Source: Escherichia coli
GTDB lineage: Bacteria > Pseudomonadota > Gammaproteobacteria > Enterobacterales > Enterobacteriaceae
Direction: 5' to 3' (one strand)
Length of the DNA: 64,000 nt
Assembly (NCBI RefSeq): GCF_030013595.1
Contig: NZ_CP122769.1
Made by a program: the position numbers and the translations under genes. The notes below the pieces were generated by a model. The model was given only the letters and a program-made list of their open reading frames with translations, did no database searches and was not told where the DNA came from. Shown in pieces: positions 1 through 64,000 of this stretch (within the stretch, counting starts at the first letter, position 1; the number at the start of each line of letters is the position of its first letter).

Positions 1-1206
1 CGTAATCCACAGGAAGTATCTGAACACTTTATTAAACTCGTTCATGCTCGAATTGCTGAAGTGTCTGGCTGGAAGTATATATTCGAAAGAATACCTGCTT
101 TCAAAGACGCTTGTGCAAAAGCCCCGAGCCAGGTTCCTTGCCCGTTTACTGGCGCAGGGAAATCGAAGTTTCGTTTCCGACAAAAAGACCTTTATACCGG
201 ATGTGCGATCCATAATGACTTTCCGGTAAATGAGTTTTGCGACGGAATTGATGTTCTGGCGAAATATTATGAATTAAGTAAAACGCAGACTTGCAAAAAG
301 ATTCTCTCAGATTTTTTCGGGATGGATCTGCATGCTCCGTTAACTGACGCCGACATTGAAAATGAACGACGCTATAAATCAGCAGTTCGTGCCACAGAAA
401 CTCTTGACCGAGAGGAAGTGGCAAAGCGAATGCGAAAACTTGATGTGATGTATCACTATACCGGTGAAATCAAGCCTAATACTCCTGTTGCTTTGTACCT
501 CCGTAATCGTGGGATCTCCCGCTTACTGAGTCACTTACCAAAGGATTTAGGCTTTAATAACCGGATCTACTATTGGGATAAAGATAAGCAGAAATCGATT
601 ATCTATCCGGGAATGATTGCGATCTATCGTGACACCCGAGGTCGGCCTCTGACTATTCATAGAACATACGTAGACAAAAATGGTGATAAGGCACCTGTAG
701 AAAATCCAAAGCTGATGATGAAGCCTCCTGCCGATATGACAGGTGGCTCAATTCAGTTGTTTGACCCTCACTATGATTCAGGTAGTTCGACCTGGACACT
801 GGGAGTGGCTGAAGGGATCGAGAACGCGCTTTCTGTTGTAGAAGCGACTTCAACACCATGCTGGGCAGCCAGCTCCGCATGGTGCCTTGAAAACGTTACT
901 GTTCCTGATTTTTTACTGCCTCCGCCGGATGTAAAATCTATAAACTTTTATATCTGGGCGGATAAGGATATTGCTAACTCACAAGGCACTCGTGCCGGTA
1001 TTGAAGCTGCTCAGCGACTTCAAAGCCGCATGGTTGAGTTTTTGGCTAAACGATATCCCGCATCAAAGCTGACAATTGAAGTCTTCGAACCAGCACAAGA
1101 TATTCCTGATGGGAAAAAGGGTATCGACTGGAACGATGTTCTCCAGTTAACAGGGCAGGATGGATTCCCGATTCACTGGGCTCCTGAATGTCTTAATCAG
1201 CTGTAA
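1..1206 (+). CDS. DNA primase-like protein (degenerate P4-type zinc-ribbon + Toprim), probably 5'-partial
   Basis: Reading frame is open from base 1; the ORF-track start at 61 is GTG with no SD. Motif CPFTGAGKSKFRF resembles the primase zinc-ribbon with Cys replaced; YIWADKDIANSQG is Toprim-like. Confidence 0.45.
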   Translation, partial: RNPQEVSEHFIKLVHARIAEVSGWKYIFERIPAFKDACAKAPSQVPCPFTGAGKSKFRFRQKDLYTGCAIHNDFPVNEFCDGIDVLAKYYELSKTQTCKKILSDFFGMDLHAPLTDADIENERRYKSAVRATETLDREEVAKRMRKLDVMYHYTGEIKPNTPVALYLRNRGISRLLSHLPKDLGFNNRIYYWDKDKQKSIIYPGMIAIYRDTRGRPLTIHRTYVDKNGDKAPVENPKLMMKPPADMTGGSIQLFDPHYDSGSSTWTLGVAEGIENALSVVEATSTPCWAASSAWCLENVTVPDFLLPPPDVKSINFYIWADKDIANSQGTRAGIEAAQRLQSRMVEFLAKRYPASKLTIEVFEPAQDIPDGKKGIDWNDVLQLTGQDGFPIHWAPECLNQL

Positions 1207-1215
1207 CAACGATAA

Positions 1216-1245
1216 CTCCCCCGCTTTTTGCGGGGGGGGTTATCT
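1216..1245 (+). terminator. Rho-independent terminator-like hairpin after primase-like gene
   Basis: ctcccccgc-ttttt-gcgggggg stem-loop followed by T-containing tract. Confidence 0.5.
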
Positions 1246-1476
1246 TATCAATATTATATTTTAAAATTGTATTGATAAGATAACCGCTTTCCTTCGTGAT
1301 AATTACCTGCCTTTAAGGTCTTTTCACGGCTGAGATGCTTGCTCAGTTAAATAAATGTGCGGTACTACTGGCTATGGTCGGTTGTATGACATGGTTATTC
1401 CATAAACTATTAAAACCCATAACGGGAGTATTACCGTTATGGTGATGCTCGTCGTTTTACATCGGAGAGCATTTTA

Positions 1477-1998
1477 ATGAATTTTCAAATTAACGAAGTT
1501 TTTAATAAATTTGCTGCTGTTATAAAATCGCGCATCGTCAATGAACCATCGTCATGCTATTTGCTGCATGATAATGAGATAGATATAACGATTTTGAAAC
1601 ATAGCATATTAGAAAATGACAGAAACCTGTTGTACGTAGTTCGTCCTTCAGGAACGTGTTTGTTGCGTTGTGACAAATATTTCTATCCGAAATATTATCT
1701 TCGTTGCCGTGGAGATTATAAGTCATTCATATATGTCCATCTTGATCTACATAGTGGTGAAGCTAAAGAAATCACATGGGAGCAAGCAGACGATATGCTG
1801 TCTAGTCCAGGAAAACCCCCATTAAAAGGGAATCTTGGACGATTTGAGTATATAAAAGTTGTGGTTGAGGACCTTCGTATTCGAGGTTACGCTGATTATC
1901 TTCCTGCGTATAATCTTGATGACCTTCGCCGTTTTGCCTTACAGGACGACCGCCCATCCCTTGTCAGATACATTGACAATGTCATGGCAACGGTCTGA
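1477..1998 (+). CDS. hypothetical protein
   Basis: 173-codon ORF, no recognisable motif. Confidence 0.5.
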   Translation: MNFQINEVFNKFAAVIKSRIVNEPSSCYLLHDNEIDITILKHSILENDRNLLYVVRPSGTCLLRCDKYFYPKYYLRCRGDYKSFIYVHLDLHSGEAKEITWEQADDMLSSPGKPPLKGNLGRFEYIKVVVEDLRIRGYADYLPAYNLDDLRRFALQDDRPSLVRYIDNVMATV

Positions 1999-2076
1999 TT
2001 GATTGCTAATTGATTTACATATTTTCCCTGATGGCCAACCTGCATCAGGGAGGCCTCAATAACGAATGGAGGCTGT

Positions 2077-2955
2077 ATGAAGTTAGCTACGGACCTGGTA
2101 AAAGCTATTTTGATTAGAAATGGCGTTGAACCAGTAAATATAAGCGAATCATCTAAGTTATCTTTGAAACAACCACTGACAGAACTTAAATTCAGTTTAT
2201 ATTTGCGAACTGAGCATTTATCTCACTTCCTACCCGGTTATGTTTATTCTATAAAAGAATGTCCACTGTCATATGACATCGGGATCGAAATTCAGAAAAT
2301 CTTCGAAAGTTTACATTTGTTAAACGAAGAATTTGAATCCCTCGGTTTTGTTTCTGTATGGATAGAAATGCATCAAAGCATTTTTGAACAAAGTCGGTTT
2401 AAGAAAAGTAACTTTACTTTTCGGGAGGAAGAGGTCGAGCTTGCTAAAGGGCTTGTTTGTTCTCACAATTCACAAATAAGTAATGCGGCTTATTTCTGGC
2501 TTCAGCACTTTGAGGAGTTTATGATTTATGTTCGTAATAAGCTTATCGACCTCTTTCGAGAGGCCTATGACCTGATCCTTGGAATGCAGCAAGTATTTTT
2601 CATTCGGGAAAAGGAAGAGCTGTTGAAAACTATAAGTTATGGCGATGAGCTGTATGAGGTGAAATTCATGGCGGCTGAGCTTTACTCTATCGAACAGAAC
2701 TTAAAGTGTTCTGAATCGATAAGTACAAAATCTCAAGCTTCGGCATATATTAACCGCATCCGTGAGTTTGTGCGTTCGGGGTGGAGGCAGGGCTATATAG
2801 TCTGCCATCATAAGCGAAGTAATCAAATTTCATCATTGTCATTACCGATGTACTTGAAAGATACGTCAGGCCGAAGTGCTCGAAAGCGAGTAAAACGTCT
2901 TATATCTTCTACAGTTTGTGGTAGAAATAAAGATTTAGGTCTTACAGATTTTTAA
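2077..2955 (+). CDS. hypothetical protein, paralogue family member 1
   Basis: 292-aa ORF; N-terminal pattern DLVKAILIRNGV shared with ORFs at 3026, 4030, 7147, 8257; preceded by hairpin ccctgatg/catcaggg at 2027-2051. Confidence 0.55.
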   Translation: MKLATDLVKAILIRNGVEPVNISESSKLSLKQPLTELKFSLYLRTEHLSHFLPGYVYSIKECPLSYDIGIEIQKIFESLHLLNEEFESLGFVSVWIEMHQSIFEQSRFKKSNFTFREEEVELAKGLVCSHNSQISNAAYFWLQHFEEFMIYVRNKLIDLFREAYDLILGMQQVFFIREKEELLKTISYGDELYEVKFMAAELYSIEQNLKCSESISTKSQASAYINRIREFVRSGWRQGYIVCHHKRSNQISSLSLPMYLKDTSGRSARKRVKRLISSTVCGRNKDLGLTDF

Positions 2956-2973
2956 TTAAATTATACCCATGTG

Positions 2974-3009
2974 GGGATCACACCCCATATGGGAGTGATC
3001 CCTTTTTTT
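2974..3009 (+). terminator. GC-rich hairpin plus T7 run (terminator-like)
   Basis: gggatcac ... gtgatccc inverted repeat followed by ttttttt. Confidence 0.55.
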
Positions 3010-3025
3010 ATTGAGAGAGGATCAC

Positions 3026-3961
3026 ATGAAAATTATCGAAAAAATCATTAATGCCTTTTTGGTTGTTCAACATAAAAAAATACAGGTTAAAAACATTACA
3101 TTTTTAGACAATGGGCAGGGCATGTTCTCTGGTATGTCTTTTGATGCTGATGTTTCACTGGAGTTTATGTATGAATCAGCAAAAGCATATAGTTCTTGTT
3201 TCTTTGATATTCCCTTTCCAGGTTTTGAAGATGCAAATCTGGAGGAAATTACGAAATTTCAATTAGATGCTTTGAAGCAAAGAAAGAATCATTCTTTCTT
3301 TGTTAACCATTTGAGGTTTCCTATAGTTTTAAGGGAAGGGTGCAAAATCGAAAGAGGAGAAGTCTATTCAATTTCGAATTGCACTTATAATAAAGAAAGA
3401 TTGCAGTATCTTTTTTCTCAGGATATTTACGGTAAGTTGTATAATTCCTTAGAGAAAGAATTAAGCTCGTTTTTCTCATTTATCAATGTTGAGGTGCACG
3501 AGTTGTTAAAAGATGCTGTATGCTTTGCATTAAAAATCCTGAATAAGATATCTTTGGATACACCTGAAAGACTTATTAAAGCTTTTAATTATCGTGACTG
3601 GTATTGTAGTTACGATGTTGAGCTTTTTAGGAAAGGCTTACCTGGTCATATTCTGGAAGAGCTCATTGCTCCAGATATCTTACTTTCAGACCTTAACGGT
3701 TGTAGAAAAATACTTAGAAATGCAAAACGATTTCTAAATGGACATACACAAACCAATTGTGTTTATATTAAATATGAATGGTGGTTGGGGCCTGTTGATA
3801 CCTCACACTCAGCTAAGTTGATGTCTGACAAAGAAATTAATAACCGAAGTGACTTGAAGAATTTTTCAAAGGTCTTTTTCAAAGAGTGTTTAAGTTCTGG
3901 TAAGTCGGAATATGAAAACCATCTTAGTGAAAAAGAACATGCGCTTCGCTATAATTATTAA
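3026..3961 (+). CDS. hypothetical protein, paralogue family member 2
   Basis: ATG at 3026 with RBS agagagg upstream (ORF-track TTG start at 3011 less likely); N-terminus KIINAFLVVQ fits family pattern. Confidence 0.55.
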   Translation: MKIIEKIINAFLVVQHKKIQVKNITFLDNGQGMFSGMSFDADVSLEFMYESAKAYSSCFFDIPFPGFEDANLEEITKFQLDALKQRKNHSFFVNHLRFPIVLREGCKIERGEVYSISNCTYNKERLQYLFSQDIYGKLYNSLEKELSSFFSFINVEVHELLKDAVCFALKILNKISLDTPERLIKAFNYRDWYCSYDVELFRKGLPGHILEELIAPDILLSDLNGCRKILRNAKRFLNGHTQTNCVYIKYEWWLGPVDTSHSAKLMSDKEINNRSDLKNFSKVFFKECLSSGKSEYENHLSEKEHALRYNY

Positions 3962-3974
3962 TTAAAATTATTTT

Positions 3975-4003
3975 CTCCCATAGGGATTTCTCCCTATGGG
4001 AGA
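3975..4003 (+). repeat. 13-bp-arm perfect inverted repeat (hairpin) between paralogues
   Basis: tctcccataggga-ttt-tccctatgggaga. Confidence 0.6.
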
Positions 4004-4029
4004 AATCCCTCTATTAAGAGGGTATTGAA

Positions 4030-4701
4030 ATGAATGCTATACAAAAGTTAGTTGAATCTATTCTTGTTAAAATGGGTTTTGTTGGCGCTGTAGTGGAAAA
4101 TATATATTTGGATTCAAAACCATTTCGGCATATTCGATTTGTGGCTGATATTCCAGTAATATCTTTTCTACCTCATTTGGTGAAATATCTTAAGGGTGCA
4201 GACCATCTTTACAGTGGTAACGATGATTTGCATCCTCTTTTCATTTATTTTTCCGAAGCGGCTACATTAAAAGCAGGTCCTGTAAATCTCGCGAACTTTC
4301 GTTTTGAAGTTTCTATAGCTTCAACTCATTTACGACTGGTCTCAGAGCAGCCTGATTTGCTTTTCAAAGGATTTAACCGGGATAATCTAGAATACGTTTA
4401 TTACCGCTCAGATTTGGCCTCTAGGGATCTTATACTAGGCCTTGTTGAACACGGTTCTCCTTTCATAAAACATCTACATGGACTTATACAAAAGCGAATT
4501 TTAAACGAGTTCTCTCTGATTTTTTCTGTTCTTGAAAAGATTTTAGAAAGCGCGAAGCCACAAATTCTTGCTTGCTTCCATAGTGTTGATTATGAAATGA
4601 ACGTAAAAATAATAGCCGAAGCTATACCTGAAACTGTATCTAATCAGATAGTCACATCTGATTATATAGTTAATGTTAGCGCCAATGATATAAGACTGTA
4701 A
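4030..4701 (+). CDS. hypothetical protein, paralogue family member 3; 3' end probably truncated by IS insertion
   Basis: N-terminus KLVESILVKMGF fits family; stop codon 4699-4701 abuts the IS21-family terminal inverted repeat. Confidence 0.5.
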   Translation: MNAIQKLVESILVKMGFVGAVVENIYLDSKPFRHIRFVADIPVISFLPHLVKYLKGADHLYSGNDDLHPLFIYFSEAATLKAGPVNLANFRFEVSIASTHLRLVSEQPDLLFKGFNRDNLEYVYYRSDLASRDLILGLVEHGSPFIKHLHGLIQKRILNEFSLIFSVLEKILESAKPQILACFHSVDYEMNVKIIAEAIPETVSNQIVTSDYIVNVSANDIRL

Positions 4702-4774
4702 TTCGCCATTTGGGTTGTCCGCTCCACCCAACATGTTGTTTCCTTGAGGTTCTCACACCAGAAAGGACATCGAC

Positions 4775-6744
<1,970 letters not shown>

Positions 6745-6775
6745 TCAAATAGCGGACATTAAAAATGGCGAAAAC

Positions 6776-7080
6776 CGGCCATAAATCTTGGCGTTGACAT
6801 TAATTCTATATCAGATGCGGACAAGTTTATAAATCATGTTCGTCGCTATTTAGCAGGCAGGGTAATGAAGAGGCGGATATACGCTGAATTAGATGTTTGT
6901 GAAGAAACATCAAGTATTTCACTAGTGAACTTAGGATGCTTTACGTCTCCTCTGCTCGTTACGGAATATCAAATGTTTAAGCCACACTCTTCAGGGTTAT
7001 ATCGAAAAGCTATAAACAACTCCTTAAAACAGTTCAAACCAGAAATGCATGTACCTTCTGAAGAACTCTTTTATAATTAA
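6776..7080 (+). pseudogene. possible 3' remnant of the IS-disrupted paralogue
   Basis: Frame is open from the IS right end (6776) through ORF 6865-7080; followed by the same type of hairpin as other family members. Confidence 0.3.
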
Positions 7081-7090
7081 TCTAACCCAT

Positions 7091-7128
7091 CCGGGAACCT
7101 GCTTCCCGGTGGGAAGCACTTCCTTTTT
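7091..7128 (+). repeat. GC-rich hairpin upstream of paralogue 4
   Basis: ccgggaa/ttcccgg and gcttccc/gggaagc arms, then ttttt; conserved with element at 8197-8235. Confidence 0.5.
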
Positions 7129-7146
7129 AGTCATGAGGTAGTGTAA

Positions 7147-8085
7147 ATGTTTAAAGAATCTGACCACGTGGAATTTGTTAGTGCCTTTCTTTATCAAAAT
7201 TTAGGCCTTAATGTTTCCGCTGACGATATAACCGTTCAATTATCTGATACTTCGTTCGACAAAGTAACCTTTGATTACGATGTAGATATCGATAATTTAA
7301 ATTGTATGTTGGATCTCTACATATCTGAGCTAATAAAGCACAACGCATCTTACTCCGATTCTATTCTTTTGAAACAAAAAATAATTTATTTTCTTGGAGT
7401 ATTTAAGAATTTCGGATTTTTTACGTTTGATATTCGCGGATATAGTAATACTTTAAGCCCAGTTAAAGTTATTGATATTGTTTCAATGATTATTAATGAC
7501 TGTGAAGAGTTATCTAAAGCTAATTCTTCTACTGATGCTATAAGAAATCTTTATCTCGATAAAATGAAGGTGGATGGGAAAGTGTTAGTTGCGAAATTTG
7601 CACTTAAACAGTTTTTTCATTCCGACTTTGGTGACTTTATCTCATTTGTCGAGAAAAGAATTACAGATTGTCTTAATGAAACTTTAAGGATTATCAAAGC
7701 TGTTGAACATGGCTTTGTACGTGTAGGGCAGCATAAGATTAATCGCCGTATTAATGATGACTTAAAGTTATGCATTGATTTCAATACTGATGATTATCCG
7801 GCAAATATGCCAGATATATATATTAAGTTTAACGATACATTTGATGGGAACGGGGCGTTATATTGTGACAATGATGCCCTCATATCCCTCTATACCGATG
7901 TTGCTTCAATTATCAATGTGCCGGTGATGATGGAAGTAAGATTGATCAATAAAAGAGGGCGTGTTGTCTGTGATTCTTCGCATTCAACTTACGTATCTCT
8001 CGAAAGTAATGACCGATACAGAGTAACTGATCGCACATTACTAATAACTGAAGCTTTTGACGATTTTCGTAACGCGTCTCAATGA
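7147..8085 (+). CDS. hypothetical protein, paralogue family member 4
   Basis: 312 aa; clear similarity to ORF 8257 (VDGKVLVAKFALKQFF vs VDGQVMIARFALQQFW; ITEAFDDFRN vs VSEVFDNLRN); RBS context gaggtagtgtaaATG. Confidence 0.6.
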   Translation: MFKESDHVEFVSAFLYQNLGLNVSADDITVQLSDTSFDKVTFDYDVDIDNLNCMLDLYISELIKHNASYSDSILLKQKIIYFLGVFKNFGFFTFDIRGYSNTLSPVKVIDIVSMIINDCEELSKANSSTDAIRNLYLDKMKVDGKVLVAKFALKQFFHSDFGDFISFVEKRITDCLNETLRIIKAVEHGFVRVGQHKINRRINDDLKLCIDFNTDDYPANMPDIYIKFNDTFDGNGALYCDNDALISLYTDVASIINVPVMMEVRLINKRGRVVCDSSHSTYVSLESNDRYRVTDRTLLITEAFDDFRNASQ

Positions 8086-8196
8086 TCCTTTTGCTTCAGT
8101 CCAAAAAAGTAACTTTGGTTGGCTGAAGACACTTGTCTATGACAATGTAAAATCTGTCGCTGGCATCTTCTTTTAGCTTAACCAAATTTTTATCTA

Positions 8197-8235
8197 ACCC
8201 AGTGGGGAAGTCGCTTCCCTTCTGGGGCACTTCCT
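8197..8235 (+). repeat. GC-rich hairpin upstream of paralogue 5
   Basis: gggaag-tcg-cttccc; similar to 7083-7125 (shared taaccca, gcttccc, cacttcc). Confidence 0.5.
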
Positions 8236-8256
8236 CTCAAATTCGAGGTAGTGTAT

Positions 8257-9213
8257 ATGACACATTCATCTGATGATAAAAACTATGTCCGAGCAGTTCT
8301 GAGTTATCTTGGCATAGATTTTGATGAGGCGGATATAGTATTAAGTGTTTGCCATTGTCAAAGTGACGAGCTTTCTTTTACCTGTAATATCAAAGCTATT
8401 GAACTCAAGAATGCTGTTGATTTATATGTCGATAGTATCTCTGAGAATGAAATAGAAGCTTTAAACAGAGAATCTTTAAAATCGCGACTCTGTTACTTTC
8501 TTGAGGTGTTTGACGCAGTCTCTGGTCAGTACCTTGAAATTTCAGGAAAACACTTTGCAACTAGTCGTTTTGAATATGATGATGTTTGTAGTGAAGTTCT
8601 TAGCATGTCTAATGATGTTTCTCAGTCGAAAGGTTATGACCGGGATGAATATAACAGACTGATGCAGGTTGATGGTCAGGTTATGATTGCCCGTTTTGCT
8701 TTGCAACAGTTCTGGGATACTCATTTTATTGGACTAATAACATTTGTATCTGAGTCTATAACATCGAGCCTCTATAAAGCTTATGAAACTTTTAGTGATA
8801 TTAGTTTGGCTTGCTATAAACTGAGTGAATATTCTTATTCACGCTCTATCAACAGTGAATTGACCCTTAATATTTCACTTAAAGAAAATGACTTCTGTGA
8901 GGACCTATCTGATTGCTATATGGAAGATGAGGCTTTACCTTCTGGTAGGGTAATTTCTCGACGCAACAATGACTCCATAATAAGTATTTATGAGAGCTAT
9001 GCTGCGGCTTCTTATATTCCGATGATTGCATCTTTGGAAGTCGTTGATGAATACGGCGAAGTGGTTACTGACCTCTGCCATACCGTTTATGTTTCAGAGT
9101 TAACCGGTGGGCGGATTAAAATCCACGACCGTAATGACTTAGTATCTGAAGTTTTCGATAACCTAAGAAATTTAAATCTTGCAGTTGGAGATTCAGTTTC
9201 ACAAGCTGCTTGA
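8257..9213 (+). CDS. hypothetical protein, paralogue family member 5
   Basis: ATG at 8257 in context gaggtagtgtatATG identical in layout to paralogue 4. Confidence 0.6.
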   Translation: MTHSSDDKNYVRAVLSYLGIDFDEADIVLSVCHCQSDELSFTCNIKAIELKNAVDLYVDSISENEIEALNRESLKSRLCYFLEVFDAVSGQYLEISGKHFATSRFEYDDVCSEVLSMSNDVSQSKGYDRDEYNRLMQVDGQVMIARFALQQFWDTHFIGLITFVSESITSSLYKAYETFSDISLACYKLSEYSYSRSINSELTLNISLKENDFCEDLSDCYMEDEALPSGRVISRRNNDSIISIYESYAAASYIPMIASLEVVDEYGEVVTDLCHTVYVSELTGGRIKIHDRNDLVSEVFDNLRNLNLAVGDSVSQAA

Positions 9214-9252
9214 TTCTTTCCCTGATTTTGATTTTTTCTCACATACTCTTAT

Positions 9253-9276
9253 GGCACGGTTTCCGTGCCTTTTTTT
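9253..9276 (+). terminator. Rho-independent terminator
   Basis: ggcacgg-ttt-ccgtgcc followed by T7. Confidence 0.65.
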
Positions 9277-9475
9277 GCCTCGCTTACAAGCGTCTACTCC
9301 TCTTCTACCTATCCCACCTTACATCACCACTTAAAATCTATCTTTCTAATTCCATTATCCTTTTCGTAGCCTCTAATGCTCTGGTATGAACATACTCTTT
9401 AAACTCAAAAAAGTGCTATTAACGAAAAAAAATCCCTAAAGAGATTTGTATACTGTTCTCAACCAAGGAGAGCTC

Positions 9476-9751
9476 ATGAATGAACTAAAATCCAAAAACG
9501 AGAACAGTACCAAAAGCAACTTTCCCCCGGTTGATAATCAGTTTTGCTTTTACCATGTTGATTTCAGCATAGAACGACTACTTTCTACGGCCGAGGATCT
9601 CCAGCTTGAGTACATCTTCCAGAAACCTGGAAGTGAAGTAAGAAAGGATTTGGTTGAGCGATTTGAACGTGGAGAGCGCTTTGTTACAGCTTCACACTGT
9701 GACAATTTCTGTGAAATCCTTGGTTGTCAAGGCCATCAGGAAAATGCATAA
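9476..9751 (+). CDS. hypothetical protein
   Basis: ORF with internal ATG at 9476 (track start 9446); no recognisable motif. Confidence 0.4.
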   Translation: MNELKSKNENSTKSNFPPVDNQFCFYHVDFSIERLLSTAEDLQLEYIFQKPGSEVRKDLVERFERGERFVTASHCDNFCEILGCQGHQENA

Positions 9752-9795
9752 ACCCATAAACCTACATTTCCACTTTTAAGGATGTTCACTAAAGA

Positions 9796-10386
9796 ATGAT
9801 TGGAGAAAGTATTTTTGACTGGGTAATTTACGGAATATCCATTTTGATATTTGCCTCAGCACTAATTGAAGGAAAGACAACTCGCTACCCAGCACTTTTT
9901 TTCTATGGGAGTTTAATTTTAATGTTAATCCTGATAGTTGCTGGAGGCCTTAACTGGTGGTTCTACAGGTCAAAATATGGCGCAGTAATCGTTATCTTCA
10001 CAGTGGTTTCTTTACTGATGACTCGATTCCGCCTGGTCATATATAAATTAAGATTAAGAAAGTTAGTTTCAGAGATCAGATTTCGTATAAAAACGGGTTT
10101 TCGTATAATTCTTGTTTTGTCGGATAATGAGGATGAGCGTAATGTTCTGCTGTCTATGCTTAGCAACGTATTGCCAGAGCAAACGCTTATTCACACGCGT
10201 GATGCTCTCGGACCTCATTCAGGGCCTATCCTAAAAGCTCTTGAGCTACATCATCAACAGGGAACAGGTTACATACTCGTCTGTGAACAACAAATCTCAG
10301 CGCGTACGTGGTTGAGTATCGTAGAAAATGGGAAACCTGATACATCTATAGCTGTTAATTTTCATTCGATCCCAGAAATGGAGTGA
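9796..10386 (+). CDS. hypothetical membrane protein (about 3 N-terminal TM helices)
   Basis: Hydrophobic segments ISILIFASALI, LILMLILIVAGGL, AVIVIFTVVSLL. Confidence 0.5.
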   Translation: MIGESIFDWVIYGISILIFASALIEGKTTRYPALFFYGSLILMLILIVAGGLNWWFYRSKYGAVIVIFTVVSLLMTRFRLVIYKLRLRKLVSEIRFRIKTGFRIILVLSDNEDERNVLLSMLSNVLPEQTLIHTRDALGPHSGPILKALELHHQQGTGYILVCEQQISARTWLSIVENGKPDTSIAVNFHSIPEME

Positions 10387-10393
10387 TTTTTCA

Positions 10394-10651
10394 ATGAGTA
10401 GAACCGTTTCACAAAGTGTCACAGAAGATTGTCTTTTTGATACCCGCACACAAGTCAGATTACAACTAAGTCGAAGCGTTCATAAAACGCTGGCATCTGC
10501 TAAAGAAATTTTACAGGGAAGGGGGGTTGATTCGGTCTCTATTGAAGATCTTGTGCGAGCCTGTCTTGAAGAGAACCAGCCAATTGATCTCGCCTCACTT
10601 TACCTTGAAAATCTCTTAAAACAGAAAGGTACCAGCATTTGCGATTTTTAG
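10394..10651 (+). CDS. hypothetical protein
   Basis: 85-aa ORF, 8-nt spacing from upstream gene. Confidence 0.4.
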   Translation: MSRTVSQSVTEDCLFDTRTQVRLQLSRSVHKTLASAKEILQGRGVDSVSIEDLVRACLEENQPIDLASLYLENLLKQKGTSICDF

Positions 10652-10724
10652 TGTTTTCAAACCTATTAGATAAAATGCCGGTTGTGTTTATATAACATCA
10701 ATAATTTCATGCAACAGGTAAAAC

Positions 10725-11261
10725 ATGAGTACTCAAAAGCAACTTTCCAGAACAACCGGCACTGAACGTATGTTTAAGGAAGAGCTGGCGTTATCCTTAA
10801 TTTGTTGGGTTTTCACCAGTCCATTTACCAACTGGACCGATAAAGTCTTCAGTGGTATTGAAGTTCCGTCTGAAGGACCGTCAACATTACTGGGTGAGGC
10901 TGAAAAATTCTTTCGTTTTGTCGTTAATGAAGAAGGCTACGACGCAGGAAGGGCTGCTCTTGGTCTTGACCTATGTTGTTTTTCACTTCCGTCGTGTTTG
11001 TTCCCGGACGCTGCCCTGTCTGAGGAAGAGGTTATGAGTAAGTTAACCGGAGAAGTTATCCATGGGATTCTTCTTTCCTTACCTGAATTTATTGATATGC
11101 CAGAAGTGCTCGCTTACCAGGTCAGGGATGAAATTCTTGCTTTTAACACTCGCTGTGGAGACGGGATCTTTCATGGTTGGAACACGGCTTCAGAATTGTG
11201 GAAGTTTGAAATCTTTCCCCGCACCACCATCATGATGCAGCATACTTCGGCAATACATTAA
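10725..11261 (+). CDS. hypothetical protein
   Basis: 178-aa ORF. Confidence 0.45.
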   Translation: MSTQKQLSRTTGTERMFKEELALSLICWVFTSPFTNWTDKVFSGIEVPSEGPSTLLGEAEKFFRFVVNEEGYDAGRAALGLDLCCFSLPSCLFPDAALSEEEVMSKLTGEVIHGILLSLPEFIDMPEVLAYQVRDEILAFNTRCGDGIFHGWNTASELWKFEIFPRTTIMMQHTSAIH

Positions 11262-11277
11262 AATTAGGCGGGGCAGA

Positions 11278-11724
11278 ATGCATAAAAAACTTTTTCTTCT
11301 CGAATGGAAACCCTGTCAGAGCCGCGTATGGGCCGGTTGGATGGCCCTGTGGTTGACTATCAGTTTTCTGATGTTATCTGCCTTGCTTATGACAGATCAT
11401 CTCCTGAACAAAGTCATCCTGCCGCCAACATGGTTGTTGATCTGGTTTTCGCCAATGCTGGGGTTTTTGATAAAAGTTCGCGTCGTCGAAACTCAACATT
11501 TCCTGGAGCATGACCTCTGTGTTGCAGGTTTCTCTTTTTACCGCTGGAAGAGGTTAGTTTCTCCCGGGCTTTGGTCAGTTGACTGTATAAATGGTCGTTT
11601 TCGCCTCAATCGGATCACCCAGGTGGGTAAGACTATCCACTATCCATGGCGTCTCCATTATCATCCTTTGTTCATGAGCCCTATCGAACATAAATCGCAT
11701 GCTGTGAAAGCTGTTTCAAAATGA
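11278..11724 (+). CDS. hypothetical membrane protein
   Basis: Hydrophobic N-terminal half (WMALWLTISFLMLSALLM). Confidence 0.4.
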   Translation: MHKKLFLLEWKPCQSRVWAGWMALWLTISFLMLSALLMTDHLLNKVILPPTWLLIWFSPMLGFLIKVRVVETQHFLEHDLCVAGFSFYRWKRLVSPGLWSVDCINGRFRLNRITQVGKTIHYPWRLHYHPLFMSPIEHKSHAVKAVSK

Positions 11725-11796
11725 CTTCTTTAGAGGTTTACATGACATTTATGTTCTGCAAGGTCAGCCAGGGCAGCAAAATTGATTTGAAATAAC

Positions 11797-12777
11797 ATGA
11801 GCCTGGAGAAACGTATGAGTTATGACGATTTGCCCTATTTTCGTGACCAGATTCTGGAACGTATCGACTCGCTTAAGTGTTTTCTTTCGAACACCCCCCC
11901 GCTGATGGCAAACCTGATGACTGTCTCCACCGTATCTCGAACAGAAGAGCGACTGAAGCAGGTTAAACCCATCAGGGTTAGTGTTAAAGACGATGCTTCG
12001 GTTGAGGAAATTATTCAGGCACTTACTGACATCTGTGTGGATGACATAGAGTCATTAAGTCATGATTCCACCAAAGTGACCACTAAATACCCGGGTCTTA
12101 TCATTGTCCCAGAAAGAGCAGATCTTCTCGAAAGCTTGATCACATCTATAAATGAAGCAAAAAATGATTTTGCTGCGGCAATGAGGCGTATCGATAATAA
12201 AAAGAATGTCCGTTTTGATAAAGTGCACAAGAAGCTCCCGGGCCTTGTCGCTATGCACTCAACAAGAAATGTCCTTTTCATCAAGTCCCAGCTTAAAAAA
12301 GTTACTTTTTCATGGCGGCTAAACCGAAACCAGGAAGTTAAAACAGCAGAGCAACTTGTGAGTTTGTTGGAGCGCAGGAGAGCCTCAGAAGTAAAAAATG
12401 TAGCAACTACCAATTTGAATGTCGTGTCTAATATCGATAAGGCTTTACACCGTCTTGAATTTCACCCACTGAAGCAGGGCGAATCTTATCGCCTTTGTCG
12501 AACTAACTCTTTCCCTGTTCCGATTGCTCACATTTTTGCATTTAGGCCTGAAGGGCAGGAACGAAACGGGAATAAATATGCTGAGACTGATTATTCAGTA
12601 GTAAAAGCATCCTTGCCCATTTTCGCAGCAGGCAACATACCTCAATTAAAAACGCTCTCTGACTGGGCTCCTGAAAACAGCCAGGGCCCGTCCAACCAAC
12701 GGAAGCTGAGCCTGAAATATACAGAACTCGTGCCGGGGGCTGAGCTGGGCATTTTCATTGTCAGCCCCGAAAATTAA
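11797..12777 (+). CDS. Tus-like replication terminus-binding protein homologue
   Basis: Segment FDKVHKKLPGLVAMHSTRNVLFIK..FSWRLNRN recalls the E. coli Tus region [29 protein letters not shown] (from memory); similar length. Confidence 0.5.
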   Translation: MSLEKRMSYDDLPYFRDQILERIDSLKCFLSNTPPLMANLMTVSTVSRTEERLKQVKPIRVSVKDDASVEEIIQALTDICVDDIESLSHDSTKVTTKYPGLIIVPERADLLESLITSINEAKNDFAAAMRRIDNKKNVRFDKVHKKLPGLVAMHSTRNVLFIKSQLKKVTFSWRLNRNQEVKTAEQLVSLLERRRASEVKNVATTNLNVVSNIDKALHRLEFHPLKQGESYRLCRTNSFPVPIAHIFAFRPEGQERNGNKYAETDYSVVKASLPIFAAGNIPQLKTLSDWAPENSQGPSNQRKLSLKYTELVPGAELGIFIVSPEN

Positions 12778-12786
12778 GGAACAACA

Positions 12787-13692
12787 ATGCAATGGATTTC
12801 CACAGCCAGCCAGAAAATCGATGAGCGTCTCTATCGTGTCTGCGTCTGGGTAAAAAAATATCACGCTGATGCGATTAACCGCGTTGTGCTTACCGTTGAT
12901 CTAAGTAAAGCCCGACATGACCCTGACGAGGACCAGGTAAGAGCAGAGCTGCTGTGCGGCCATTATTTTTTGCTTCGTAAGGAAAACGCTTCGAACTCTG
13001 CGCCTGACGATCAAAAGTTTGCTTTCCTGCCTGACGGGCGCAATCTGTGTTGGCAGACCGCAACCCCGGTGCTTCAGCATCTCCTGCTCAATAAAAACGT
13101 TCCTGAGTCGCTGAGGTTGCTTACGGACTACATACATATGCGTCTGGCCAGGCTGACAATGGTACCAATGTCCGGAACCATCATGAACGAGGCTCTGCTG
13201 GACAGCATCAGCTGGGTTAAGGTGGATTTGACCTACTTCTGGCAGTATGAACAGCTCAGCTCTCATCTGGGACCCATCCAGATAACCCACAAGGCACTAG
13301 TACGCTTCGGGCATCTGGCAAAGAATGATGAAAACTCCAGTGCCATAAGAATCCTGCGTCAGCGTCTGTCTTCAGAATTCTTACAAGAATTTCAGATGGC
13401 TGAGGATGAGCTAAAGCGCAAACAGTCGTTGATGGGCACCATGGACGTGAAAATGCTGTTTCATGCTCATTACCCCAGCCAGAAGATGCTGGTGGCTCGA
13501 TATAAAAATGGTTGGGTAATGGTGGATTGTTTTCTGTTTCATCATACCAAACCTAAGAAAAAAGCAAAAAACAAAACTACTGTGGCTAAGCCTCAACTTA
13601 AAGAGACTAAAAGAGAAGGGAGTGAAAATGGAACTGGGCATTATGGTGTGCATCGTGTTGTTACTCTCCGTGGCGGCGGCGTGGATCAGTAA
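12787..13692 (+). CDS. hypothetical protein
   Basis: 301-aa ORF with Lys-rich C-terminus. Confidence 0.5.
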   Translation: MQWISTASQKIDERLYRVCVWVKKYHADAINRVVLTVDLSKARHDPDEDQVRAELLCGHYFLLRKENASNSAPDDQKFAFLPDGRNLCWQTATPVLQHLLLNKNVPESLRLLTDYIHMRLARLTMVPMSGTIMNEALLDSISWVKVDLTYFWQYEQLSSHLGPIQITHKALVRFGHLAKNDENSSAIRILRQRLSSEFLQEFQMAEDELKRKQSLMGTMDVKMLFHAHYPSQKMLVARYKNGWVMVDCFLFHHTKPKKKAKNKTTVAKPQLKETKREGSENGTGHYGVHRVVTLRGGGVDQ

Positions 13693-13972
13693 TAAGACAG
13701 TTGATTTGCTCGAAAGATTCTATTTCAAGCGTCCGCTGAGCATGGAGTACGCGGCATGGCTACGTGTAATGTGTGCAGGCTTGTTATTGGTTTTTATTCA
13801 GGTTGCTCCACAATTTACACTTCTGTATACCCTTAAACTTGTCACGCTTATTAATCTTGGAATCCAGACAATGAAATTAAATGGCGTGTACAAATATAAA
13901 AGAACGGGAATTTTGCCTCCGGGAGGGGCACTCTCTAATCTCACCAGACTTAACCCGTTCAAGAAAAAATAA
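13628..13972 (+). CDS. small hypothetical membrane protein
   Basis: Two hydrophobic helices (MVCIVLLLSVAAAWI, MCAGLLLVFIQ). Confidence 0.35.
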   Translation: MELGIMVCIVLLLSVAAAWISNKTVDLLERFYFKRPLSMEYAAWLRVMCAGLLLVFIQVAPQFTLLYTLKLVTLINLGIQTMKLNGVYKYKRTGILPPGGALSNLTRLNPFKKK

Positions 13973-13993
13973 AGTTATGCGCCCGTGAGGGCG

Positions 13994-15184
13994 CTATTCA
14001 TCAAAGGCATTTCGCATAAGCTTGATCATTGCTTTTTTACCAGCTTCAATATTACGAATGTAGCGCATAACCATTTCTTCATTCGACCAGTTCCCCATTT
14101 CCATAATCTGTGGTAGCGAGTAACCTTCAATATTTAGCTGTATCGCTCCGCCTACACGAACGCTGTGCCCTGTCCAGTAACGAGTTTTAGTCTCATTTGG
14201 ATAAAGCTCATTCCACATCTCTTTAAATGCTCGTAAAAGGGAATTTTTGCTGAGCATACCGGCATCGTCCACAGTGTCTTCTTCATCTTCATCTTCATCG
14301 TTCAGAAGACTTTGCTTAGCACGATAGGGTAGGTTATGCCTTTTAAGAAGTTCAGATAGCTCATTCCCCTTACTCCGAAGCTTCCAGCCGGGTGGCATAT
14401 AGCCTGTATCATGGAAATTTACGGCCTGGAAAAGGAATTCATCCGGATGACTGTGCTGATCCATTTTCACGAGGTTCATCAATCTCAAGAGGCAGTTAGT
14501 TAACTGACGTGTCAGCCGGTAGGTAAGAAGTGTACTAATGTTCGTTTTTGTACGGTATACCGTCAGGTTAAATTCACCGGTCATACTATCCAGAGACAGA
14601 TCTTTCAGACGTATACGTCGAATTTCGGATGAACGGAGCAGTGTTTCAAAGCCTGTCCAGATCAGGCACAGGTCACGAAGTTTACGAACTGAGTTTGTAG
14701 TACTGCGTAACTTTATCAGAGCCTTGAGATCGCCAATAAGAAAGGGAGTTGCCTGTTTAGTCGTCTTTCGCTTCCGGGCTTCCGATTGTTTTAAGGCTTC
14801 CAGCATGTACCATGCTTCAGACGTAATAATCCCGGGCAGGTTAAGCCCTTTTTTATGGATACTATTTAAGGCCTGAAGACAGCTGTTTATGCTGCTTCGT
14901 GACAATTTGCCTTCAAGATGCCCCATAAACGCAAGCAGAGCGTCCTCAGACACGGGGAGCGAACTTACTGGCCAGTCTGTATGCAACCGGGCATTCGCCA
15001 GATACCATTCGTTCCATACTCGTAGCCAGTGCAGATAGGTTTTAGCAGTGTTGTATCTCAGATGGGAAAAGTAACGGATCAAGCGTGAAAGCTGTTTATC
15101 ATGGTTGCCGAACGTTTCCAGCTGCTGATGCAATTCGCTTTCCGAAAACTGTCTGATCACTGATTGATTCTTCATCCTGCTCAC
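13994..15184 (-). CDS. tyrosine site-specific recombinase (phage integrase family)
   Basis: C-terminal catalytic region GHSVRVGGA..LPQIMEMGNWSNEEMVMRYIRN (R..H..R..Y signature). Confidence 0.75.
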   Translation of the reverse strand: MSRMKNQSVIRQFSESELHQQLETFGNHDKQLSRLIRYFSHLRYNTAKTYLHWLRVWNEWYLANARLHTDWPVSSLPVSEDALLAFMGHLEGKLSRSSINSCLQALNSIHKKGLNLPGIITSEAWYMLEALKQSEARKRKTTKQATPFLIGDLKALIKLRSTTNSVRKLRDLCLIWTGFETLLRSSEIRRIRLKDLSLDSMTGEFNLTVYRTKTNISTLLTYRLTRQLTNCLLRLMNLVKMDQHSHPDEFLFQAVNFHDTGYMPPGWKLRSKGNELSELLKRHNLPYRAKQSLLNDEDEDEEDTVDDAGMLSKNSLLRAFKEMWNELYPNETKTRYWTGHSVRVGGAIQLNIEGYSLPQIMEMGNWSNEEMVMRYIRNIEAGKKAMIKLMRNAFDE

Positions 15185-15345
15185 CGGGATACACTGGTTT
15201 TAATTACAGGTCATTTTAGCACTCATGTACCTGGTTATGAACAGGGTGGAAACAACGAAAAAGGTTGTGAAATCGTTAGGCTTAAGTGAAAAATGATATT
15301 AAGATTATCCTTGGCCAGTTGAGGCCTGTCTAAAGAAGGTTGATT

Positions 15346-15558
15346 ATGTCTGACACAAAGCAGTCTTATTTAATGAAATTCCGTAAGTGTAGTTCGTTCG
15401 AAACGCTCGAAAAAGTATTTGAAAGGTTATGTGAAAAAAACTCGGGTGTCGCCTCTCTTGAAATTTCTGGTGCTTATGATCATCGTAAAGCCGAACTGAC
15501 AATGAAAAAGTTATATGACAAAGTTCCTGCGAGTGTGTGGACCTTTGTTCGCGAGTAA
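15346..15558 (+). CDS. hha: Hha/YmoA-family expression modulator
   Basis: YLMKFRKCSSFETLEKVFE ... DHRKAELTMKKLYDKVPASVW closely matches Hha (..LRRC..ETLERV.. ADHRLAELTMNKLYDKIP..VW). Confidence 0.85.
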   Translation: MSDTKQSYLMKFRKCSSFETLEKVFERLCEKNSGVASLEISGAYDHRKAELTMKKLYDKVPASVWTFVRE

Positions 15559-15888
15559 TTATTAATATTGGCACAACAAAAAGACTGTGCCTGGATTTGA
15601 AAATAGTTTATGCCCCTTTCGGGGCTAAAGGCATTGTAATAGCCTGTCTTTTAAAGTTGTTTATTAAGTTCGGAGAAAAACTTTAATCATAAGCCAAGCC
15701 CACTGCTAAATACATCCGATATTCTCCTTCATTTTATTAGAAGTGATAAAAGTTACTTTACCTAAACTTCTCTCTCAATATTTGTAAGGCTCTCATTTGA
15801 TTTTTGTCAAACATTAATCTGGAAGACGGAAAAATCATTTCTTTTAATACGTTTTACAGAAATCCTCCTCCGTTATTTCGGATATAGT

Positions 15889-17001
15889 TTGAATCATTAT
15901 CAAAAACGGGGTGCAGCCATGCGTAAGAGTTATACATTTGGTATTCCATTTGGACTCCAGCGTGAATCAGGACTCTTTTTAGATATTACAGAGGTCAGCC
16001 GGGGTATTGACTGTAACTGCATCTGCCCCGCTTGCAAAACTGATCTGTTAGCAAAGCAGGGGGAGGTCAAGCTTTGGCATTTCTCACACAGTACAGCTGT
16101 AGCCGGTGACTGTGATGGTCTGATGGAAGCCATCCGGGGAAAGATTATTGAAGTCATCAACGAGCACCAGGTTCTTGGTTTCCCAAATCTTCTCGCTGGC
16201 GACGATGGTGGGCCGGTTTCACTGAATGAGGTTAGTGGAAGCGGCAGTATGTTCGGAGGCACAGCTGATCTGTTCGTAAAGGTTAATGATTTATGTGTGG
16301 CCGTCTTTCTGGACAGGGATCGCAGCATTTCAGAGAAGTTAACCTTTGACCATCTTCATCCTTCCGAAAGAGTTGCCGCATTGCGTATCGATCTTCCTGA
16401 TATTGAATATGAAATCAGTCAGGTGCAGCTCGGGCGACGTAAAACAACATACAGTGAGTGCATTGAAAGCCTGATCATTGATGAGACCAGTTCCCGGGAA
16501 TGGCTATATCATCCATTAATGCATGAACTTGAATCTGAACCTCTTCAGGAGTATCGGGGACGGGAGCCTTCAGAGGAAGGGCCTCTTCTTCAGCGCCTTG
16601 CTGACTGTAAGATGAAATTGCCTGATATCCTTCCGGGCAGTCATAACGCGCTAGTCAGGTTACAGCAGGATACGATTGTATGTCTGTGTCGGTTAACGGT
16701 TCGGGCTTATGACATCGCTCAGACCGATGAATTTCCTTTGTTCCTTCGCTATTTCAGGTTGCACTGCCTGGAAAACAGCGAACATGTCAGTTACGAAAGA
16801 CTGATCTGCTGGCAGGAAATGATTTCAAAAACCCAGGAAGGCCAGTCCTTGACACAAAACGAACTTGAATATCTTCATGAGATTGTCCGCATCGCCTTTT
16901 ACAATCACCGGCTTAACAATGTCAGTATTTCAGATGTTAAAAACCATGACACTGGAAAGAAGAGCGGCAGGGTAGAGTCACAAAACTATTCACTTTTATA
17001 A
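15889..17001 (+). CDS. hypothetical protein with CoiA-like N-terminal zinc-finger/nuclease-type motif
   Basis: CNCICPACKTDLLAKQGEVKLWHFSH resembles the CoiA-family C-P-x-C ... HFxH motif. Confidence 0.4.
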   Translation: MNHYQKRGAAMRKSYTFGIPFGLQRESGLFLDITEVSRGIDCNCICPACKTDLLAKQGEVKLWHFSHSTAVAGDCDGLMEAIRGKIIEVINEHQVLGFPNLLAGDDGGPVSLNEVSGSGSMFGGTADLFVKVNDLCVAVFLDRDRSISEKLTFDHLHPSERVAALRIDLPDIEYEISQVQLGRRKTTYSECIESLIIDETSSREWLYHPLMHELESEPLQEYRGREPSEEGPLLQRLADCKMKLPDILPGSHNALVRLQQDTIVCLCRLTVRAYDIAQTDEFPLFLRYFRLHCLENSEHVSYERLICWQEMISKTQEGQSLTQNELEYLHEIVRIAFYNHRLNNVSISDVKNHDTGKKSGRVESQNYSLL

Positions 17002-17167
17002 ATAACTTGGGCTTTGCGCATTAAACCCTTGCCGCAGGCGGTGTACCGCATATCCGGCACAGACAGTCAGTTTTTTCTGGCAGCTTAAATTTGACACTGC
17101 TTAATATAGTGATTCATTAAACAGGTTCAGTATGCTGCCAGAACGTTTTAGTCGTAATGGGCGTCCG

Positions 17168-18721
17168 TTAGTTTTCAACTAACTGAACGACGACCAGCCT
17201 GCCGCCTTCCTCCTTTGACAGAACAAACTGAGCGTTATTCGTCAGTTCAATTTTTTCCCCAATGGCAATCTGTCGTTTATCCGGTAATGACATAAGCCCA
17301 TTTATGCCTTCATTTACTAACCACCACTGATCGTTATGGAAAACAAAATACCCAACTCGTTTCCTTTGTGCATCGGTTGTGCGCTCATTTGGCGCAATGA
17401 GGCGATTCACATGCCACGCATAGATTGACTGCCCGCTCCACACCATCAACCGGTGGTCGTCAGGACGATAACTGCCTTCCTTTCGGGATGAATATAAATT
17501 TAGAACCGGTAATTTACCCTTGTATGGCGTACCGCAGTAGGGACAAACCGGCTTTGTCTTACCTGAGAAAACGTACCATTTCTGTTCACACGCCTTGTTC
17601 TGGCAGGGCTGTATCAGATCGACTGTTTTAACCAGGGCACTTTCCCACTCATCGGCGGTCGGGCGTTTATTGGCATCGTGTAAGCCATCAATAAAGGCGC
17701 GTTCAAACAAAGGCGTCAAATAAGGGCCCATGATGGTGTAAGGAATTTTCTCCGGGTCAGCCCAGGGCAGTGAAAAGGAGGATATCTGACTGACTTTGAC
17801 TGCATTGCTTTTGTCTGTCGGATGTTCAATGAAGAGTGCCTTCTCACCCATAGATAAGGTCTCATCACGTACTTCATCCGACATGTCATGTATTTTTCCG
17901 CCACGTAGCGGATGACGGAAGAACAGATACATGTAGATAAGCACCGACAGCGCATGACGGTCAGTAGAAATGCTTGGCAATACGCGGTTCGGATCCTCTT
18001 TGGAAAGATGGCTGGTTTTCACCACTTCCGGAGCGATAAAATCCGGGGTGCCCACGACGTCGGGAGGATACTTTCCAGGGACAACCAGGCCGTCTACGTC
18101 AATGATGCAGGCATGTCCCATTTCTGGATCGATAAGCACGTTTTTATAGCTTAGATCGCTGTGACAGAGACCTGCCGCATGCATCCTTCTGACGGCTCTT
18201 GTTAGCAGCAGACAGACCTTGAGATAGGTAAGCGTATTGCCTCGTTCACGTGGGTCGAGAAATTTATTCTGGTTGCTGGCGCTGGCAAACCATTTGCCTT
18301 CCTTTTCACGGCCTTTTATGCCAAGAAAATCATCGTTTTTAGAGCCGTATTTAAAGAAAAAGTAGCTTTTGTAGGTTGGAACCACGATGCCGATTTTATC
18401 CCCATGCTCAACAACGTGGGTCGGCCAGCAAAACAGGTCCTTCCAGTATTCACCTCCGGACTGGCCAAAAATGTTTTGCCTGTAGCGTCCGGTGATCATA
18501 TCAATCCGATCCCGGGCCTGCTCGTTCTGCGGTTTATGATAAAAAGCGACGACGTATGATTTATCAGGCGAGAAGTAAACATCCTTCATCGAGCCCGAAC
18601 CAATTACCTCGTCAACATACTGGACTGTTTCGCCGTCCTTTGTTTTGCACGTAACAATATTTGCCATATTGATCACCGAAGAAGCGTATCCCTTACCACA
18701 ACACCGCAATAGTGCGGTCAT
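17168..18721 (-). CDS. Ser/Thr protein kinase with C-terminal zinc ribbon and FHA-like domain (ter-linked)
   Basis: Catalytic loop HSDLSYKNVLI, DVDG (DFG-like), GTPDFIAPE; CQNKACEQ..CPYCG zinc ribbon; WWLVNEGINGL FHA-like; alternative start at 18667 (MANIVT) avoids overlap with phosphatase gene. Confidence 0.8.
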   Translation of the reverse strand: MTALLRCCGKGYASSVINMANIVTCKTKDGETVQYVDEVIGSGSMKDVYFSPDKSYVVAFYHKPQNEQARDRIDMITGRYRQNIFGQSGGEYWKDLFCWPTHVVEHGDKIGIVVPTYKSYFFFKYGSKNDDFLGIKGREKEGKWFASASNQNKFLDPRERGNTLTYLKVCLLLTRAVRRMHAAGLCHSDLSYKNVLIDPEMGHACIIDVDGLVVPGKYPPDVVGTPDFIAPEVVKTSHLSKEDPNRVLPSISTDRHALSVLIYMYLFFRHPLRGGKIHDMSDEVRDETLSMGEKALFIEHPTDKSNAVKVSQISSFSLPWADPEKIPYTIMGPYLTPLFERAFIDGLHDANKRPTADEWESALVKTVDLIQPCQNKACEQKWYVFSGKTKPVCPYCGTPYKGKLPVLNLYSSRKEGSYRPDDHRLMVWSGQSIYAWHVNRLIAPNERTTDAQRKRVGYFVFHNDQWWLVNEGINGLMSLPDKRQIAIGEKIELTNNAQFVLSKEEGGRLVVVQLVEN

Positions 18722-20333
18722 CGTGGTTCCCTGTGGAGAAAAAGTTAAGCCAGTCGCCTAACCTCTCAGGCGCAATACTGGCGTCTGTAAGGACAGGGAT
18801 GAGCTCATCAAGGAGACGGGTCCATTTTTCGTCACTGCGAAGCCCGTTATCTGTCTCAAACAGAGGGTCTGATACGCCATCTGTCATGAGGATCAAGTGA
18901 GATACATCATTCCATTTACCCACGCTGATGCGGCCGCTAAACGAGGGGTCTGCGATAATGCTCTGGTCAAGAAAGCGGGTTTGTCCTGCGTATTCTCCGC
19001 TATCGGGATTTCCCAGTATCCTGACTTTACCGGAAGGGCTGTATGCACCTATCGCACCATCACCAAGCCAGAATGCAGCCGCAAACAGCTCGTTATCAGT
19101 TCGTAGCGCTACAGTTGCCAGTAGGGTTGTTGAATAGGATTTCACAGGTTGTTCTGCACAAATGGCTTCGTTCTGGATACTGTTGACCGCGAGCGTAGCT
19201 GCCTGTTTAAAATGATGAAGCATGGCGTTTATGGTTGCCTGCTGATCGCTCCCTTCCCACGCCGTGATGTGCTGCTTTAGATGGACGCCTTTCAAACCAC
19301 TGAGCTGATTGAAAAGGTAATCGCCAGCCGTTTGGACTGCAATCCGGGAGCCTTCCCGGGAATTTACCGCACTACCGGCCCCGTCTGCGACCAGCATGAC
19401 AGACCATCCTGTTTCCTGGCAGTGGTTGATATAGAAGTCGTCATCTCTGAAGCTCCCGGCATGCTCATGAGATCGTCCCCGGCGACTGGCGGCAGCAATA
19501 CGTATGTCACCCCTGACCAGGCCAGCAGCGTCCAGATGGGACTTAGGGTAGGAAGCGTCTGCTGGTGGCTCTACCACCTTCCACAGGCTTCTCGGATCGG
19601 GATTGACTATAAAAAGCTGTTTTGTTTCGCATTCGTCGTGCGAAGCGCATGACCAGAGTACTGAAAGCTCTATATCGCCGCTTTCGGTGGGTGTACCTGT
19701 CAGCAACTTATGCTCTTTGTCAAAGGTCAGGCCAATGTTCCTGGGAAAGACAACGTCCCTGACAGTAGCCTGCTGGCCCTCATCCAGAACTATAGCAACC
19801 GGCGAAGAGAAACGTTCGCCTGCGCGGGCGTTGGGAATAACTATTTTAGCTCTCGGGGGAACGGCAGGTGGCACAGCTAATCCGGCCCGCTGCTGGCCTG
19901 TCGGTATCTGCCCGGGTTTTAATACCAGGGAAGACAGGTTTTCGTCTTCCCTCTGTGCTGGTTTATCAAATTCGTAATAAGGCATCAGCTTCCAGAACGG
20001 AGGATGAGGTTCATTTTCTGGCAGGGGTTGCAGTAATGGTGTATCGGTAGCGTCAATGCCCGGGTTATCAGCATCACTTACGACCGTTTGTTGCTGATCG
20101 GAAAGGCTGGATGCTGACGAGGGGGCGATCTCTGCGTCGTTATAACCTTCGCTAACCCGCGCAGATAAACCCTGTGCAAGGCTCTCAATCCGCTCTTTAA
20201 GCCGCATAATCTCTTCAGTAAGGGAAGGGTCGTGCGATAGAAGAAAAAGCCGCTCACCTTCTACAGGGTGGCCCAGCTCAGACAGCACTAAGCGGATAAT
20301 CTTCTCTTCAAGTAAAACATTTTGCGACATCAA
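18693..20333 (-). CDS. PP2C-family Ser/Thr protein phosphatase (ter-linked)
   Basis: PP2C motifs RRGRSHEHAGSFRDDDF, VADGAGSA, LILMTDGVSD. Confidence 0.8.
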   Translation of the reverse strand: MMSQNVLLEEKIIRLVLSELGHPVEGERLFLLSHDPSLTEEIMRLKERIESLAQGLSARVSEGYNDAEIAPSSASSLSDQQQTVVSDADNPGIDATDTPLLQPLPENEPHPPFWKLMPYYEFDKPAQREDENLSSLVLKPGQIPTGQQRAGLAVPPAVPPRAKIVIPNARAGERFSSPVAIVLDEGQQATVRDVVFPRNIGLTFDKEHKLLTGTPTESGDIELSVLWSCASHDECETKQLFIVNPDPRSLWKVVEPPADASYPKSHLDAAGLVRGDIRIAAASRRGRSHEHAGSFRDDDFYINHCQETGWSVMLVADGAGSAVNSREGSRIAVQTAGDYLFNQLSGLKGVHLKQHITAWEGSDQQATINAMLHHFKQAATLAVNSIQNEAICAEQPVKSYSTTLLATVALRTDNELFAAAFWLGDGAIGAYSPSGKVRILGNPDSGEYAGQTRFLDQSIIADPSFSGRISVGKWNDVSHLILMTDGVSDPLFETDNGLRSDEKWTRLLDELIPVLTDASIAPERLGDWLNFFSTGNHDDRTIAVLW

Positions 20334-21370
20334 CCTCTCCCTCTGTTTACGTCGAAGTTAGTGTTTCCGCCATCATTGCTGAATGACAGACCTGTTTCAC
20401 ACCACGGGCAGATCACGTCATCCGGGCCGTCAATGCACAGCAATTTTCCGCATGAGCACAGGGCAAACGCACTGGCATTACCGCAGTGAGGGCAACCCGG
20501 TACGCCATGCAGTTCGCTGGTGTTTACCTGCAAACCGGTAGCGGTGGCATCTGACCATGCAAAATAGTCCTCATCGATGGGATAGCATCCGGCAATATTA
20601 AAGCTGTTCAGGTTCAGGCTGAAATCGAGCCCGGAAATCCTTGCTGGTGGCCGTTCATACTTCATCAGATACGGACGACGGGTCTTGCTGCAACGGCCGG
20701 TAAGCGTAACGCAGTTTTCGTCGTACGCTTTTACTGGCTCGTCCTTGGCCAGCCGGACTATGTATTCAGTCTGGCTGAGCTCAGGTTGTTTGTCGTCTCC
20801 GACGCTGCGGCTGTGCGCCGTAACCGAGGCTGTGATCCATTTGATGAAGCGGGTAAAGTCCCCTTCCTGAGACTCGGTGAACAGCATGACATTCTCTGTC
20901 AGTTGCCGCAGGGTATTCAGGTCCGCTGACGGCCCCAGGCCAACGGCAATGAGATTCACTTTACTCGCGTAGTGATCCTTCCAGCGCTTCACTTCTGCGG
21001 TTGTGTCGTCAGTCGGACGTCCGTCGGTAAGGAGATACACGACGGGTTTCCAGTCGCCTTTAGCCTCATGAGTGGTTTTTCTGACCTGGGTATCAATTTG
21101 TACGGTCAGCTCACGCAATGCGGCCCCAAGGCTCGTACCGCCGCCAACGGGAAGGCGGGGAGGGTAGAACGAGGCAATTTCGTGAAGAGGTACAATCGTA
21201 CGGGCTACACCGGCAAATGCGATTACCGAAACCCAGGCTGTTTCAAGTGCGTGTGGATCCTTTCTTAAATCTCCGATGATCATTTGCAGACCATCAGTCA
21301 TTTTTTTCAGGTTTTCACCAATCATGGACTCTGAACAGTCCAGGACAAAAAACACGGGAAGGCGTCTCAT
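20330..21370 (-). CDS. TerY-like vWA domain protein with C-terminal zinc ribbon
   Basis: MRRLPVFFVLDCSESM (vWA MIDAS motif) ... CPHCGNASAFALCSCGKLLC..CPWC; start assigned to internal ATG (21370) by analogy with the other TerY paralogues. Confidence 0.75.
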   Translation of the reverse strand: MRRLPVFFVLDCSESMIGENLKKMTDGLQMIIGDLRKDPHALETAWVSVIAFAGVARTIVPLHEIASFYPPRLPVGGGTSLGAALRELTVQIDTQVRKTTHEAKGDWKPVVYLLTDGRPTDDTTAEVKRWKDHYASKVNLIAVGLGPSADLNTLRQLTENVMLFTESQEGDFTRFIKWITASVTAHSRSVGDDKQPELSQTEYIVRLAKDEPVKAYDENCVTLTGRCSKTRRPYLMKYERPPARISGLDFSLNLNSFNIAGCYPIDEDYFAWSDATATGLQVNTSELHGVPGCPHCGNASAFALCSCGKLLCIDGPDDVICPWCETGLSFSNDGGNTNFDVNRGRG

Positions 21371-21455
21371 AATTTTCCTCGTACGGCTGGTACGGCCAGC
21401 AGAAAACGTTGCTGTACAGAAAGGTGCTGCCCGGAAAGCAGCACCTTTCTGTCTG

Positions 21456-22097
21456 TCAGAGCACCAGCTGGATTTCTGGTGGAGGAGGGGGAAGGGTATC
21501 AGTTCCGTTATTGATCCCCGCGCTTGTGCTGCCGGAAGACACGCTGGCCGATACCCATTTAAAGAAACCTGCAAACGCGGTTGAATCTAGCGTCTCCAGA
21601 GACACAACCTTATCGGTGAGCTGTTTTAAGTGCTCATGGCCTGCTTTAGGACCAACGGCGCAGGCAATGATGGATCCGAATCCCCGGCCGCGAATCGCTT
21701 TTACCGCTTCACCGTACGCCAGGGCATCAGAAGGGGTTCCATCAGTCATCAGGAATACCAGAGGACGCCAGTCTCCTTTTGTATCACCATCTGAGCGACG
21801 TACATCCCGTTCAACACACTGCATCAGACATTCAAGGGCAGCACCGGTGAACGTCCCGCCTGCGCTTGGCACAACGATGTCAGAAAACTGGAAGTCTTCC
21901 AGCGGCGTGAGAGGAATGAACTCACGCGCCTCATTGTCATAGGTGATAATGGAGATATGAACGCTTTCGAGGGCGTAGGGATCCTGGCGAAGAGCGCTAA
22001 GCATCGCCTGAATTCCAACGTTAACGGAATGGATGGACTCACCGCGCATCGAGCCGGATGTGTCGATAACAAGGTAAACAGGCAGGCGGCGCATCAC
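21456..22097 (-). CDS. terY: TerY (vWA domain) tellurite-resistance-associated protein
   Basis: MRRLPVYLVIDTSGSM MIDAS motif; 213 aa. Confidence 0.85.
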   Translation of the reverse strand: MMRRLPVYLVIDTSGSMRGESIHSVNVGIQAMLSALRQDPYALESVHISIITYDNEAREFIPLTPLEDFQFSDIVVPSAGGTFTGAALECLMQCVERDVRRSDGDTKGDWRPLVFLMTDGTPSDALAYGEAVKAIRGRGFGSIIACAVGPKAGHEHLKQLTDKVVSLETLDSTAFAGFFKWVSASVSSGSTSAGINNGTDTLPPPPPEIQLVL

Positions 22098-22735
22098 ATG
22101 TAATTCCTCAGGTGCGAGACAAACGAATCTGATTCTGAAGGCTCACCAATTGCCCTGAGTTTCCAGCCTGTAGCCTCGCGTATCAGCTCGGCAAAAACCA
22201 TGGAGCGCTGGCTGGCGAAGGCGGGTCCGCCAGAAAGATCGAATCGTGCCATTTCAATATTACGGGCATCTACTGCCCGGATGAAGGCATTCTGAACTTT
22301 ACCAAAGTGCTGCTGGAGCTTTTCACCATTGTAGATCTGAACGATGAACACAATTTTCTCGTACTGAGCGTCAAGGGAATTCAGGCGCACAATAATTTGC
22401 TCATCGTCACCATCACCGGCTCCGGTTCGGTTATCGCCCGTCAGCCAGATATTTCCTGACTTATGGCGAAGGCTGTTGAAAAAGATGATATCGCCATTCA
22501 CAAGCGTTGGTTTACCATTTTCCACATTGCCGAGATCGGTCACCTTTCCGGCTGAATTACACAGGAAAGCGATCACATCAAGGTCGTATTCTTCTTCTTT
22601 TTTACCAAAGATCCCGCCGAGGAAACCTTTCTTTTCCTCATTAATATCCCAACCCAGGCCGATAGTAACGGACGAGAGATCGTATTCATTTTTTTTCAGG
22701 CTTACGCCCTGGCCTTTGCTCAGACTGACAGACAT
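22094..22735 (-). CDS. terX: TerX (TerD-family) protein
   Basis: TerD-domain signature GDNRTGAGDGDDEQI; 213 aa. Confidence 0.85.
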   Translation of the reverse strand: MSVSLSKGQGVSLKKNEYDLSSVTIGLGWDINEEKKGFLGGIFGKKEEEYDLDVIAFLCNSAGKVTDLGNVENGKPTLVNGDIIFFNSLRHKSGNIWLTGDNRTGAGDGDDEQIIVRLNSLDAQYEKIVFIVQIYNGEKLQQHFGKVQNAFIRAVDARNIEMARFDLSGGPAFASQRSMVFAELIREATGWKLRAIGEPSESDSFVSHLRNYM

Positions 22736-22757
22736 GACATCCCCTTAATTAATAAAA

Positions 22758-23396
22758 TTATAAGACCACGTTTACTTCTGGCGGCGGCGGTGGCAGGTCT
22801 TCAAGACCGATCACTTCTTTTTTGCTGGACTCCACTTTCTGACTGCCTACCGAAATGCTCGCACTGACCCATTTAAAGAAAGCTTTAATCGTCGAACTGT
22901 CAGCTGTATCGAGCTGAACCACGATTTCAGTGATTTCTTTGAGGACGCTGGTATCGGCATCATGCCCGGCTGCACATGCCACAACAACGCCGGTTCTGGC
23001 CGCTTTAAAGTCATTCAGGCCTTTACGCCAGTCATCATTCGGACTTCCATCCGTCATCAGGAATACAAGGGGACGCCAGTCACCTTTAGTGTCAGCCGTC
23101 GTTTTCTGTACTTCTTTGGCAATGGAGCTGGCCGTCAGGGTAAGCGCTGCGCCAAGAGAGGTGGTGCCGCTGGCTGTTAGTGCTGGCATCTGGAAACTCA
23201 GGAGGTCTGTCAGGGGGACTGCCTGTCGGGCTGAAGAATCAAAGGTGATCACTGACACGTAAGCCGTTTCGAGTGCATACGGATCCTGTTTCAGCGTGGT
23301 AAGCAGCGTCTGAACGCCATTCTTAACCGCTTCGATAGGCTCTCCGTGCATAGAGCCGGACGTGTCGAGTAGCAGATATACGGGTAAGCGTCTCAA
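22758..23396 (-). CDS. terY: TerY (vWA domain) protein; probable TTG start
   Basis: LRRLPVYLLLDTSGSM; TTG at 23396 preceded by aaggaa RBS gives an N-terminus like the paralogues (the ATG-based ORF extends to 23477). Confidence 0.75.
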   Translation of the reverse strand: MRRLPVYLLLDTSGSMHGEPIEAVKNGVQTLLTTLKQDPYALETAYVSVITFDSSARQAVPLTDLLSFQMPALTASGTTSLGAALTLTASSIAKEVQKTTADTKGDWRPLVFLMTDGSPNDDWRKGLNDFKAARTGVVVACAAGHDADTSVLKEITEIVVQLDTADSSTIKAFFKWVSASISVGSQKVESSKKEVIGLEDLPPPPPEVNVVL

Positions 23397-23859
23397 ATGT
23401 AATTCCTTCTTAAGAGATCGGAAGAGGAGAGTAGTTTCAGGAAGAGGCCAGAGTTTGTAGATTTGATAAAACGGCACGACATCTGTCGGGTGGAGATTAA
23501 ATACTCAGAAGCGGCATTAAAGAAATAAGTTAACCACCATTGAATTACCGACATGTGAATGGCCTCTTATCAGAGAAAAAAATTCAGACCGTACTGGAAT
23601 ATAAAATTTCTGAAAAAAACTCCGGCAAAAATAAACTTTCTTATGTATGAAAATCATCATACATCACAGATCTGCATGAATGGAGTGTAAATCGCCCAAA
23701 GATTGATGTGTAGCACAAGAGGATGTCAAGACACCAGGTTTTGTAGGCAGAAAGGCGCTGCTGACATTGCGGGAGGAGAATAGATCAAAACTCCGTCACG
23801 CAGATACAGAGGTGAAATATGACAAAACCGGGGTTTTCACCCCGGTCTGAGATTTAGCG

Positions 23860-24327
23860 TCAGGACTTTTTAGCGCTGTATTCTTTTATCAGTTCATCAA
23901 CGGAGTGCAGAGCCAGCTTCTCTACCGCTTCACTTCGGGTCGAGCCACTCAGCGCAGCCAGACGGTCAATTTTTCTTAAAATCCGCATGCGTAGCGATAA
24001 TGACACGGCTGTTTTTTTATCCTTATCGAGTACGACCTTCCCTGTGGACTCACCGGTTTTCAGTTCAGCATTCTGTGCGAGCGCTTCATTCATCCGGCGA
24101 AGGGTCTTTTTATCCAGCTGGCCCGGATTAACGAGATGGTAGGAATGACCTGCCTTGCTGTATTTGATCTCCGCAGAATATGACTCGCGTAGCTCTTTGA
24201 GTGCCCGGGTTAATGTCGGCTCTGAGCATTCCAGACTGGTTATAATGTCGGCAGCGGAAACGGGCTTGCCGGTGCCCAGTAAGTTGGCAAGCTTAAAAAT
24301 CCGGGCCTGTCTGGTATTTAATTGCAT
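23860..24327 (-). CDS. terW: TerW-like DNA-binding protein
   Basis: 155 aa, position downstream of terY-terX-terY matches terW; predicted wHTH N-terminus. Confidence 0.65.
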   Translation of the reverse strand: MQLNTRQARIFKLANLLGTGKPVSAADIITSLECSEPTLTRALKELRESYSAEIKYSKAGHSYHLVNPGQLDKKTLRRMNEALAQNAELKTGESTGKVVLDKDKKTAVSLSLRMRILRKIDRLAALSGSTRSEAVEKLALHSVDELIKEYSAKKS

Positions 24328-24344
24328 CGTAAGATTTAGCCTGC

Positions 24345-25553
24345 TTAAAGGGTTAGTGGTTCAATAGGCTGAAAAATGAAGGTACTGCTCATCTTTCGAA
24401 TAACCGGGTGATCGCCTAACGCTTCAACCGGATCAATGTGTTCTAAGCCTGCAAAATTTACTGACGACATCTGGCTGCGACTGCATTTGCAGGACAGGAT
24501 ATACTCATCCTCCAGATAGCCGGTCCGCTTACTGACCCGTTGCGTAAAGCCTGACACAATCACGTTGTCGAACGGTAGCGTATGTAAAACGATACCGACC
24601 AGGCGGAACAAGCAGCCATGGACGTGGCGGGCATAGTTTTCGCGTACGGCTTTTTGCGTCATGGCTTTTTCCGTCAGCTCCGTGCCCCGGGCATTAACGC
24701 CGTAAATCTTATCAGGGAAATCTTCAATCTCAGCTAAATCAACATCCAGCAGGACTGCTGATAGCTCCGGCTTTACTTCAAATGCAACAAGCGTTTCACG
24801 CGGCCATTCAGTTTCTGCCAGCACACCCGCCAGGTATGATTCGAAAAACGCGGCGTCTGTCCGGAACTGCTGCCGGGCATCTGCCTGAGCCGTGGCGAGC
24901 CGTTTTTCATGTTCTTCAGCCTCAAACTTCCAGTTTGCATACTGTTCGGCCCAGGCCGTCCGTTGTTGCTGGTACCGGTGCTGTCGAAGGGTATTCTCAC
25001 GCTCCACATCAATCAGCTCCTGCTGCCACCGGCGAAGATTTTCGGCGTGGCGCTCAGCTTTAGCTGATTCCGATTCAAACCATTTACCCAGAAAACTAAT
25101 GCCTTCGCTCTCGGCAGGCTTTTCCGGCAATGCAAGATAGTCTGGCTTTTCTGGACGCACCGGTGCCGGAACCTGAAAAGGCGACGTTCTGTTATGCAGG
25201 TATACTGCTTCCAGCTCTGCCCAGCTGATGCCTGTTTTAGGATCCGGCGTCAGCTCGTGAATATTACGGATTGCGGTCACCGCTGACATGAGATCAGCGG
25301 CTTCCTCCTCAAGCGCCTGTCTGAGCCCCGGGTCGGTAGCCGTCCGGTTCCCACCTCCGGAACGCGCGGCCCGATCAAGCCGGGTACGGTAACTCAGCCC
25401 GGTACCGGGCAAGCCCAGATTGGCATAGGTCCCCCGGCTTCCAAAAGAAACGGAAGCACCTCTCGGCCCGACACTCAGGCTCGGTGCACCGTTACTCAGG
25501 TTGAGGCGAACACCAGGAATAATGTTGATCGACTTTCTGAATCTGAACCCCAT
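24345..25553 (-). CDS. ter-linked hypothetical protein with DUF4236-like N-terminus
   Basis: N-terminus MGFRFRKSINIIPGVRLNLSNGAPSLSVGPRG characteristic Gly/Ser-rich beta-rich start; acidic/coiled C-terminal half. Confidence 0.5.
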   Translation of the reverse strand: MGFRFRKSINIIPGVRLNLSNGAPSLSVGPRGASVSFGSRGTYANLGLPGTGLSYRTRLDRAARSGGGNRTATDPGLRQALEEEAADLMSAVTAIRNIHELTPDPKTGISWAELEAVYLHNRTSPFQVPAPVRPEKPDYLALPEKPAESEGISFLGKWFESESAKAERHAENLRRWQQELIDVERENTLRQHRYQQQRTAWAEQYANWKFEAEEHEKRLATAQADARQQFRTDAAFFESYLAGVLAETEWPRETLVAFEVKPELSAVLLDVDLAEIEDFPDKIYGVNARGTELTEKAMTQKAVRENYARHVHGCLFRLVGIVLHTLPFDNVIVSGFTQRVSKRTGYLEDEYILSCKCSRSQMSSVNFAGLEHIDPVEALGDHPVIRKMSSTFIFQPIEPLTL

Positions 25554-25563
25554 TATGATTTCC

Positions 25564-26523
25564 TTAATGATGCTGGGTCACGGTAAGTAATCTGATTCCA
25601 TCAGCGCTTTGCTCGTTCTGTAACCCATAAAAACGAGCTCTGTCCAGAATGCCAGCCGCCCAGCGGCGATGTGTGGCGGGTTCACACATTGCTCCCTGCG
25701 ACTTAAACACGGCCTGGGTAGAGTTCAGGATCCGCAGAGCGTCAGAATGCTCACCCTGAGTGACCATCAGCGCGTTTTGAATGACCTCTATCTGACCCGG
25801 GTGAATGGCCGTTTTCCCAACAAGCCCATGTGCCATATCAAGAGCCAGCTCTCTGGCCATTACGGCATGATCGTCAATATGCTCACATACGGGCGCGGTC
25901 AGGGCAAAATCACGCGGGCCGAAGACCGAAACGAGCATTTTGATGACGTAGCCCATCGGGCTGTCATACAGCGTCAGGTCCCGGGGACGGCGAAGCGACA
26001 CAACGTTCATAAGATCGTTGCCGCCGATTCGAAGCGCAATAATGCGGTCGTGGCAGGGATGTTCCACCAGACGGGTGGCCAGCTCCCGCATCTGAACCAC
26101 GTCAAAGACGTCTTCTGTTTCCAGCGTTGGCATCATGCACAGGTGAGTCCCGCCCATGATATCCCACCATTCAGCTAACGAACTGAGGGTAAATTTCGGC
26201 AACACAAACCCGTCGACAGCGGAAAGATCATAATGCGCTTTTAACCATCTGCCCATTTCGGCATGCCGGGGGCGAATGAACACCAGAGGCCAGTCATTTT
26301 TACCCAGGCTATGCATGCTGTTACTGAGCTCGTGCAGCAGGTGCTCCAGATTTTTGAGGGCGACGGGGATGTCTGCTTCACTGACAGCATCCTCCAGGCA
26401 AATCACCAGAGAGCGCAAACCCGGGATTTTCCCGTGCAGGACGGCATCAGCAATATCTTCCCGTGTTGCAGGCATGTATAGCGTGGCTCCCAGATTCCAG
26501 GGAGAAAGACGATTTTTCATCAA
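25564..26523 (-). CDS. HpcH/HpaI aldolase / citrate-lyase beta (CitE)-like TIM-barrel enzyme
   Basis: Overall CitE-like pattern (..FIRPRHAEMG.., ..LETEDVFD.., ..RIGGNDL..); ATGA overlap with upstream gene. Confidence 0.65.
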   Translation of the reverse strand: MMKNRLSPWNLGATLYMPATREDIADAVLHGKIPGLRSLVICLEDAVSEADIPVALKNLEHLLHELSNSMHSLGKNDWPLVFIRPRHAEMGRWLKAHYDLSAVDGFVLPKFTLSSLAEWWDIMGGTHLCMMPTLETEDVFDVVQMRELATRLVEHPCHDRIIALRIGGNDLMNVVSLRRPRDLTLYDSPMGYVIKMLVSVFGPRDFALTAPVCEHIDDHAVMARELALDMAHGLVGKTAIHPGQIEVIQNALMVTQGEHSDALRILNSTQAVFKSQGAMCEPATHRRWAAGILDRARFYGLQNEQSADGIRLLTVTQHH

Positions 26524-27599
26524 AGTACCTTCTTGATAATGGTTACAGCCCGATACTGGCCGAGGGTTCCCCCCATTTCTGTAACAACTATTCCCTTTTC
26601 ACGAGCAAGCCCTACAAGCAAGGCAACGTCCGGGTCGTCAATAGAACGCACAAATACATGGTCCGGTACCCGACGTAATACAGCCCGGGTTGCTTCAGCA
26701 ATACCGGGTTTTATACGATTGACGCTGTCCACTTTAAATTCATCGGCCAGGAACGCGATAACGTCGCGACTTGTCTGCCATAAGATCCGGGCTGACTCCG
26801 TATTCCAGCTCAGGGGAGCGAGGGATGACGGGGTTAACTTCTTACGGAAATGAGCGACGGTATCGACAAGCATCCGGCTGCATTCGAATTCACTGAGATG
26901 CTCGCAAACCATGCACCCGTGTAATCCTTCAGAGGACCACACTGACCGGGAGATCAGGCCTGACACCGGCGCACCCATGATGCCAAAAGGAATGAGCCAG
27001 TCATCATCACTGGCTGCAAGCCAGGAGCAGCCACAGGGATCGGCCAGGACAACCAGTCGCGGCTGCTCAGGATAGCCCGGGCGATCTTTCAGTGCGCGTA
27101 CAAGCTCTCCGGTAATTGCGCCTTTACCTGTCCATCCGTCAACAAAGACAATACCGCTGGTACCATGCCGCTCTTCAATGACGTCGAGGGCTGCACCGTC
27201 AATTCCACGATCCCGGATAATGCTGATACCGTAATGCCATGAGGTTTTCCCCATGTCACGCAGGGCCTGGTGCAGCATAACGCCGAGCGGCACGCCAGCC
27301 CTGACAAGACTGGCCAGTACAATGGGCTCATCACCAAAGCGTTTGGCCAGAGCAATAGCGAGCTGTGTGACTTCTTTTGCAAGTCTCTCTGCGCCCCGAT
27401 CCAGCGCCCGGTGAAACAAATCAAGATGCCATTGTGTTGGCGCTGGCTCCTGACTGAGCATGTCCGAATAATGTTTCTTCCCTGACTGAATCAGCTCTTC
27501 TTTTTGCTCAACCGGCGTCATCTCAATGACAACCGGCTTTAGCAGAAATTCCACGTCACCGGGCTGGTATGAGCCGGTAAATGTGTCATGTGGCTGCAT
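26520..27599 (-). CDS. ter-linked PRTase-like / StiP-like protein
   Basis: Member of the ter biosynthetic operon; start placed at internal ATG (27599) adjacent to HAD stop. Confidence 0.45.
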   Translation of the reverse strand: MQPHDTFTGSYQPGDVEFLLKPVVIEMTPVEQKEELIQSGKKHYSDMLSQEPAPTQWHLDLFHRALDRGAERLAKEVTQLAIALAKRFGDEPIVLASLVRAGVPLGVMLHQALRDMGKTSWHYGISIIRDRGIDGAALDVIEERHGTSGIVFVDGWTGKGAITGELVRALKDRPGYPEQPRLVVLADPCGCSWLAASDDDWLIPFGIMGAPVSGLISRSVWSSEGLHGCMVCEHLSEFECSRMLVDTVAHFRKKLTPSSLAPLSWNTESARILWQTSRDVIAFLADEFKVDSVNRIKPGIAEATRAVLRRVPDHVFVRSIDDPDVALLVGLAREKGIVVTEMGGTLGQYRAVTIIKKVL

Positions 27600-27600
27600 T

Positions 27601-28374
27601 TTAATTTTCTCCAAAAATTCGCTGTGAAATGGCATCTGCAAACTGACTCTGACGCGGGATGCCAAACCAGCTGCACAGTTTCATAAAACGATGATCGCTC
27701 AGGCTGTCGCCCAGGCCAATTACGGGGAAGACTCCGCGTTCAGCCCGAAGTTTTTCAAGCAGCCATCTGACTGCCAGCCCTTTCTCAACCGGGGTGGGAA
27801 GCCAGGCCACGTTATTACTGTTGCGGTGGATGTAGAAGCCCTCGGTCGGAAACACCGTTTCTATCTCATCTGCAATGGCATTGAGCTCGTCAAGGCGGGT
27901 GCTGTCGCGGTGCTTCATCACCATATAAACCGCCGTTTCACAGTATTCGAAGTTCAGCCTTGCCCAGGCATTGATCCCTTTTGCGTCCATCATTTCAGTG
28001 ATCAGACGCTGCATCGATGTCAGCTTTTCCTGGTAGGGAGCCAGCTGGCCAAGCATATGGGCCTTCCACTCCTCGTCGGGTTTGCCTTCAGGCGTGAGAA
28101 TGACGGCCCCGTGCGTGGTGATTGCCCAGGAGTGGAAAGGGATCCGGACGCGGCTGATTTCTTCAGTTCCCCGGGCGGTAACAGGTATGAGTTCAGCCTG
28201 CTCCAGGAGCCAGTCCACCAACATGGACTGTTCTTCCGTCATAAAGCTTCGTGGATTCAGGGTGCGATCAACGGCACCGGTACGGAATGGCTCCAGGGCC
28301 AGCTCGTCCACCATTTTACGACGGGTCTGAAAGAGCGTGTCGTCAAGGTCGCTCAGAACAACGGGTTTATTCAT
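27601..28374 (-). CDS. HAD-superfamily phosphatase
   Basis: HAD motif I VVLSDLDDTLF; start at internal ATG (MNKPVV) because the longer ORF overlaps the upstream PRTase by about 340 nt. Confidence 0.7.
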   Translation of the reverse strand: MNKPVVLSDLDDTLFQTRRKMVDELALEPFRTGAVDRTLNPRSFMTEEQSMLVDWLLEQAELIPVTARGTEEISRVRIPFHSWAITTHGAVILTPEGKPDEEWKAHMLGQLAPYQEKLTSMQRLITEMMDAKGINAWARLNFEYCETAVYMVMKHRDSTRLDELNAIADEIETVFPTEGFYIHRNSNNVAWLPTPVEKGLAVRWLLEKLRAERGVFPVIGLGDSLSDHRFMKLCSWFGIPRQSQFADAISQRIFGEN

Positions 28375-29515
28375 AGGTAACAATCTCCACGACGGGCGCA
28401 ACCTCAGCCAGGGCTTTAAGAAGCTGCGTGTCAATACTTTCTGCGGGTGTCTCAGTACACACAAGAATACGGTCAAACTGCTGGTGGGCGACGTTATAGA
28501 CAAAATTGGGGATGCCCAGCCCGTAGTTATCCGTAAAGGAAATGGCGGACTCAATGGCATAACCAACGGCGATAGGGGAGCGGGTGGTCGAACCATAAAG
28601 TGCCTGTGCTCCGGCAGCTTCGAGCCGTTCAGCAAGCAGGAACGGCTCCCAGACGAATTCCCCGGTCCCGAGAACCAGAATACGTTCCCCCTTGCGGACG
28701 GAGACCTCATGGCCGAGATCGGCCGCAGGTGCGAGCATCCCCAGTCGACCCCAGGACTGTTTTCCCAGGATGTCCCATTCTCCGCGTGAAGTTACGTTGA
28801 CTTTCGGCATGTCCGGGACAGGTGCATCAGGTAATGGGGTCCATCCCCACTGACCGCTTACAAGCGAAACCGAAGTGACGGGCAAGGATGTGCGCTCCGA
28901 CAGGGCGTTGCTACTCCAGTCGGTAAGCGTAACGGCGATAACCTGTTCAATATGTTGAAGCTTGCCGGTATTACGCAGGGCAGAAAGCAGGTTAATAAAG
29001 GTATTACCGGTGGTTGCCTCGTCATCAATCAAAACCAGCGTTCGTGCGTTGGTAACACGACGTCTTTTCTCTTCATCATCTGGCAGATAGATCAGATGAT
29101 CGGTGGCGTGGCTGTGTTCTTCCTTGAACTCGCAAAGTAACGTGCCATCAACCGGGTGACGGGTAGAGGTCAGATAGACAGATTCACGATGCTGGTGGCG
29201 CACTTCATCAAACACACCGGCCCCTAGCCCAACGGCGGTTTCAGCCATACCGATAAAAAGTACGGGCCCTGTCAGCGTTGCGGGGAACTGGCTGGCAAGC
29301 TGTCTGTAGGCCTGCCGCATGACTGAGGGTGGCACGGGAATGTGCCTGCCGAGTACTTTGCTGACAAACAGAAAGGCGCGTTTCGGGTTACGTCTTTCAG
29401 CGATATCAAACAGGTCATCGAGCGAAACATCACCCTGGTCGCGGGTTACCTGTATCGTACCGCATGAGAGGGTACGGCGATAAATCATATCTTCGAGGGT
29501 ATCAGACATAAACAC
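28367..29515 (-). CDS. phosphoribosyltransferase (PRTase) domain protein
   Basis: PRPP-binding motif LVLIDDEATTGNT. Confidence 0.7.
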   Translation of the reverse strand: MFMSDTLEDMIYRRTLSCGTIQVTRDQGDVSLDDLFDIAERRNPKRAFLFVSKVLGRHIPVPPSVMRQAYRQLASQFPATLTGPVLFIGMAETAVGLGAGVFDEVRHQHRESVYLTSTRHPVDGTLLCEFKEEHSHATDHLIYLPDDEEKRRRVTNARTLVLIDDEATTGNTFINLLSALRNTGKLQHIEQVIAVTLTDWSSNALSERTSLPVTSVSLVSGQWGWTPLPDAPVPDMPKVNVTSRGEWDILGKQSWGRLGMLAPAADLGHEVSVRKGERILVLGTGEFVWEPFLLAERLEAAGAQALYGSTTRSPIAVGYAIESAISFTDNYGLGIPNFVYNVAHQQFDRILVCTETPAESIDTQLLKALAEVAPVVEIVTYE

Positions 29516-29518
29516 GCC

Positions 29519-30577
29519 TTAATTCAGATGGTTAGAGAGTGATTCCGGGTAAACGATGACATCTGTGATGGATCTCACTGCAACCGGAGAAAAGGTATTT
29601 CTGGCGCTCTGGATCACCGCATCTTCAGACATCAGACCGAGCTTAAAGGCAGCAAACAACCCGGGAAGGTTCACCCCGCTGTGAAGGGTATAACCCACCC
29701 CGCCTGACGGACGCATGTTGGTTTCAAGCAGCACCGGGTTGCCATTCACATCGTTTCGCGTCTGAACATTCACCAGCCCGTCGGCCTTCATAACCCGGGC
29801 GCAGTCACAAGCCAGTTCCCAGGCGCTTCCTTCGTTTACCAGATACTGGATAGCCCCTTCCTTACGGCGTCCCACGGCTGCGAGTATTTCGCCCTTATCC
29901 GCGAGGATATCGACGGAAAATTCCGGGCCTGGCAGGTACGGCATCAAAACAAGGGGTTTAAACGACTCAGAAGCCGATGCTGCTGCAATATACTGTTGCG
30001 GACTGACCAGACGATGTTCGGGATGATTAAAGACGGCCATGGGCGAAGCACTGTCATCAAAGCGCCAGAATCCCATGCCATAGATACCCGTCACCGGCTT
30101 CACGCATACCGGGCTGTCCGAGAACGGCGGGGCCGCGAGGTGCGTCTTTAATTCTGCCAGCGTATTCACCCGCCAGGACGGTACGACCGGGAGCCCGTTT
30201 TGCTCCATAAACTGAGCAAAAGTAACTTTTTCGTCAGCCAGAGTTAACCAGTCGACGCCTGTTGCACCGGTAGTAAGGGTGGCTCCGGTCGATTCAATGG
30301 CTGAACGGTGTTCTTCAAACCACTGGCTGTTACGGCCAGTATGAATATGGTGGATGCCGTAGGTCTGAATGGTTTCCTGAATAAACTGAAGACGTTTTTG
30401 AGGATCTTCAGGTTCAGTCAAAGAATAATCGGCAACGGAAAGAATTTCATGTCTTTCGTTACGGTGGGAGGCAAATACGGTAATAGCAAAATTATTTTTT
30501 TGTGCAAATGATTTTACCCCCTGAATAATATCTCGCTGGGAGGACAAACCTTCCATAAACCAAATTTTCTTGTTCAT
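29519..30577 (-). CDS. ATP-grasp family ligase
   Basis: First gene of the ter-linked operon; ATP-grasp-like C-terminal region (..PVLLETNMRPSGG..). Confidence 0.6.
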   Translation of the reverse strand: MNKKIWFMEGLSSQRDIIQGVKSFAQKNNFAITVFASHRNERHEILSVADYSLTEPEDPQKRLQFIQETIQTYGIHHIHTGRNSQWFEEHRSAIESTGATLTTGATGVDWLTLADEKVTFAQFMEQNGLPVVPSWRVNTLAELKTHLAAPPFSDSPVCVKPVTGIYGMGFWRFDDSASPMAVFNHPEHRLVSPQQYIAAASASESFKPLVLMPYLPGPEFSVDILADKGEILAAVGRRKEGAIQYLVNEGSAWELACDCARVMKADGLVNVQTRNDVNGNPVLLETNMRPSGGVGYTLHSGVNLPGLFAAFKLGLMSEDAVIQSARNTFSPVAVRSITDVIVYPESLSNHLN

Positions 30578-30899
30578 TTTTTTTAATTATCCGGAACGCC
30601 ATGCAAATTTATGATTGAGAAGTGAGTCTATGAGTGTCTACGCTACATGTCAATCATAATATGATTAATAACTTCAGTGGTTATGGAGTGCGTCAGTGTT
30701 TTTTTAGTACCTTATAACGTATTGATATTTAAATTAAAAATAGAAAAATGAACACCATGAAAAGGATTTATTTTTGTGTTTTTGAAGAAAACTACCAAAA
30801 TTTCCCTTGTCAGAGAACTTCATCATGATATGATTTTCTTCGTCAGTTACTAAATATACCTTTGATTGTCTCGGTCATTACCATTTTAAGGAATAAAAC
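30578..30899. promoter_or_regulatory. AT-rich divergent promoter region between biosynthetic operon and terZ
   Basis: 322-bp AT-rich non-coding spacer between divergently oriented operons. Confidence 0.5.
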
Positions 30900-31481
30900 A
30901 TGGTTTCATTAGTTAAGAACCAGACGGTATCACTCAGCAAAGAATCAGCTGCATTAAGCCAGCTTCATTTCGGTCTCGGTTGGGATCCGGTTAAGAAAAA
31001 AGGTCTTCTTGGAGGATTGTTTGGAGGCAACGACTCAATCGATCTCGATGCTGGCTGCGTATTAATGGACAGCACCGGTAAAACAATTGACACCATCTGG
31101 TTCCGCAAACTGGAATCCACCTGCGGCGCTGTTGTGCACAGTGGCGATAACCTGACCGGTGAGGGTGACGGTGACGATGAGGTGATTAAGGTCAACCTCT
31201 CCCGACTGCCTGCAAACGTTGAATACCTGGCGTTTACGGTAAACAGCTTCCGTGGTCAGTCGTTCAATGACGTCGAAAACGCGTTCTGCCGCGTTGTCGA
31301 TCAAACCGGCAAAGAGCTGGCTCGCTACAAGCTGACTGAGCAGGGCTCACATACCGGGATCGTTATTTCTTCGCTGCGCCGTAATAACGGCAACTGGGAC
31401 TTTACCGCCCTTGGCCATGCCTGTCGCGGCCGCACAATTGACGATATGCACTCCGATATCGTTTCAGCGGTTATTCGCTAA
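30900..31481 (+). CDS. terZ: TerZ tellurite resistance protein (TerD family)
   Basis: 193 aa; [13 protein letters not shown] motif. Confidence 0.9.
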   Translation: MVSLVKNQTVSLSKESAALSQLHFGLGWDPVKKKGLLGGLFGGNDSIDLDAGCVLMDSTGKTIDTIWFRKLESTCGAVVHSGDNLTGEGDGDDEVIKVNLSRLPANVEYLAFTVNSFRGQSFNDVENAFCRVVDQTGKELARYKLTEQGSHTGIVISSLRRNNGNWDFTALGHACRGRTIDDMHSDIVSAVIR

Positions 31482-32638
31482 TGAACCTGACGCCGGGGGG
31501 CAATGCCCCCGTTCCAGCCCAGGAGTTGCGGGTCCGGATCACCTCGGGCGGCCAGGTGGATGCTTCGGCGTTTCGCCTGTATGCCGACGGGAAGGTGCAG
31601 GGTGATGCGGACATGGTGTTTTATGGTCAGCCACGTAACGATGATGGTACCGTCAGCCTGGTCAGTGAAGGCCAGTACTCAACCTTTACTGTCGCGCTCA
31701 ACCGGCTGAAACCTGATGTCCAGAAAATTGCGTTCACCGTGACCTGTGACGGTGGGCAGACGGTGTCCGGTCTTCGTAATCTTTCCATCGACGTGGAGCA
31801 AGGGGCTACCGGCCTGGTTAGCGGCAGTGTCGAACTGAGCGGCCGTCAGGAAGCAGCCTTAATTCTGGGTGAATTTTACCGTCGTAATAATGACTGGAAA
31901 TTCCGCTTCGTTGCGCAGGGGTTCAACGGTGGACTTAAACCGCTGGCAGAGCATTTCGGCGTAAATATTGCCGACGAACCGGCTCCCGCAGCCCCGACTC
32001 CTCCGGTTGTAACCCCTCCGCCAGTTGAGACAAAAATCAGCCTGAGCAAGGTATCGCTGACAAAAGAGAAGCCTGCAATCAGCCTGACCAAACGGGATAA
32101 CTTCGGTGAAATCCGGATCAACCTGAACTGGCACCGGGGCAGCGGCAAATCAGGCTTTGCAGGCATGTTCGGCTCCAAAGGAATCGACCTGGATCTGGGG
32201 GCCTTTGTTGAGCTTCAGGACGGGTATAAATCGGTCATTCAGGCGCTCGGTAATGCATTCGGTAATTATCGCGATGAACCGTATGTTCAGCTCAAGGGCG
32301 ATGACCGGACGGGTGATGTATCAGACGGCGAGTGGCTGCATATCAATGGACGTGAATGGAAGCATATCCGCGAAGTGCTGATTTACGCCTTTATTTATGA
32401 AGGTGTTCCCAGCTGGGACAAGACTGATGGTGTGGTCACCATTCATGTGCCGGATCAACCGCCCATTGAGACCCGCCTGACCGAAGGTGAAAACCGTCGC
32501 ACATTGTGCGCCATTGCCAGACTCGTAAACGAAAACGGCGCAATTAAAGTCGAGCGAATTAACCAGTACTTCAAAGGCCAGGACGAAATGGACCGGGCAT
32601 TTGGCTGGGGATTTCGCTGGAGCGCCGGTTCTAAATAA
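31481..32638 (+). CDS. terA: TerA tellurite resistance protein
   Basis: 385 aa with tandem TerD-like domains; 1-nt overlap with terZ stop. Confidence 0.9.
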   Translation: MNLTPGGNAPVPAQELRVRITSGGQVDASAFRLYADGKVQGDADMVFYGQPRNDDGTVSLVSEGQYSTFTVALNRLKPDVQKIAFTVTCDGGQTVSGLRNLSIDVEQGATGLVSGSVELSGRQEAALILGEFYRRNNDWKFRFVAQGFNGGLKPLAEHFGVNIADEPAPAAPTPPVVTPPPVETKISLSKVSLTKEKPAISLTKRDNFGEIRINLNWHRGSGKSGFAGMFGSKGIDLDLGAFVELQDGYKSVIQALGNAFGNYRDEPYVQLKGDDRTGDVSDGEWLHINGREWKHIREVLIYAFIYEGVPSWDKTDGVVTIHVPDQPPIETRLTEGENRRTLCAIARLVNENGAIKVERINQYFKGQDEMDRAFGWGFRWSAGSK

Positions 32639-32660
32639 CACAGCAACAAAGGAAACAGGT

Positions 32661-33116
32661 ATGAGCTTTTTCGACAAGGTAAAAGGTGCCATTAACTCTG
32701 GCCGGGACGAACTGACCCGCCAGGTTGGTCGTTTCAAAAACAAAAAATTTATGCACGGCACCGTTGCTGTATGTGCCCGTATTGCCGTATCGAGTGACGG
32801 CGTGAGTTCGGAAGAAAAGCAGAAAATGATGGGCTTTCTTCGCTCTTCAGAAGAGCTGAAGGTCTTCGATACCAATGAGGTGATCGAGTTCTTCAATAAA
32901 CTGGTTTCAAGCTTCGATTTCGATGTTGAAATCGGCAAGGGCGAAACCATGAAATACATCCTGGCGCTGAAAGATCAGCCTGAGGCCGCTCAGCTGGCCT
33001 TACGTGTTGGTATTGCCGTTGCGAAAAGTGACGGTAACTTCGATCAGGACGAGAAACTGGCCTCCCGCGAGATCGCTATCGCGTTGGGCTTCGACCCGGC
33101 TGAATTTGGCCTCTGA
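32661..33116 (+). CDS. terB: TerB tellurite resistance protein
   Basis: 151 aa from ATG at 32661 (MSFFDKVKGAINSG); the ORF-track start at 32601 is an upstream extension. Confidence 0.9.
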   Translation: MSFFDKVKGAINSGRDELTRQVGRFKNKKFMHGTVAVCARIAVSSDGVSSEEKQKMMGFLRSSEELKVFDTNEVIEFFNKLVSSFDFDVEIGKGETMKYILALKDQPEAAQLALRVGIAVAKSDGNFDQDEKLASREIAIALGFDPAEFGL

Positions 33117-33138
33117 TCCACATCCCTAAGGGTAAAAT

Positions 33139-34179
33139 ATGGTTTCCACACACATCGGCTTCCCGACTGAAACGGTCATTGTTTTCATTGCGCTTTCAGT
33201 CGGTGCCATCTTTATTGACCTGTTTATGCACCGTGATGACAAGCCCATTTCCCTGAAGAGTGCGGCGCTCTGGTCCGTATTCTGGGTTGTGGTTGCGATG
33301 GCATTTGCCGGTTTCCTCTACATCCACCACGGTGCTGAGGTTGCCAGCCTGTTTGTAACGGGTTATGCGCTGGAGAAAGTGCTGTCGGTCGACAACCTGT
33401 TTGTCATGATGGCCATCTTCTCCTGGTTCGCCGTTCCTGATCGTTACCGCCACCGTGTTCTCTACTGGGGGATCATTGGTGCCATCGTCTTCAGGGGCAT
33501 CTTTGTCGCCATCGGTACGAGCCTGCTGAGTCTGGGGCCGTATGTTGAAGTTGTCTTCGCTATCATCGTCGCCTGGACGGCGGTCATGATGCTTAAAAGC
33601 GGTGATGACGATGATGAAATTGAGGATTATTCCCAGCATCTGGCTTACCGCATGGTTAAACGCTTCTTCCCTATCTGGCCGAAGCTCAGAGGTCATGCTT
33701 TCCTGCTTAACCAGAAGGAAGTGGATGCCGAACTGGCGAAACCAGAAAACAGCGATGTCACCATTGGCCGTGGTAAAAAGGCGGCGCTGTATGCGACCCC
33801 TCTGTTCCTGTGTGTGGCCGTGGTTGAACTCTCGGATGTTATGTTTGCGTTTGACTCGGTACCGGCAATCATTGCCGTCAGTCGTGAACCGCTTATCGTC
33901 TATAGTGCCATGATGTTTGCTATCCTGGGCCTGCGTACTCTGTACTTTGTCCTTGAAGCACTGAAACAGTACCTGGTTCATCTGGAGAAGGCCGTTATCG
34001 TGCTGCTGTTCTTCATCGCGGCAAAACTGGGCCTGAATGCGACCGATCACATTTGGCATCATGGTTACAGCATCGCGGCGACAACCAGCCTGTATGTTGT
34101 ACTGGGTGTTTTGGCGCTGGGCATTCTCGCAAGCGTCATGTTCCCGGGCAAACCTGAATCTGAGGAAAAGGGGAGCTGA
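33139..34179 (+). CDS. terC: TerC integral membrane protein
   Basis: 346 aa, multiple TM helices. Confidence 0.9.
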   Translation: MVSTHIGFPTETVIVFIALSVGAIFIDLFMHRDDKPISLKSAALWSVFWVVVAMAFAGFLYIHHGAEVASLFVTGYALEKVLSVDNLFVMMAIFSWFAVPDRYRHRVLYWGIIGAIVFRGIFVAIGTSLLSLGPYVEVVFAIIVAWTAVMMLKSGDDDDEIEDYSQHLAYRMVKRFFPIWPKLRGHAFLLNQKEVDAELAKPENSDVTIGRGKKAALYATPLFLCVAVVELSDVMFAFDSVPAIIAVSREPLIVYSAMMFAILGLRTLYFVLEALKQYLVHLEKAVIVLLFFIAAKLGLNATDHIWHHGYSIAATTSLYVVLGVLALGILASVMFPGKPESEEKGS

Positions 34180-34227
34180 TCCCCTGAAGTGTTAACCTGA
34201 ACAATTACTAATCGAAGAGGTTATTTT

Positions 34228-34806
34228 ATGAGTGTTTCTCTTTCCAAAGGCGGGAACGTCTCCCTGAGTAAAGCAGCTCCGTCAATGAAAAACGTCCTGG
34301 TGGGCCTTGGCTGGGATGCGCGTTCAACAGACGGTCAGGACTTTGACCTGGATGCTTCAGCATTCCTGCTGGCCGCAAATGGCAAAGTGCGCGGCGATTC
34401 AGATTTCATCTTCTATAACAACCTGACGTCATCTGACGGTTCCGTAACCCATACCGGTGATAACCGTACCGGTGAAGGTGATGGTGATGATGAATCGCTG
34501 AAAATTAAACTGGACGCCGTCCCGTCTGATGTTGACAAGATCATCTTCGTTGTCACTATCCATGATGCTCAGGCTCGTCGCCAGAGCTTTGGTCAGGTAT
34601 CCGGTGCGTTTATTCGCCTGGTCAATGACGATAACCAGACTGAAGTCGCTCGCTACGATCTGACCGAAGATGCGTCCACTGAGACTGCCATGCTGTTCGG
34701 CGAGCTGTATCGCCACAATGGTGAGTGGAAATTCCGCGCAGTGGGCCAGGGTTATGCTGGTGGTCTGGCATCTGTATGTGCTCAGTACGGCATTAACGCG
34801 TCCTGA
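34228..34806 (+). CDS. terD: TerD tellurite resistance protein
   Basis: 192 aa; [13 protein letters not shown]. Confidence 0.95.
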
Positions 34807-34873
34807 TCGAAAAGTAACTTTTCACCCGGGGCTGTTAATGCAGCCCTCATTCAACTGTTTGCAGGAGCTAAAA

Positions 34874-35449
34874 ATGGCAGTTTCTCTCGTAAAAGGCGGC
34901 AACGTATCTCTGACCAAAGAAGCACCAACCATGAATATCGCTATGGTTGGCCTCGGCTGGGATGCCCGTGTAACTGACGGTCAGGCTTTTGACCTGGACG
35001 CTTCCGTGTTCGCAGTAGGCGAAGACGGTAAAGTGCTGTCAGATGCGCATTTCATTTTCTTCAATAACAAAACCAGCCCTGATGGCGCGGTAGAGCACCA
35101 GGGCGACAACCGTACCGGTGAAGGCGACGGTGACGATGAGCAGGTCAAAATCGATCTGACCAAAGTCTCAGCAGATATCAAAAAACTGGTGTTTGCCGTT
35201 ACCATCTATGATGCAGAAGCGCGTAAACAAAACTTCGGCATGGTGAGCAACAGCTTCATGCGCGTTTACAACAACGACAACGGCACGGAAATTGCCCGTT
35301 TCGATCTGTCTGAAGATGCCTCAACCGAAACCGCTATGGTCTTCGGTGAACTGTATCGTCATGGCGCTGAGTGGAAGTTTAAAGCTGTCGGTCAGGGCTT
35401 TGCCGGTGGCCTGGCGGCTCTTGCCTCCCAGCACGGCGTTAACATCTAA
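34874..35449 (+). CDS. terE: TerE tellurite resistance protein
   Basis: 191 aa from ATG 34874 ([13 protein letters not shown]), RBS ggagc upstream; the ORF-track start at 34670 is an extension. Confidence 0.95.
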
Positions 35450-35466
35450 AACAACGCTGAATCATA

Positions 35467-35491
35467 CCCCGGCAATGCCGGGGTTTTTTTT
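35467..35491 (+). terminator. Rho-independent terminator after terE
   Basis: ccccggca-a-tgccgggg followed by T8. Confidence 0.8.
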
Positions 35492-35877
35492 GGTTGCGAT
35501 CCGCTTTCAGGAGGGAGTAGTAGAAAGGGGACTGGAAATTTCAGAAAGCAGGTCATGTTAATTCAGACCTGAGCCTTTTAAAGGCAGGAAACGGATTTAT
35601 CTCTGGTTGCTGGTTAAAGCCGGTATTCCGTGCCTTTTATCAACAGAATGCCCCTCTGATATATGTTACTTTTGCGGTTTATGAAGGAACGGGATCTGGA
35701 ACATAAGATACCCGGTCAATCAAAATTCCAGTTCAACAGGTATAGAAACTTCAGCGTGATGAAATATGGTGTCACACCATATATACGCCTCACCAGAAAT
35801 CCAGCGTCCTGAACTAAGCCTGGGGAACATATATAAGCGCTGCGCTTTAAAAATAATCAAAAATCAGGAGAGTTAAT

Positions 35878-37119
35878 GTGAATCTACAATCCGGACAAAA
35901 CATACCGCTTCAGCAATCTGCGATCAGGCTGAATCTTCAGTACCCTGCCAAATCCGGCTTTAAAGGCGAACCCGATACCTGCCTCTTCCTGCTTAATGCT
36001 CAGGGAAAGGTAACCGGCGATTCTGACTTTATCTTTTATAATAATCTGTCTTCTCCTGAAGGGGCAGTAAAGCTCGTTACCGGTTCTCAGCAGTCCAGCA
36101 TTGAGATAGCACTGGATCGTGTTCCGGCGAACGTCAGTAAGATTGCGATCACCGTTGTCATTGATGGTGAAGATACTATCAGTGGGCTCAGTTTATTGAG
36201 CATTCAGGCTCCTGGTATCGCTGATTTTCAGGCTGAGACTCAGGGCCGCAGTGAGAAAGCAATCATCCTGGGTGAAGTATATCGGCACAATGGCGCCTGG
36301 AAGCTTCGTGCGCTCGGGCAGGGTTTCAACGGTGGTCTTGAGCCTCTGGCCATTAGCTTTGGCGTTGATGTCGCACAGCCAGCTCCGCAGCCAGCAAAGC
36401 CCGCTCGTATCAGTCTGGAAAAGAAACTTGAAACCAGATCTCCGCGCCTCGTAAGCCTCGCTAAAAAAGCCTCGGTCAGTCTCACTAAAAATAAACTGGA
36501 CACCCTTGAGGCAGCGGTTGCATTTGTACTTGACGCATCCGGCTCAATGAGTGGCCAGTTCAGTAAGGGCAACGTTCAGTCTGTGCTGGACCGCATCGCC
36601 GTTCTTGCCGCCCAGTTCGACGACGACGGTGAAATGGATGTCTGGGGATTTGGAGAGAAGCACAAGAAGTATCCAAACGTCACACTGGACAACCTGGACA
36701 CATATATTCAGTCCATTCGCGGGTCTGGAAAGCGTTCAGCCTGGGAGAACCTGCCGGGACTTGGTGGGACAAACAATGAGCCCCCTGTGATGGAAGAAAT
36801 TGTCGACTACTTTAAGGACTCGAAAATCCCGGTATATGTTGTATTTATTACCGATGGCGGGATCAGCAAGACCCGGGCGATTAAAGATGCAATCCGGCGT
36901 TCTGCCAACTACCCCATCTTCTGGAAGTTTGTCGGCCTGGGTGGTTCAAGCTACGGTATCCTCAAAAATCTGGATGACTTTACTGACCGCCGGGTTGATA
37001 ACACCCACTTCTTTGCCATGGATGATTTCGGTTCGATCAGCGATGAAAAGTTATATGATAATTTACTGGAAGAATTCAGACCGTGGATCGATGAAACAAA
37101 AAGGTTAGGCATCCTGTAA
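35878..37119 (+). CDS. terF: TerF (TerD-domain + vWA domain) protein
   Basis: 413 aa; N-terminal TerD-like domain, C-terminal vWA (VLDASGSM); GTG start with aggag RBS. Confidence 0.8.
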
Positions 37120-37681
37120 TACGCACAGTTTTCGCATGGTTAAAGGAGCTCTACAGCAGCTTAATACTGTAGAGCCTTTGTTCACTGGAAATCGTACAGG
37201 GAGGAGCATATGGACCGCATCAAGTACCTGAAATGGATAGCTGAAGAATCACCAACTGATGATGAAATCGACAACTACGATAGTATCATTAGTCGGGGCG
37301 CAGAAAGGGCCGAGAAGGTTCAGTTGTCTTTAAGACGTTAATATACGGGAGTTTAAATGTTCGCAGAAATCAAAGATAATTATTCGTTAGGTGGATAAAG
37401 AAAGGTTGCCATTACCAGCTTTCGACGAGTCGAAAATAAAAACCTTATTTATAGTGACAGGGAGTATGAGCTGACGCTTGCCAATGGAACAATAATTAAA
37501 AATGTACTTAGAAAAGAAGAGTGGGAACTGTTAGAAAGCAATTCAATTAAGGTTATATTATAACGAAAATATATTTACAGTTTTGGATAGGTTTCAAACG
37601 AGTCCGGACATTTGTACCTGAAGTATCTGACATTACAGTTAAGTGACGATTATGTCAGCACGTCTGTTGCTGGCAGCTTAG

Positions 37682-37963
37682 CTATCGGTCTAAAAGCTGA
37701 TCCATTAATAATTCTTCGTAAAGCCCAGAGGTATCGGGCTTTATTACAATATCCGTTATTTCGAAGCGTTCAAGTACAAATTGCAGATATTCCGGAGTAA
37801 CGTAGTAGGGATCAGGTTCAGCCAGATTAGTATAGAGTGGGTCTTCTGCTGCATTAATGTCATAATCAATGCACATATGAAACCACTGCAAAGGTGGATC
37901 CCAGCCTAACATCACCTGAACAATTCCCTGATTGCTTTTCACCTCATACCAGTGCTGGCTCAT
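37682..37963 (-). CDS. hypothetical protein
   Basis: 93-aa ORF. Confidence 0.35.
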   Translation of the reverse strand: MSQHWYEVKSNQGIVQVMLGWDPPLQWFHMCIDYDINAAEDPLYTNLAEPDPYYVTPEYLQFVLERFEITDIVIKPDTSGLYEELLMDQLLDR

Positions 37964-38012
37964 ACTTAGTCCTTAAGAAAATTTGTCATCGGAAAATAAC
38001 ACGAAGCCTGCA

Positions 38013-38204
38013 TCATCGAGGCGCATAACCTTCTTCCCTTAACGCCTGTTGTAATTTATCAACTGCGCTTTTCATTACCCAGGCTTCTTCGTCACTCACA
38101 GCACAACCACGTAGATCGCTCCAGCTCAGACGTTTAACAAATTGAGCAAGGGCCATAGTTTCGTTCTCATCAAGCCGCAAACTCAGTGTCTCAATACCTT
38201 CCAC
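38013..38204 (-). CDS. small hypothetical protein
   Basis: 63-aa ORF. Confidence 0.3.
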   Translation of the reverse strand: MEGIETLSLRLDENETMALAQFVKRLSWSDLRGCAVSDEEAWVMKSAVDKLQQALREEGYAPR

Positions 38205-38295
38205 TATCTAACCTCCCTTATAATGAAAAATGGCGCTTTACTTCTGACCAGATGCCGAAGCCTTGAATGCAGCCGGAACTGTCGTTGTTTCTACT

Positions 38296-38667
38296 TTACA
38301 GAAATGGAATTAAAAAGTGGTGATGCTGGGCACGTTTCTTTTCCAGCCGGGGTTTAAGCCAGAGCTGAAACTCATTCAACTTCTCAGCAGCCAAAACCGC
38401 TTCAACGGGGAAAACTTTATATTTACCCTGTTGCTGAGGTTCACCCAGCCATCGCCTGATGGCTCCGTCAGTCCATAAACGAGTCTCTTTTAGCCTAGTT
38501 ACAGTGACCCATTTTCTGGACCATTCATCAAATTGTCGCTGGCGATCCCGATAACGTTGTTCTTCCTGCTGCCGAAGCCACTCGCGATCAACAGCAAATT
38601 TTCGGTATCCAACAAAGAGCCCTTGTACTTTGGCCATGTCATATTCCGGTTGCTTAGAGTTACTCAT
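38296..38667 (-). CDS. hypothetical protein (basic, Arg/Gln-rich)
   Basis: 123-aa ORF. Confidence 0.4.
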   Translation of the reverse strand: MSNSKQPEYDMAKVQGLFVGYRKFAVDREWLRQQEEQRYRDRQRQFDEWSRKWVTVTRLKETRLWTDGAIRRWLGEPQQQGKYKVFPVEAVLAAEKLNEFQLWLKPRLEKKRAQHHHFLIPFL

Positions 38668-38970
38668 TCAACCAAAACCTAAACGTCGATACAAACTCTG
38701 TTTCATAACCAGGGTTTTATCCTTACCGCGACAGTAAGTAACAGGGGCTGCATAAACCGGTCATTTAGTCCGTTATGCAAAAATTATTGAGGATCCGGGC
38801 TGTTAAACTGTTCTTCCTCTTTCGCTTCCGGTGAAAAGGGGAGGTGTCACCCTGCGAGCCCGTGTAGTGAAAGGGATTCGTCGTAATACAGGCCAAAGGC
38901 TAACATGACCGCAAAGGACGCCCGGGCGACCGGATACCTGCCGGGTTGTGCGATGTAAAATCCGGAAGCA

Positions 38971-39402
38971 GTGATAACACAAACAGGCCCCTACAGCGTA
39001 AGGATTGTGATGGACGATAAAGAGCAGTTTACGAATCTTGTGGCAAAGCATGCCTCCGGACTCACCGAAGAGCAGCTGGCCGGGTACGATGCCTGTTCCC
39101 TGGATGGTGAATGCGTCACGCCTTCATACGAGGTTTTCCGGGGGTATCGTACCCGCCACACACTGGATGAATTTCTGGAGATGGCCATATCGCTGAATGC
39201 CATCCACCCGGATGAATATTTAACGGATATGCTGCTGAAGCCTCATGAGGTGATCGGCGCTCTGGCCGATGAAGGCGACCAGCTGAACAACGCCACCCCG
39301 GTTTATTTCTTTCCGGATACCGGCGTCTATGCAGCGGCCGTTAGTGAAACCCGGGTGCTCGATGCCTGGCTTTGCTGGCCATGCTACCCGGCGAACTGGT
39401 AA
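38971..39402 (+). CDS. hypothetical protein
   Basis: 143-aa ORF; likely start at internal ATG about 39010 (MDDKEQ). Confidence 0.4.
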   Translation: MITQTGPYSVRIVMDDKEQFTNLVAKHASGLTEEQLAGYDACSLDGECVTPSYEVFRGYRTRHTLDEFLEMAISLNAIHPDEYLTDMLLKPHEVIGALADEGDQLNNATPVYFFPDTGVYAAAVSETRVLDAWLCWPCYPANW

Positions 39403-39876
39403 CGCGGCCGTTGGAATTGCACCGGCCGGATACGAATTTAACCGACCCCGTGGCGGGAAGGCTATCAGAGTTGCATGTCCTCATCCCTCAAGCCCCCTGC
39501 CAGGCCCCAACGTGCTGTCAGGCTTCGCCTGATTCCCGATCTGCGCCGATACTTCAGCCGATAACTTTTTGTTTTCTTTTTATTTTCTTCCCATCTCCTC
39601 AAAAATCGCGGGCGGCGTGGACAGGGCACCATTGCCGCATGTGGGGTCTTAATAAGGGCAGGGTGGTCAGTTTTGCTCGATGCCAGGGGTAGGCCCTCCC
39701 CTTCATGGGATGAGGACATGCAAGTAAGCTAACTATCTGAAATGACGAAGGTTCATTTGGTGAATGTCGCTTCATATTAATGTTGTGTCACTTATGATCG
39801 TATGTAGCTGGTTGCAAAGAGGAGCGATGAGACAATAAAGTTGTATCGCTAACAAGATTTATGCTGCCACATAGTA

Positions 39877-39975
39877 ACAGCCTAAAAGTTGTACGCCCTA
39901 TTTAACAGCTTTTAGGCTGTTAATTTGATATTACAGCTTTTAGGGTGTATGTTTAGGAAACAGCCTGCAAGGTGT
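39877..39975 (+). promoter_or_regulatory. hipBA promoter with four phased operator-like inverted repeats ACAGC-N6-GYTGT
   Basis: Sites at 39877-39892, 39905-39920, 39933-39948, 39960-39975 (27-28 bp spacing). Confidence 0.55.
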
Positions 39976-40002
39976 ATCAGAGGAAACTACTGAGGCCAGC
40001 TT

Positions 40003-40299
40003 ATGATCAATAATGATTACCCGTTAAACACGCTCAACCAGCTGCGTCCCTTGCTCATTGGTTTTCGCAAGGCGAATGGCCTGACGCAAAAAGACCTGTC
40101 CGAAAGGTTAGGCGTCACTCAACAGACATACTCACGTCTGGAAGCCAACCCTGCCAGTGCGAGCATTGAACGGCTATTCAAGGTGTTTTCCATCCTGGGC
40201 GTAAAAATCAGCTTCTCCTCGGCAACCACCTCTTCAGAGAGGAAGCAGACGGAAGAAATGCTTAAATCAAACTCACCTGCACGACAGGAGGATTGGTAA
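40003..40299 (+). CDS. hipB: HipB-like HTH (XRE family) antitoxin
   Basis: HTH GLTQKDLSERLGVTQQTYSRLE; directly upstream of hipA. Confidence 0.85.
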   Translation: MINNDYPLNTLNQLRPLLIGFRKANGLTQKDLSERLGVTQQTYSRLEANPASASIERLFKVFSILGVKISFSSATTSSERKQTEEMLKSNSPARQEDW

Positions 40300-40303
40300 C
40301 GAT

Positions 40304-41629
40304 ATGAGCCGGAAACAGCAACGTCTGGTAATTTGGATGAACGGCATCAAAGTCGGGTACTGGGAAAAAAGCAAAGGGGTAGACAGCTTAGAATACCTTC
40401 CTGAATGGGTTGCTGACGAACAGGGAAGGCCGCTGTCATTGTCCCTTCCTTTTACTCCCGGGAACCAGGTCTGGCGTGGAAATGTGGTACGTGACTATTT
40501 TGATAATTTACTGCCGGACAGCGAAGGCATACGCAGACGTCTGGCAATGCGTTACAAGGCCGATAGCCTGGAGCCTTTTGATCTGCTGACGGAGCTGGGA
40601 AAAGACTGCGTGGGCGCGATACAGCTGCTTCATGACGGAGATGAACCCACTGATTTATATTCCGTGAAGTATCACCCGCTTACTGAATCAGAAATTGCGG
40701 CAACTTTGCGTAATACCACGGAGACATTGCTACCGGGCAGGCCAGAAGATAACGACGACTTACGTTTATCTATTGCCGGTGCTCAGGAGAAAACAGCCCT
40801 ACTGTGGCATGAAGATCGGTGGTGTATGCCGGAGGGTAATACACCAACGACGCATATATTCAAGCTACCGCTCGGACTTGTGGGGAACATGAAAGCCGAC
40901 ATGAGCTCGTCGGTTGAAAATGAATGGCTCTGCTCGGTACTTCTCGGCCAGTACGGGCTCCCCGTGGCAAGAACGCAGATTGCTCACTTTGAAGATCAGA
41001 AAGCGCTGGTGGTAGAACGTTTTGACCGAAAATGGTCAGGAGACGGACAATGGATCATTCGTTTACCCCAGGAGGATATGTGTCAGGCCCTGGGCGTTTC
41101 GCCATTACGAAAATATCAGGCGGACGGCGGGCCAGGTATATCGGAAATTATGGAGGTTCTGAGTAATTCAGACCGTGCTGAGCGTGACAAAGCGCAGTTT
41201 TTTATGACGCAGATAATTTTCTGGATGATGGCCGCAACAGATGGCCACGCTAAAAATTTCAGTATTTCTATTGGGCCACAGGGACGTTATCACCTTACAC
41301 CAAACTATGATGTGTTGTCGGCATGGCCGGTGATCGGTCATGGGAACAATCAGATATCCTGGCAGAAGTGCAAACTGGCGATGGCCGTACGTGGCAGTAG
41401 CAACTATTACCAGATATATCGAATACAACGACGCCACTGGATCAGGCATGGTGAGATAACCGGCCTGAGTAAACAGCAGACAGAGGCGATGATAGAGGAA
41501 ATCATCGCCAGAACCCCGGGTGTCATTGAACGTGTTAGCGGGCTTCTTCCGGACCAGTTCCCCCAGCAGCTTGCGGAAAGTATTTTTGATGGAATGAGGC
41601 AGCAATGCAGGCGCCTGGCTGAGAAATGA
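40304..41629 (+). CDS. hipA: HipA-family Ser/Thr kinase toxin
   Basis: 441 aa; motifs SIAGAQEK and DGHAKNFSI. Confidence 0.9.
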   Translation: MSRKQQRLVIWMNGIKVGYWEKSKGVDSLEYLPEWVADEQGRPLSLSLPFTPGNQVWRGNVVRDYFDNLLPDSEGIRRRLAMRYKADSLEPFDLLTELGKDCVGAIQLLHDGDEPTDLYSVKYHPLTESEIAATLRNTTETLLPGRPEDNDDLRLSIAGAQEKTALLWHEDRWCMPEGNTPTTHIFKLPLGLVGNMKADMSSSVENEWLCSVLLGQYGLPVARTQIAHFEDQKALVVERFDRKWSGDGQWIIRLPQEDMCQALGVSPLRKYQADGGPGISEIMEVLSNSDRAERDKAQFFMTQIIFWMMAATDGHAKNFSISIGPQGRYHLTPNYDVLSAWPVIGHGNNQISWQKCKLAMAVRGSSNYYQIYRIQRRHWIRHGEITGLSKQQTEAMIEEIIARTPGVIERVSGLLPDQFPQQLAESIFDGMRQQCRRLAEK

Positions 41630-41689
41630 CAGCCGCAATTTATAGTGTGCATGTTTTCAGAATAGCTGATGTAAGCGTGAGGATTCAGT

Positions 41690-41896
41690 ATGACTGAAGA
41701 ACAAAAAAGAATAGAGCGGGCTATTGAGTTGGCTTGTCGTTACGGCGGAACCGATGAAATGCATCATCTGCAATGGGTCGTGGATCAGATGGTAAGAGAA
41801 CTTGCTGGAGAACGTTATGCACAGATTGTAGCTGATGCCACCAGCGGAGAAGATGGGCCTGATACTTACAAATGGAGTGTTGGGATCGCGCCTTAA
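41690..41896 (+). CDS. small hypothetical protein
   Basis: 68-aa ORF. Confidence 0.3.
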   Translation: MTEEQKRIERAIELACRYGGTDEMHHLQWVVDQMVRELAGERYAQIVADATSGEDGPDTYKWSVGIAP

Positions 41897-41997
41897 CAGC
41901 TGTCGGTCTGGGGGTGAAAACGTATTCTTCATTCAGCGAATTCCCAGGCTTCACATTAAGACTAAAGCGGCGGCCGCAGTAACGTAAGAGAAAATAA

Positions 41998-42408
41998 ATG
42001 GCTATTTTAGCAATCATTGCAGTTATCGCCCTGGGTGGGTACGCCTACGGATTTATTAAAACCCGTGAGCTGAGCGCTTTGCGTAAAGAAATGAAACTAT
42101 ACGTGGATCGCATGGAAGCGGCGGAGCTGGACTTACACGCAATCAGAAGTGTAGCGGAGCACCGGTTGCACGGTGCAGGTAAACAGTTTGCCGACCTTTA
42201 CAGCCGTATCGACGGTGCAACTGTGACGCTGACACCCGAAGATCAGCTGTTACTGGCAACGATGCCATTTAATATTCAGGATGTAGAAGACATCGTAAAC
42301 GAGCGCGGTCCAAAGACAATTAGCGGCCGTCCATTCTGGGAAGTTGAGCCAGGCCTGCATGATTATGAATATGGCCCGCAATATCCGTATTTCCCAGACC
42401 AGCGCTAG
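41998..42408 (+). CDS. hypothetical membrane-anchored protein
   Basis: N-terminal TM helix MAILAIIAVIALGGYAYGFI. Confidence 0.45.
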   Translation: MAILAIIAVIALGGYAYGFIKTRELSALRKEMKLYVDRMEAAELDLHAIRSVAEHRLHGAGKQFADLYSRIDGATVTLTPEDQLLLATMPFNIQDVEDIVNERGPKTISGRPFWEVEPGLHDYEYGPQYPYFPDQR

Positions 42409-42420
42409 GAAGAGATCAAG

Positions 42421-43236
42421 ATGAGAGAGCCAAGACCACGCCATACCTTGCAGGTCATTCGTGTACCTTCTCTGGAGGTTCAGGACCTGGGGCTGACCAG
42501 CTTTGATAGCTGGCTTGACGAGCACGGGTATGACAAAACGAATGCCAGAAATAACCGTACCATCTGGGCGAGAGAAGGCGGATGGCATCTGAAACGTTGC
42601 AGAAATCTTGAAACTGGCACGGACGATTTCTGGTTTATCGCTTTCGATGGTAAAGGCGGGAAGATTTACCCGCTGAAAACCCAAAGAGACTACCGGGCTG
42701 CATATCGTAAGCTGGAAGCAGAAGGTTATGCGCCTGCGGTCATCGAGCAAATGACCACAGGCGCAGCATATAACCTGGCCTATCCACGTTCCACCCTAAA
42801 ACAAGCTGAGACGGCCACCAGCGAGCCAATTCGGAAACCTGACGTAGATATCCAGGGTGAGCACTGCGAGCGCGTAGTGACGCAACGTAGTGGCGTGGCA
42901 CAGGGTAAATTCAAAGCTCTGCTCATCGAGAATTTCGCAGGCCGTTGTGCGGTAACCGGTTGGGTTAATGGAGGTGTCCTGGATGCGGCACACATTGAAC
43001 ATGGAACCCGGTACAATCCGTCTAATGGCATCCTGATGACTCCAACAATGCATGCGCTGTTTGATGCCGATCTTATGGGCATAGATCCGGCCACCCTGAC
43101 CGTTCATTTTAAGCCAGGCATTGAGGTGGGCGAGCTGTTTGAAGGCCGTAAAATCACACCGCTGGTGTACGATCTGGACTTAGAGCGGCTGGCCGTACGC
43201 TGGGCAGAATACCAGGGCCTTGCTCAGGACCAATGA
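42421..43236 (+). CDS. HNH endonuclease-domain protein
   Basis: C-terminal motif FAGRCAVTG..LDAAHI..NGILMTPTMHALFD (HNH_2-type). Confidence 0.7.
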   Translation: MREPRPRHTLQVIRVPSLEVQDLGLTSFDSWLDEHGYDKTNARNNRTIWAREGGWHLKRCRNLETGTDDFWFIAFDGKGGKIYPLKTQRDYRAAYRKLEAEGYAPAVIEQMTTGAAYNLAYPRSTLKQAETATSEPIRKPDVDIQGEHCERVVTQRSGVAQGKFKALLIENFAGRCAVTGWVNGGVLDAAHIEHGTRYNPSNGILMTPTMHALFDADLMGIDPATLTVHFKPGIEVGELFEGRKITPLVYDLDLERLAVRWAEYQGLAQDQ

Positions 43237-43489
43237 AGGGTGACAGCCAGGTTGTGCCTAAACCTGGCAGTAAAACCTGCATGCCACAAACCTTTAAATT
43301 CTGACTCAAGAGCCTGGCACAAGATAAAAGCGAAATGAAAAGGTTAAAACCGGTGCACCAGACCTCTTAGGTTTAATACCTGAGCCAGTATACTGGCAGT
43401 CTCAGGTAAGTGGGTATCATACACTTCAGAAATATCCACACCGAGATAACCGCAACAGTTAAAGAGCTAAAAAGGACGGTTTTAATTTT

Positions 43490-43611
43490 ATGAATAAAAC
43501 AGCTTTAATTATGATTCTGGGAATCCTCGGATGTGGTAAAGCATTTGCAGCCACTGAATTACAGCTCCAGCAAAAACGCGTTATGCATTTCTGTGCCAAT
43601 GCCAGCCTTCC
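43490..43611 (+). pseudogene. small secreted/lipoprotein-like gene truncated by IS1
   Basis: ATG with aaggacgg RBS, signal-peptide-like MNKTALIMILGILGCGKAFAA; reading frame runs into IS1 inverted repeat. Confidence 0.4.
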
Positions 43612-43667
43612 GGGTGATGATGCCAACTTACTGATTTAGTGTATGATGGTGTTTTTGAGGTGCTCCA

Positions 43668-43943
43668 GTGGCTTCTGTTTCTATCAGCTGTCCCTCCTGT
43701 TCAGCTACTGACGGGGTGGTGCGTAACGGCAAAAGCACCGCCGGACATCAGCGCTATCTCTGCTCTCACTGCCGTAAAACATGGCAACTGCAGTTCACTT
43801 ACACCGCTTCTCAACCCGGTACGCACCAGAAAATCATTGATATGGCCATGAATGGCGTTGGATGCCGGGCAACCGCCCGCATTATGGGCGTTGGCCTCAA
43901 CACGATTTTCCGCCATTTAAAAAACTCAGGCCGCAGTCGGTAA
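43668..43943 (+). CDS. insA: IS1 InsA
   Basis: 91 aa, [23 protein letters not shown]. Confidence 0.95.
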
Positions 43944-44365
43944 CCTCGCGCATACAGCCGGGCAGTGACGTCATCGTCTGCGCGGAAATGGACGAACAGT
44001 GGGGATACGTCGGGGCTAAATCGCGCCAGCGCTGGCTGTTTTACGCGTATGACAGGCTCCGGAAGACGGTTGTTGCGCACGTATTCGGTGAACGCACTAT
44101 GGCGACGCTGGGGCGTCTTATGAGCCTGCTGTCACCCTTTGACGTGGTGATATGGATGACGGATGGCTGGCCGCTGTATGAATCCCGCCTGAAGGGAAAG
44201 CTGCACGTAATCAGCAAGCGATATACGCAGCGAATTGAGCGGCATAACCTGAATCTGAGGCAGCACCTGGCACGGCTGGGACGGAAGTCGCTGTCGTTCT
44301 CAAAATCGGTGGAGCTGCATGACAAAGTCATCGGGCATTATCTGAACATAAAACACTATCAATAA
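43862..44365 (+). CDS. insB: IS1 InsB (expressed as InsAB' by -1 frameshift)
   Basis: 167-aa ORF overlapping insA in the -1 frame. Confidence 0.9.
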
Positions 44366-44523
44366 GTTGGAGTCATTACCGGCAGCATCAACTACATCGC
44401 AAGCAGTAAGAGTAAGTGACGATGCCACAGCAAGACACAATAAAGAAAATCTGTTTTTGAACATATTTGAGACCTTTTATAAAAATAAAATAACAGGAGA
44501 ATTGTATCATTAACAGTCTAGTT

Positions 44524-45189
44524 CTAACGACTACCACTTTTAAGTATGTATTGAGCCAGTTTTATATTCAGGCACACCATATTGCACTCTAGCTCTTTCA
44601 TCATTCTTGAAGAACTCTTAATTAAGTATTCTTCAAGTGGGCCAGCATATGCCCCTGATGTCACGATCGTTAGTTGCGTAAGAGGATGAGTCAAACTCTC
44701 AATGCCCTTCAGGATGTCATTCTGGACAGCAGCAATATAAACAGGCGAAGCCGCAATCAAATATTCATCATTCGGGCTGGACTGCATTAACTGGCTTATA
44801 GTTGCGCAACGGTTATGCTTACCTAGTGATTTTGTGATGGCTTTCCACCAGAGATCATGCCTGAATGGTACTTGATGAAATGTCGCCTCGTAAGAGGGCA
44901 CCCGATCTCGACTATTTAAAAACCCCATCCCGGCAGAGATTATCCACAACTCCAGATTTCTGGTTGAGTTTAAAATTTCCTTTGCCGTAGACCAGTGATT
45001 ACCTGAATACAAGGACAATGCCGGTACCGCCTGATTACTTCTGGCGTCGTCTACAATGTTACTCCAGGCATATGCTGCGTCGTCCGGGGTTTGTTTTGGA
45101 TCTATGTCCAATGTCGGCCAGACGTGGCCCTGATGATTCTTGCCCTTTGTACAGGAAGTGATTAAGTGTACTGAGCGTTCAGAGAACAT
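44524..45189 (-). CDS. hypothetical protein
   Basis: 221-aa ORF, no recognisable motif. Confidence 0.5.
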   Translation of the reverse strand: MFSERSVHLITSCTKGKNHQGHVWPTLDIDPKQTPDDAAYAWSNIVDDARSNQAVPALSLYSGNHWSTAKEILNSTRNLELWIISAGMGFLNSRDRVPSYEATFHQVPFRHDLWWKAITKSLGKHNRCATISQLMQSSPNDEYLIAASPVYIAAVQNDILKGIESLTHPLTQLTIVTSGAYAGPLEEYLIKSSSRMMKELECNMVCLNIKLAQYILKSGSR

Positions 45190-45246
45190 TATCTTCCTTA
45201 CATACCCATAGAACAGCTTTCTAAGAACGGTGGGCTCGCCTGAAAA

Positions 45247-45627
45247 TTACAAATCAGCCCCTTTCACGGCATCATTTTGATTCTTCGCGTCTGCCCCCAG
45301 TAAGATGACCGGTTTTCTGCATGACAGTGTTATTCCTAACAAACGCAACACAAAACCACGCCAGCCAGAGCAAATTTTTTCATTTGCTGCGTAAAGCCTA
45401 TTGTTTTCTCTTTTAAGCTTCGCCCACTCGTTACAGAGGGTAACATCATCAAGCGCTGTTATATGCTTCGCCTCACCTTCGACGATAACGGTATGGATAC
45501 CGTATGCTGTAAATCTCATACTATTTTCCAGAACCCAGTTGCGGTATTCGTCGAGTCCACCTTCGGAACCGGTAGCTCTGCGCCACATTTCAATTTGCTT
45601 GTGTGATGGGTCAAGTGTACTTGTCAT
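45247..45627 (-). CDS. hypothetical protein
   Basis: 126-aa ORF upstream of and co-directional with 44524-45189. Confidence 0.45.
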   Translation of the reverse strand: MTSTLDPSHKQIEMWRRATGSEGGLDEYRNWVLENSMRFTAYGIHTVIVEGEAKHITALDDVTLCNEWAKLKRENNRLYAANEKICSGWRGFVLRLLGITLSCRKPVILLGADAKNQNDAVKGADL

Positions 45628-45895
45628 TGAAGCCTCGTCTCAGCGATAACGCTTGAAATAGCCCGCTTTGGTCATCATGAAATTAGCCATCTGACTGGCG
45701 ATTTGATTGTATCTTACTCATAGTGCCCTACCTATAGGTTAAAAAGGGGCATTTTCGCTTTATAGCGTGTTCAGCAGCATCAATCCTCCCAAGAAAGGCT
45801 GGCTTATTAAGCCGGTCCATCATTTTCTGTATATCTCTCATCAATTTTTATATCCGCCCTGGAGTGCACCGTTCAAGCACACCGATTAGGCAGAT

Positions 45896-45954
45896 AGTCA
45901 CTAGTTAACTCTTTACTAGTGACTAAATTCCATTGATATACGTGACAACGTCAC
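45896..45954. repeat. palindromic elements in intergenic region
   Basis: agtcactagt-taactcttt-actagtgact (10-bp arms) and gtgac-aac-gtcac. Confidence 0.5.
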
Positions 45955-46220
45955 GTCATGAAAGCTTTTAAATGCCTATTTTTCATACAATGGGATTTAA
46001 TTAGGAGTAAATCCCATAGGCTTACATAAGGATGACAATTAAAAGCGTTAAATATCAACCAGATAGAATGATTACCCCCAATTAATGGGCTCATCACATT
46101 ATTTCACTGGCTGGGGTTATTGCTGGCATATCTGAAAGTGCTAATATGTTAGTCATTAGTAATTAGTAAAGCCTTTACTAAACGCGTTTCTACGTAAATT
46201 CTATAGGTTTTATAGGGTCC

Positions 46221-46301
46221 TGTCCGAGGACAATAAAGTTGTACACAAAGCACTAAAGTTGTAACCATTCTCAAAAAACGACGCTAATGTTGTATACTTA
46301 C
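46221..46301 (+). repeat. Tn7-like right-end terminus with TnsB-binding-site-like repeats
   Basis: TGTCCGAG-GACAATAAAGTTGTA... parallels the Tn7R terminus TGTGGGCG-GACAATAAAGTCTTA (from memory); further AAGTTGTA/ATGTTGTA repeats at 46251-46270 and 46282-46301; about 80 bp upstream of tnsA. Confidence 0.55.
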
Positions 46302-46378
46302 TGAATGTGTGGTTATAGGGTTGGAGACTATAAAATGCACATATAGGTACGTATCAATGTCGTTTTTAGGGTACGATC

Positions 46379-47221
46379 ATGGCTAGGGGTAGGCGTCTCA
46401 AATCCTATTTGGATTATGAAAATGCGCTAGGTGACGGCATAGGAGTGGGCTATGGCCAAAGTTATCAGCCCTGGCTTAGAGCTCAGGACGTTAAATCCCG
46501 TGGAAACCGTTCGATAGTCTTTGGCCTTAAGACGTTTCGAAACCATCATCTCCTTTCTTCTGTCGAAAGTAACTTTTTCTATCTGGCTGAGTTTAATGAC
46601 TCGGTGATTGATATCCGGGAACAATTCCCACTCTTTCCTCTCCGGCTTACCCAACAAATAGCAAATCATCTACATTTTCAACATCCTATGGTGAGGGGAG
46701 TAAGAGGAGTACCTGTCGAAGTTCTGAATGTTATGACAACCGATTTTTTACTGACCTTGAGAACTCCTGAAGGCGGACTTCGATACAAAGCTATAGCAGT
46801 AAAACATAACGAGAGCATACCTGAACGCGAAGCCCAAAAACTTGAAATAGAGAGGATGTTTTGGCAGTTGATTGATGTTGAGTTTCAAATTTATGTTGGC
46901 TCGGAACTCAATAACGTCGTCGGTAAAAACATTTGCTGGGCTACTTCTGTATTAAGAGATGGTTCTGAATTTTATGATAAATATCCTCTTGATAAAATCC
47001 TATGGAAGCTTAAACCAGATGTTTATCCCATAGTAGGACTACGTGCAATGATTTCATCAATCTTTGGGGTAGATGCACAAGAAGCGATGATGTTATTGCA
47101 GGCAATGATTGGATTAAAAATGATAAATGTTGATTTATCATATCCAATACTCGAAACCGGTCTGATAAAGATAATTTCCAATGACCACTATATAGGACTG
47201 AACGCAAATGGATATTATTAG
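46379..47221 (+). CDS. tnsA: Tn7-like transposase subunit TnsA
   Basis: 280 aa, position and size; overlaps tnsB start. Confidence 0.75.
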   Translation: MARGRRLKSYLDYENALGDGIGVGYGQSYQPWLRAQDVKSRGNRSIVFGLKTFRNHHLLSSVESNFFYLAEFNDSVIDIREQFPLFPLRLTQQIANHLHFQHPMVRGVRGVPVEVLNVMTTDFLLTLRTPEGGLRYKAIAVKHNESIPEREAQKLEIERMFWQLIDVEFQIYVGSELNNVVGKNICWATSVLRDGSEFYDKYPLDKILWKLKPDVYPIVGLRAMISSIFGVDAQEAMMLLQAMIGLKMINVDLSYPILETGLIKIISNDHYIGLNANGYY

Positions 47222-49331
47222 GAATTCAGTCTGGCTCTCTCAAGGCACTGATTTGCTTGCAGAGGGACTTTACCGTGTTTTGGATTTTGACAGAAAGGTC
47301 GATTTGTTAATTTTGTTTAAAATAAAATCAGAAAGAACGGGTAAGCCAATCCCTTTCTCATTTTCAATGTTTAAATATTATATTGAATCAAATAGCATAA
47401 CTTGTAAAGATTATATATATCCTTCATATATGTTAGTAGATGAGAAAGAATTAACAGATAAAGACAGAGGAAGGCGAGATGAAAATTACAATATCATTAA
47501 AGATCTTGTAGATGACAGAATGTTTCTGTTCGACTATGCATTACATAAAAAGTCGCACCTTTTAATGGATTACTCAAGAAATAAAAAAATATCACAATAT
47601 ACTATCAGAACGCTTCTGGCGTTGTATTGGCGACATGGGCAGGATATTTATGCATTGCTACCCGCATTCTCGAACTGTGGCGCCGCTGGGAAAAGTAGAA
47701 TCAAACATGAAATTAAACTTGGGAATTCCAAAAAAAACAGAGCATTACCTAATGAACGATCACGTGTTTTCATTCTTAATGAAAGAGATATAAATAATAT
47801 TAGAAAATCTCTCATTACGTATCATTATAAAGTTAACGGAGATACGATAAAGAAAACATTAGAGAGACATATTGATTTGTATTTTAGGGATGAAATTAAA
47901 ACAGCAAACCTAGAAAATAGAGCTCCATATGTTCCTTCTTTAAAACAATTTTCATACTGGAATAAAAAACTCTTCACTAAAGATTTCTCGATAAATAAGA
48001 AGAACACGAAAAAAGAAATAGACCTCAAAATGCGGGCGCTTTTAGGTAGTGTGGCTAATACAACTGTTTTGCCGGGTGATGTTTTCGAAATAGACTCAAC
48101 TGTCGCTGATGTACATCTTATTTCGAGTTTAAACAGACGAAAAGTCATTGGGCGTCCTACTATTTATACAGTGGTGGATCGTGCAACAAGAATGATTGTT
48201 GGCCTTCATGTTTCTTTATACCATGCTTCATGGCGAGCCGCCCGACAAGCGTTAGCAAATTGCTTTATGCCAAAAAAAGAATATTGTAGATTATTTGGAA
48301 TCTCTATTACTGATGATGATTGGCCTTGTTCTCACATTCCATTAACATTGATGTGTGACAACGGGGAGATGATTGGTCTTAAACCTCAGGAAGAGATGAC
48401 CCCCCTGACAAAACTTGAGTTTGCGCCAGTCGGTAGAGGCGACAGAAAAAGCATTGTTGAACGCTGTTTCGGCATTCTGAATGATGAGGTTATTCATAGG
48501 CTTATTGGAACAACACGAAGGGGAAAGATTGTTAAAGGAGAGCCAACACCGCAATCCAGGGCTTGTTTAACGATTCAGGAGGTCACGTCTTTACTGATTC
48601 GGGAGATACTTGCACATAATCAGAGAACGTATGAGGAACTGGCTTATATCAATCCCTTACTGATTGAAAATGATCTCGTAATATCACCAAAAAATAGTTG
48701 GATGATAAGCTTAAAGCACGGGAGATTCAGCGCAAGAGCCGTTGGGGCCGACGAAGTGATCGCACGATTGTTAATCCCTGTGAACGCTAACATTACCGCC
48801 GGTGGGATTCAGTACAATAATCTTTTTTATGAATGTGATCCTGAAATTGCATCAGGTGTCAGAGTATTTGGAAGAACCACTTGTGAAGCAAGAATAGATG
48901 ACAATTGCGTAGATTATATATATGTAAGATTTGACAAAAATAGCATTTTCAAAAAACATTACCTACTTAAGAAAAGAGATGTATTTAAAGGGAAAGCTCA
49001 TCTTGATACAGATGTAATGGCTGATTGGGTAGATACTCAAAAAGAAATTAATTTATTTACTCTGGATTCGCTCAGCAATATCAATAATAAAGATGAATTT
49101 AACAGGAAAGGTAACGAAAGATTAAATGAAATATACGAATCTCGCCGGGTACATGGTAAAGATATTAAAAAGAACAGAAAAAATGAACTTGATTCATTAG
49201 GGCGAACTCATGTTGCTAATGGAAGATCTGAACCCCTACTTCCTTCATCCAGTAATGTTCTGCTTTTGCCTGGCCGGGAGGAGAAACAAAGATGGTTAAA
49301 AGGTAAGAAGAAGACTGAGGACGCAGAATAA
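47208..49331 (+). CDS. tnsB: Tn7-like DDE transposase TnsB
   Basis: 707 aa; DDE core region (EIDSTVADV..VVDRATRMIVG..MCDNGEM). Confidence 0.85.
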   Translation: MDIIRNSVWLSQGTDLLAEGLYRVLDFDRKVDLLILFKIKSERTGKPIPFSFSMFKYYIESNSITCKDYIYPSYMLVDEKELTDKDRGRRDENYNIIKDLVDDRMFLFDYALHKKSHLLMDYSRNKKISQYTIRTLLALYWRHGQDIYALLPAFSNCGAAGKSRIKHEIKLGNSKKNRALPNERSRVFILNERDINNIRKSLITYHYKVNGDTIKKTLERHIDLYFRDEIKTANLENRAPYVPSLKQFSYWNKKLFTKDFSINKKNTKKEIDLKMRALLGSVANTTVLPGDVFEIDSTVADVHLISSLNRRKVIGRPTIYTVVDRATRMIVGLHVSLYHASWRAARQALANCFMPKKEYCRLFGISITDDDWPCSHIPLTLMCDNGEMIGLKPQEEMTPLTKLEFAPVGRGDRKSIVERCFGILNDEVIHRLIGTTRRGKIVKGEPTPQSRACLTIQEVTSLLIREILAHNQRTYEELAYINPLLIENDLVISPKNSWMISLKHGRFSARAVGADEVIARLLIPVNANITAGGIQYNNLFYECDPEIASGVRVFGRTTCEARIDDNCVDYIYVRFDKNSIFKKHYLLKKRDVFKGKAHLDTDVMADWVDTQKEINLFTLDSLSNINNKDEFNRKGNERLNEIYESRRVHGKDIKKNRKNELDSLGRTHVANGRSEPLLPSSSNVLLLPGREEKQRWLKGKKKTEDAE

Positions 49332-50779
49332 TGAATCTTATACGGCGCGTTTCAGCGATATATAAAGAACAGGAGTTACCTGAGTATCGTGGCAATCCCT
49401 TAATTGAAGCACTTCCTGAAGCGCTTACGGAAGATGAAGTACTTCTGGAAATGAGTTATTTCCCCGAAATTGACGAAAAAATCCGCTGGACTGCCCCGGC
49501 GAATGTTAGAGAGCAGTATGTCGAACGTATAAAGAAATTCCGTTGCCCTCAAACCAATCTTATCCAGGCTTATAAGATGATCTTACGGGCACTTAGGGAA
49601 AGCTATGCAGCTCGTAATCCTTTAAAAAGCGGAACAATTCAATATCTTCATTACTATGGAAATGAGCGTCCTGATATTGAGCCAGAAAGTGGATATTTTA
49701 AATCCCAGGCTGAAACTATTACGATAGTTGGAATGAGTGGTTCTGGAAAAACTACCATGATTGAGCAAGTCATGGAACATTTCCCTCAGATTATAGAACA
49801 CAGCAGCTATAAAGGAGTTTTTCCCGGCTTCAGTAAGCAAATTGTATGGGTAAAGATTAATTGTCCATACAATTCAAGTGTGAGAGACCTTTGTGAAGAG
49901 ATTTTACAAAAATTAGATGATGCAATTGGTATTGAACGAACTACACCTGAGATTAGAAATGGTGCTCTGGCTCGCCAGATTGCACAAAGAATTAAATCAT
50001 CATTTTTGGGTATCCTTGTTATTGATGAAATGCAGAGGCTTAAATTTTCAAGAACCGGGGGTGAGAGTAAGTTGATTGATTTTTTACATGAAATTGTAGA
50101 TTCCATGGGGGTATCTATGGTTTTTTGTGGAAATCATCCTTTTGACGAGACGCTGACAAAGAAAATGAGAATTGCCAGGCGGGCAGAGTCTGGTGGTTAC
50201 ATGAAAATTAAGAATGTTAGATACGATTCACAAGACTGGCAATCGTTTATTCATTATTTATGGCCATTACAATGGACAAATGTTGAAACTCCATTAAATG
50301 ATGAGTTAAACGAAAAATTATTCATTTTATCTAAAGGCAATATTGGATTGGCTCAGATGATTTATCGGGGGGCACAATTAAAGGTTATCGGTAGCGGCAA
50401 TGAAATCATCACTGGCGCAGTCTTGTCGGCCTCTGTACCGGTACTCGTGAGTCATACGGAGGAATATAAGGATACTCCACTCCCGGGGGCCGCGACTGAA
50501 GATGAGGAAGCTAAATGGCTCTCTGCATCTAATGAGGGTGATGCTTCGGCTAAAATCATGGCAGAGAAGTCCCTAAAGTCTTTGATCCCTGGGGATATAG
50601 ACAGGCCACAGCACAAGGAATTCGTAGGAAAAATAGACGAGGTTTTGCGCAATTTCGACGAGAAAATACTGTCTCTTGACCACGATCTTGTTATCAACAG
50701 AACAGCTGAAAAGAAAAATACCTACGATGCTCTTCAGCGTTGCGGGCTTATAAATATAGATCCACTTAATAAATTGTAA
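49331..50779 (+). CDS. tnsC: Tn7-like AAA+ ATPase TnsC
   Basis: Walker A GMSGSGKTT, Walker B VIDEMQ. Confidence 0.85.
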   Translation: MNLIRRVSAIYKEQELPEYRGNPLIEALPEALTEDEVLLEMSYFPEIDEKIRWTAPANVREQYVERIKKFRCPQTNLIQAYKMILRALRESYAARNPLKSGTIQYLHYYGNERPDIEPESGYFKSQAETITIVGMSGSGKTTMIEQVMEHFPQIIEHSSYKGVFPGFSKQIVWVKINCPYNSSVRDLCEEILQKLDDAIGIERTTPEIRNGALARQIAQRIKSSFLGILVIDEMQRLKFSRTGGESKLIDFLHEIVDSMGVSMVFCGNHPFDETLTKKMRIARRAESGGYMKIKNVRYDSQDWQSFIHYLWPLQWTNVETPLNDELNEKLFILSKGNIGLAQMIYRGAQLKVIGSGNEIITGAVLSASVPVLVSHTEEYKDTPLPGAATEDEEAKWLSASNEGDASAKIMAEKSLKSLIPGDIDRPQHKEFVGKIDEVLRNFDEKILSLDHDLVINRTAEKKNTYDALQRCGLINIDPLNKL

Positions 50780-50819
50780 TGAGGTAACAGTTCGTAACGG
50801 TCAAAGAGAGGTGTGGGAA

Positions 50820-52376
50820 ATGAGAATGTTGCCTGTTTTGCCTGATGAATCCTTGTTCAGCCGGTTTTGTCGGACAACTACCGTGTACGGTATGTCCCCA
50901 TCTTCTCTGTTAACGATCATTTTCAACAAACCTGATATGAACGTCCATCCAATTCTCAATTCAGGATTAAAGGCTATTTCTCTTCATACATCCGAAAGTG
51001 CAGATCAGCTCTGGCATGAACAGACTTTACTCCCTCTTTTTGCCTGGGCACTACCAATCAGTCGTAATGAAATTATGGATTTCAACACGACCCCTGCCAG
51101 GCTTAATCGATTGTGCCGCCTTAGTAATTTTTCACTAGGGCAGCGCACACTATTGAAGTTTTGCCCGGTTTGCGCTCGTGAAGATACTTTTCATTATGGT
51201 GTTACTTATTGGCATCTGGCGCATCAGCTTCATGGGGTTACAACCTGCCATCGGCATCCGGTAGCGCTTGAAAGCATCCATGTCCCTTCTTCACCGCACA
51301 TACGTATTGGACTGATGCCTCCTGTTTCGTATACAGAACAACTTAGCAATGAGATAGACTTCGATTTTGCTAAGTTTTGTTATGAGTCCCTAAATATAAT
51401 CAGAAGAAAAGATATTACACACCCCAATTACATGGATGTACTTAAAAAGTTGAATTTATTATCATTGGATGGAAATTTAAAGAAAAATGTATTCTACGCA
51501 CATGTTTATGCTAAGTGCCAGTTATTTGGGGAGGGTTCATCGGGACTTATACCAACATCCCTAACTGATTATCATTACTGGGAGCCTATACTCAAAGACA
51601 AATGTTGTCAGCATCCCACAAAGCATCTTTTGCTTTGTTATTGTTTGTTAAATACTTGCTGGCCAACGTATGCAGGAAGTCGTACTAATAAAAAGAAAGA
51701 AATCTTTAAAAGTCATAAGAAATACAGTTTTCATATAGTTGAAAATAATACTAGTGTTAGCAACCTTGGGAAGGAATTTAGTCGCAGCAGATGTTACATT
51801 AAAACACTTATTTATAAAAAATACCTGAGGGCGTTTAAGCGAAACACAAAAATTAATATATTCACTGAATTGCTTATCAAGTCTATGGCTGTAAGGGGGT
51901 TTAGTCTGGCATCCATAGCTGAGAAAAACTCATTATCGGAAGGAGCTGTATCCTCTGTAATTTCATCTTGTTACGGTTTATGCTCATGGCGTAAAAAATG
52001 TAAAAAAGATTCTTTAAGACGGCGTCATAAGCAGAAAATATTAAGATTTATACATAATCAATCCGTTTCTATAACACGAAAGTTAGTCAAAGAAAGTTGT
52101 TATGCAAGTTTCTATTGGCTAAATAAACATGAATGTGACTGGCTTAATTCCTGTCTTCCTAAAACAATACGATGCTATAAAAATAAAAGAGTAGACTGGA
52201 GCGAGAGAGATATTATCTCATCATCATTAATAAATGATGTTTTATCTCAGGGGCAGTACTCGATGTCACTTACAAGTCTAGATGCTTTACTGGGAGGGCA
52301 TGGCTGGCTTTTGAAATACAGAGATAAACTACCAATGACAATGATACTTCTCAGAAAAATGGAACTAATTAAATAA
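50820..52376 (+). CDS. tnsD: TnsD/TniQ-family target-selection protein
   Basis: N-terminal LPDESLFSRF and zinc finger CPVC..H..CHRH; ATG 50820 with gagagg RBS. Confidence 0.7.
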   Translation: MRMLPVLPDESLFSRFCRTTTVYGMSPSSLLTIIFNKPDMNVHPILNSGLKAISLHTSESADQLWHEQTLLPLFAWALPISRNEIMDFNTTPARLNRLCRLSNFSLGQRTLLKFCPVCAREDTFHYGVTYWHLAHQLHGVTTCHRHPVALESIHVPSSPHIRIGLMPPVSYTEQLSNEIDFDFAKFCYESLNIIRRKDITHPNYMDVLKKLNLLSLDGNLKKNVFYAHVYAKCQLFGEGSSGLIPTSLTDYHYWEPILKDKCCQHPTKHLLLCYCLLNTCWPTYAGSRTNKKKEIFKSHKKYSFHIVENNTSVSNLGKEFSRSRCYIKTLIYKKYLRAFKRNTKINIFTELLIKSMAVRGFSLASIAEKNSLSEGAVSSVISSCYGLCSWRKKCKKDSLRRRHKQKILRFIHNQSVSITRKLVKESCYASFYWLNKHECDWLNSCLPKTIRCYKNKRVDWSERDIISSSLINDVLSQGQYSMSLTSLDALLGGHGWLLKYRDKLPMTMILLRKMELIK

Positions 52377-52387
52377 GAGGGAGTTAT

Positions 52388-53314
52388 ATGGTTTACGAAA
52401 ATGAATTGTGGCACAGTTTTCTTCTGCGTTCACAGATAATGTATAACTTATCCAATTGCAGGAACATAATATCAAAGCATGGCGCACTAAGGTACGATGC
52501 CTTTCCTCGTTTCGAACTGATTGATATGTACAAATTGCATAGCTTGCAGGATATATATGACATTCTTGCCACTAGAAATGGTTATATACTAACTTCCAAT
52601 ATAGTGTCGTTATCTTCTGGTGTTTACGGGTATTTTAACGCTGTTGAAGATGCCTGTCGGAAAAATTTTCACATAACTAATTCATATCCATTGGTAAACA
52701 TCTCAAACATTCGTTACTGTCACAAATGTATTGTTGAAGATATACACTCTAAAGGCATTGGTTATCTGCGTCATAGATGGTTGTTTGAATCTAAATGTGC
52801 AGTTCATAGTACCAGTTTATATGAGGTTTGTTTTGATAACTATTTGAATGCAGTGAAAGGACTTAGTGACTTAATTATAAGTGGAATAAATCCTCATGGT
52901 TATTGTTCCCTTGTGGTTGACGTTTCAAACCCTTTCAAAAATCCAGTGTATATATTACCATGTGCACGTAATAAAATTTTAAAATGGATTTCGGACAATA
53001 AAAATATGCTGATTTACTTTCTCTTTGATCTCTTCAAATGTAAGTCGCATTCAAGTTTATCTAAGGTTATCGAAGTCAAGATAATGCATGATAGATATAT
53101 TTCTGCGGTGTTCAAGATGTTAAGTGAAGTTAATTTTTGTAATTTCAACTCATTTATTTCTGATATTTTTGAGGACGTAAGTTATGCCTCTATCGGACTT
53201 GATGATTATTCTGTTAATGTGCATTTTCTCAGGCTAAGGGCTGCAGATTGTAAATTTTGCCAGTTGAATGGTAAATATTTTTGCTCACTTTACAATGTAA
53301 AATTTCTTCGCTAA
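52388..53314 (+). CDS. second TniQ-like protein (short)
   Basis: N-terminal ENELWHSFLLRS and C-x2-C-x22-C-x2-H motif (CHKC...CAVH). Confidence 0.5.
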   Translation: MVYENELWHSFLLRSQIMYNLSNCRNIISKHGALRYDAFPRFELIDMYKLHSLQDIYDILATRNGYILTSNIVSLSSGVYGYFNAVEDACRKNFHITNSYPLVNISNIRYCHKCIVEDIHSKGIGYLRHRWLFESKCAVHSTSLYEVCFDNYLNAVKGLSDLIISGINPHGYCSLVVDVSNPFKNPVYILPCARNKILKWISDNKNMLIYFLFDLFKCKSHSSLSKVIEVKIMHDRYISAVFKMLSEVNFCNFNSFISDIFEDVSYASIGLDDYSVNVHFLRLRAADCKFCQLNGKYFCSLYNVKFLR

Positions 53315-53586
53315 TTTCACTTCATTTATAAAATACTAAGAAAGCTAGTTAGATAAGGTTTTATATTTTGACTGGGGCAGGAATAAATTATCACTCATAG
53401 AGTTTCCCTGGGGGTTACCACCTGTGTATGATGCCGGTTAGCAACAACGTCTAAAAGACCTGCGATCACGTGGGTCCCTCTCCAGCAAAGGGGCAAGGGG
53501 TGCTATATAACGGTGTACTGCTTACCCAATACGGCCTTGTATTTGAAAGATGCCGCATCTTGGCAGGATTCGTATTACAGCCTATA

Positions 53587-53629
53587 GTCTGTTAATGAGC
53601 ATTACAGCCTATATGCTGTAAATCCCTGC
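53587..53629 (+). promoter_or_regulatory. operator-like inverted repeats upstream of hipB paralogue
   Basis: ACAGC-N6-TCTGT at 53587-53602 and ACAGC-N6-GCTGT at 53614-53629, same type as hipBA operators. Confidence 0.45.
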
Positions 53630-53666
53630 GTTATGCTTGTTAACTCGTCGATACGGAAGGTCACTT

Positions 53667-53966
53667 ATGAACACTCAATACGCTTTGAAGACTTTGAATC
53701 AGTTACGTCCTGTTTTAATCGGCTTTCGCAAAGCCAATGGACTGACGCAAAAAGATGTTTCTGAACGTTTGGGTATAACACAGCAAACTTATGCCCGACT
53801 AGAGGCCAACCCTGCAAGTGCGGGTTTTGAGCGTTTGTTTAGGGTGTTCAGCGTCCTTGGAGTGGAGATCGTACTTTCATCCAGGGAACCATTGTCAGAT
53901 GCAAAGCCCGAATACGGAGCTATGCACAATTATTCTTCACTTCCAGCCAGGCGGGAGAAATGGTGA
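53667..53966 (+). CDS. HipB-like HTH regulator (orphan paralogue, no adjacent hipA)
   Basis: MNTQYALKTLNQLRPVLIGFRKANGLTQKDVSERLGITQQTYARLE closely parallels hipB at 40003. Confidence 0.75.
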   Translation: MNTQYALKTLNQLRPVLIGFRKANGLTQKDVSERLGITQQTYARLEANPASAGFERLFRVFSVLGVEIVLSSREPLSDAKPEYGAMHNYSSLPARREKW

Positions 53967-54529
53967 CGCCTGGCGCTTCCCGGTCTAATTTTTCTTCAAC
54001 AAGATTAACCCCTTAGCGGCCTGAAGTATCAGGTTGCGATAGAGCCTTTCATTTCTTCTGTTATGTTAAATACACCATTTTGAGCTATTTCGCTCGGCCT
54101 TAAATTATCTCTTCATTCTTCAGTGAAAATTTTATGTCGATCACATTATCGATGAATTTAGGAAATAATCCGTAAATGAAAATCTATCTTCTTTTAAATT
54201 CATCAGTGTCAGTAGCAAATATTACGCATAAAAGAATGGTTATTATTATCATTTAAATTATAAAGCTCATGAGTCAATTCCAAAAAATATAATAAGCATT
54301 GAAATCATTACCCGTGATTCTGGAGTTTTAACTTTGCCATGTAACCAACCACAAGTTAGTTTCCGGTGTTTTGAGGGGCAGTAAAGTTCTGAAAGCGCGA
54401 CCAGATCATAATCCCGAAATGTCGTTAAGATATTCTGAATAACGGTTATCCCTGCTTGTTGGCAGGCATTTGAAAATATATTTTGTATTCAGGTTGCAGC
54501 AAAACGCTTTCTTACACACAGGACTTCAT

Positions 54530-56355
54530 ATGCGGCTCAGAAAATTAAAACTGAAAAACTTCAGAGGCTACAGAAACTCTACTGAAATCATTATTGATGA
54601 AAGCATGACGGGTATTGTCGGTCGTAATGACTTTGGGAAATCAACGCTTCTGGAAGCGCTGGCTATTTTTTTTGAAACAGAAGGAATGAAGGCTGACAAG
54701 AATGACATGAACTGTTTCAGCCTAAGAGAAGGGGACGGCCGTTTTGAAATAGCCTGTGAATTTGATGACCTGCCCGATTTTATCATGATCGACGACAGGG
54801 TGCAGACCACGCTCGCCTCAGAACATCTGCTGAATGAGGACGGCAATTTTGAAATCGTCAAAACGTTTAAAGCAACGACCTCAGGAAAACCGGAGCAGAC
54901 CTGCATCCGCTGCATCCACCCGGATGAGGAGCCCCTGAGAAATTTACTGGGCATGAAAATTTCTGAGCTCAAGGCGGTGGGAAAAGAAGTTGAAAAAAAT
55001 GTGGCGGATAAACGCACTGCATCGTTATGGCGTCAGGCCATCAGGGAAGCCGCAGCCCCCTATACCTGTTCGGAAATTATGCTGGATGTCGATAAAGAGT
55101 TCGGAACCGACACAAAATCATTATGGGGTAAGATCCTCGATTTGCTGCCCACGTATGCGATTTTCAAAGCCGACAGGGAAAGCAGCGACGGGGATTCCGA
55201 AGCTAAAAACCCCTTACAGCAGGCCGTAAAAGACGCTCAGGCTGCGCTGCAGGACAAAATTACAGCGCTGGAAAATGAGATTCAGGACAGCGTCCTGGAT
55301 GTCGCACAGAGAACGCTGGATAAATTACGTGAAATGGCCCCCGAACTCGCCAGTGAACTGACTCCACGATTTAAGGAGAAACCCAAGTGGACCTTCAATT
55401 TCACCCTGGACGGGGAAAATGGCATCCCCATCAATAAGCGCGGCAGCGGGATAAGGAGGCTTATCCTGTTGAATTTTTTCGGGCTGAGGCTGAAAAGAAT
55501 GTCGCGGGGACGCCCAGAAATGTGATTTATGCCATAGAGGAGCCTGAAACGTCACAGCATCCGAACTATCAGATGATGCTGATGAAAGCGTTACTGGCAC
55601 TGGCAGGCCAGCCGCACCGTCAGATTATCGTCACCACCCATGTCCCGGCGCTGGCCGGATTAATCCCTGTCGAAGGCGTACGTTATGTTACCCGAAATGA
55701 GGCGGGTGAACCCGTAGTAAAAATGCCGGATGACGCAGTGCTGAAGGAAGCCACTGAAAGCCTGGGGGTGCTGCCAGAGACCGGTATGGAAAGGGCGCAG
55801 GGGATTGTTCTGGTAGAGGGAAAGTCGGATGTTACTTTCCTGAGGCATGCGGCCAGTTCATTAAAACAGTCAGGTGCGCTGCCAGCCTCTCTGGAGGACG
55901 TGAAAATAGTGCCAGTCCTCATAGGAGGGTGTGGTAGCGTCAAACACTGGGTTACATTGAATCTGGCCAAAGATCTGGGGCTTCCCTGGTGCGTATTTCT
56001 GGACTCCGATATTGGGGGAGACCCTGCACAGGTTCTGTCCATCCAGAAGCGTAAAAAAGAAGTAGAGGAGGCCGGTAAGGTATTTTTCGCTACGCGCAAA
56101 CGTGAGATAGAAAACTATCTGTGCCCGGATCTTATCGAGGAAATTACTGGTGTAGCCGTCACGTTTACGGACACCTGTGACGCTAAAAAAATAATCGGCC
56201 GGGCTGTGGGAATGAAACCCGATAATGTACTAGATAAATTCTGGCCTCAGATGACATCAGAAAGAATCATCTCAAGATCAACCTATCATGACGGAACGCA
56301 GGAGAGAAGCGAGCTGGTTGAGATCCTGAGCGACATTGTATCCATGACGAGATAA
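54530..56355 (+). pseudogene. OLD-family ATP-dependent nuclease (AAA ATPase + Toprim), apparent frameshift
   Basis: Walker A GRNDFGKST; downstream frame has IEEPETSQHP and Toprim VLVEGKSDV / VFLDSD; frames switch at the T6C run 55474-55480. Confidence 0.65.
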
Positions 56356-56453
56356 TGTATTAAATAAGCATCTCAGGTGCATATATTCCGGTCCTCAACA
56401 AAGGACCGGAGTACAGAGTAGTAAAAACCCGAAATTAAGGTAATGACTCCAAC

Positions 56454-56957
56454 TTATTGATAGTGTTTTATGTTCAGATAATGCCCGATGACTTTGTCAT
56501 GCAGCTCCACCGATTTTGAGAACGACAGCGACTTCCGTCCCAGCCGTGCCAGGTGCTGCCTCAGATTCAGGTTATGCCGCTCAATTCGCTGCGTATATCG
56601 CTTGCTGATTACGTGCAGCTTTCCCTTCAGGCGGGATTCATACAGCGGCCAGCCATCCGTCATCCATATCACCACGTCAAAGGGTGACAGCAGGCTCATA
56701 AGACGCCCCAGCGTCGCCATAGTGCGTTCACCGAATACGTGCGCAACAACCGTCTTCCGGAGCCTGTCATACGCGTAAAACAGCCAGCGCTGGCGCGATT
56801 TAGCCCCGACATAGCCCCACTGTTCGTCCATTTCCGCGCAGACGATGACGTCACTGCCCGGCTGTATGCGCGAGGTTACCGACTGCGGCCTGAGTTTTTT
56901 AAGTGACGTAAAATCGTGTTGAGGCCAACGCCCATAATGCGGGCGGTTGCCCGGCAT
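56454..56957 (-). CDS. insB: IS1 InsB
   Basis: Near-identical to copy 1 InsB. Confidence 0.9.
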
Positions 56958-57151
56958 CCAACGCCATTCATGGCCATATCAATGATTTTCTGGTGCGTAC
57001 CGGGTTGAGAAGCGGTGTAAGTGAACTGCAGTTGCCATGTTTTACGGCAGTGAGAGCAGAGATAGCGCTGATGTCCGGCGGTGCTTTTGCCGTTACGCAC
57101 CACCCCGTCAGTAGCTGAACAGGAGGGACAGCTGATAGAAACAGAAGCCAC
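56876..57151 (-). CDS. insA: IS1 InsA
   Basis: Near-identical to copy 1 InsA (one substitution F to L). Confidence 0.95.
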
Positions 57152-57299
57152 TGGAGCACCTCAAAAACACCATCATACACTAAATCAGTAAGTTGGCAGC
57201 ATCACCGAAATTAATCGGGTTTGAATTGTATAAAGATTAACCGACTCCCGCGCCCAGGAACGATGTAAAATCACGCTTGTCGTGACATTTCTACAATGT

Positions 57300-57650
57300 T
57301 TACTTTTGACTATCAAGCCATTTATTCATCTGCTCAATTTCACCTTTTTGAGCTTTAATGATGTCCTGCGCGAGCTTTCTCATTTTCGGATCTTTTCCGT
57401 ATTTGAGCTCGGTCTCAGCCATTGCTATTGCCCCTTCATGGTGCGCTACCATGCCTTTCGCAAAAGCCTTGTCGGGATCGGACTCATTTACGGCAGCCAT
57501 CATTTTGTCATGCATGTCTTTCATGCCAGCCATATATTCCTGTGACGAAGCCGAGGTAGACATATCAGTCATTTTCATTTCTGAATGTTCTGCTGAAATC
57601 GCTGGCAGGGATAACATTAATACTGCAAATAAAGTGTTTCTGGCTTTCAT
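57300..57650 (-). CDS. DUF305-like periplasmic Met/His-rich protein
   Basis: Signal peptide; MVAHHEGAIAMAE..LAQDIIKAQKGEIEQMNKWL resembles DUF305. Confidence 0.6.
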   Translation of the reverse strand: MKARNTLFAVLMLSLPAISAEHSEMKMTDMSTSASSQEYMAGMKDMHDKMMAAVNESDPDKAFAKGMVAHHEGAIAMAETELKYGKDPKMRKLAQDIIKAQKGEIEQMNKWLDSQK

Positions 57651-57797
57651 AAAAAATATCCTTTTAGCGTTGATGCCCGTTAACTGTAGCAGAATCTGAT
57701 AAAAATGCCCCCTGTAGGGGGCAAAGATGTTGCCATATATCCGGTTACGGAAAAATCTATCAAGGAAATAAGGACAGCACAGATACTTCCCTCGCCG

Positions 57798-58229
57798 TCA
57801 GCCTGCACTGAGCATGCGACGATGCGCTTCGGCCATGGCCTGATGTGGGCCAGACTGACCGTTATTCATAAATTCATGGGCAACTGCAGCTCTTTCATGC
57901 TCATTCATTGCCGCTAATGACTTCGACGGCCCGGTAGGGGAAACGGTCTGACTTCCCATCATCCTCTGATGACTTTCCACCATTTTCTGGTGCGCATCCG
58001 CCGACCCGTTCGTCATGGTTTCATGAGCAATAATGGCCTGTTCATGCTGGTCCATACCGGTCATACGAGGAGCAGTCCCCTGGATCCCGACAGGAGCCGC
58101 AGCAGACTGCATCTGGTGAGCAGGAGCCTGTGCATTGTTGACGCGATCATGGATATTCACGGTTTCAGTGGCCCAGGCCGATGAAATTAAACCAAAGCCC
58201 AGCAAAGATGCTAATACGATATTTTTCAT
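57798..58229 (-). CDS. silE: SilE periplasmic silver-binding protein
   Basis: 143 aa from MKNIVLASLLGF..; His/Met-rich repeats; the ORF-track start at 58346 is an upstream extension. Confidence 0.9.
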   Translation of the reverse strand: MKNIVLASLLGFGLISSAWATETVNIHDRVNNAQAPAHQMQSAAAPVGIQGTAPRMTGMDQHEQAIIAHETMTNGSADAHQKMVESHQRMMGSQTVSPTGPSKSLAAMNEHERAAVAHEFMNNGQSGPHQAMAEAHRRMLSAG

Positions 58230-58448
58230 GATAACTCTCCATTTCTGAATTAGTGATGTCCGGGGAAGTACAACCGGTGTTTTCAGTTCCATAACTGAAA
58301 CAAGTTCGGCAGCGTTTATTTCTCCGGAAGAGGGCTGGATATTCATTTCCTGGCGTACTCTGACGCCGGGTATTGATGAAGCAATCCAGCCTTCCTGATA
58401 AGTTGCACTAATTATATCGAATGGCTTCTGTTTGCTGCATGACAGGCT

Positions 58449-58466
58449 AATGACATCTTTGTCATT
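58449..58466 (-). promoter_or_regulatory. SilR/CusR-type box upstream of silE
   Basis: aATGACAtctTTGTCATt palindrome. Confidence 0.55.
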
Positions 58467-58479
58467 TACATCTTTATTT

Positions 58480-59955
58480 TCAGCATTGGGTTTCCGGGAT
58501 CATTTTCTCCAGTCTGGGCACGGATAAGATAAAACGCGTGGAGCGTACGTCTGATTCCACCTGCACTCTTCCGTGATGTGCTTCCACGATTGACTTCACA
58601 ATCGCAAGGCCGATGCCGCTGCCTTCTCCTTTGCGTTGTCTGGATGGATCCACCCGATAAAAACGGTCAAACAGCCTTGATAAATGTTCTTCAGGGATCG
58701 GTTTCCCCGGATTTTCAATCACAAGGTCAAAAAAGCTCTCCTGCTCTCTTATTGAGACGGTGATTGCCTGTCCCTCCGGGGTATAACGCAGGGCATTGGA
58801 TAACAGATTATTGATCGCCCTTCTGAACATTTGTGGATCTCCCTCAACCAGGCAGGGCATCCCGTTAAATTTGAGCGTGATATTGCGTTCTTCGGCCCAG
58901 GCTTCGAAAAACTCGAAGACTTTCATGACTTCCGCTCTGAGGTCAAACATGACCCTGTCAGGTATCAGCTGATTATTATCTGCCTGTGCCAGGAACAGCA
59001 TATCGCTGACCATTTTGGTCATCCGGTTATACTCTTCAAGACTGGAATAGAGGACATCCTCAAGTTCCCTCTGTGTTCGATCCTGACTCAGTGCGATTTC
59101 AGTCTGCGTCACCAGATTGGTGATGGGCGTTCTGATCTCATGCGCGATATCGGCAGAGAAATTGGCCTGGCGGGTAAAGACATCCTCAATCTTTCCAATC
59201 ATATGATTGAACGAGATAACCAGTTGCTCCAGCTCAATGGGAACGCGTGTCGGTTCCAGTCGCGCATCAAGATTCTCGGAGGTGATGTTTTTAATGGCAT
59301 TGCTGACATTACGAAGGGGCAGGTGCCCCTGACGGACAGCGATTCGAATGATCAGAACAATCAACAGGCTTATCACGACGGCAATCGCAATCAGGTTCTT
59401 TTTCAGCGCATCGAGGTAATGGAGATGGAAATTAATGGATAGGCCAGTCAGCATGACATAGTTCTGCTGTTTGCCCTGAAATATCGCCTGACCAGAGGAG
59501 GCGATAATCCTGTATGTTTCCATCTTCATTTCGGACCCGGTATCCATCGGTCCCGCAGGATCCTCCACCGTCCAGAGAAAGACATCCCGTGCGCGGCTGT
59601 GCTCGCTAAAATCTGCTGAATTCACTGCCGGGCGTAGTGCCGCCCCCTGAGCTGAGCTAAAGAGCACTTCACCCCTGGGATTGAGGAGCAAAAGGGCAAC
59701 GTTGCGGTAGCTGGCAATTGATTCCTTTATTTTGCTTATTTTTTTATCATCCGGATCCACCGGGGACTGCAGTATACGGTTCAGTGTGGTGCTGATTTGT
59801 TGAAGATCGCTGACATCCTGCTCGGCAAAATGATTTTCAACAGAATGCAGCATAAACCAGGTGAAGGCGATAAAAGCCAGTATCGTGGACAGGCTGATAA
59901 AAAAGGTCAGCCGCAGAGCGAGTGAGAAAGGGCGTCTGGAAGGTTTGCTATGCAT
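58480..59955 (-). CDS. silS: SilS sensor histidine kinase (CusS-like)
   Basis: Two TM segments, H-box [10 protein letters not shown], ATPase motifs. Confidence 0.9.
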
Positions 59956-60628
59956 CCGGGACCTCCAGCATGTAGCCCACGCCCCGGACTGTCTGGATCA
60001 GCTTTGTCCCGTAATCGTTGTCTATTTTAGCGCGGAGTCGCTTTACTGCGACATCGATCGCATTAGTGTCGCTGTCAAAATTCATGTCCCAGACCTGAGA
60101 GGCAATCAGGGAGCGGGGAAGAACCTCTCCCTGATGGCGAATGAAGAATTCCAGCAGGCTGAACTCTTTACTGGTGAGTACAATGCGGTTTCCGGCGCGA
60201 CTGACTTTTCTGGATACGAGATCAATCGAGAGGTCAGCCACCTTAAACTGGCTTTCCGTGATCATCGTGTTTCCCCGCCTCAGAAGGGTTCTCACCCGGG
60301 CGAGCAGTTCGGCAAACGCAAAGGGTTTAACCAGATAATCGTCCGCACCCAGTTCCAGTCCTTTGACCCTGTGTTCGATCGTGCCGAGGGCTGTCAGCAG
60401 TAAGACCGGCATACCCTTTCCGGCAGTGCGCAGCATGCGGATGATATCCCAGCCGTTCACATCAGGTAGCATGATATCCAGAATGACTAAATCATACTCG
60501 GCTGTCATGGCGAGATGATATCCGGTAAGACCATTATCAGCGTGATCCACTACGAACCCTGCCTCTGTAAGCCCTTTGCTGAGATATTCACCTGTTTTAA
60601 TTTCGTCTTCGACGATCAATATTTTCAT
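59948..60628 (-). CDS. silR: SilR response regulator (CusR-like, OmpR family)
   Basis: MKILIVEDE receiver domain, winged-helix C-terminus. Confidence 0.9.
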
Positions 60629-60695
60629 CTTGCTCCCCGGCTGGCTGCTAATGTCATTCTATTGCGCCCACGATCGTTATCAACGGATTACAGCA

Positions 60696-60716
60696 AAAAT
60701 GACAACATTGTCATTA
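60696..60716 (+). promoter_or_regulatory. SilR/CusR box in silRS-silCFB divergent promoter
   Basis: aaaATGACAAcaTTGTCATta. Confidence 0.65.
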
Positions 60717-60817
60717 TCCTGTCACCCGGCAAACAGAGAGCGTTAGGTAAAGTACCCCTATCAATACTCTGGACTTCGTTTGAACCATTTACCAGGTCTG
60801 CCTGTACGAGAAGCGTT

Positions 60818-62203
60818 ATGTTCAAATTAAAATTACTCAGCATCAGTACCATATTCATCCTGGCTGGTTGTGTTTCTCTGGCACCTGAATATCAGCGTCC
60901 GCCAGCTCCGGTTCCCCAGCAGTTTTCATTGTCTAAAAACAGTCTGACGCCTGCGGTAAACAGCTATCAGGATACGGGCTGGCGAAACTTTTTTGTCGAT
61001 CCCCAGGTCAGCAGGCTGATCGGTGAAGCCCTGAATAATAACCGTGATTTGAGAATGGCTGCCCTGAAGGTTGAAGAGGCCCGGGCCCAGTTCAACGTCA
61101 CGGATGCAGATCGTTATCCCCAACTGAATGCCTCATCCGGGATCACATACAACGGTGGTCTGAAAGGTGACAAGCCGACCACACAGGAGTACGACGCGGG
61201 TCTGGAGCTCAGCTATGAGCTCGATTTTTTTGGCAAACTTAAGAACATGAGTGAGGCTGATCGCCAGAACTACTTTGCCAGCGAAGAAGCCCGTCGTGCC
61301 GTACACATCCTGCTGGTCTCCAACGTTTCACAGAGCTATTTCAGCCAGCAACTGGCGTACGAACAACTCCGTATTGCGCGGGAAACGCTGAAAAATTATG
61401 AACAGTCCTATGCTTTCGTTGAGCAACAGCTCGTGACCGGGAGTACGAACGTTCTGGCACTTGAACAGGCGAGAGGACAAATCGAAAGTACCCGCGCCGA
61501 AATAGCCAAACGAGAAGGCGATCTGGCTCAGGCAAACAATGCCCTGCAACTGGTGCTGGGAACGTACCGCGCACTTCCGTCAGAAAAAGGGATGAAAGGC
61601 GGGGAGATCGCACCAGTAAAATTGCCACCAAATCTATCTTCACAAATTTTGCTGCAGCGACCGGATATTATGGAAGCGGAATATCAGCTGAAAGCGGCTG
61701 ATGCCAATATTGGCGCAGCGCGAGCGGCCTTTTTCCCCTCCATTACCCTGACCAGTGGTCTTTCCGCAAGCAGTACGGAGCTGTCAAGCCTGTTTACGTC
61801 AGGAAGTGGAATGTGGAATTTTATCCCTAAAATTGAAATTCCTATTTTTAATGCTGGCAGGAATAAAGCCAATCTGAAGCTGGCTGAAATTCGCCAGCAA
61901 CAATCGGTGGTTAATTACGAACAAAAAATTCAGTCAGCCTTTAAGGATGTTTCCGACACGCTTGCGCTGCGCGACAGCCTTAGCCAGCAACTTGAGTCAC
62001 AGCAGCGTTATCTTGATTCACTTCAGATAACTCTCCAGCGTGCCAGAGGATTATATGCAAGTGGTGCTGTCAGTTACATCGAAGTGCTGGATGCAGAACG
62101 TTCCCTCTTCGCTACGCAGCAAACCATTCTCGATCTTACCTATTCCCGACAGGTTAACGAAATTAATCTGTTTACCGCGCTGGGTGGCGGTTGGGTAGAG
62201 TAA
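60818..62203 (+). CDS. silC: SilC outer-membrane efflux channel (CusC-like)
   Basis: 461 aa from MFKLKLLSISTIFILAGC lipoprotein signal; the ORF-track start at 60515 is an extension. Confidence 0.9.
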   Translation: MFKLKLLSISTIFILAGCVSLAPEYQRPPAPVPQQFSLSKNSLTPAVNSYQDTGWRNFFVDPQVSRLIGEALNNNRDLRMAALKVEEARAQFNVTDADRYPQLNASSGITYNGGLKGDKPTTQEYDAGLELSYELDFFGKLKNMSEADRQNYFASEEARRAVHILLVSNVSQSYFSQQLAYEQLRIARETLKNYEQSYAFVEQQLVTGSTNVLALEQARGQIESTRAEIAKREGDLAQANNALQLVLGTYRALPSEKGMKGGEIAPVKLPPNLSSQILLQRPDIMEAEYQLKAADANIGAARAAFFPSITLTSGLSASSTELSSLFTSGSGMWNFIPKIEIPIFNAGRNKANLKLAEIRQQQSVVNYEQKIQSAFKDVSDTLALRDSLSQQLESQQRYLDSLQITLQRARGLYASGAVSYIEVLDAERSLFATQQTILDLTYSRQVNEINLFTALGGGWVE

Positions 62204-62230
62204 ATTTATTTAATTAATCAGGAAATTAAA

Positions 62231-62584
62231 ATGCGTAATTCACTTAAAGCCGTTTTATTTGGTGCCTTCTCTGTCATGTTTTCTGCCGGTCTTCATGCTG
62301 AAACACATCAGCATGGCGATATGAATACTGCCAGTGATGCTTCGGTACAGCAAGTTATCAAGGGCACCGGTGTCGTTAAAGACATTGATATGAATACTAA
62401 GAAAATCACCATTTCGCATGAAGCAATTCCAGCGGTGGGCTGGCCTGCAATGACCATGCGCTTTACTTTTGTTAATGCAGACGATGCTATTAATGCCCTG
62501 AAAACAGGCAACCATGTCGATTTCTCGTTTATTCAGCAGGGCAATATCTCCTTACTCAAAAGCATTAACGTGACGCAGTCCTGA
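62231..62584 (+). CDS. silF: SilF periplasmic metallochaperone (CusF-like)
   Basis: 117 aa with signal peptide and MTMRF motif. Confidence 0.85.
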   Translation: MRNSLKAVLFGAFSVMFSAGLHAETHQHGDMNTASDASVQQVIKGTGVVKDIDMNTKKITISHEAIPAVGWPAMTMRFTFVNADDAINALKTGNHVDFSFIQQGNISLLKSINVTQS

Positions 62585-62697
62585 TTGGCTGTCCGGAGCG
62601 ATTACATCCTGTGCGCCTGTACATTCACATAGGTATATGTGTGAGTTAACCGTCAGGCGCATATGCCAGGTGTTTTGATTTTTTAGCGGAAAATTGT

Positions 62698-63990
62698 ATG
62701 GCTTCTTTAAAGATAAAATATGCTGCAATAATTATCAGCAGCCTCATAGCAGGGGGGCTGATATCGGTTACTGCCTGGCAGTATGTAAACTCATCACAAA
62801 AAACAGTACAAACCGAACAAAAGGCACCGGAGCGAAAGGTACTTTTCTGGTATGACCCGATGAAACCGGATACCAAATTTGATAAACCCGGAAAATCGCC
62901 CTTTATGGATATGGACCTGGTGCCAAAATATGCTGATGACAGTGGCGATAAAAGCAGTGGCGGGATCCGTATCGACCCAACCCAGGTTCAGAATCTGGGA
63001 TTAAAAACGCAAAAAGTCACGCGAGGAATGCTGAATTATTCTCAGACAATCCCGGCTAATGTCAGCTATAACGAGTATCAGTTTGTTATTGTGCAGGCGC
63101 GTTCTGACGGGTTTGTCGAAAAAGTCTACCCCATGACGATTGGCGATCATGTGAAGAAGGGGACGCCACTTATCGATATTACCATTCCGGACTGGGTGGA
63201 AGCACAGAGTGAATTCCTTCTGTTATCCAGCACCGGTGGTACTTCCACGCAAATTAAAGGCGTTCTGGAACGGCTTCGCCTGGCAGGTATGCCGGAAGAG
63301 GATATTCAGAGACTGCGTTCTACCCGGAGCATTCAGACCCGTTTTACCATTAAAGCACCTATTGATGGTGTCATTACTGCATTTGACCTGCGCACCGGCA
63401 TGAATATTTCGAAAGATAAGGTGGTGGCTCAGATTCAGGGAATGGACCCGGTCTGGATCAGCGCTGCAGTGCCAGAATCTATTGCCTATCTGCTGAAAGA
63501 TACGTCGCAGTTTGAAATTTCGGTACCGGCTTATCCGGATAAAACATTCCATGTCGAAAAATGGAATATTCTTCCCAGCGTGGATCAGACAACCCGTACG
63601 CTTCAGGTCCGTCTCCAGGTTTCTAATAAGGATGAGTTTCTCAAGCCGGGCATGAATGCCTATCTGAAACTGAATACCAGAAGCCAGGAGATGCTGCTGA
63701 TACCAAGCCAGGCCGTTATCGATACCGGCAAAGAACAGCGCGTGATTACTGTTGATGATGAAGGCAAGTTTGTGCCGAAACAGATCCACGTTCTGCATGA
63801 GTCACAGCAACAGTCCGGCATCGGCTCCGGCCTGAATGAAGGCGATACCGTGGTGGTCAGTGGCCTGTTCCTCATTGACTCTGAAGCCAATATTACGGGC
63901 GCACTGGAACGTATGCGCCACCCTGAAAAAACAGAAAGCAGTATGCCAGCAATGTCTGACCAGCCTGTAAATATGCATTCAGGGCACTGA
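62698..63990 (+). CDS. silB: SilB membrane fusion protein (CusB-like)
   Basis: 430 aa; N-terminal TM anchor. Confidence 0.9.
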   Translation: MASLKIKYAAIIISSLIAGGLISVTAWQYVNSSQKTVQTEQKAPERKVLFWYDPMKPDTKFDKPGKSPFMDMDLVPKYADDSGDKSSGGIRIDPTQVQNLGLKTQKVTRGMLNYSQTIPANVSYNEYQFVIVQARSDGFVEKVYPMTIGDHVKKGTPLIDITIPDWVEAQSEFLLLSSTGGTSTQIKGVLERLRLAGMPEEDIQRLRSTRSIQTRFTIKAPIDGVITAFDLRTGMNISKDKVVAQIQGMDPVWISAAVPESIAYLLKDTSQFEISVPAYPDKTFHVEKWNILPSVDQTTRTLQVRLQVSNKDEFLKPGMNAYLKLNTRSQEMLLIPSQAVIDTGKEQRVITVDDEGKFVPKQIHVLHESQQQSGIGSGLNEGDTVVVSGLFLIDSEANITGALERMRHPEKTESSMPAMSDQPVNMHSGH

Positions 63991-64000
63991 GGAGACGACG

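Follow-up and report, generated by a model that had tools for sequence, protein, structure and literature searches.

A primase-like Toprim protein with a remodelled zinc ribbon in the conserved backbone of IncHI plasmids

The gene that opens the window, by which we mean the whole analysed stretch of 64,000 nucleotides of Escherichia coli DNA, almost certainly encodes a homologue of the DnaG/P4-type primases, and its N-terminal zinc ribbon has been remodelled, without decay. Judged from its sequence it is likely to be an active primase, most likely a stand-alone one that works on single-stranded plasmid DNA. As a gene it is of an ordinary kind, and on clinically important plasmids it is uncharacterised: in the literature on IncHI, trhI/Tra2 and DUF7146 we found no published biochemistry or genetics of this protein or of any IncHI orthologue.

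The gene is read in frame 1 of the plus strand and is open from base 1 of the window to a TAA at 1204-1206, as seen in both the list of open reading frames and the sequence itself. Plasmid records identical to the window supplied the upstream sequence that the preliminary description had proposed to obtain, and place an ATG 27 nt before base 1, which gives a protein of 410 residues of which the window is without nine codons only. The coding sequence within the window (1-1206, plus strand; ORF calls and identical plasmid records) is thus residues 10-410 and the stop codon of the IncHI2 Toprim/DUF7146 protein WP_000220381.1, which RefSeq annotates by domain names only, as a “toprim domain-containing” or “DUF7146 domain-containing” protein. 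Residues are numbered here as in the full-length protein, and the codon number in the window is the residue number minus 9. The end first given for the gene, at 1245, lies 39 nt too far, and the extra stretch spans a GC-rich, intrinsic-terminator-like hairpin just after the stop codon (CTCCCCCGC-TTTTT-GCGGGGGGG, 1216-1238, both strands, from a consensus scan only). Such terminator-like hairpins were found by the consensus scan on both sides of the gene. On the 5' side there is a 73-aa ORF without family match (L001:7639-7860), and a small ORF is always present at this place, 73 aa long in IncHI2 and IncHI1 and 57-76 aa in relatives. The 73-aa ORF is separated from the primase-like gene by a strong GC hairpin with a T-tract (L001:7866-7883), which suggests that the primase-like gene is transcribed from a promoter of its own; the 90-nt gap between the two contains no sigma-70 consensus.

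The first 1,300 bases of the window recur with 100% identity in more than 1,100 plasmid records of type IncHI2 (conjugative, MOBH, MPF_F), with Salmonella, E. coli, Enterobacter and Klebsiella as hosts, and of 5,426 complete E. coli genomes 273 have the gene on plasmids. Compared with its IncHI1 orthologue the whole gene has a dN/dS of 0.10. Taken together these figures rule out that the ORF is an artefact, and the dN/dS and the conservation rule out a pseudogene or relic. The whole gene, and the ribbon above all, is under purifying selection: in the same comparison no segment of the protein is more conserved than the ribbon, which has 84% amino acid identity and the lowest dN of the gene (0.071), and the DUF7146 region is under strong constraint (dN/dS 0.06). 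In a proteomic study of IncHI1 plasmids, core gene #29 was detected by mass spectrometry in three of four plasmids under at least one condition (PMC5390554, Table S3); #29 is the positional orthologue by gene order only, reached by counting from TrhI (#38), with the “cobaltochelatase”-type ATPase (#34) as a check.

The catalytic part of the protein is that of a primase. The Toprim-like region of the preliminary description is borne out as a Toprim_3 domain (799-1161, plus strand; PF13362, 47.9 bits against a cut-off of 27.2), with the motifs AEGIENA, containing Glu280 (811-813), D330-K-D332 within WADKD (961-969), and D385-W-N-D388 (1126-1137). Between the ribbon and Toprim lies DUF7146 (PF23639, 430-732, plus strand; 70.2 bits, cut-off 27), covering amino acids 144-244 of the window ORF. 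It is the N-terminal subdomain of the RNA-polymerase domain (RPD) of primases, as seen from structural matches to the RPDs of DnaG and T7 gp4 and from its collinearity with P4 alpha. The protein consequently has the RPD fold, N-subdomain plus Toprim, of DnaG and T7 gp4. It also matches PHROG 510, “DNA primase”, at E=1e-27. In 148 sequences there is no variation at G281, D330, G342 and D385, and conservation reaches 90% or more at E280, E283, D332, W386 and D388, so the acidic Toprim residues, which had been singled out as a check on the primase reading, are all intact. DWND fits exactly the “DaN-” motif, a synapomorphy of mobile-element DnaG-like primases that is said to mark the active ones (Iyer et al., PMC5512222). 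At the position of EGYATA the protein reads AEGIENA, sharing E, G and the last A with that motif but not the three residues in between; the consensus of the family is AEGIETA. The primase-like reading is thus one on which family, profile and fold evidence concur.

The protein ends about 20 residues past Toprim, and a Pfam search found neither a helicase nor a helicase-binding domain in it, nor any further Pfam domain C-terminal to Toprim. No match was obtained in an NCBIfam search with the protein, and a PDB sequence search with the single protein gave nothing relevant. A PDB search with the family profile gave sub-significant matches to DnaG only (E 0.1-1), and as the sequence alignment is below significance, the mapping of single residues onto DnaG or T7 rests on the alignment of motifs. 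There are 3,623 representatives of homologous clusters for the query, most of them with the PF08273+DUF7146+Toprim_3 architecture.

The N-terminus is a module like the zinc-binding domain (ZBD) of DnaG, with three helices, a two-stranded ribbon and two further helices (amino acids 12-115; 7-318, plus strand). Its remodelled zinc-ribbon core, placed by alignment and profiles, is CPFTGAGKSKFRFRQKDLYTGCAIHNDF (139-222, plus strand), with the motif CPFTGAGKSKFRF...AIHNDF, the first part of which lies at 139-177. The preliminary description had seen a zinc-ribbon-like motif with replaced cysteines, and it is a case of true homology. Pfam PF08273 does not match the protein at E<=1, and an HMM made from 80 ligand-intact N-terminal modules finds the first 125 residues of the query at E=5e-13; the profile of 39 ligand-deficient modules aligns with the intact profile over 110 columns with a probability of 99.9% (E=1e-34). 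This alignment puts CPFTG over CPvHg and AIHNDF over giCntC, and thereby Cys56 (139-141), Thr59 (148-150), His80 (211-213) and Phe83 (220-222) into the ligand columns. The CHCC consensus of the family aligns in its turn with the CHC2 ribbon of Bacillus stearothermophilus DnaG, at a sub-significant E. Ligand 2 (His or Cys) is changed to Thr, ligand 3 (Cys) to His and ligand 4 (Cys) to Phe, which leaves Cys or His at two of four positions (C-T-H-F) and the protein outside the four-ligand zinc-binding domains. Two other cysteines nearby, C77 and C89, are unconserved even in close relatives.

The change of ligands is shared with a group of relatives. When 203 of them were realigned over the ribbon, 82 had CHCC and 18 CCCC, and a coherent group of 35 had Cys, a non-ligand, His and a variable residue. 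These 35 have the signature C-[T/S]-H-N-D-[F/Y], where Thr or Ser stands at ligand 2 in 32 and Asp, corresponding to the conserved Asp82 of our protein (217-219), two residues after the His in 32. In models built from ligand-deficient sequences only, the DnaG ZBD fold still appears, and we think that it has been retained. Because of the lowest dN, the signature of the subfamily and these models, the ribbon is remodelled and not decaying; the term “degenerate”, first used for it, is right in that two of four ligands are lost, and misleading in so far as it implies decay.

Different degenerations of the ribbon are found in other lineages of the primase family (P0019, P0020, P0161, P0174, P0175, P0181, P0193 and others), for instance Asp in place of ligand 1 (P0019, P0020), or a Ser at ligand 3 in the sequence “GGVSNKDG”. 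In the 203 relatives, a sample biased to the neighbourhood of the query, about 40% have Cys or His in no more than two of the four ligand columns. A rough neighbour-joining tree, analysed by Fitch parsimony, gave 27 changes between intact and deficient states, a figure that we do not trust beyond its indication of more than one loss. Ligand loss has thus occurred more than once in the family.

What the remodelled ribbon does can be read in several ways. We envisage that it would still be a module that contacts the template or handles the primer, and that the side chains of Cys, Thr, His, Asp and Phe may hold it together by packing and hydrogen bonding in place of the tetrahedral zinc. That the cluster of Cys56, Thr59, His80, Asp82 and Phe83 is itself functional, either as a three-ligand Cys-His-Asp metal site with an open position or as a metal-free hydrogen-bonded core, is a tentative proposal from the residues concerned, to which we would give a rather low probability. 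If it were true, an active DnaG-type primase in IncHI-type plasmids and some 35 related lineages would read its template without tetrahedral zinc, so that the zinc thought to be essential in DnaG and T7 gp4 would be dispensable, possibly in concert with the CobS-like AAA+, DUF3150 and CobT-like VWA proteins encoded next to the gene. In the variant with a remodelled but working metal site, Zn2+ or a different metal would be bound by three protein ligands, Cys56, His80 and Asp82, and Thr/Ser59 would belong to the second shell; one coordination position would then stay open, and an altered reading of the template DNA would follow. The Cys at ligand 1 and the His at ligand 3 define the H-type subfamily of 35 members, in which the Asp and the Thr/Ser are nearly constant, the segment has the lowest dN of the gene, and polar, metal-competent residues are conserved beyond what a purely hydrophobic core would need. 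On the other hand, Thr/Ser and Phe/Tyr are not zinc ligands and structural zinc ribbons normally need four; the sister lineages with Asp for Cys56, or with “GGVSNKDG” in which His80 is lost, have kept the rest of the protein, and the AlphaFold models, which cannot settle metal occupancy, contain no metal. We consider such a metal site doubtful.

Another question is whether a primase can work with such a ribbon at all. In T7 gp4 and DnaG the ZBD is required for template-directed de novo initiation; a ribbon without two ligands could abolish or alter initiation, and because of this requirement the specificity may be altered or the protein may depend on a partner. The loss of the zinc site does not by itself imply a dead primase, since Sog and TraC prime without a Cys cluster. 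Among the RefSeq sequences of R64 and R751 that were compared, R64 Sog has one Cys in its first 400 residues and R751 TraC one in the primase region, and both keep EGYATA, DxD and DFND. Both are primases that are moved into the recipient, where they prime synthesis of the complementary strand (PMC5512222, PMC7213743). By analogy with them, the primase has probably not been killed by the loss of ligands.

The protein might instead be derived from a primase and no longer initiate, with Toprim being used for another nucleotidyl-transfer or nuclease reaction, or with the whole protein as a DNA-binding or scaffolding subunit for the CobS-like AAA+/DUF3150/CobT-like VWA proteins or for the TrhI helicase. 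Its parallel is metazoan Twinkle, a structural neighbour of the IncHI protein. Human and metazoan Twinkle has lost the zinc motif, the catalytic Toprim residues and the primase activity, whereas in the IncHI protein none of the catalytic Toprim residues is missing, and the primase-specific DaN- motif is there as well. The strong constraint on DUF7146, the N-subdomain of the RPD, likewise goes against such a loss, as do Sog and TraC, which prime without any ribbon. The same synteny is moreover found with a ligand-intact relative (P0022), which shows that the linkage to the module is independent of the loss of the ribbon. We therefore regard a protein that has ceased to initiate as quite improbable.

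The genes around the primase-like gene are arranged in a conserved order: trhI, three hypothetical genes, an AAA_5 (CobS/MoxR-like) ATPase, DUF3150, a CobT-like VWA gene, the 73-aa ORF, the primase-like gene, a 173-aa ORF and a paralogue array. The helicase gene trhI stands at the end of Tra2 and is listed among its genes (bioRxiv 10.1101/334409); the primase-like gene comes after it, next to Tra2. The order is kept in IncHI1 pHCM1 (78% identity), in IncHI1B/FIB plasmids of Klebsiella (45%) and in a metagenomic relative (40%), and a linkage of AAA_5, DUF3150, in some cases the CobT-like VWA gene, and primase is also seen with more distant relatives, one of which has an intact CHCC ribbon. The module, with an ATPase of the CobS/CbbQ/MoxR-like kind, is found at L001:2917-9206, directly 5' of base 1 of the window, and also in L004, L005, L007, L008/L009 and L010, so that it recurs from IncHI plasmids to distant metagenomic elements. 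In a module relative with an intact zinc ribbon, genes for ribonucleotide reductase and RadC lie in between.

On the other side of the gene, the array was said to follow directly; it is indeed downstream, from 2077, with the 173-aa ORF (1477-1998) in between. It extends over 2077-9213 and consists of ORFs of about 300 aa with 12-20% identity to the first copy and no Pfam match. Together with the 173-aa ORF it is kept in IncHI1, and in the IncHI1B plasmids of Klebsiella other small ORFs replace the array. Within 4030-6744 an element of the IS21 family, absent from the same site in pSA186_MCR1, breaks the third copy and has left a truncated ORF at 4030-4701; it carries an istA-like gene (4775-5947) with HTH, rve and Mu-transposase_C domains, and istB (5944-6744, IstB_IS21 match 1e-88). 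About 10 kb 3' of the primase-like gene, at 11797-12777, is a gene for a Tus-like protein that binds the replication terminus (Pfam Ter, 5e-19), followed in the reference plasmids, and likewise in IncHI1B and metagenomic relatives, by a tyrosine recombinase and an Hha-family regulator.

We propose that the gene encodes a stand-alone mobile-element primase of the DnaG, T7 gp4 and P4-alpha (Toprim) type, in the version that belongs to the IncHI backbone. The Toprim/RPD core would make short RNA primers on single-stranded plasmid DNA with Mg2+ or Mn2+, and having no helicase partner domain the protein would work on DNA that is already single-stranded, like Sog and TraC. Three substrates are conceivable: in the recipient the transferred strand, in the donor the retained one, and in vegetative replication the lagging strand. 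The position on the plasmid bears on this choice. In the 241.6-kb circular reference plasmid the MobH relaxase, mobI and traD are found at about 168-178 kb and the primase-like gene at 58.8-60.1 kb, some 113-117 kb from the MobH relaxase/mobI region and almost diametrically opposite to it, so it is not a gene of the leading region, and early expression from the leading strand is not possible for it. A role early in the recipient would hence need transfer of the protein, the gene being far from oriT; the alternatives, action in the donor or during vegetative replication, agree with the presence of the Tus-like Ter gene some 10 kb further on. The same map effectively refutes that the gene encodes an anti-defence or establishment factor of the leading region, first expressed in the recipient. 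Some plasmid primases, such as TraC, are fused to anti-restriction ArdC-like domains, and the gene sits among many uncharacterised backbone ORFs, but neither ArdC, MPTase nor other polyvalent domains are present and there is no credible PADLOC match (the sole one, to the DRT system “RTasDnaG-like”, is partial, 14 bits, E=0.004, with no passing stretch). Such a factor is extremely improbable.

IncHI plasmids play a major part in carrying mcr-1 and, in typhoid, multidrug resistance, and this gene of their conserved backbone is annotated by domain names alone, with no discussion of it found in the literature searched. If it encodes an active primase, IncHI would be added to the plasmids that come with a priming enzyme of their own (IncI, IncP and IncC-type), with a bearing on host range and on establishment after transfer. 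The family also offers a natural series on a constant catalytic core, from CCCC and CHCC ribbons through the C-T-H-x form to forms reduced further, which makes the role of zinc in template recognition by primases directly testable. The tight linkage to the CobS/CobT-like AAA+/VWA pair across distant elements is a further lead.

The alignment to P4-type and plasmid primases, by which the primase reading was to be checked, succeeds for both. P4 alpha (amino acids 1-330) is homologous to the IncHI protein in a collinear way through ribbon, RPD and Toprim (hhalign 99.8%, E=2.9e-29, 293 columns), it too has Toprim_3, and the motifs PCPxxG-G.D/K.FRF, AEGxxxA and DWND line up; a pairwise BLASTP against P4 alpha was not significant, and profile methods were needed to see the homology. 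P4 alpha differs in its intact Cys4 ribbon (PF08273, 1.9e-18), where the IncHI protein has two ligands replaced, in its fused D5-type helicase and origin-binding C-terminus (D5_N, DUF5906, Pox_D5), where the IncHI protein stands alone, in having no Pfam match to DUF7146, and in EGYATA against EGIENA. Compared with DnaG and the primase fragment of T7 gp4 (ZBD plus RPD), the IncHI protein is without a DnaB-interaction domain or fused helicase, two of its four zinc ligands are replaced, and the sequence similarity is below significance.

The 575-aa Toprim protein of IncC (A/C) plasmids shares the DUF7146+Toprim_3 core, with about 35% identity over the catalytic half, and both proteins are found on MOBH conjugative plasmids. 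Unlike the IncHI protein it has kept a CHCC ribbon (CPIHGGKDGFRLF...GGGVCNTCG) and has a long low-complexity linker, and there are no AAA_5, DUF3150 or VWA genes within 9 kb on either side of it. The same core is found in other PF08273+DUF7146+Toprim_3 proteins of conjugative elements.

Sog of IncI1 (R64/ColIb-P9) and TraC of IncP (RP4/R751) resemble the IncHI protein in being plasmid-borne, in Toprim_3 with EGxxxA, DxD and D-aromatic-N-D, and in the absence of a Cys4 site, and they act on transferred single-stranded DNA without a helicase domain. They are large polyvalent proteins, Sog with DUF5710+Toprim_3+LPD7 and TraC with ArdC-N+MPTase+DUF5710+Toprim_3, and are without PF08273, ribbon-fold module or DUF7146; the profile match to Sog has a probability of 92%, and the homology covers the catalytic part only. 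Sog and TraC are known to be transported into recipients, and by Pfam search the IncHI protein has neither their accessory domains (DUF5710, LPD7, ArdC-N, MPTase) nor a translocation signal. Since the four-ligand ZBD and the helicase coupling are lacking and the accessory domains of Sog and TraC are absent, the protein is not a plain member of the DnaG, P4 alpha or Sog/TraC type, and is best seen as a variant within the mobile-element Toprim primases.

What the first reader, a model, noticed from the sequence alone, without database searches (positions are those of the whole stretch)
2027..9276. Tandem array of five diverged paralogous ~300-aa genes, each with its own upstream GC-rich hairpin
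ORFs at 2077, 3026, 4030, 7147 and 8257 share an N-terminal pattern (x-V-x-x-A/S-I/F-L ... G-V/L/F) and internal hydrophobic periodicity. The last two align clearly and share an identical start context gaggtagtgtaWATG. Each is preceded by a distinct GC-rich inverted repeat 20-60 nt upstream. No catalytic motif is recognisable. Diversified tandem families of this kind are typical of immunity, anti-defence or exclusion functions, and the block follows a primase-like gene as in plasmid leading regions.
Basis: partly seen in the sequence, partly recalled or inferred. Interest (0 to 1): 0.72.

Follow-up and report, generated by a model that had tools for sequence, protein, structure and literature searches.

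The report
IncHI plasmid five-gene paralog array
Five neighbouring genes on an IncHI2 resistance plasmid are ancient copies of one gene for a protein of unknown function with no solved structural relative, each preceded by the same two-hairpin RNA element that buries its ribosome-binding site; the array lies far from the plasmid's transfer origin.

Summary
Window 2077-9213 carries five co-oriented ~300-aa genes (g1-g5) in the conserved backbone of IncHI plasmids; the window is 100% identical to S. enterica IncHI2 plasmid NZ_CP117034.1.

All five are paralogs:
- g4 and g5 share 27% identity (E 3e-37).
- Profile comparisons give g2~g3 98%, g1~g2/g3 97%, g1~g4/g5 86%, all near full length and colinear. 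27 controls gave P>=0.024.
- AlphaFold models of g1 and g4 have the same element order and cross-hit each other's families in AFDB.

Each "hairpin" is half of a two-hairpin module. The second hairpin buries the Shine-Dalgarno sequence. The module recurs before DUF3150, VWA, a 72-aa gene, g0 and g1-g5, and almost nowhere else on the plasmid. Covariation is strong: 91% of cells paired, 20 of 23 pairs compensatory.

The leading-region reading fails, because mobI and the MobH relaxase lie about 100 kb away. Protein function remains unknown.

The parts
1..1206 (+). 3' 1206 nt of the toprim/DUF7146 gene (it starts 27 nt before the window).
   Evidence: Annotated as a toprim / DUF7146 domain protein. 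Pfam DUF7146 + Toprim_3 on orthologs.
1216..1238 (+). Terminator-like hairpin after toprim (CTCCCCCGC-TTTTT-GCGGGGGGG). It is followed by a 23-nt inverted repeat at 1238-1285.
   Evidence: Conserved in IncHI1A/B.
1417..1476 (+). Two-hairpin module before g0
   Evidence: MFE -27.2, z -5.7. CM hit at E 0.022.
1477..1998 (+). g0, a 173-aa hypothetical gene. It is not a detectable paralog of g1-g5.
   Evidence: hhalign P>=0.047.
2025..2076 (+). Two-hairpin module before g1
   Evidence: Orthologous module in L013 is a CM hit.
2077..2955 (+). g1, 292 aa (family A)
   Evidence: Model pLDDT 85.1.
2966..3025 (+). Two-hairpin module before g2. Segments A GGGGATCAC, B GTGATCCC, C GGATCAC.
   Evidence: MFE -36.3, z -8.8. 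Seed of CM R1.
3026..3961 (+). g2, 311 aa (family B)
3972..4029 (+). Two-hairpin module before g3
   Evidence: MFE -34.7, z -9.8. CM hit at E 6e-4.
4030..4673 (+). g3 5' part (family C), interrupted
4674..6799 (+). IS21-family insertion sequence (istA 4775-5947, istB 5944-6744), 2126 bp, with TTAA target duplication
   Evidence: Absent from other IncHI2 plasmids.
6804..7080 (+). g3 3' part
   Evidence: Matches residues 215-306 of the intact g3.
7086..7146 (+). Two-hairpin module before g4
   Evidence: MFE -27.7, z -4.5. CM hit at E 0.0066.
7147..8085 (+). g4, 312 aa (family D)
   Evidence: Model pLDDT 86.5.
8198..8256 (+). Two-hairpin module before g5
   Evidence: MFE -32.4, z -6.8. CM hit at E 0.14.
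8257..9213 (+). g5, 318 aa (family D), very acidic (pI 4.3, net charge -30)
9253..9269 (+). Canonical intrinsic terminator (GGCACGG-TTT-CCGTGCC + T7). This is the likely end of the g0-g5 transcription unit.
   Evidence: Conserved in IncHI1A/B and in L012.

Best explanation
g1-g5 are five old tandem duplicates of one gene. They encode cytoplasmic alpha/beta proteins of about 300 aa with a fold that has no solved relative. The fold has an N-terminal alpha/beta domain, a helix of about 45 residues and a C-terminal beta-rich domain.

They belong to a backbone transcription unit of IncHI-type plasmids, g0-g5, bounded by terminator-like hairpins at 1216-1238 and 9253-9269. This unit lies downstream of an AAA-DUF3150-VWA-toprim cluster and upstream of a Tus-like gene.

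Shown here:
- Common ancestry and a common fold.
- Purifying selection and strict 1:1 orthology in IncHI1A, IncHI1B and IncHI2.
- Copy number of 2-5 in more distant relatives.
- An intercistronic RNA module repeated before every cistron. Hairpin 1 is GC-rich. Hairpin 2 follows immediately and pairs an anti-SD segment (B) with the Shine-Dalgarno and start region (C).
- A segment (A) inside hairpin 1 that mimics C and is complementary to B.

Inferred:
- The module keeps each ribosome-binding site closed by default.
- It opens the site when hairpin 1 is disturbed and A captures B, for example by a ribosome terminating 5-10 nt upstream. Translation would then be relayed from cistron to cistron and the products made in fixed proportion.
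- The paralogs act through binding rather than catalysis, probably together as a hetero-oligomer or a set of specialised adaptors. Their role would be in plasmid DNA-processing or maintenance linked to the upstream genes, not as a leading-region anti-defence island.
For: Identity of the locus.

Paralogy: with controls.

Fold:
- Models have the same element order (H-E-E-H-H-E-H-H-long H-E-E-H...E-E-H).
- The g1 model hits the g4/g5-family AFDB entry A0A381KN38 (E 6e-7, TM 0.61). The g4 model hits the same entry at E 3e-25. The g1 model also hits three other Buttiauxella array members.

No known family.

Selection: dN/dS 0.14-0.24.

Copy-number variation.

RNA module:
- Its MFE and z-score rank at the top of 53 gene starts.
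- 47 modules were found in 7 plasmids.
- A covariance model built from the g2 class alone finds the other classes. Over about 259 kb covering most of the plasmid it hits almost only this operon.
- 91% of cells are paired, 20 of 23 pairs have compensatory changes and 0 of 500 shuffles reach this. Slid controls give 42-59%.
- G-U pairs are frequent, which points to the + strand.

A:B complementarity: cognate pairs average -10.1 kcal/mol against -6.1 for non-cognate pairs (Mann-Whitney p 6e-17).

Relay: blocking the first 5-7 nt of hairpin 1 lowers mean SD pairing from 0.81 to 0.54-0.62.
Against: - No experiment or transcript data were available.
- Protein function rests on context and on the absence of catalytic signatures.
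- The relay model fits only part of the modules. In IncHI2 the stop-to-hairpin distance is 5-10 nt for five modules but 20-210 nt for four. In about half of the modules blocking hairpin 1 does not free the SD at equilibrium.
- A crude measure of SD pairing does not separate these genes from others on the plasmid.
- The covariation alignment was fitted to the model, and the modules are related by descent, so the shuffle statistics are inflated.
- Hetero-oligomer formation was not tested.
Confidence: 0.45

Rival explanations
1. It is a diversified anti-defence, immunity or exclusion array in which each paralog neutralises a different host or competitor factor by binding.
For: - Paralogs are diverged and copy number is 2-5.
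- g1-g4 are among the fastest-evolving proteins in the neighbourhood: 48-53% identity between IncHI2 and IncHI1A against 59-81% for most neighbours.
- g5 is consistently very acidic, like DNA mimics (pI 4.3-4.5).
Against: - The array is about 100 kb from mobI and the relaxase, so it is not in the leading region.
- Order and 1:1 orthology are strictly conserved, and dN/dS is 0.14-0.24, like the neighbours.
- There are no PADLOC or NCBIfam matches.
- No partner toxin gene is present.
Confidence: 0.25
2. The proteins are chaperone-like adaptors for proteins exported through the conjugative type IV secretion system, for example the neighbouring toprim primase.
For: - The array lies just downstream of the Tra2 transfer genes and the toprim gene.
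Against: - The scores are in the twilight zone and cover a subdomain of about 60-70 residues.
- The proteins are more than twice the size of such chaperones.
- No secretion signal or partner was identified.
Confidence: 0.1
3. The hairpins are ordinary features with no switch. They would be intrinsic terminators or attenuators, mRNA 3'-end stabilisers, or repeats carried along by the duplications.
For: - Hairpin 1 is GC-rich and lies just after each stop codon.
- Some alternative A:B helices are followed by T6-7 (g2, VWA).
- The g4 and g5 modules are nearly identical in sequence, as expected from duplication.
Against: - Terminator-like sites are not enriched: 13 found against 10.1 expected.
- Most hairpins lack a T-run.
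- The module also precedes non-paralogous genes.
- The second hairpin always ends 0-7 nt before the start codon and covaries with the SD region.
- A:B complementarity is specific to cognate pairs.
Confidence: 0.15

Closest known systems
Translational coupling with an activator pairing, as in ColIb-P9/IncI-alpha repY-repZ. The resemblance is recalled from established knowledge and was not tested here.
   Same: The downstream SD is locked in a hairpin. A sequence in an upstream hairpin is complementary to the anti-SD side, so that disturbing the structure can open the ribosome-binding site. Translation of the upstream ORF is the presumed trigger.
   Different: - Here the module is repeated before at least nine consecutive cistrons.
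- The upstream stop lies before hairpin 1, not inside the sequestering hairpin.
- The A:B pairing would be a helix that replaces hairpin 1 rather than a loop pseudoknot.
- No antisense RNA is evident.
Plasmid leading-region anti-defence islands (Samuel and Burstein 2024, PMC11541004)
   Same: A run of co-oriented, uncharacterised plasmid genes with no enzymatic signature.
   Different: - The array is about 100 kb from mobI and the relaxase.
- No ssb, psiB, ardA or orphan methyltransferase lies in the block.
- The genes are about 300 aa, strictly conserved in order, and under purifying selection.
Type III secretion class I chaperones and polymorphic-toxin immunity proteins (TriX, 8s2m)
   Different: - Only 55-72 residues align at 5-14% identity.
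- The whole 300-aa architecture has no counterpart.
- No cognate effector or toxin gene is adjacent.
IS21 family (for the insertion in g3)
   Same: istA and istB genes, TGT/ACA termini, a short target duplication and a length of about 2.1 kb.
   Different: Nothing unusual. It is a secondary event in this one plasmid lineage.

Membership tests
Plasmid leading-region anti-defence island | Lies in the first-transferred region next to oriT and the relaxase | tested here: not met
   The array is at 50-57 kb. mobI is at 158.4 kb and the MobH relaxase at 159.6-162.8 kb of a 232-kb plasmid.
Plasmid leading-region anti-defence island | Contains recognisable anti-defence or establishment genes (ardA, psiB, ssb, klcA, orphan methyltransferases) | tested here: not met
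   No NCBIfam match for g0-g5. Annotation of the block is 'hypothetical' throughout. Methyltransferases lie elsewhere, at 197-229 kb.
Plasmid leading-region anti-defence island | Single-strand (Frpo-like) promoters | not tested
   No tool or model for ssDNA promoters was applied.
Any curated protein family (Pfam, NCBIfam, PHROGs, PADLOC) | Significant profile match | tested here: not met
   none; only weak, mutually inconsistent PHROG hits (E>=0.004). Precomputed Pfam fields were '-' for all homologs and array genes.
DNA-mimic anti-restriction proteins (ArdA/Ocr type) | Strongly acidic surface | tested here: inconclusive
   Only g5 is very acidic (pI 4.3-4.5, net charge -25 to -33). g4 is moderately acidic and g1-g3 are neutral.
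DNA-mimic anti-restriction proteins (ArdA/Ocr type) | Sequence or fold similarity to ArdA or Ocr | tested here: not met
Type III secretion class I chaperone fold | Alpha-beta-beta-beta-alpha-beta-beta-alpha domain of about 130 aa with clear structural similarity | tested here: inconclusive
Coupling/attenuation RNA (repY-repZ-like) | SD of the downstream cistron sequestered in a conserved hairpin | tested here: met
   Hairpin 2 ends 0-7 nt before the start codon in the modules listed. Its 12 pairs (helices 2 and 3) all show compensatory changes.
Coupling/attenuation RNA (repY-repZ-like) | An upstream element complementary to the anti-SD strand (alternative pairing) | tested here: met
   Cognate A:B duplex energy is -10.1 kcal/mol against -6.1 for non-cognate pairs, p 6e-17. 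Three-way covariation was read by eye in the g2 class (GATCAC vs GATTAC) and the VWA class.
Coupling/attenuation RNA (repY-repZ-like) | The upstream ORF ends close enough for the terminating ribosome to disturb the structure | tested here: inconclusive
   In IncHI2 the distance from stop codon to hairpin 1 is 5, 6, 8, 10 and 10 nt for five modules but 20, 26, 112 and 210 nt for four.
Coupling/attenuation RNA (repY-repZ-like) | Downstream translation depends on upstream translation | not testable with these tools
   Needs reporter fusions or ribosome profiling.
Intrinsic terminator | GC-rich stem followed directly by a U-run | tested here: not met
   This applies to the intergenic hairpins. The scan found 13 sites against 10.1 expected, and most hairpin 1 copies lack a T-run. 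The feature is met only at 1216-1238 and 9253-9269.
Rfam RNA families | Covariance-model match | tested here: not met
   There were three sub-threshold chance hits in window 1-12000. Only one (BTnc231, 22 bits against a gathering score of 80) overlaps a module.
IS21 family (insertion in g3) | istA + istB, terminal TGT/ACA, 4-8 bp target duplication | tested here: met

The most novel reading that the evidence does not exclude
The g0-g5 unit and the genes upstream of it are controlled by a previously undescribed, operon-wide iterated RNA switch. This is a three-segment A/B/C module that passes translation from one cistron to the next. The five paralogs assemble into a hetero-oligomeric machine with a new fold that is specific to IncHI-type conjugative plasmids, which are major carriers of mcr-1 and other resistance genes.
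Probability: 0.2. Interest if true: 0.8.

Novelty: categorically new. Interest (0 to 1): 0.62.

Why it matters
IncHI1 and IncHI2 plasmids are among the main vehicles of multidrug resistance in Salmonella, E. coli, Enterobacter and Klebsiella. The source plasmid here carries mcr-1.1.

About 5 kb of their conserved backbone is spent on five paralogs that have stayed 'hypothetical'. They fall outside every sequence and structure family tested here. They are kept in order and under purifying selection between IncHI1 and IncHI2.

Knowing what they do could expose a plasmid-specific function worth targeting. The repeated two-hairpin module is a compact, testable case of how a long plasmid operon might set the translation of each cistron, and it supplies a covariance model for finding related operons.

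The result also corrects the tempting 'leading-region anti-defence' label.

Tried and rejected
- Pairwise BLASTP and phmmer alone linked only g4-g5 and g2-g3. Three-sequence profiles gave weak but colinear hits. Richer profiles from divergent arrays were needed.
- A profile search of 1.84 billion representatives with the g4/g5 alignment found only 41 proteins and did not reach g1-g3.
- A weak repeated match to a 2078-aa LPXTG adhesin (P0062) was not pursued.
- The PHROG hit phrog_10163 was not reproduced with other family members, so I treat it as chance.
- A scan of viral contigs found no relatives.
- Literature searches for the protein accessions, for IncHI with anti-defence or intercistronic terms, and for 'NgrC' gave nothing relevant.
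- The 'TTC39/IML2' annotation on NC_021819.1 sits on a truncated copy of g5 and is spurious.
- A fixed-window SD pairing probability did not discriminate the array genes from other genes.
- RNAalifold on MAFFT alignments of all modules predicted nothing, because the stems were out of register. A covariance model solved this.
- A naive sliding search for any two adjacent hairpins was swamped by hits in the GC-rich part of the window.
- RNA thermometer and CsrA-site readings were considered and set aside. The stems are long and stable, and the GGA motifs lie in stems rather than loops. This rests on reading the sequences and on general knowledge.

Full report
WHAT THE LOCUS IS

The first 10 kb of the window are 100% identical to Salmonella enterica IncHI2 plasmid NZ_CP117034.1 (positions 48055-58054). 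Apart from a 2.1-kb insertion, they are also identical to hundreds of IncHI2 plasmids from E. coli, Salmonella, Enterobacter and Klebsiella.

In the annotated records the block reads: AAA ATPase, DUF3150, VWA, a 72-aa gene, toprim/DUF7146, a 173-aa gene (g0), then five 'hypothetical proteins' of 292, 311, 306, 312 and 318 aa. Small genes follow, then a Tus-like terminus-binding protein, a tyrosine recombinase and Hha. The same order and sizes occur in IncHI1A and IncHI1B plasmids.

CHECK OF THE OBSERVATION

The ORFs are at the stated coordinates.

An IS21-family element occupies 4674-6799. It carries istA and istB, has TGT...ACA ends and has duplicated TTAA (4670-4673 and 6800-6803). Joining 4030-4673 to 6804-7080 restores the 306-aa gene seen intact elsewhere. 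A second copy of the same IS lies at 181-183 kb of the plasmid.

ARE THE FIVE GENES PARALOGS?

By pairwise search only two links are clear. g4 and g5 share 27% identity over 309 residues (E 3e-37). g2 and g3 match at E about 2e-7.

I then collected divergent arrays through relatives of g4/g5 and built one profile per family. Profile-profile comparison gave:
- g2~g3: 98% probability (E 1e-13).
- g1~g3: 96% (5e-9).
- g1~(g2+g3): 97% (1e-10).
- g1~(g4+g5): 86% (5e-6, 223 colinear columns).
- (g2+g3)~(g4+g5): 55% (1e-4, 244 colinear columns).

Twenty-seven controls against neighbouring gene families and reversed profiles never did better than P 0.024 and never exceeded 94 columns.

AlphaFold models of g4 (pLDDT 86.5, pTM 0.81) and g1 (pLDDT 85.1, pTM 0.76) have the same succession of elements: helix, two strands, two helices, strand, two helices, one helix of about 45 residues, a beta-hairpin, then a helix/beta C-terminal domain ending in a helix. 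The g1 alignment contained no g4 or g5 sequences.

Foldseek confirms the link. The g1 model hits A0A381KN38 of Buttiauxella at E 6e-7 and TM 0.61. That entry is a g4/g5-family member, hit by the g4 model at E 3e-25 with 31% identity. The g1 model also hits three further members of the same Buttiauxella array.

I conclude that all five genes descend from one gene and that g1 bridges the two halves of the family.

WHAT THE PROTEINS ARE NOT

- NCBIfam and PADLOC gave no match, and there was no reproducible PHROG match.
- The collections record no Pfam domain for any homolog.
- PDB sequence searches gave nothing.
- The family is very narrow. A profile search of 1.84 billion representatives found 41 proteins, and no relatives were found in viral contigs.
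- AFDB holds some ~300-aa 'uncharacterized' proteins from other Enterobacterales and Pasteurellaceae that match at 10-15% identity and TM about 0.6. I could not retrieve them.

EVOLUTION

Orthologs are 1:1 and in the same order in IncHI2, IncHI1A, IncHI1B and one metagenomic relative. Other relatives carry four or two copies.

Between IncHI2 and IncHI1A, g1-g4 are 48-53% identical. That is lower than most neighbours, which are 59-81% identical.

dN/dS between IncHI1A and IncHI1B is 0.14-0.24, within the range of the neighbours. These are therefore functional genes under purifying selection, not a fast-turnover arms-race array.

g5 orthologs are consistently very acidic (pI 4.3-4.5). The others are not.

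THE HAIRPINS

Every intergenic region of the array holds two adjacent hairpins, not one.

Hairpin 1 is GC-rich, of the type CCCnnnGGGG-loop-CCCCnnnGGG. Hairpin 2 follows after 0-5 nt, usually 0-2. It has a T-rich loop, and its 3' arm is the Shine-Dalgarno sequence and the bases up to the start codon.

Among 53 gene starts on the plasmid, these regions have the lowest folding energies and z-scores (-4.5 to -9.8, except g1 at -2.6). The same layout precedes DUF3150, VWA, the 72-aa gene and g0, but not the genes after g5.

A covariance model built only from the four g2-class modules finds the other classes in seven plasmids at E down to 1e-8. Across about 259 kb covering most of the source plasmid, it hits almost only this operon.

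On the resulting 30-sequence alignment:
- 91% of cells are paired.
- 20 of 23 pairs show compensatory changes.
- No shuffle out of 500 reaches the observed values.
- Sliding the partners drops pairing to 42-59%.
- G-U pairs are common, which points to the + strand RNA.

The alignment is fitted to the model and the modules are related by descent, so these numbers overstate independence. The signal is nevertheless large.

Rfam has no matching family.

A POSSIBLE SWITCH

The inner 5' arm and loop of hairpin 1 (segment A) resembles the SD region (segment C) and is complementary to the anti-SD arm (segment B). Examples of A followed by C:
- GGGGATCAC / GAGGATCAC
- GGGTACTTCA / AGGTACTCA
- GGGGAAGTCG / GAGGAAGTG

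Cognate A:B duplexes average -10.1 kcal/mol against -6.1 for non-cognate combinations (p 6e-17). In the g2 and VWA classes, A, B and C change together between plasmids.

Occluding the first 5-7 nt of hairpin 1, as a terminating ribosome might, lowers mean SD pairing from 0.81 to 0.54-0.62. The switch is marked in about half of the modules and absent in the rest.

In IncHI2 the upstream stop codon lies 5-10 nt before hairpin 1 in five modules but 20-210 nt away in four. A translation relay is therefore the best-fitting idea but is only partly supported. It recalls the repY-repZ coupling of IncI-alpha plasmids; that comparison comes from my own knowledge and was not tested.

The toprim gene is indeed upstream. 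However, mobI, the MobH relaxase and TraD are at 158-165 kb of the 232-kb plasmid, and the array is at 50-57 kb. The array is about as far from the transfer origin region as it can be. The stretch at 183-208 kb looks more like a leading region: it has many small co-oriented genes, a methyltransferase and a PAPS-reductase-family gene. The 'leading-region island' analogy fails, and the anti-defence function is untested.

VERDICT

The array is a conserved, uncharacterised paralog family with a fold not represented among solved structures. It is embedded in an operon whose cistrons are each preceded by a covarying two-hairpin, SD-occluding RNA module.

Function is unknown. My best guess (confidence about 0.45 overall, lower for the functional part) is a set of non-enzymatic binding proteins made in coupled proportion for a plasmid DNA-processing or maintenance role. 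An anti-defence or immunity role is the main rival at about 0.25.

Noticed in passing
window 4674-6799: An IS21-family element (istA/istB, 2126 bp, TTAA duplication) interrupts g3 in this plasmid lineage only. An identical copy lies at 181-183 kb of the same plasmid (L018 47119-49001, L017 1-88).
   Followed up: yes
L005 44341-44400, 45546-45605, 47630-47695; L005 41430-41500: The two-hairpin SD-occluding module is not specific to the paralog array. It also precedes DUF3150, VWA, the 72-aa gene and probably a further upstream gene, so it marks a stretch of at least 13 kb of co-oriented genes.
   Followed up: partly
window 1238-1285: A 23-nt inverted repeat (GGTTATCTTATCAATATTATATT / AAAATTGTATTGATAAGATAACC) lies directly after the toprim terminator. 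Its position is conserved in IncHI1A/B. It may be an operator or other protein-binding site at the head of the g0-g5 unit.
   Followed up: no
L002 2900-2955 (just upstream of the window start): The toprim gene has a different leader. It is a single hairpin of about 55 nt (-35 kcal/mol), conserved in all relatives and followed by an unstructured SD.
   Followed up: no
window 8086-8197: The g4-g5 spacer is 171 nt, against 66-78 nt for the other spacers. It holds an extra conserved structured segment and weak promoter-like matches (8057-8086, 8126-8153). g5 may have its own promoter.
   Followed up: no
L008 7986 and 7394; L013 5173: Automatic gene calls in the metagenomic relatives place some start codons inside the RNA module. 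The covariance-model hits (L008 7371-7429, L013 5150-5208) indicate the true starts lie further downstream.
   Followed up: partly
P0062: A 2078-aa LPXTG surface protein matches profile positions 196-293 of the g4/g5 family in nine repeats (E 3e-7 overall). This may be a distant similarity of the C-terminal beta domain to an adhesin repeat, or it may be chance.
   Followed up: no
L017 (plasmid 183-208 kb): A long run of small co-oriented hypothetical genes includes a DNA methyltransferase, a PAPS-reductase-family protein, an HNH endonuclease, and DUF3085 and DUF957 proteins. It looks more like an establishment or leading-type region than the array does.
   Followed up: no
window 16000-64000 (L015); L018: The rest of the window carries the tellurite resistance (ter) clusters, a HipA toxin-antitoxin pair, a Tn7-like transposition module and the sil/cus silver-copper efflux genes. 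Outside the window the plasmid carries mcr-1.1 and blaTEM-1.
   Followed up: no
AFDB A0A5Y2S904: A 708-aa Salmonella houtenae protein annotated DUF1738 (the ArdC N-terminal domain) matches the g4 model at E 5e-4. This hints that the fold may occur fused to an antirestriction-type domain.
   Followed up: no

What the first reader, a model, noticed from the sequence alone, without database searches (positions are those of the whole stretch)
9446..13972. Uncharacterised co-directional gene block with membrane proteins
Eight closely spaced plus-strand ORFs, several with predicted TM helices, lack recognisable motifs except one Tus-like gene. The block sits between the paralogue array and a tyrosine recombinase, a layout compatible with an integrated module of unknown function.
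Basis: inference. Interest (0 to 1): 0.45.

Follow-up and report, generated by a model that had tools for sequence, protein, structure and literature searches.

The report
Conserved IncHI plasmid operon with Tus
The eight genes are real, but they are a long-known, conserved and still uncharacterised part of the backbone of IncHI resistance plasmids, built around a plasmid version of the replication-fork-stopping protein Tus, and not a separately integrated module.

Summary
Window 9476-13972 carries eight co-directional genes. Three are membrane proteins (o2, o5, o8). One is Tus-like (Pfam Ter, E 4.6e-19). None of the other seven matches Pfam, NCBIfam, PADLOC or PHROGs.

The "integrated module" reading fails. 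The same genes, in the same order and place, occur in IncHI1, IncHI2, IncHI3, IncHI5 and two unnamed IncHI-like lineages. That place is after the toprim gene or paralogue array and before a convergent Cre-like recombinase and hha. Composition matches the rest of the plasmid. There are no att-like repeats or tRNA genes.

All eight genes are under purifying selection (pN 0.13-0.37, pS 0.64-0.87). They form one hairpin-bounded transcription unit. In R27 they are ORFs R0184-R0192, and published deletions did not affect plasmid stability.

Tus and the next gene, o7, co-occur almost 1:1 in about 2,700 plasmids, including non-conjugative Klebsiella virulence plasmids. A low-confidence o7 model resembles RNase H. 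The locus sits where the plasmid's GC skew and gene orientation switch.

Best guess, inferred only: an accessory fork-arrest or terminus module beside a dimer-resolution recombinase. No Ter site was found. The block is already known and of low interest.

The parts
9253..9276 (+). Rho-independent terminator of the upstream paralogue-array unit (GGCACGG-TTT-CCGTGCC followed by T7). It marks the 5' boundary of the block's transcription unit.
   Evidence: Terminator scan. Fold energy -12.5 kcal/mol, z -3.6. Equivalent terminators sit at the same place in IncHI1 and IncHI3/HI5.
9440..9457 (+). An 18-nt element, AGAGATTTGTATACTGTT, just 5' of the o1 ribosome-binding site. It contains a -10-like TATACT and is the candidate promoter or operator of the block.
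   Evidence: 100% identical between IncHI1 and IncHI2 in an otherwise unalignable spacer. Unique in the window and in the whole plasmid. IncHI3/HI5 have GATTTAATAGT plus an SD at the same place. Its function is inferred.
9476..9751 (+). o1: 91-aa soluble protein with a C-terminal C-x2-F-x5-GC-x-GH motif. R27 R0192 equivalent.
   Evidence: 51% identity to IncHI1. The C-terminal 33 aa are 45-52% identical to IncHI3/HI5. The motif is seen directly in the sequences. No family hit.
9796..10386 (+). o2: 196-aa membrane protein with three N-terminal TM helices and a ~95-aa cytoplasmic beta-alpha-beta domain. R27 R0191 equivalent.
10394..10651 (+). o3: 85-aa soluble protein. R27 R0190 equivalent.
   Evidence: 65% identity to IncHI1 with identical length. 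Only a sub-threshold TetR_N hit, E 0.076. Its C-terminus is replaced by an IS21 insertion in pJMA2.
10725..11261 (+). o4: 178-aa soluble protein. R27 R0189 equivalent.
   Evidence: 57% identity to IncHI1 and 25% to IncHI5. No family or PDB sequence match.
11278..11724 (+). o5: 148-aa protein with two TM helices and a beta-rich C-terminal domain. R27 R0188 equivalent.
   Evidence: Disrupted by an IS3-family element in pMS8345A.
11815..12777 (+). Plasmid-type Tus homologue (320 aa; alternative start at 11797). R27 R0186 equivalent.
   Evidence: Pfam Ter E 4.6e-19. NCBIfam equivalog cut-offs not reached. Collinear with E. coli Tus over its full length at 17% identity, with K89, R139, H144 and P148 invariant. 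[quoted passage not shown]
12787..13692 (+). o7: 301-aa soluble protein that always follows tus. It is among the two most conserved genes of the block. The N-terminal half is modelled as an RNase H-like fold. R27 R0185 equivalent.
13628..13972 (+). o8: 114-aa protein with two TM helices, translationally overlapping o7. R27 R0184 equivalent.
   Evidence: 78% identity to IncHI1, dN/dS ~0.08, and the same 65-nt overlap in IncHI1. TM prediction. Sub-threshold TcpE hit, E 0.045.
13979..13994 (.). GC-rich hairpin (GCGCCC-GTGA-GGGCGC) between the convergent stop codons of o8 and the recombinase gene. Probably a shared, bidirectional terminator.
   Evidence: Conserved in IncHI1 with only the loop changed. 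Fold energy -13.1 and -13.7 kcal/mol on the two strands.
13994..15184 (-). Neighbouring Cre-like tyrosine recombinase (R27 R0183), convergent with the block.
   Evidence: Pfam Phage_integrase E 2e-13. phmmer to P1 Cre E 2e-23. Present at this position in IncHI1, HI2, HI5, pK2044, L014 and L021.
15346..15558 (+). Neighbouring plasmid hha (R27 R0182).
   Evidence: Pfam HHA E 9e-19. RefSeq annotation.

Best explanation
SHOWN. The block is an ancestral, vertically inherited backbone operon of the IncHI plasmid family (R27 ORFs R0184-R0192). It is one transcription unit of eight real genes. A terminator hairpin bounds it upstream. A hairpin shared with a convergent Cre-like recombinase gene bounds it downstream.

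INFERRED. The block has two halves.

1. The distal half is tus-o7-o8. I take it to be a plasmid-encoded fork-arrest (replication terminus) module. The divergent Tus would bind an unidentified plasmid Ter site and stop the rightward fork coming from the RepHI2A/RepHI2 region. The stop would fall at the end of the 58-kb co-oriented gene arm, next to the Cre-like dimer-resolution recombinase. The fork would be halted before it runs head-on into the oppositely transcribed genes beyond. o7 has a possible RNase H-like fold without an obvious DEDD active site. Together with the small membrane protein o8, it would be a dedicated partner of Tus.

2. The proximal half is o1-o5: three soluble proteins and two membrane proteins. 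Their function remains unknown. This half is largely retained in conjugative plasmids and often lost in non-conjugative derivatives.

The whole block is accessory, not essential for plasmid stability under laboratory conditions.
For: Backbone status:
- 1,417 plasmid records match the DNA, 853 of them at >=99% identity, and the top hits inspected are typed IncHI2A.
- The same gene order is seen in IncHI1, IncHI3, IncHI5-like and two unnamed lineages.
- Per-gene identities are, and purifying selection.
- Composition is ordinary for the plasmid.

Operon:
- A terminator lies at 9253-9269, followed by the conserved -10-like 18-mer.
- The conserved distal hairpin is at 13979-13994.

Tus:
- Pfam Ter E 4.6e-19.
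- Full-length collinearity with E. coli Tus. H144 is invariant. F140 and G149 are kept in IncHI1/HI2. That these residues form the C6-lock pocket is from my own knowledge of Mulcair et al. 2006.
- Plasmid-borne tus genes are documented (PMC6549158).

Tus-o7 linkage:
- Tus is in 2,725 records and o7 in 1,416 + 1,314 records, with near-identical mobility breakdowns.
- The two genes overlap by 4 nt in IncHI3/HI5 and L021.
- The pair is retained in the non-mobilizable pK2044, about 6 kb from its RepB replicon.

Terminus-like location:
- Genes at 1-58.5 kb are nearly all on the + strand, starting at RepHI2A, and orientation flips at the recombinase.
- Cumulative G-C is lowest at ~2 kb and highest at ~61 kb.
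- Third-position skew is higher in genes co-oriented with the presumed forks, p = 0.013.
- The neighbouring recombinase is Cre-like. P1 Cre resolves plasmid dimers (established knowledge).
- The asymmetric terminus of R6K is a precedent (established knowledge).

Accessory status:
- R27 deletions of R0183-R0186, singly and combined, and Del17, which covers the o1-o5 equivalents, left stability unchanged (PMC4853401).
- Natural IS insertions occur at o3 and in o5.
Against: - No Ter site was identified. The window has no E. coli-type Ter beyond chance.
- The single Ter-like site on the whole IncHI2 plasmid scores within the range of shuffles, lacks the G/C6 pair, and is not conserved in IncHI1 or IncHI3.
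- No conserved motif lies upstream of tus.
- Similarity to E. coli Tus is very low (phmmer E 0.08). NCBIfam equivalog cut-offs are missed by far.
- F140 and G149 are not conserved in IncHI3/HI5, and the position aligned to R198 is not conserved.
- The skew switch coincides with a switch in gene orientation. Past 61 kb the plasmid is a mosaic, so skew cannot locate a terminus by itself.
- The o7 model is of low confidence (pLDDT 60.8), and no conserved acidic triad is evident.
- Deleting the R27 tus or o7 orthologue gave no stability phenotype.
- One lineage (L022) keeps o7 but has only an 88-aa ORF where tus should be.
- Distant o7-like proteins occur without Tus.
Confidence: 0.5

Rival explanations
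1. Conjugation- or establishment-associated accessory operon. The block would be the distal end of the long co-directional Tra2-par-primase gene arm. Its small membrane and soluble proteins would act during or just after transfer, for example in the envelope or on incoming DNA. Tus would block a helicase or polymerase during transfer-associated DNA synthesis.
For: - The block is co-oriented with, and downstream of, Tra2, the AAA/DUF3150/VWA genes and the toprim gene.
- o2 is present in 1,805 conjugative plasmids but only 234 non-mobilizable ones. Tus and o7 are in about 1,850 conjugative and 825 non-mobilizable plasmids.
- pK2044 lost o1-o3 together with the transfer genes.
- o8 has a sub-threshold similarity to the conjugation membrane protein family TcpE, E 0.045.
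- The R27 deletions were assayed for stability only, not for transfer.
Against: - The block has its own terminator-bounded transcription unit.
- Tus, o7 and o8 are retained in hundreds of non-mobilizable virulence plasmids.
- No gene matches any known T4SS or transfer family.
- The non-mobilizable records are largely one clonal plasmid family, so the o2 loss may be a single IS-mediated deletion.
Confidence: 0.2
2. The Tus-like protein is a sequence-specific DNA roadblock or regulator unrelated to replication termination, for example transcriptional control or protection of a site. It would work with an RNase H-fold partner that acts on R-loops or RNA-DNA hybrids.
For: - The protein is extremely divergent from chromosomal Tus and misses the equivalog cut-offs.
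- No Ter site was found.
- o7 resembles RNase H in fold.
- The locus neighbours the nucleoid-associated regulator hha.
Against: - The alignment is collinear with Tus over the full length, and the lock-pocket residue H144 is conserved.
- I know of no Tus family member with a role outside fork arrest (my knowledge).
- The o7 model is of low confidence and lacks a clear catalytic triad.
Confidence: 0.15
3. One reading: a foreign module integrated between the paralogue array and the tyrosine recombinase, possibly delivered by that recombinase.
For: The block is adjacent to a tyrosine recombinase. Seven of its eight genes have no known family. Lineage-specific extra ORFs occur at two slots inside or next to the block.
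Against: - Synteny is conserved in six diverged lineages, with backbone-level divergence.
- Composition is ordinary.
- No tRNA gene and no flanking direct or inverted repeats of note.
- The recombinase is Cre-like, convergent and itself conserved.
Confidence: 0.03
4. Anti-phage defence or anti-defence island.
For: The genes are small and uncharacterised, some encode membrane proteins, and they sit on a large conjugative plasmid.
Against: No PADLOC hit at E <= 1 for any of the eight proteins. The content is fixed rather than variable across lineages. No nuclease, NTPase or sensor domain was detected.
Confidence: 0.04

Closest known systems
R27 (IncHI1) ORFs R0184-R0192 and their R478 / IncHI2 backbone counterparts
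   Same: These are the same genes in the same order: o8 = R0184, o7 = R0185, tus = R0186, and the o5-o1 side lies within R27 Del17. The window's copy is 100% identical to many IncHI2 plasmids.
   Different: Nothing material. IncHI1 has one extra 91-aa ORF (R0187) between o5 and tus. The assignment of R0188-R0192 to o5-o1 rests on coordinates and gene order, not on an alignment to R27 itself.
Chromosomal Tus-Ter replication fork trap of E. coli / Enterobacterales (PF05472; PDB 1ECR, 2I06)
   Same: The sixth gene belongs to the Pfam Ter family and aligns with E. coli Tus along its whole length. K89 and H144 are conserved, and F140 and G149 are conserved in IncHI1/HI2.
   Different: Identity is only 17-23%. 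The NCBIfam equivalog cut-offs are not met. No Ter site was found, and no TerB-like site lies upstream of the gene. The gene always comes with two partner genes (o7, o8), which the one chromosomal tus locus inspected, E. coli K-12 (flanked by rstB and fumC), lacks.
Plasmid-borne 'mobile' tus genes (Galli et al. 2019, PMC6549158)
   Same: This is a plasmid-encoded Tus in a gamma-proteobacterial plasmid. It belongs to the class proposed as the source from which chromosomal tus was domesticated.
   Different: That paper gives phylogeny only. It describes no partners, sites or function. I did not place the IncHI protein in their tree.
R6K / R1 / R100 plasmid ter sites (host Tus-dependent, asymmetric terminus)
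   Same: Functional analogy only: a fork barrier placed asymmetrically from the origin that orders or limits plasmid replication (established knowledge). The IncHI2 tus locus lies ~57 kb from RepHI2A at a skew switch.
   Different: Those plasmids carry E. coli-type Ter sites and use the host Tus. Here the plasmid encodes its own divergent Tus, and no E. coli-type Ter is conserved.
Phage P1 Cre-lox plasmid dimer resolution
   Same: The convergent neighbour is Cre-like, E 2e-23. Placing a dimer-resolution recombinase next to a terminus protein mirrors the chromosomal dif/Ter arrangement (inference).
   Different: No lox-like site was identified. Deletion of R27 R0183 did not reduce stability. 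The recombinase is not part of the eight-gene block.

Membership tests
Tus / Ter-binding protein family (Pfam PF05472) | Significant match to the family profile above the curated threshold | tested here: met
   69 bits against a cut-off of 22, E 4.6e-19, covering profile positions 10-208 of 296.
Tus / Ter-binding protein family (Pfam PF05472) | Equivalog of chromosomal Tus (NCBIfam TIGR02648 / NF002810 cut-offs) | tested here: not met
   20.9 bits against 178.3, and 53.1 bits against 323. It is a family member but not an equivalog.
Tus / Ter-binding protein family (Pfam PF05472) | Full-length collinearity and conservation of DNA-contact and C6-lock residues (K89, F140, H144, G149, R198; residue roles are from my knowledge of Kamada 1996 and Mulcair 2006) | tested here: inconclusive
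   The alignment is collinear to the C-terminus. K89 and H144 are invariant. F140 and G149 are kept in IncHI1/HI2 but are S and W in IncHI3/HI5. The R198 column holds K or Q. Alignment at 17-23% identity is uncertain.
Tus / Ter-binding protein family (Pfam PF05472) | A cognate Ter site on the replicon | tested here: inconclusive
   No E. coli-type Ter beyond chance in the window. The one plasmid-wide hit is within shuffle range and not conserved. No conserved motif upstream of tus. A divergent site cannot be excluded.
Tus / Ter-binding protein family (Pfam PF05472) | Polar arrest of replication forks | not testable with these tools
   Needs 2D gels, marker-frequency analysis or an in vitro helicase-block assay.
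IncHI plasmid core backbone | Presence in the same order and position in the different IncHI subgroups, with divergence like the rest of the backbone | tested here: met
   Seen in IncHI2, IncHI1, IncHI3, IncHI5-like, L014 and L021. Identities are 51-78% to IncHI1 and 18-31% to IncHI3/HI5. o3 and o8 in IncHI3/HI5 are positional equivalents only.
Integrated mobile module (island, cassette or integrative element) | Variable presence, compositional anomaly, flanking repeats or att sites, tRNA target, and an integrase oriented with the cargo | tested here: not met
   The block is present in every lineage examined. GC is 0.436 and delta* is 56, inside the plasmid's own range. No notable flanking repeats. 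No tRNA gene. The recombinase is Cre-like and convergent.
RNase H-like superfamily (for o7) | RNase H-like beta-beta-beta-alpha-beta-alpha-beta core | tested here: inconclusive
RNase H-like superfamily (for o7) | Conserved acidic catalytic residues (DEDD/DDE) | tested here: inconclusive
   The invariant acidic residues are E48, D49, E54 and E66, at or after helix 1. None is invariant in strand 1 or after strand 4. No structural superposition was available to map them.
Known anti-phage defence systems (PADLOC-DB) | Match to any defence protein model | tested here: not met
   No hits at E <= 1 for any of the eight proteins.

The most novel reading that the evidence does not exclude
Plasmid-type Tus may not be a stand-alone terminator protein. 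It may be the DNA-binding subunit of a conserved three-gene module, Tus plus an RNase H-fold protein (o7) plus a small membrane protein (o8). This module would define and process a dedicated plasmid terminus next to a Cre-like resolvase. It would be the ancestral state from which the solitary chromosomal Tus of Enterobacterales was later domesticated.
Probability: 0.12. Interest if true: 0.6.

Novelty: already known. Interest (0 to 1): 0.22.

Why it matters
IncHI plasmids carry mcr-1, NDM and typhoid multidrug resistance. About two thirds of their backbone ORFs have no known function (PMC4853401). Showing that this block is ordinary conserved backbone removes a false lead: it is not an island or a cargo module.

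The useful residue is a sharper, testable question. A divergent Tus is strictly linked to two partner genes in about 2,700 sequenced plasmids, and it lies at the plasmid's skew and orientation switch. Yet no site, activity or phenotype is known for it. If plasmid Tus is the ancestor of the chromosomal fork trap (PMC6549158), working out how this module operates would show how the fork trap originated.

Tried and rejected
1. E. coli-type Ter search. Pattern GNRNGTTGTAAYKA in the window gave 1 hit against 2 expected. A PWM built from ten Ter sites that I recalled from memory was run over the rebuilt 233-kb IncHI2 plasmid. It gave one hit, AATATTTAAGTTGTAACTAATAT at 156,225, downstream of trhY. 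Its score of 19.3 compares with a shuffle maximum of 19.6, and it has T instead of G at position 6. The site is conserved within IncHI2 only. It is absent at the syntenic spot in pHCM1 and pNDM-MAR. I rejected it as evidence.

2. A conserved TerB-like or operator motif upstream of tus across five lineages: none. The 16-nt inverted repeat at 11686-11756 was not seen in the other lineages.

3. The search for related loci with the o7 profile on genome contigs found nothing.

5. Profile or sequence searches of the PDB for o7, o2 and o4 gave nothing significant.

6. Rfam on the block gave only sub-threshold chance hits.

7. The PADLOC, PHROGs and NCBIfam libraries gave nothing beyond Tus.

8. The Foldseek afdb50 library was unavailable.

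9. Paper searches for functional work on R0184-R0192, IncHI2 TraDIS and pMS8345A returned nothing relevant. The supplements held for the R27 paper PMC6764697 do not list these ORFs.

10. Distant o7-like proteins (E 1e-8 to 1e-3) have no Pfam domain. The two contexts examined lack Tus, so they neither extend nor explain the module.

11. P0045 / L015 is a frameshift-ridden assembly and was ignored.

Full report
WHAT IS THERE. Listing ORFs over 7-17 kb shows eight + strand ORFs exactly where the finding places them. Using the RefSeq starts from a 100%-identical plasmid, they are:
- o1 9476-9751
- o2 9796-10386
- o3 10394-10651
- o4 10725-11261
- o5 11278-11724
- a Tus-like gene 11815-12777
- o7 12787-13692
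- o8 13628-13972

Hydropathy gives three TM helices in o2 and two each in o5 and o8. The other five proteins are soluble. Pfam recognises only the sixth gene (PF05472 Ter, E 4.6e-19). NCBIfam, PADLOC and PHROGs add nothing. Upstream lies a tandem array of ~310-aa paralogues. In this window an IS21-family element interrupts that array. Downstream lie a convergent tyrosine recombinase and then hha and a CoiA-like gene.

WHERE IT COMES FROM. Megablast of the block finds 1,417 plasmid records, 853 of them at >=99% identity, in Escherichia, Salmonella, Enterobacter, Klebsiella and other genera. The top hits inspected are typed IncHI2A / MOBH / MPF_F. The window is thus a piece of an R478-type IncHI2 plasmid.

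IS IT AN INTEGRATED MODULE? No.
- tblastn with the Tus-like protein finds it at ~59% identity in IncHI1 plasmids and ~25% in Klebsiella IncFIB/IncHI1B (IncHI3) and IncHI5-like plasmids.
- In each of those lineages the neighbourhood is the same: AAA ATPase, DUF3150, VWA, toprim, one or two small genes, then a paralogue array in IncHI1/HI2 only.
- This is followed by a small ORF, a ~196-aa ORF, a ~85-aa ORF, a ~150-178-aa ORF and a ~140-aa ORF, then Tus, a 250-300-aa ORF and a ~110-aa ORF.
- A convergent tyrosine recombinase (replaced by an IS1 element in the IncHI3 locus examined) and hha come next.
- Two further unnamed lineages from public assemblies show the same order.
- tblastn of the eight proteins gives 51-78% identity to IncHI1. 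Six of the eight give 18-31% identity to IncHI3/HI5, in order.
- GC content (0.436) and dinucleotide signature are inside the range of random 4.5-kb windows of the same plasmid and resemble Tra1 and Tra2.
- There is no tRNA gene and no meaningful flanking repeat.

The block is ancestral IncHI backbone. Lineage-specific extra ORFs do occur, at two fixed slots: between o5 and tus, and between o8 and the recombinase. This hints that the block consists of two sub-units, o1-o5 and tus-o7-o8.

ARE THE ORFS GENES, AND IS IT AN OPERON? Against IncHI1, pN is 0.13-0.37 while pS is 0.64-0.87, which is saturated. Lengths are identical for four of the eight genes. o7 and o8 are the most constrained, with dN/dS about 0.1.

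A strong terminator hairpin with a T-run ends the upstream unit at 9253-9276. Equivalent terminators occupy the same place in IncHI1 and IncHI3/HI5. In the otherwise unalignable spacer that follows, one 18-nt stretch is 100% identical between IncHI1 and IncHI2: AGAGATTTGTATACTGTT at 9440-9457, just 5' of the o1 Shine-Dalgarno sequence. It contains a -10-like TATACT and is unique in the plasmid.

At the other end, a GC hairpin at 13979-13994 sits between the convergent stop codons of o8 and the recombinase. It is conserved in IncHI1 with only the loop changed. The consensus scan reported only two weak terminator-like matches inside the block (9681-9705 and 12948-12960), none comparable to the boundary hairpins. 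I infer one 4.5-kb transcription unit. This was not tested experimentally.

WHAT IS ALREADY KNOWN. In R27 these are ORFs R0184 (o8), R0185 (o7) and R0186 (Tus homologue). The o5-o1 equivalents lie within the interval 163,001-168,600 (R0187-R0198). The recombinase is R0183 and hha is R0182 (Table S2 of PMC4853401). My assignment of individual R0188-R0192 numbers rests on order and coordinates.

Tassinari et al. deleted R0183, R0184, R0185 and R0186 singly and in combinations. They also deleted the whole 163,001-168,600 interval. None of these reduced R27 stability in E. coli MG1655. Only the incC repeats did. Transfer was not assayed.

Natural plasmids also tolerate IS insertions at the end of o3 (pJMA2) and in o5 (pMS8345A). 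An IncHI2 annotation paper mentions the tus gene and 'a potential ter site' without experiments (PMC5923156). Galli et al. document plasmid-borne tus genes and propose that chromosomal tus was domesticated from them (PMC6549158). I found no functional study of the IncHI Tus or of any other gene in the block.

THE TUS-LIKE PROTEIN. It is a true but very divergent family member.
- Pfam is clearly above threshold. The NCBIfam equivalog models are far below theirs.
- phmmer against E. coli Tus chains gives E 0.08.
- A MAFFT alignment of E. coli Tus with four plasmid Tus proteins is collinear to the C-terminus at 17-23% identity.
- K89, R139, H144, P148 and W172 are invariant in that alignment.
- F140 and G149 are kept in IncHI1/HI2 but not in IncHI3/HI5. 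The R198 column is not conserved.
- That F140, H144 and G149 line the cytosine-6 lock pocket is from my own knowledge of the E. coli structure.

I could not find its binding site. There is no E. coli-type Ter in the window beyond chance. One Ter-like 14-mer exists on the whole plasmid, but it is statistically marginal, lacks G6 and is not conserved outside IncHI2. No shared motif lies upstream of tus.

THE PARTNERS.
- Plasmid-type Tus occurs in 2,725 PLSDB records (1,848 conjugative, 824 non-mobilizable, 53 mobilizable).
- The two o7 types together occur in 1,416 + 1,314 records (1,851 conjugative, 825 non-mobilizable, 54 mobilizable). That is essentially one-to-one.
- tus and o7 are 9 nt apart here and overlap by 4 nt in IncHI3/HI5 and L021. 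o8 overlaps or abuts o7.
- The non-mobilizable Klebsiella virulence plasmid pK2044 has lost o1-o3 and everything upstream to IS elements. It keeps o4-like, o5-like, tus, o7, o8, the recombinase and hha, about 6 kb from its RepB replicon.
- By contrast o2 is found in 1,805 conjugative but only 234 non-mobilizable records.
- These counts are dominated by clonal plasmid families, so they are descriptive rather than independent events.

The o7 family is tiny. It has 30 clusters among 5.8 billion and 52 representatives at E <= 1e-3 among 1.84 billion. None has a Pfam model.

The o2 model (pLDDT 70.6) shows three long helices plus a four-stranded beta-alpha domain with no informative structural neighbour.

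LOCATION ON THE REPLICON. I rebuilt a complete, closely related IncHI2 plasmid, pM160133_p1 (233 kb), from six fetched pieces.
- RepHI2A lies at position 1 and RepHI2 at 217-218 kb.
- From 2 kb to 58.5 kb nearly all genes are on the + strand: Tra2, par, AAA/VWA/toprim, the paralogue array and this block.
- Orientation flips at the recombinase.
- From about 170 to 233 kb most genes are on the - strand.
- Cumulative G-C is minimal at ~2 kb and maximal at ~61 kb, immediately after tus, the recombinase and hha.
- I separated coding-strand effects from replication effects. Genes co-oriented with the presumed forks have higher third-position GC skew than anti-oriented ones: about +0.02 against -0.07, Mann-Whitney p = 0.013, n = 75 against 14.

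This fits bidirectional replication from the rep region with a right arm ending near the block. The evidence is weak, because skew and gene orientation are confounded and the plasmid beyond 61 kb is a mosaic of accessory DNA. The neighbouring recombinase is Cre-like (E 2e-23 to P1 Cre), the type of enzyme P1 uses to resolve plasmid dimers (established knowledge).

MOST LIKELY MECHANISM. Shown: this is a conserved, selected, hairpin-bounded backbone operon; Tus and o7(-o8) are linked; and the block is dispensable for stability in R27.

Inferred: tus-o7-o8 is a plasmid-encoded fork-arrest module. It would mark the end of the rightward replication arm beside a dimer-resolution recombinase. This is analogous to the chromosomal Ter/dif region and to the asymmetric terminus of R6K. 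It would spare the fork a head-on encounter with the oppositely oriented genes beyond. o1-o5 remain of unknown role and may be linked to the conjugative lifestyle.

I put about 0.9 on the backbone and operon statements, and about 0.35-0.4 on the fork-arrest mechanism. The 0.5 given is a compromise between the two.

The main rival is a transfer- or establishment-associated role (0.2). The stability-only assays of the R27 deletions do not address it. The integrated-module reading is effectively excluded.

VERDICT. The finding is a correct description of a known, uncharacterised stretch of IncHI backbone. It is not a new kind of element, and most of it cannot be assigned a function with present tools. 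Interest is low. The one thread worth pulling is the strict Tus-o7-o8 association in the plasmid lineage of Tus.

Noticed in passing
window 4775-6744: An IS21-family element (istA 390 aa with rve and Mu-transposase C domains; istB 266 aa, IstB_IS21 E 1e-88). It is GC-rich (~0.55) and is inserted into one member of the paralogue array, leaving a truncated 223-aa ORF at 4030-4701. It is absent from pM160133_p1.
   Followed up: partly
window 2077-9213: A tandem array of five or six ~290-320-aa paralogous ORFs with no Pfam match. The array is present in IncHI1, IncHI2 and lineages L014 and L021, but absent from IncHI3/HI5, where the block directly follows the post-toprim genes.
   Followed up: partly
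window 9440-9457: An 18-nt sequence, AGAGATTTGTATACTGTT, that is 100% conserved between IncHI1 and IncHI2 within an otherwise unalignable spacer. It is unique in the plasmid and contains a -10-like TATACT directly upstream of the o1 ribosome-binding site. It is a candidate promoter or operator.
   Followed up: partly
window 13979-13994: A conserved GC hairpin (GCGCCC-nnnn-GGGCGC) between the convergent stop codons of o8 and the Cre-like recombinase gene. IncHI1 keeps the stem and changes the loop.
   Followed up: yes
window 11725-11814 and 13973-13993 (slots); L002 6637-6912; L014 6452-7072 and 9227-10041; L021 5379-6032 and 8282-9127; L004 8793-10204: There are two fixed insertion slots for lineage-specific genes. 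One lies between o5 and tus (91-aa R0187 in IncHI1, a DUF2913 protein in L014, a 217-aa ORF in L021). The other lies between o8 and the recombinase (one to four extra ORFs in IncHI5, pK2044, L014 and L021).
   Followed up: no
L008 35634-35656 (pM160133_p1 156,225-156,247; outside the window): The only E. coli-like Ter core on the IncHI2 plasmid (AAGTTGTAACTAAT) lies downstream of trhY in Tra1. It has T instead of G at Ter position 6, is conserved within IncHI2, and is absent from the syntenic spacer of pHCM1 and pNDM-MAR. It is possibly the 'potential ter site' mentioned in PMC5923156.
   Followed up: yes
L016 1295-4049 (pJMA2) and L017 2353-3566 (pMS8345A): Natural IS insertions occur inside the block in otherwise complete plasmids typed as conjugative. 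IS21 (ISSso4-like) replaces the 3' end of o3. An IS3-family element disrupts o5.
   Followed up: partly
R27 168,601-175,050 (literature; corresponds to the region upstream of the window's block): Tassinari et al. could not obtain deletion 18 (R0199-R0205) despite repeated attempts, whereas every other non-replicon interval was deletable. Judged from coordinates alone (not verified), the paralogue/toprim side may therefore hold something essential or toxic when unbalanced.
   Followed up: no
L022 6768-7786: In one IncHI-like lineage (GCA_001280945.1 contig) o7 is kept but only an 88-aa ORF stands where tus should be. The downstream o8, recombinase and hha are replaced by a TonB-receptor / NRPS-PKS cluster.
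   Followed up: no
window 15889-17001: A 370-aa CoiA_N-domain protein follows hha. In pM160133_p1 this gene is split by an IS66 element that the window lacks.
   Followed up: partly

Follow-up and report, generated by a model that had tools for sequence, protein, structure and literature searches.

The window analysed here is a stretch of 64,000 nucleotides of Escherichia coli DNA (contig NZ_CP122769.1), to which all coordinates refer unless a reference plasmid is named. An uninterrupted open reading frame (ORF) of 326 codons, present in the ORF list of the window at 11797..12777 on the plus strand, had been proposed in an earlier note to encode a plasmid-borne homologue of the replication terminus-binding protein Tus. 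The ORF is real, while its start is likely to need correction. No Shine-Dalgarno sequence is found upstream of the ATG at 11797, and the second in-frame ATG (position 11815, Met7 of the 326-residue ORF) carries a GGAG Shine-Dalgarno sequence 6 nt upstream and corresponds to the start codon in nine of nine aligned homologues and in the RefSeq protein WP_000119427.1. Based on the start shared by the homologues and the GGAG preceding it, 11815 rather than 11797 is probably the true start, giving a likely coding sequence of 320 amino acids at 11815..12777 (+). Both of the peptide segments that had originally suggested Tus are present, and each aligns with a functional part of the E. coli protein. 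The VHKKLPGL segment (codons at 12223..12246, +) aligns with E. coli VHRHLPGL, which carries the cytosine-pocket residues H144 and G149, and the FSWRLNRN segment (12307..12330, +) aligns with FGWANKH, which carries W172, A173 and K175. A Phe codon at 12214-12216 completes the motif RFxxVHxxLPGL, equivalent to F140, H144, G149 and L150 of the flipped-cytosine pocket of E. coli Tus.

The tus-like gene appears to be the sixth member of an eight-gene transcription unit (9476..13972, +), predicted from the co-directional orientation and the tight spacing or overlap of its genes. It is preceded by genes encoding proteins of 91 (9476-9751), 196 (9796-10386), 85 (10394-10651), 178 (10725-11261) and 148 (11278-11724) amino acids and followed by genes encoding proteins of 301 (12787-13692) and 114 (13628-13972) amino acids, all on the plus strand, the 301-residue gene starting 10 nt after the tus stop codon. 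An intrinsic terminator, GGCACGGTTTCCGTGCC followed by a run of T (9253..9279, +), ends the upstream operon and is conserved in the alignment of the relatives. The word TTTGTATACTGTT (9445..9457, +), located 19 nt upstream of the start codon of the first gene and invariant in six of six lineages, is best read as the -10 element (TATACT) of a putative operon promoter; it was also considered as a Ter site and rejected, as the match needs a 1-nt insertion. No convincing signal for a promoter or terminator internal to the eight-gene unit was seen. The operon is followed by a convergent tyrosine recombinase gene (13994..15175, -) and by hha (15346-15558, +). Searches of the partner proteins against Pfam, NCBIfam, PHROG and PADLOC gave no match, the structural model of the 301-residue protein was poor (pLDDT 54) and matched no fold, and a search of the whole window against Rfam returned no matches. 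Some of the partner proteins are apparently membrane-associated, and the tight association of the gene with such partners is unlike the situation of chromosomal tus.

Over this region, the identity to IncHI2 plasmids carrying an IncHI2A replicon, a MOBH relaxase and an MPF_F system is 100%, and the window represents the IncHI2 backbone. The region has matches in 1,417 PLSDB records and in 395 of the 5,426 complete E. coli genomes, where it nearly always resides on a plasmid. An intact Tus of at least 99% identity is encoded in more than 1,100 plasmid records and, by protein search, Tus homologues occur on 2,769 plasmid records, with a separate Tus family of about 25% identity residing on some 1,300 Klebsiella plasmids. 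In the best-listed of the more than 1,400 matching plasmid records, the gene carries the RefSeq product name 'DNA replication terminus site-binding protein'. Plasmid-borne ('mobile') tus genes have been described, and domestication of chromosomal tus from plasmids has been proposed (Galli et al. 2019, Sci Rep 9:8315). Furthermore, a tus gene as well as a 'potential ter site' are mentioned in the paper on the IncHI2 plasmid pSTM6-275 (PMC5923156). In view of the RefSeq annotation and these papers, the presence of tus on the plasmid is already known at the level of annotation and as such adds nothing new; the interest of the gene lies in the question of its function. The literature searches brought up no experimental work on the function of a naturally plasmid-borne Tus; a match for 'plasmid-encoded Tus' referred to an expression vector. 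The present analysis adds the conservation of the cytosine pocket, the context of an operon and a wider gene module, and a negative result for Ter sites.

Membership of the Tus family was examined by profile, profile-profile and structural comparisons. The protein matches the Pfam family PF05472 ('Ter') with a score of 69 bits (E=4.6e-19; gathering cutoff 22 bits), the match covering positions 10-208 of the 296 profile positions. A profile of the plasmid family aligned with E. coli K-12 Tus using hhalign with a probability of 94% (E=1.3e-7) over residues 18-194. The similarity of the single sequence to a PDB Tus chain is marginal (E=0.08), the identity to E. coli Tus is about 18%, and a word-indexed search with E. 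coli Tus returned close relatives only among the best 120 matches listed. A full-length AlphaFold model, computed from nine family members and of moderate confidence (pLDDT 67, pTM 0.60), was compared with the PDB using Foldseek and retrieved Tus chains only (E=9e-13 to 2e-11), the next match having E=0.85. The best match of the model was 1ECR_A (E=9.3e-13, probability 1.00, TM 0.50/0.53) with 334 aligned columns. Since the match extends over that length, the C-terminal domain, which lies beyond the PF05472 match, is also predicted to be Tus-like, and the model thus supports a two-domain Tus fold over the full length of the protein; C-terminal motifs can also be aligned by sequence, PIAH with PIAR and LPIF with TPLI. 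The alignment to Tus over the DNA-binding core, on which the earlier note had let its proposal stand or fall, is significant, and a plasmid-encoded Tus homologue is borne out by sequence, profile and fold, with the IncHI2A replicon and the MOBH relaxase confirming the plasmid nature of the DNA. Orthology with chromosomal Tus is ruled out by the identity of only about 18% and by scores far under the cutoffs of the NCBIfam equivalogs NF002810 (53.1 vs 323 bits) and TIGR02648 (20.9 vs 178.3 bits). The Tus superfamily is small, with 178 clusters at E<=0.001 among 1.84 billion representative proteins, and the IncH-type proteins form a separate deep branch within it, the nearest clusters having 47%, 35% and then at most 25% identity. 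The plasmid gene thus belongs genuinely to the Tus family, from whose chromosomal members it has diverged deeply.

The residues of E. coli Tus known to be of functional significance, E47, E49, F140, H144, G149 and R198, are tabulated in a review (PMC10331603, Table 1, 2023), according to which F140, H144 and G149 constitute the cytosine-binding pocket of the Tus-Ter lock ('mousetrap'), while E47, E49 and R198 have been implicated in stabilisation of the lock or in slowing of the approaching fork. In a multi-family alignment, F140, H144 and G149 are kept in every IncH-type sequence, I79 and L150 in nearly all of them, and E49, K89, W172 and R232 are conserved as well. The full triad is present in just 31 of the 122 aligned full-length sequences, which makes its retention in the IncH-type proteins informative. 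The Tus of the Raoultella and Klebsiella plasmids, for example, has an altered pocket (F140->S, G149->W) and different DNA-reading strands. The position of E47 is not conserved in the IncH-type proteins (T, R, H or Y), and that of R198 is occupied by V, A, M or K, in a part of the alignment that is uncertain. Substitutions relative to E. coli Tus are also observed at A173 (R), K175 (N), Q250 (E or D) and H253 (Y), next to the retained W172. These four residues are base-contacting in E. coli Tus, and their replacement suggests that the target of the plasmid protein is not the E. coli Ter consensus. The simplest reading of the residue pattern is that the lock has been retained and the sequence specificity changed. 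Across six lineages with saturated synonymous sites, 93 degenerate positions encode an invariant residue, indicating that the protein is under purifying selection.

Taken together with the operon context, these features make it on balance probable, though by no means secure, that the IncHI2 protein is a divergent Tus acting as a monomeric clamp on an asymmetric, non-E. coli site and blocking DnaB-driven forks from one side. According to this account, homology predicts that the product of the sixth gene of a conserved eight-gene backbone operon is a DNA-binding monomer of two domains with sequence specificity, clamped on an asymmetric site that differs from the E. coli Ter consensus, and a flipped cytosine held in the intact pocket would complete the lock on forks arriving from the blocked side. 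The protein is thus expected to bind DNA with polarity and may serve plasmid replication through termination, enforcement of a direction or prevention of over-replication. Counting against this account are the negative outcome of the Ter searches described below, the changes at E47, A173, K175, Q250 and H253 and apparently at R198, the low equivalog scores and marginal pairwise similarity, the dispensability of the gene in natural plasmids, and its association with operon partners that chromosomal tus does not have.

A plasmid Tus had been taken in the earlier note to imply cognate Ter sites, to be sought as 23-bp sequences, and polar fork arrest. This part of the proposal found no support, as no E. 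coli-type site above chance was detected in the window, a complete IncHI2 plasmid carries a single core that lacks G6, and a complete IncHI1 plasmid carries none. Searches were performed with a 23-bp weight matrix (PWM) built from TerA-J, on which genuine Ter sites score 22.6-31. The best score in the window was 10.6, below the mean of the shuffled sequences (13.0), so that no site of the E. coli type was recognised, and the patterns GTTGTAAC and GNRNGTTGTAAYKA revealed no enrichment of Ter cores in the window. The TerB site of E. coli precedes the tus start by 11 bp, and the GC(6) of Ter is required for permanent fork arrest. No E. coli-type vicinal site with GC(6) adjoins the plasmid tus, nor is there a conserved intergenic site at that place, the latter because most relatives have a tus that overlaps with the gene before it. 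Opposed Ter sites bracketing a terminus opposite the origin were not found on the IncHI2 plasmid, with its one non-canonical core, or on the IncHI1 plasmid, with none, and no consensus E. coli Ter of the R6K/R1 type lies near the plasmid origin, the sole E. coli-like core being without G6. Other candidates were also rejected. The 'islands' common to the whole IncHI2 and IncHI1 plasmids, for which about 360 shared 14-mers are expected by chance, are mostly chance matches or known repeats (partition repeats and iterons). The inverted pair TTGCATGTCCTCATCCC at 39471 and 39707 of the window bounds one contiguous element that is 86% conserved and therefore does not constitute two isolated sites. 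Given the intact pocket of the cytosine lock, a diverged site at which forks would be arrested with polarity remains plausible.

The failure of the Ter searches is also compatible with recruitment of the Tus fold to some other DNA transaction together with the operon partners, rather than to vegetative termination; examples would be conjugative DNA processing or establishment, multimer resolution with the tyrosine recombinase, or a transcriptional roadblock. Much of the neighbourhood is in line with this explanation. The transfer genes trhN and trhI immediately precede the tus array, the gene order of which is shared by relatives from IncHI1, Citrobacter, Photorhabdus, Lelliottia and metagenomes with a Tus identity of 46-65%, and the tyrosine recombinase and hha are constant neighbours across the H-type plasmids. 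Homologues of the 196-, 178-, 148- and 301-residue proteins (E from 3e-30 to 4e-5) adjoin even the about 25% identical tus of Klebsiella and Raoultella plasmids, which are likewise of the MOBH type, and the wider synteny there comprises traN, a helicase, an AAA ATPase, DUF3150, toprim, the tus module, the recombinase and hha. The 301-residue partner accompanies tus even in distantly related plasmid families and surpasses Tus itself in conservation (77-79% vs 59% between IncHI2 and IncHI1). Against recruitment stands the full conservation of the cytosine-lock pocket, for which we know of no role outside fork arrest. Moreover, the partners have no recognisable domains and the structural model is uninformative, so that no specific alternative process receives positive evidence. 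Recruitment is regarded as a serious but unlikely alternative to the polar clamp. A related and still more tentative suggestion is that Tus, rather than being a stand-alone terminus protein, provides the DNA binding of an ancient module of MOBH-type plasmids that also comprises the 301-residue partner and the small, apparently membrane-associated proteins. In such a module, the cytosine lock would operate on a site unlike that of E. coli and serve a function peculiar to the plasmid, for example origin-proximal direction control or control of conjugative or replacement-strand synthesis. The module might then represent the ancestral plasmid state from which the chromosomal fork traps were domesticated.

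Action of the plasmid Tus on E. coli-type Ter sites, either on a core near oriT or on the Ter sites of the host chromosome, or on both, in which case it would supplement or compete with the host Tus, is considered improbable. This explanation draws on the complete IncHI2 reference plasmid (NZ_CP022165.1, 233 kb), which carries exactly one strong Ter-like core, AATATTTAAGTTGTAACTAATAT, at 156,225 (+). The 'potential ter site' of the pSTM6-275 literature probably corresponds to this core, which is intergenic between a TraF-like gene and trhR, next to Tra1 and about 2 kb from mobI/oriT. The cumulative GC skew of the plasmid climbs between 0 and 60 kb, stays level from 60 to 150 kb and declines from 150 to 233 kb, and tus lies at one shoulder of the plateau and the core at the other, in the orientation that would stop a clockwise fork. 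Gene orientation confounds this pattern, which is suggestive in IncHI2 and has no counterpart in IncHI1. Several observations count against such a role for the core. It has a T in place of the essential G at position 6, and its PWM score of 19.6 is barely above the best shuffled score (19.1). It lies outside the window, about 100 kb from tus and about 62-77 kb from two initiator genes. The core is absent from the syntenic position in three IncHI1-type plasmids, and the complete IncHI1 plasmid pH226B has no Ter-like site by the PWM search. Fuzzy searches revealed no second site related to the core on the IncHI2 or the IncHI1 plasmid, and none near tus. Finally, the presumed base-contacting residues differ from those of E. 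coli Tus.

Across the lineages, a single element within tus or its vicinity is conserved at the DNA level, the 13-bp palindrome AAAAGTTACTTTT, an exact copy of which lies within tus at 12297..12309 over the codons K-K-V-T-F. The word is identical in six lineages whose Tus proteins share 46-65% identity. The same codon is used in all six at nine of the 93 invariant degenerate positions, and the palindrome alone accounts for four of these nine with its K, K, T and F codons; the single change within it (GTT->GTA, in Photorhabdus) falls on its central N. The concentration of codon identity in the palindrome indicates selection on the DNA site itself. Sites of the form (G)AAAAGT[T/A]ACTTTT(C) with at most one mismatch number 47 on the IncHI2 and 50 on the IncHI1 plasmid (0.7-0.8 expected), and the window contains eight (about 0.1 strand-hits expected). 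About 35% of the sites lie outside long ORFs, in the 17-18% of the DNA that such regions make up. The sequence logo is fully symmetric, with flanks devoid of information and no position resembling C(6), and the palindrome is distinct from the partition repeats and the iterons.

That plasmid Tus binds this palindrome, the copy in tus being a 'vicinal' site comparable to TerB beside E. coli tus, is suggested by its standing as the sole conserved DNA element there and by the GTAACT that its reverse complement has in common with the Ter core GTTGTAACTAA. Nevertheless, we hold this to be very unlikely. Some 47-50 symmetric sites per plasmid are a misfit to a monomeric polar barrier and would obstruct replication, and an enrichment of the palindrome is likewise seen in the plasmids of Raoultella and Klebsiella, which encode a very different Tus (about 24-25% identical) and have no copy inside tus. 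The palindrome was rejected as a Ter site for these reasons, and its number, its symmetry and its presence beside very different Tus proteins suggest that it is probably bound by another backbone protein. The HtdA-TrhR/TrhY circuit, which controls most R27 genes, is a plausible candidate for the system acting on the palindrome, though no operator was found for it in the text consulted. The literal palindrome sequence was not found in the plasmid literature searched.

Natural variation shows that tus and the module are dispensable, as truncated alleles are common (P0004, with 212 native residues, has 249 member sequences) and the tus operon of pMS8345A is disrupted by an IS3 element. Though such lesions would be expected of a decaying or functionless remnant, that explanation is the least credible of all, as the full-length protein is conserved across lineages with saturated synonymous sites, is found at no less than 99% identity in the more than 1,100 records mentioned above and keeps its key functional residues.

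IncHI2 plasmids are major carriers of mcr-1 and of multidrug resistance. The combination of an intact lock pocket, changed residues at the base-reading positions, missing consensus Ter sites and conserved partners makes the plasmid Tus a tractable system. Published work treats plasmid-borne tus as the probable origin of the fork trap on the chromosome, and the system could serve to test the hypothesis of 'domestication from plasmids' and show how Ter specificity evolves.

Comparison with the known systems places the plasmid protein close to E. coli Tus in architecture and apart from it in detail. The two are of similar length (320 and 309 amino acids) and, with reference to the PDB entries 1ECR and 2I06, have in common the PF05472 family, the two-domain fold, the pocket residues F140, H144 and G149, and E49, K89, W172 and R232. 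They differ in that E47 and, as far as the uncertain alignment at that position shows, R198 are not conserved in the plasmid protein and A173, K175, Q250 and H253 are replaced, at an overall identity of about 18%. In the fork trap of the E. coli chromosome, TerB is 11 bp from tus, whereas the plasmid gene is embedded in an eight-gene operon with no Ter site found upstream and no opposed Ter clusters detected.

Among enterobacterial plasmids, the theme of fork barriers is shared with R6K and R1/R100. These plasmids carry Ter sites of the E. coli consensus and depend on the Tus of the host; in R1, the origin-adjacent ter sites enforce one direction of replication. The IncHI2 plasmid, in contrast, carries its own divergent Tus and lacks consensus Ter (one non-canonical core, with none in IncHI1). 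The IncHI2 gene is of the same class as the mobile tus genes of Galli et al. (2019) and the tus annotated in pSTM6-275, with no difference in kind. Origin-adjacent tus genes of plasmid ancestry are also known from the secondary chromosomes of Pseudoalteromonas, where Ter sites are only implied (Galli et al. 2019; PMC10331603). The Raoultella and Klebsiella plasmids recall this arrangement, as the synteny described above ends in them at an initiator gene of the RepB type that is 6-7 kb away from tus, a proximity that speaks for the polar clamp. The IncHI2 reference plasmid differs in this respect, its tus being separated from the nearest replication initiator gene by about 56 kb.

A 13-bp palindrome, (G)AAAAGT[T/A]ACTTTT(C), was found to be over-represented about 60-fold or more in the H-type plasmid backbones, with 47 sites carrying no more than one mismatch in the complete IncHI2 plasmid NZ_CP022165.1 and 50 in the complete IncHI1 plasmid NZ_KX129784.1, as compared to the 0.7-0.8 expected. 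Exact copies occur in the window at 12297-12309, inside tus, and at 30218-30230 and 34810-34822, while copies with one mismatch each are located at 2404, 8105, 15748, 18358 and 46565. The palindrome is also enriched in the MOBH-related plasmids of Raoultella and Klebsiella; the accessory resistance region carries none of its sites, and the sites are about two-fold enriched outside the long ORFs. The logo of the palindrome is symmetric, and it is probably the operator for a plasmid-wide dimeric regulator, with the HtdA/TrhR/TrhY regulon being a candidate for the system behind it. No description of the palindrome was found in the searchable literature.

Other repeat families were also observed in the two plasmids, outside the window. 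Arrays of (GG)ATTTAACCCCCTTAATCGCCA lie upstream of parA in both (NZ_CP022165.1, 12.5-15.5 kb; NZ_KX129784.1, 207.9-209.4 kb and 10-240 bp) and presumably constitute the partition centromere, while the iteron-like repeats CATTCATACAAATGCTTTT and AGCATTTGAATGAAT adjoin genes for RepB-family initiators. Both kinds of repeat are conserved in IncHI2 and IncHI1 alike. A GC-rich element of about 250 bp (window 39471-39723), situated downstream of a gene for a 130-aa protein and ending in the perfect 17-bp inverted repeats TTGCATGTCCTCATCCC, shows 86% identity between IncHI2 and IncHI1, well over the approximately 74% of one compared backbone region. The element has no match in Rfam; it may be MITE-like or a structured RNA.

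Three diverged copies of a 62-nt segment (window 21007-21068, 21725-21786 and 23033-23094; 61-82% identity) are located inside terY/VWA-type genes of the tellurite-resistance region and most likely reflect paralogous genes rather than a regulatory repeat. Beyond about 36 kb, the window and NZ_CP022165.1 differ by rearrangement, with the 38-46 kb segment of the window corresponding to 99-114 kb of the plasmid in reverse. Two inverted 768-nt copies, 99% identical and 12 kb apart (43613-44380 and 56439-57206), look like insertion-sequence copies flanking an accessory segment.

The gene beginning 10 nt past tus (window 12787-13692) encodes a 301-aa protein that is more conserved between IncHI2 and IncHI1 than Tus itself (77-79% and 59% identity, respectively). 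It has an invariant ED...ELL...H...P pattern that also occurs in the partners of the distant tus genes from Klebsiella and Raoultella, and could be assigned neither a family nor a fold. The tus module is not essential to plasmid persistence: a truncated allele (P0004), which retains 212 native residues without the C-terminal domain, represents 249 database sequences, and the operon of pMS8345A carries an IS3 insertion immediately upstream of tus (NZ_CP025402.1; locus L027, 953-2166).

The sole E. coli-like Ter core of NZ_CP022165.1, AATATTTAAGTTGTAACTAATAT, lies outside the window on the plus strand at 156,225-156,247 (6225-6247 of locus L012), in the intergenic region between a TraF-like gene and trhR, near oriT. 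It is not conserved in the IncHI1-type plasmids. The core is oriented so that it would block forks heading to higher coordinates; its position 6 is T, as against the essential G of the E. coli Ter site.
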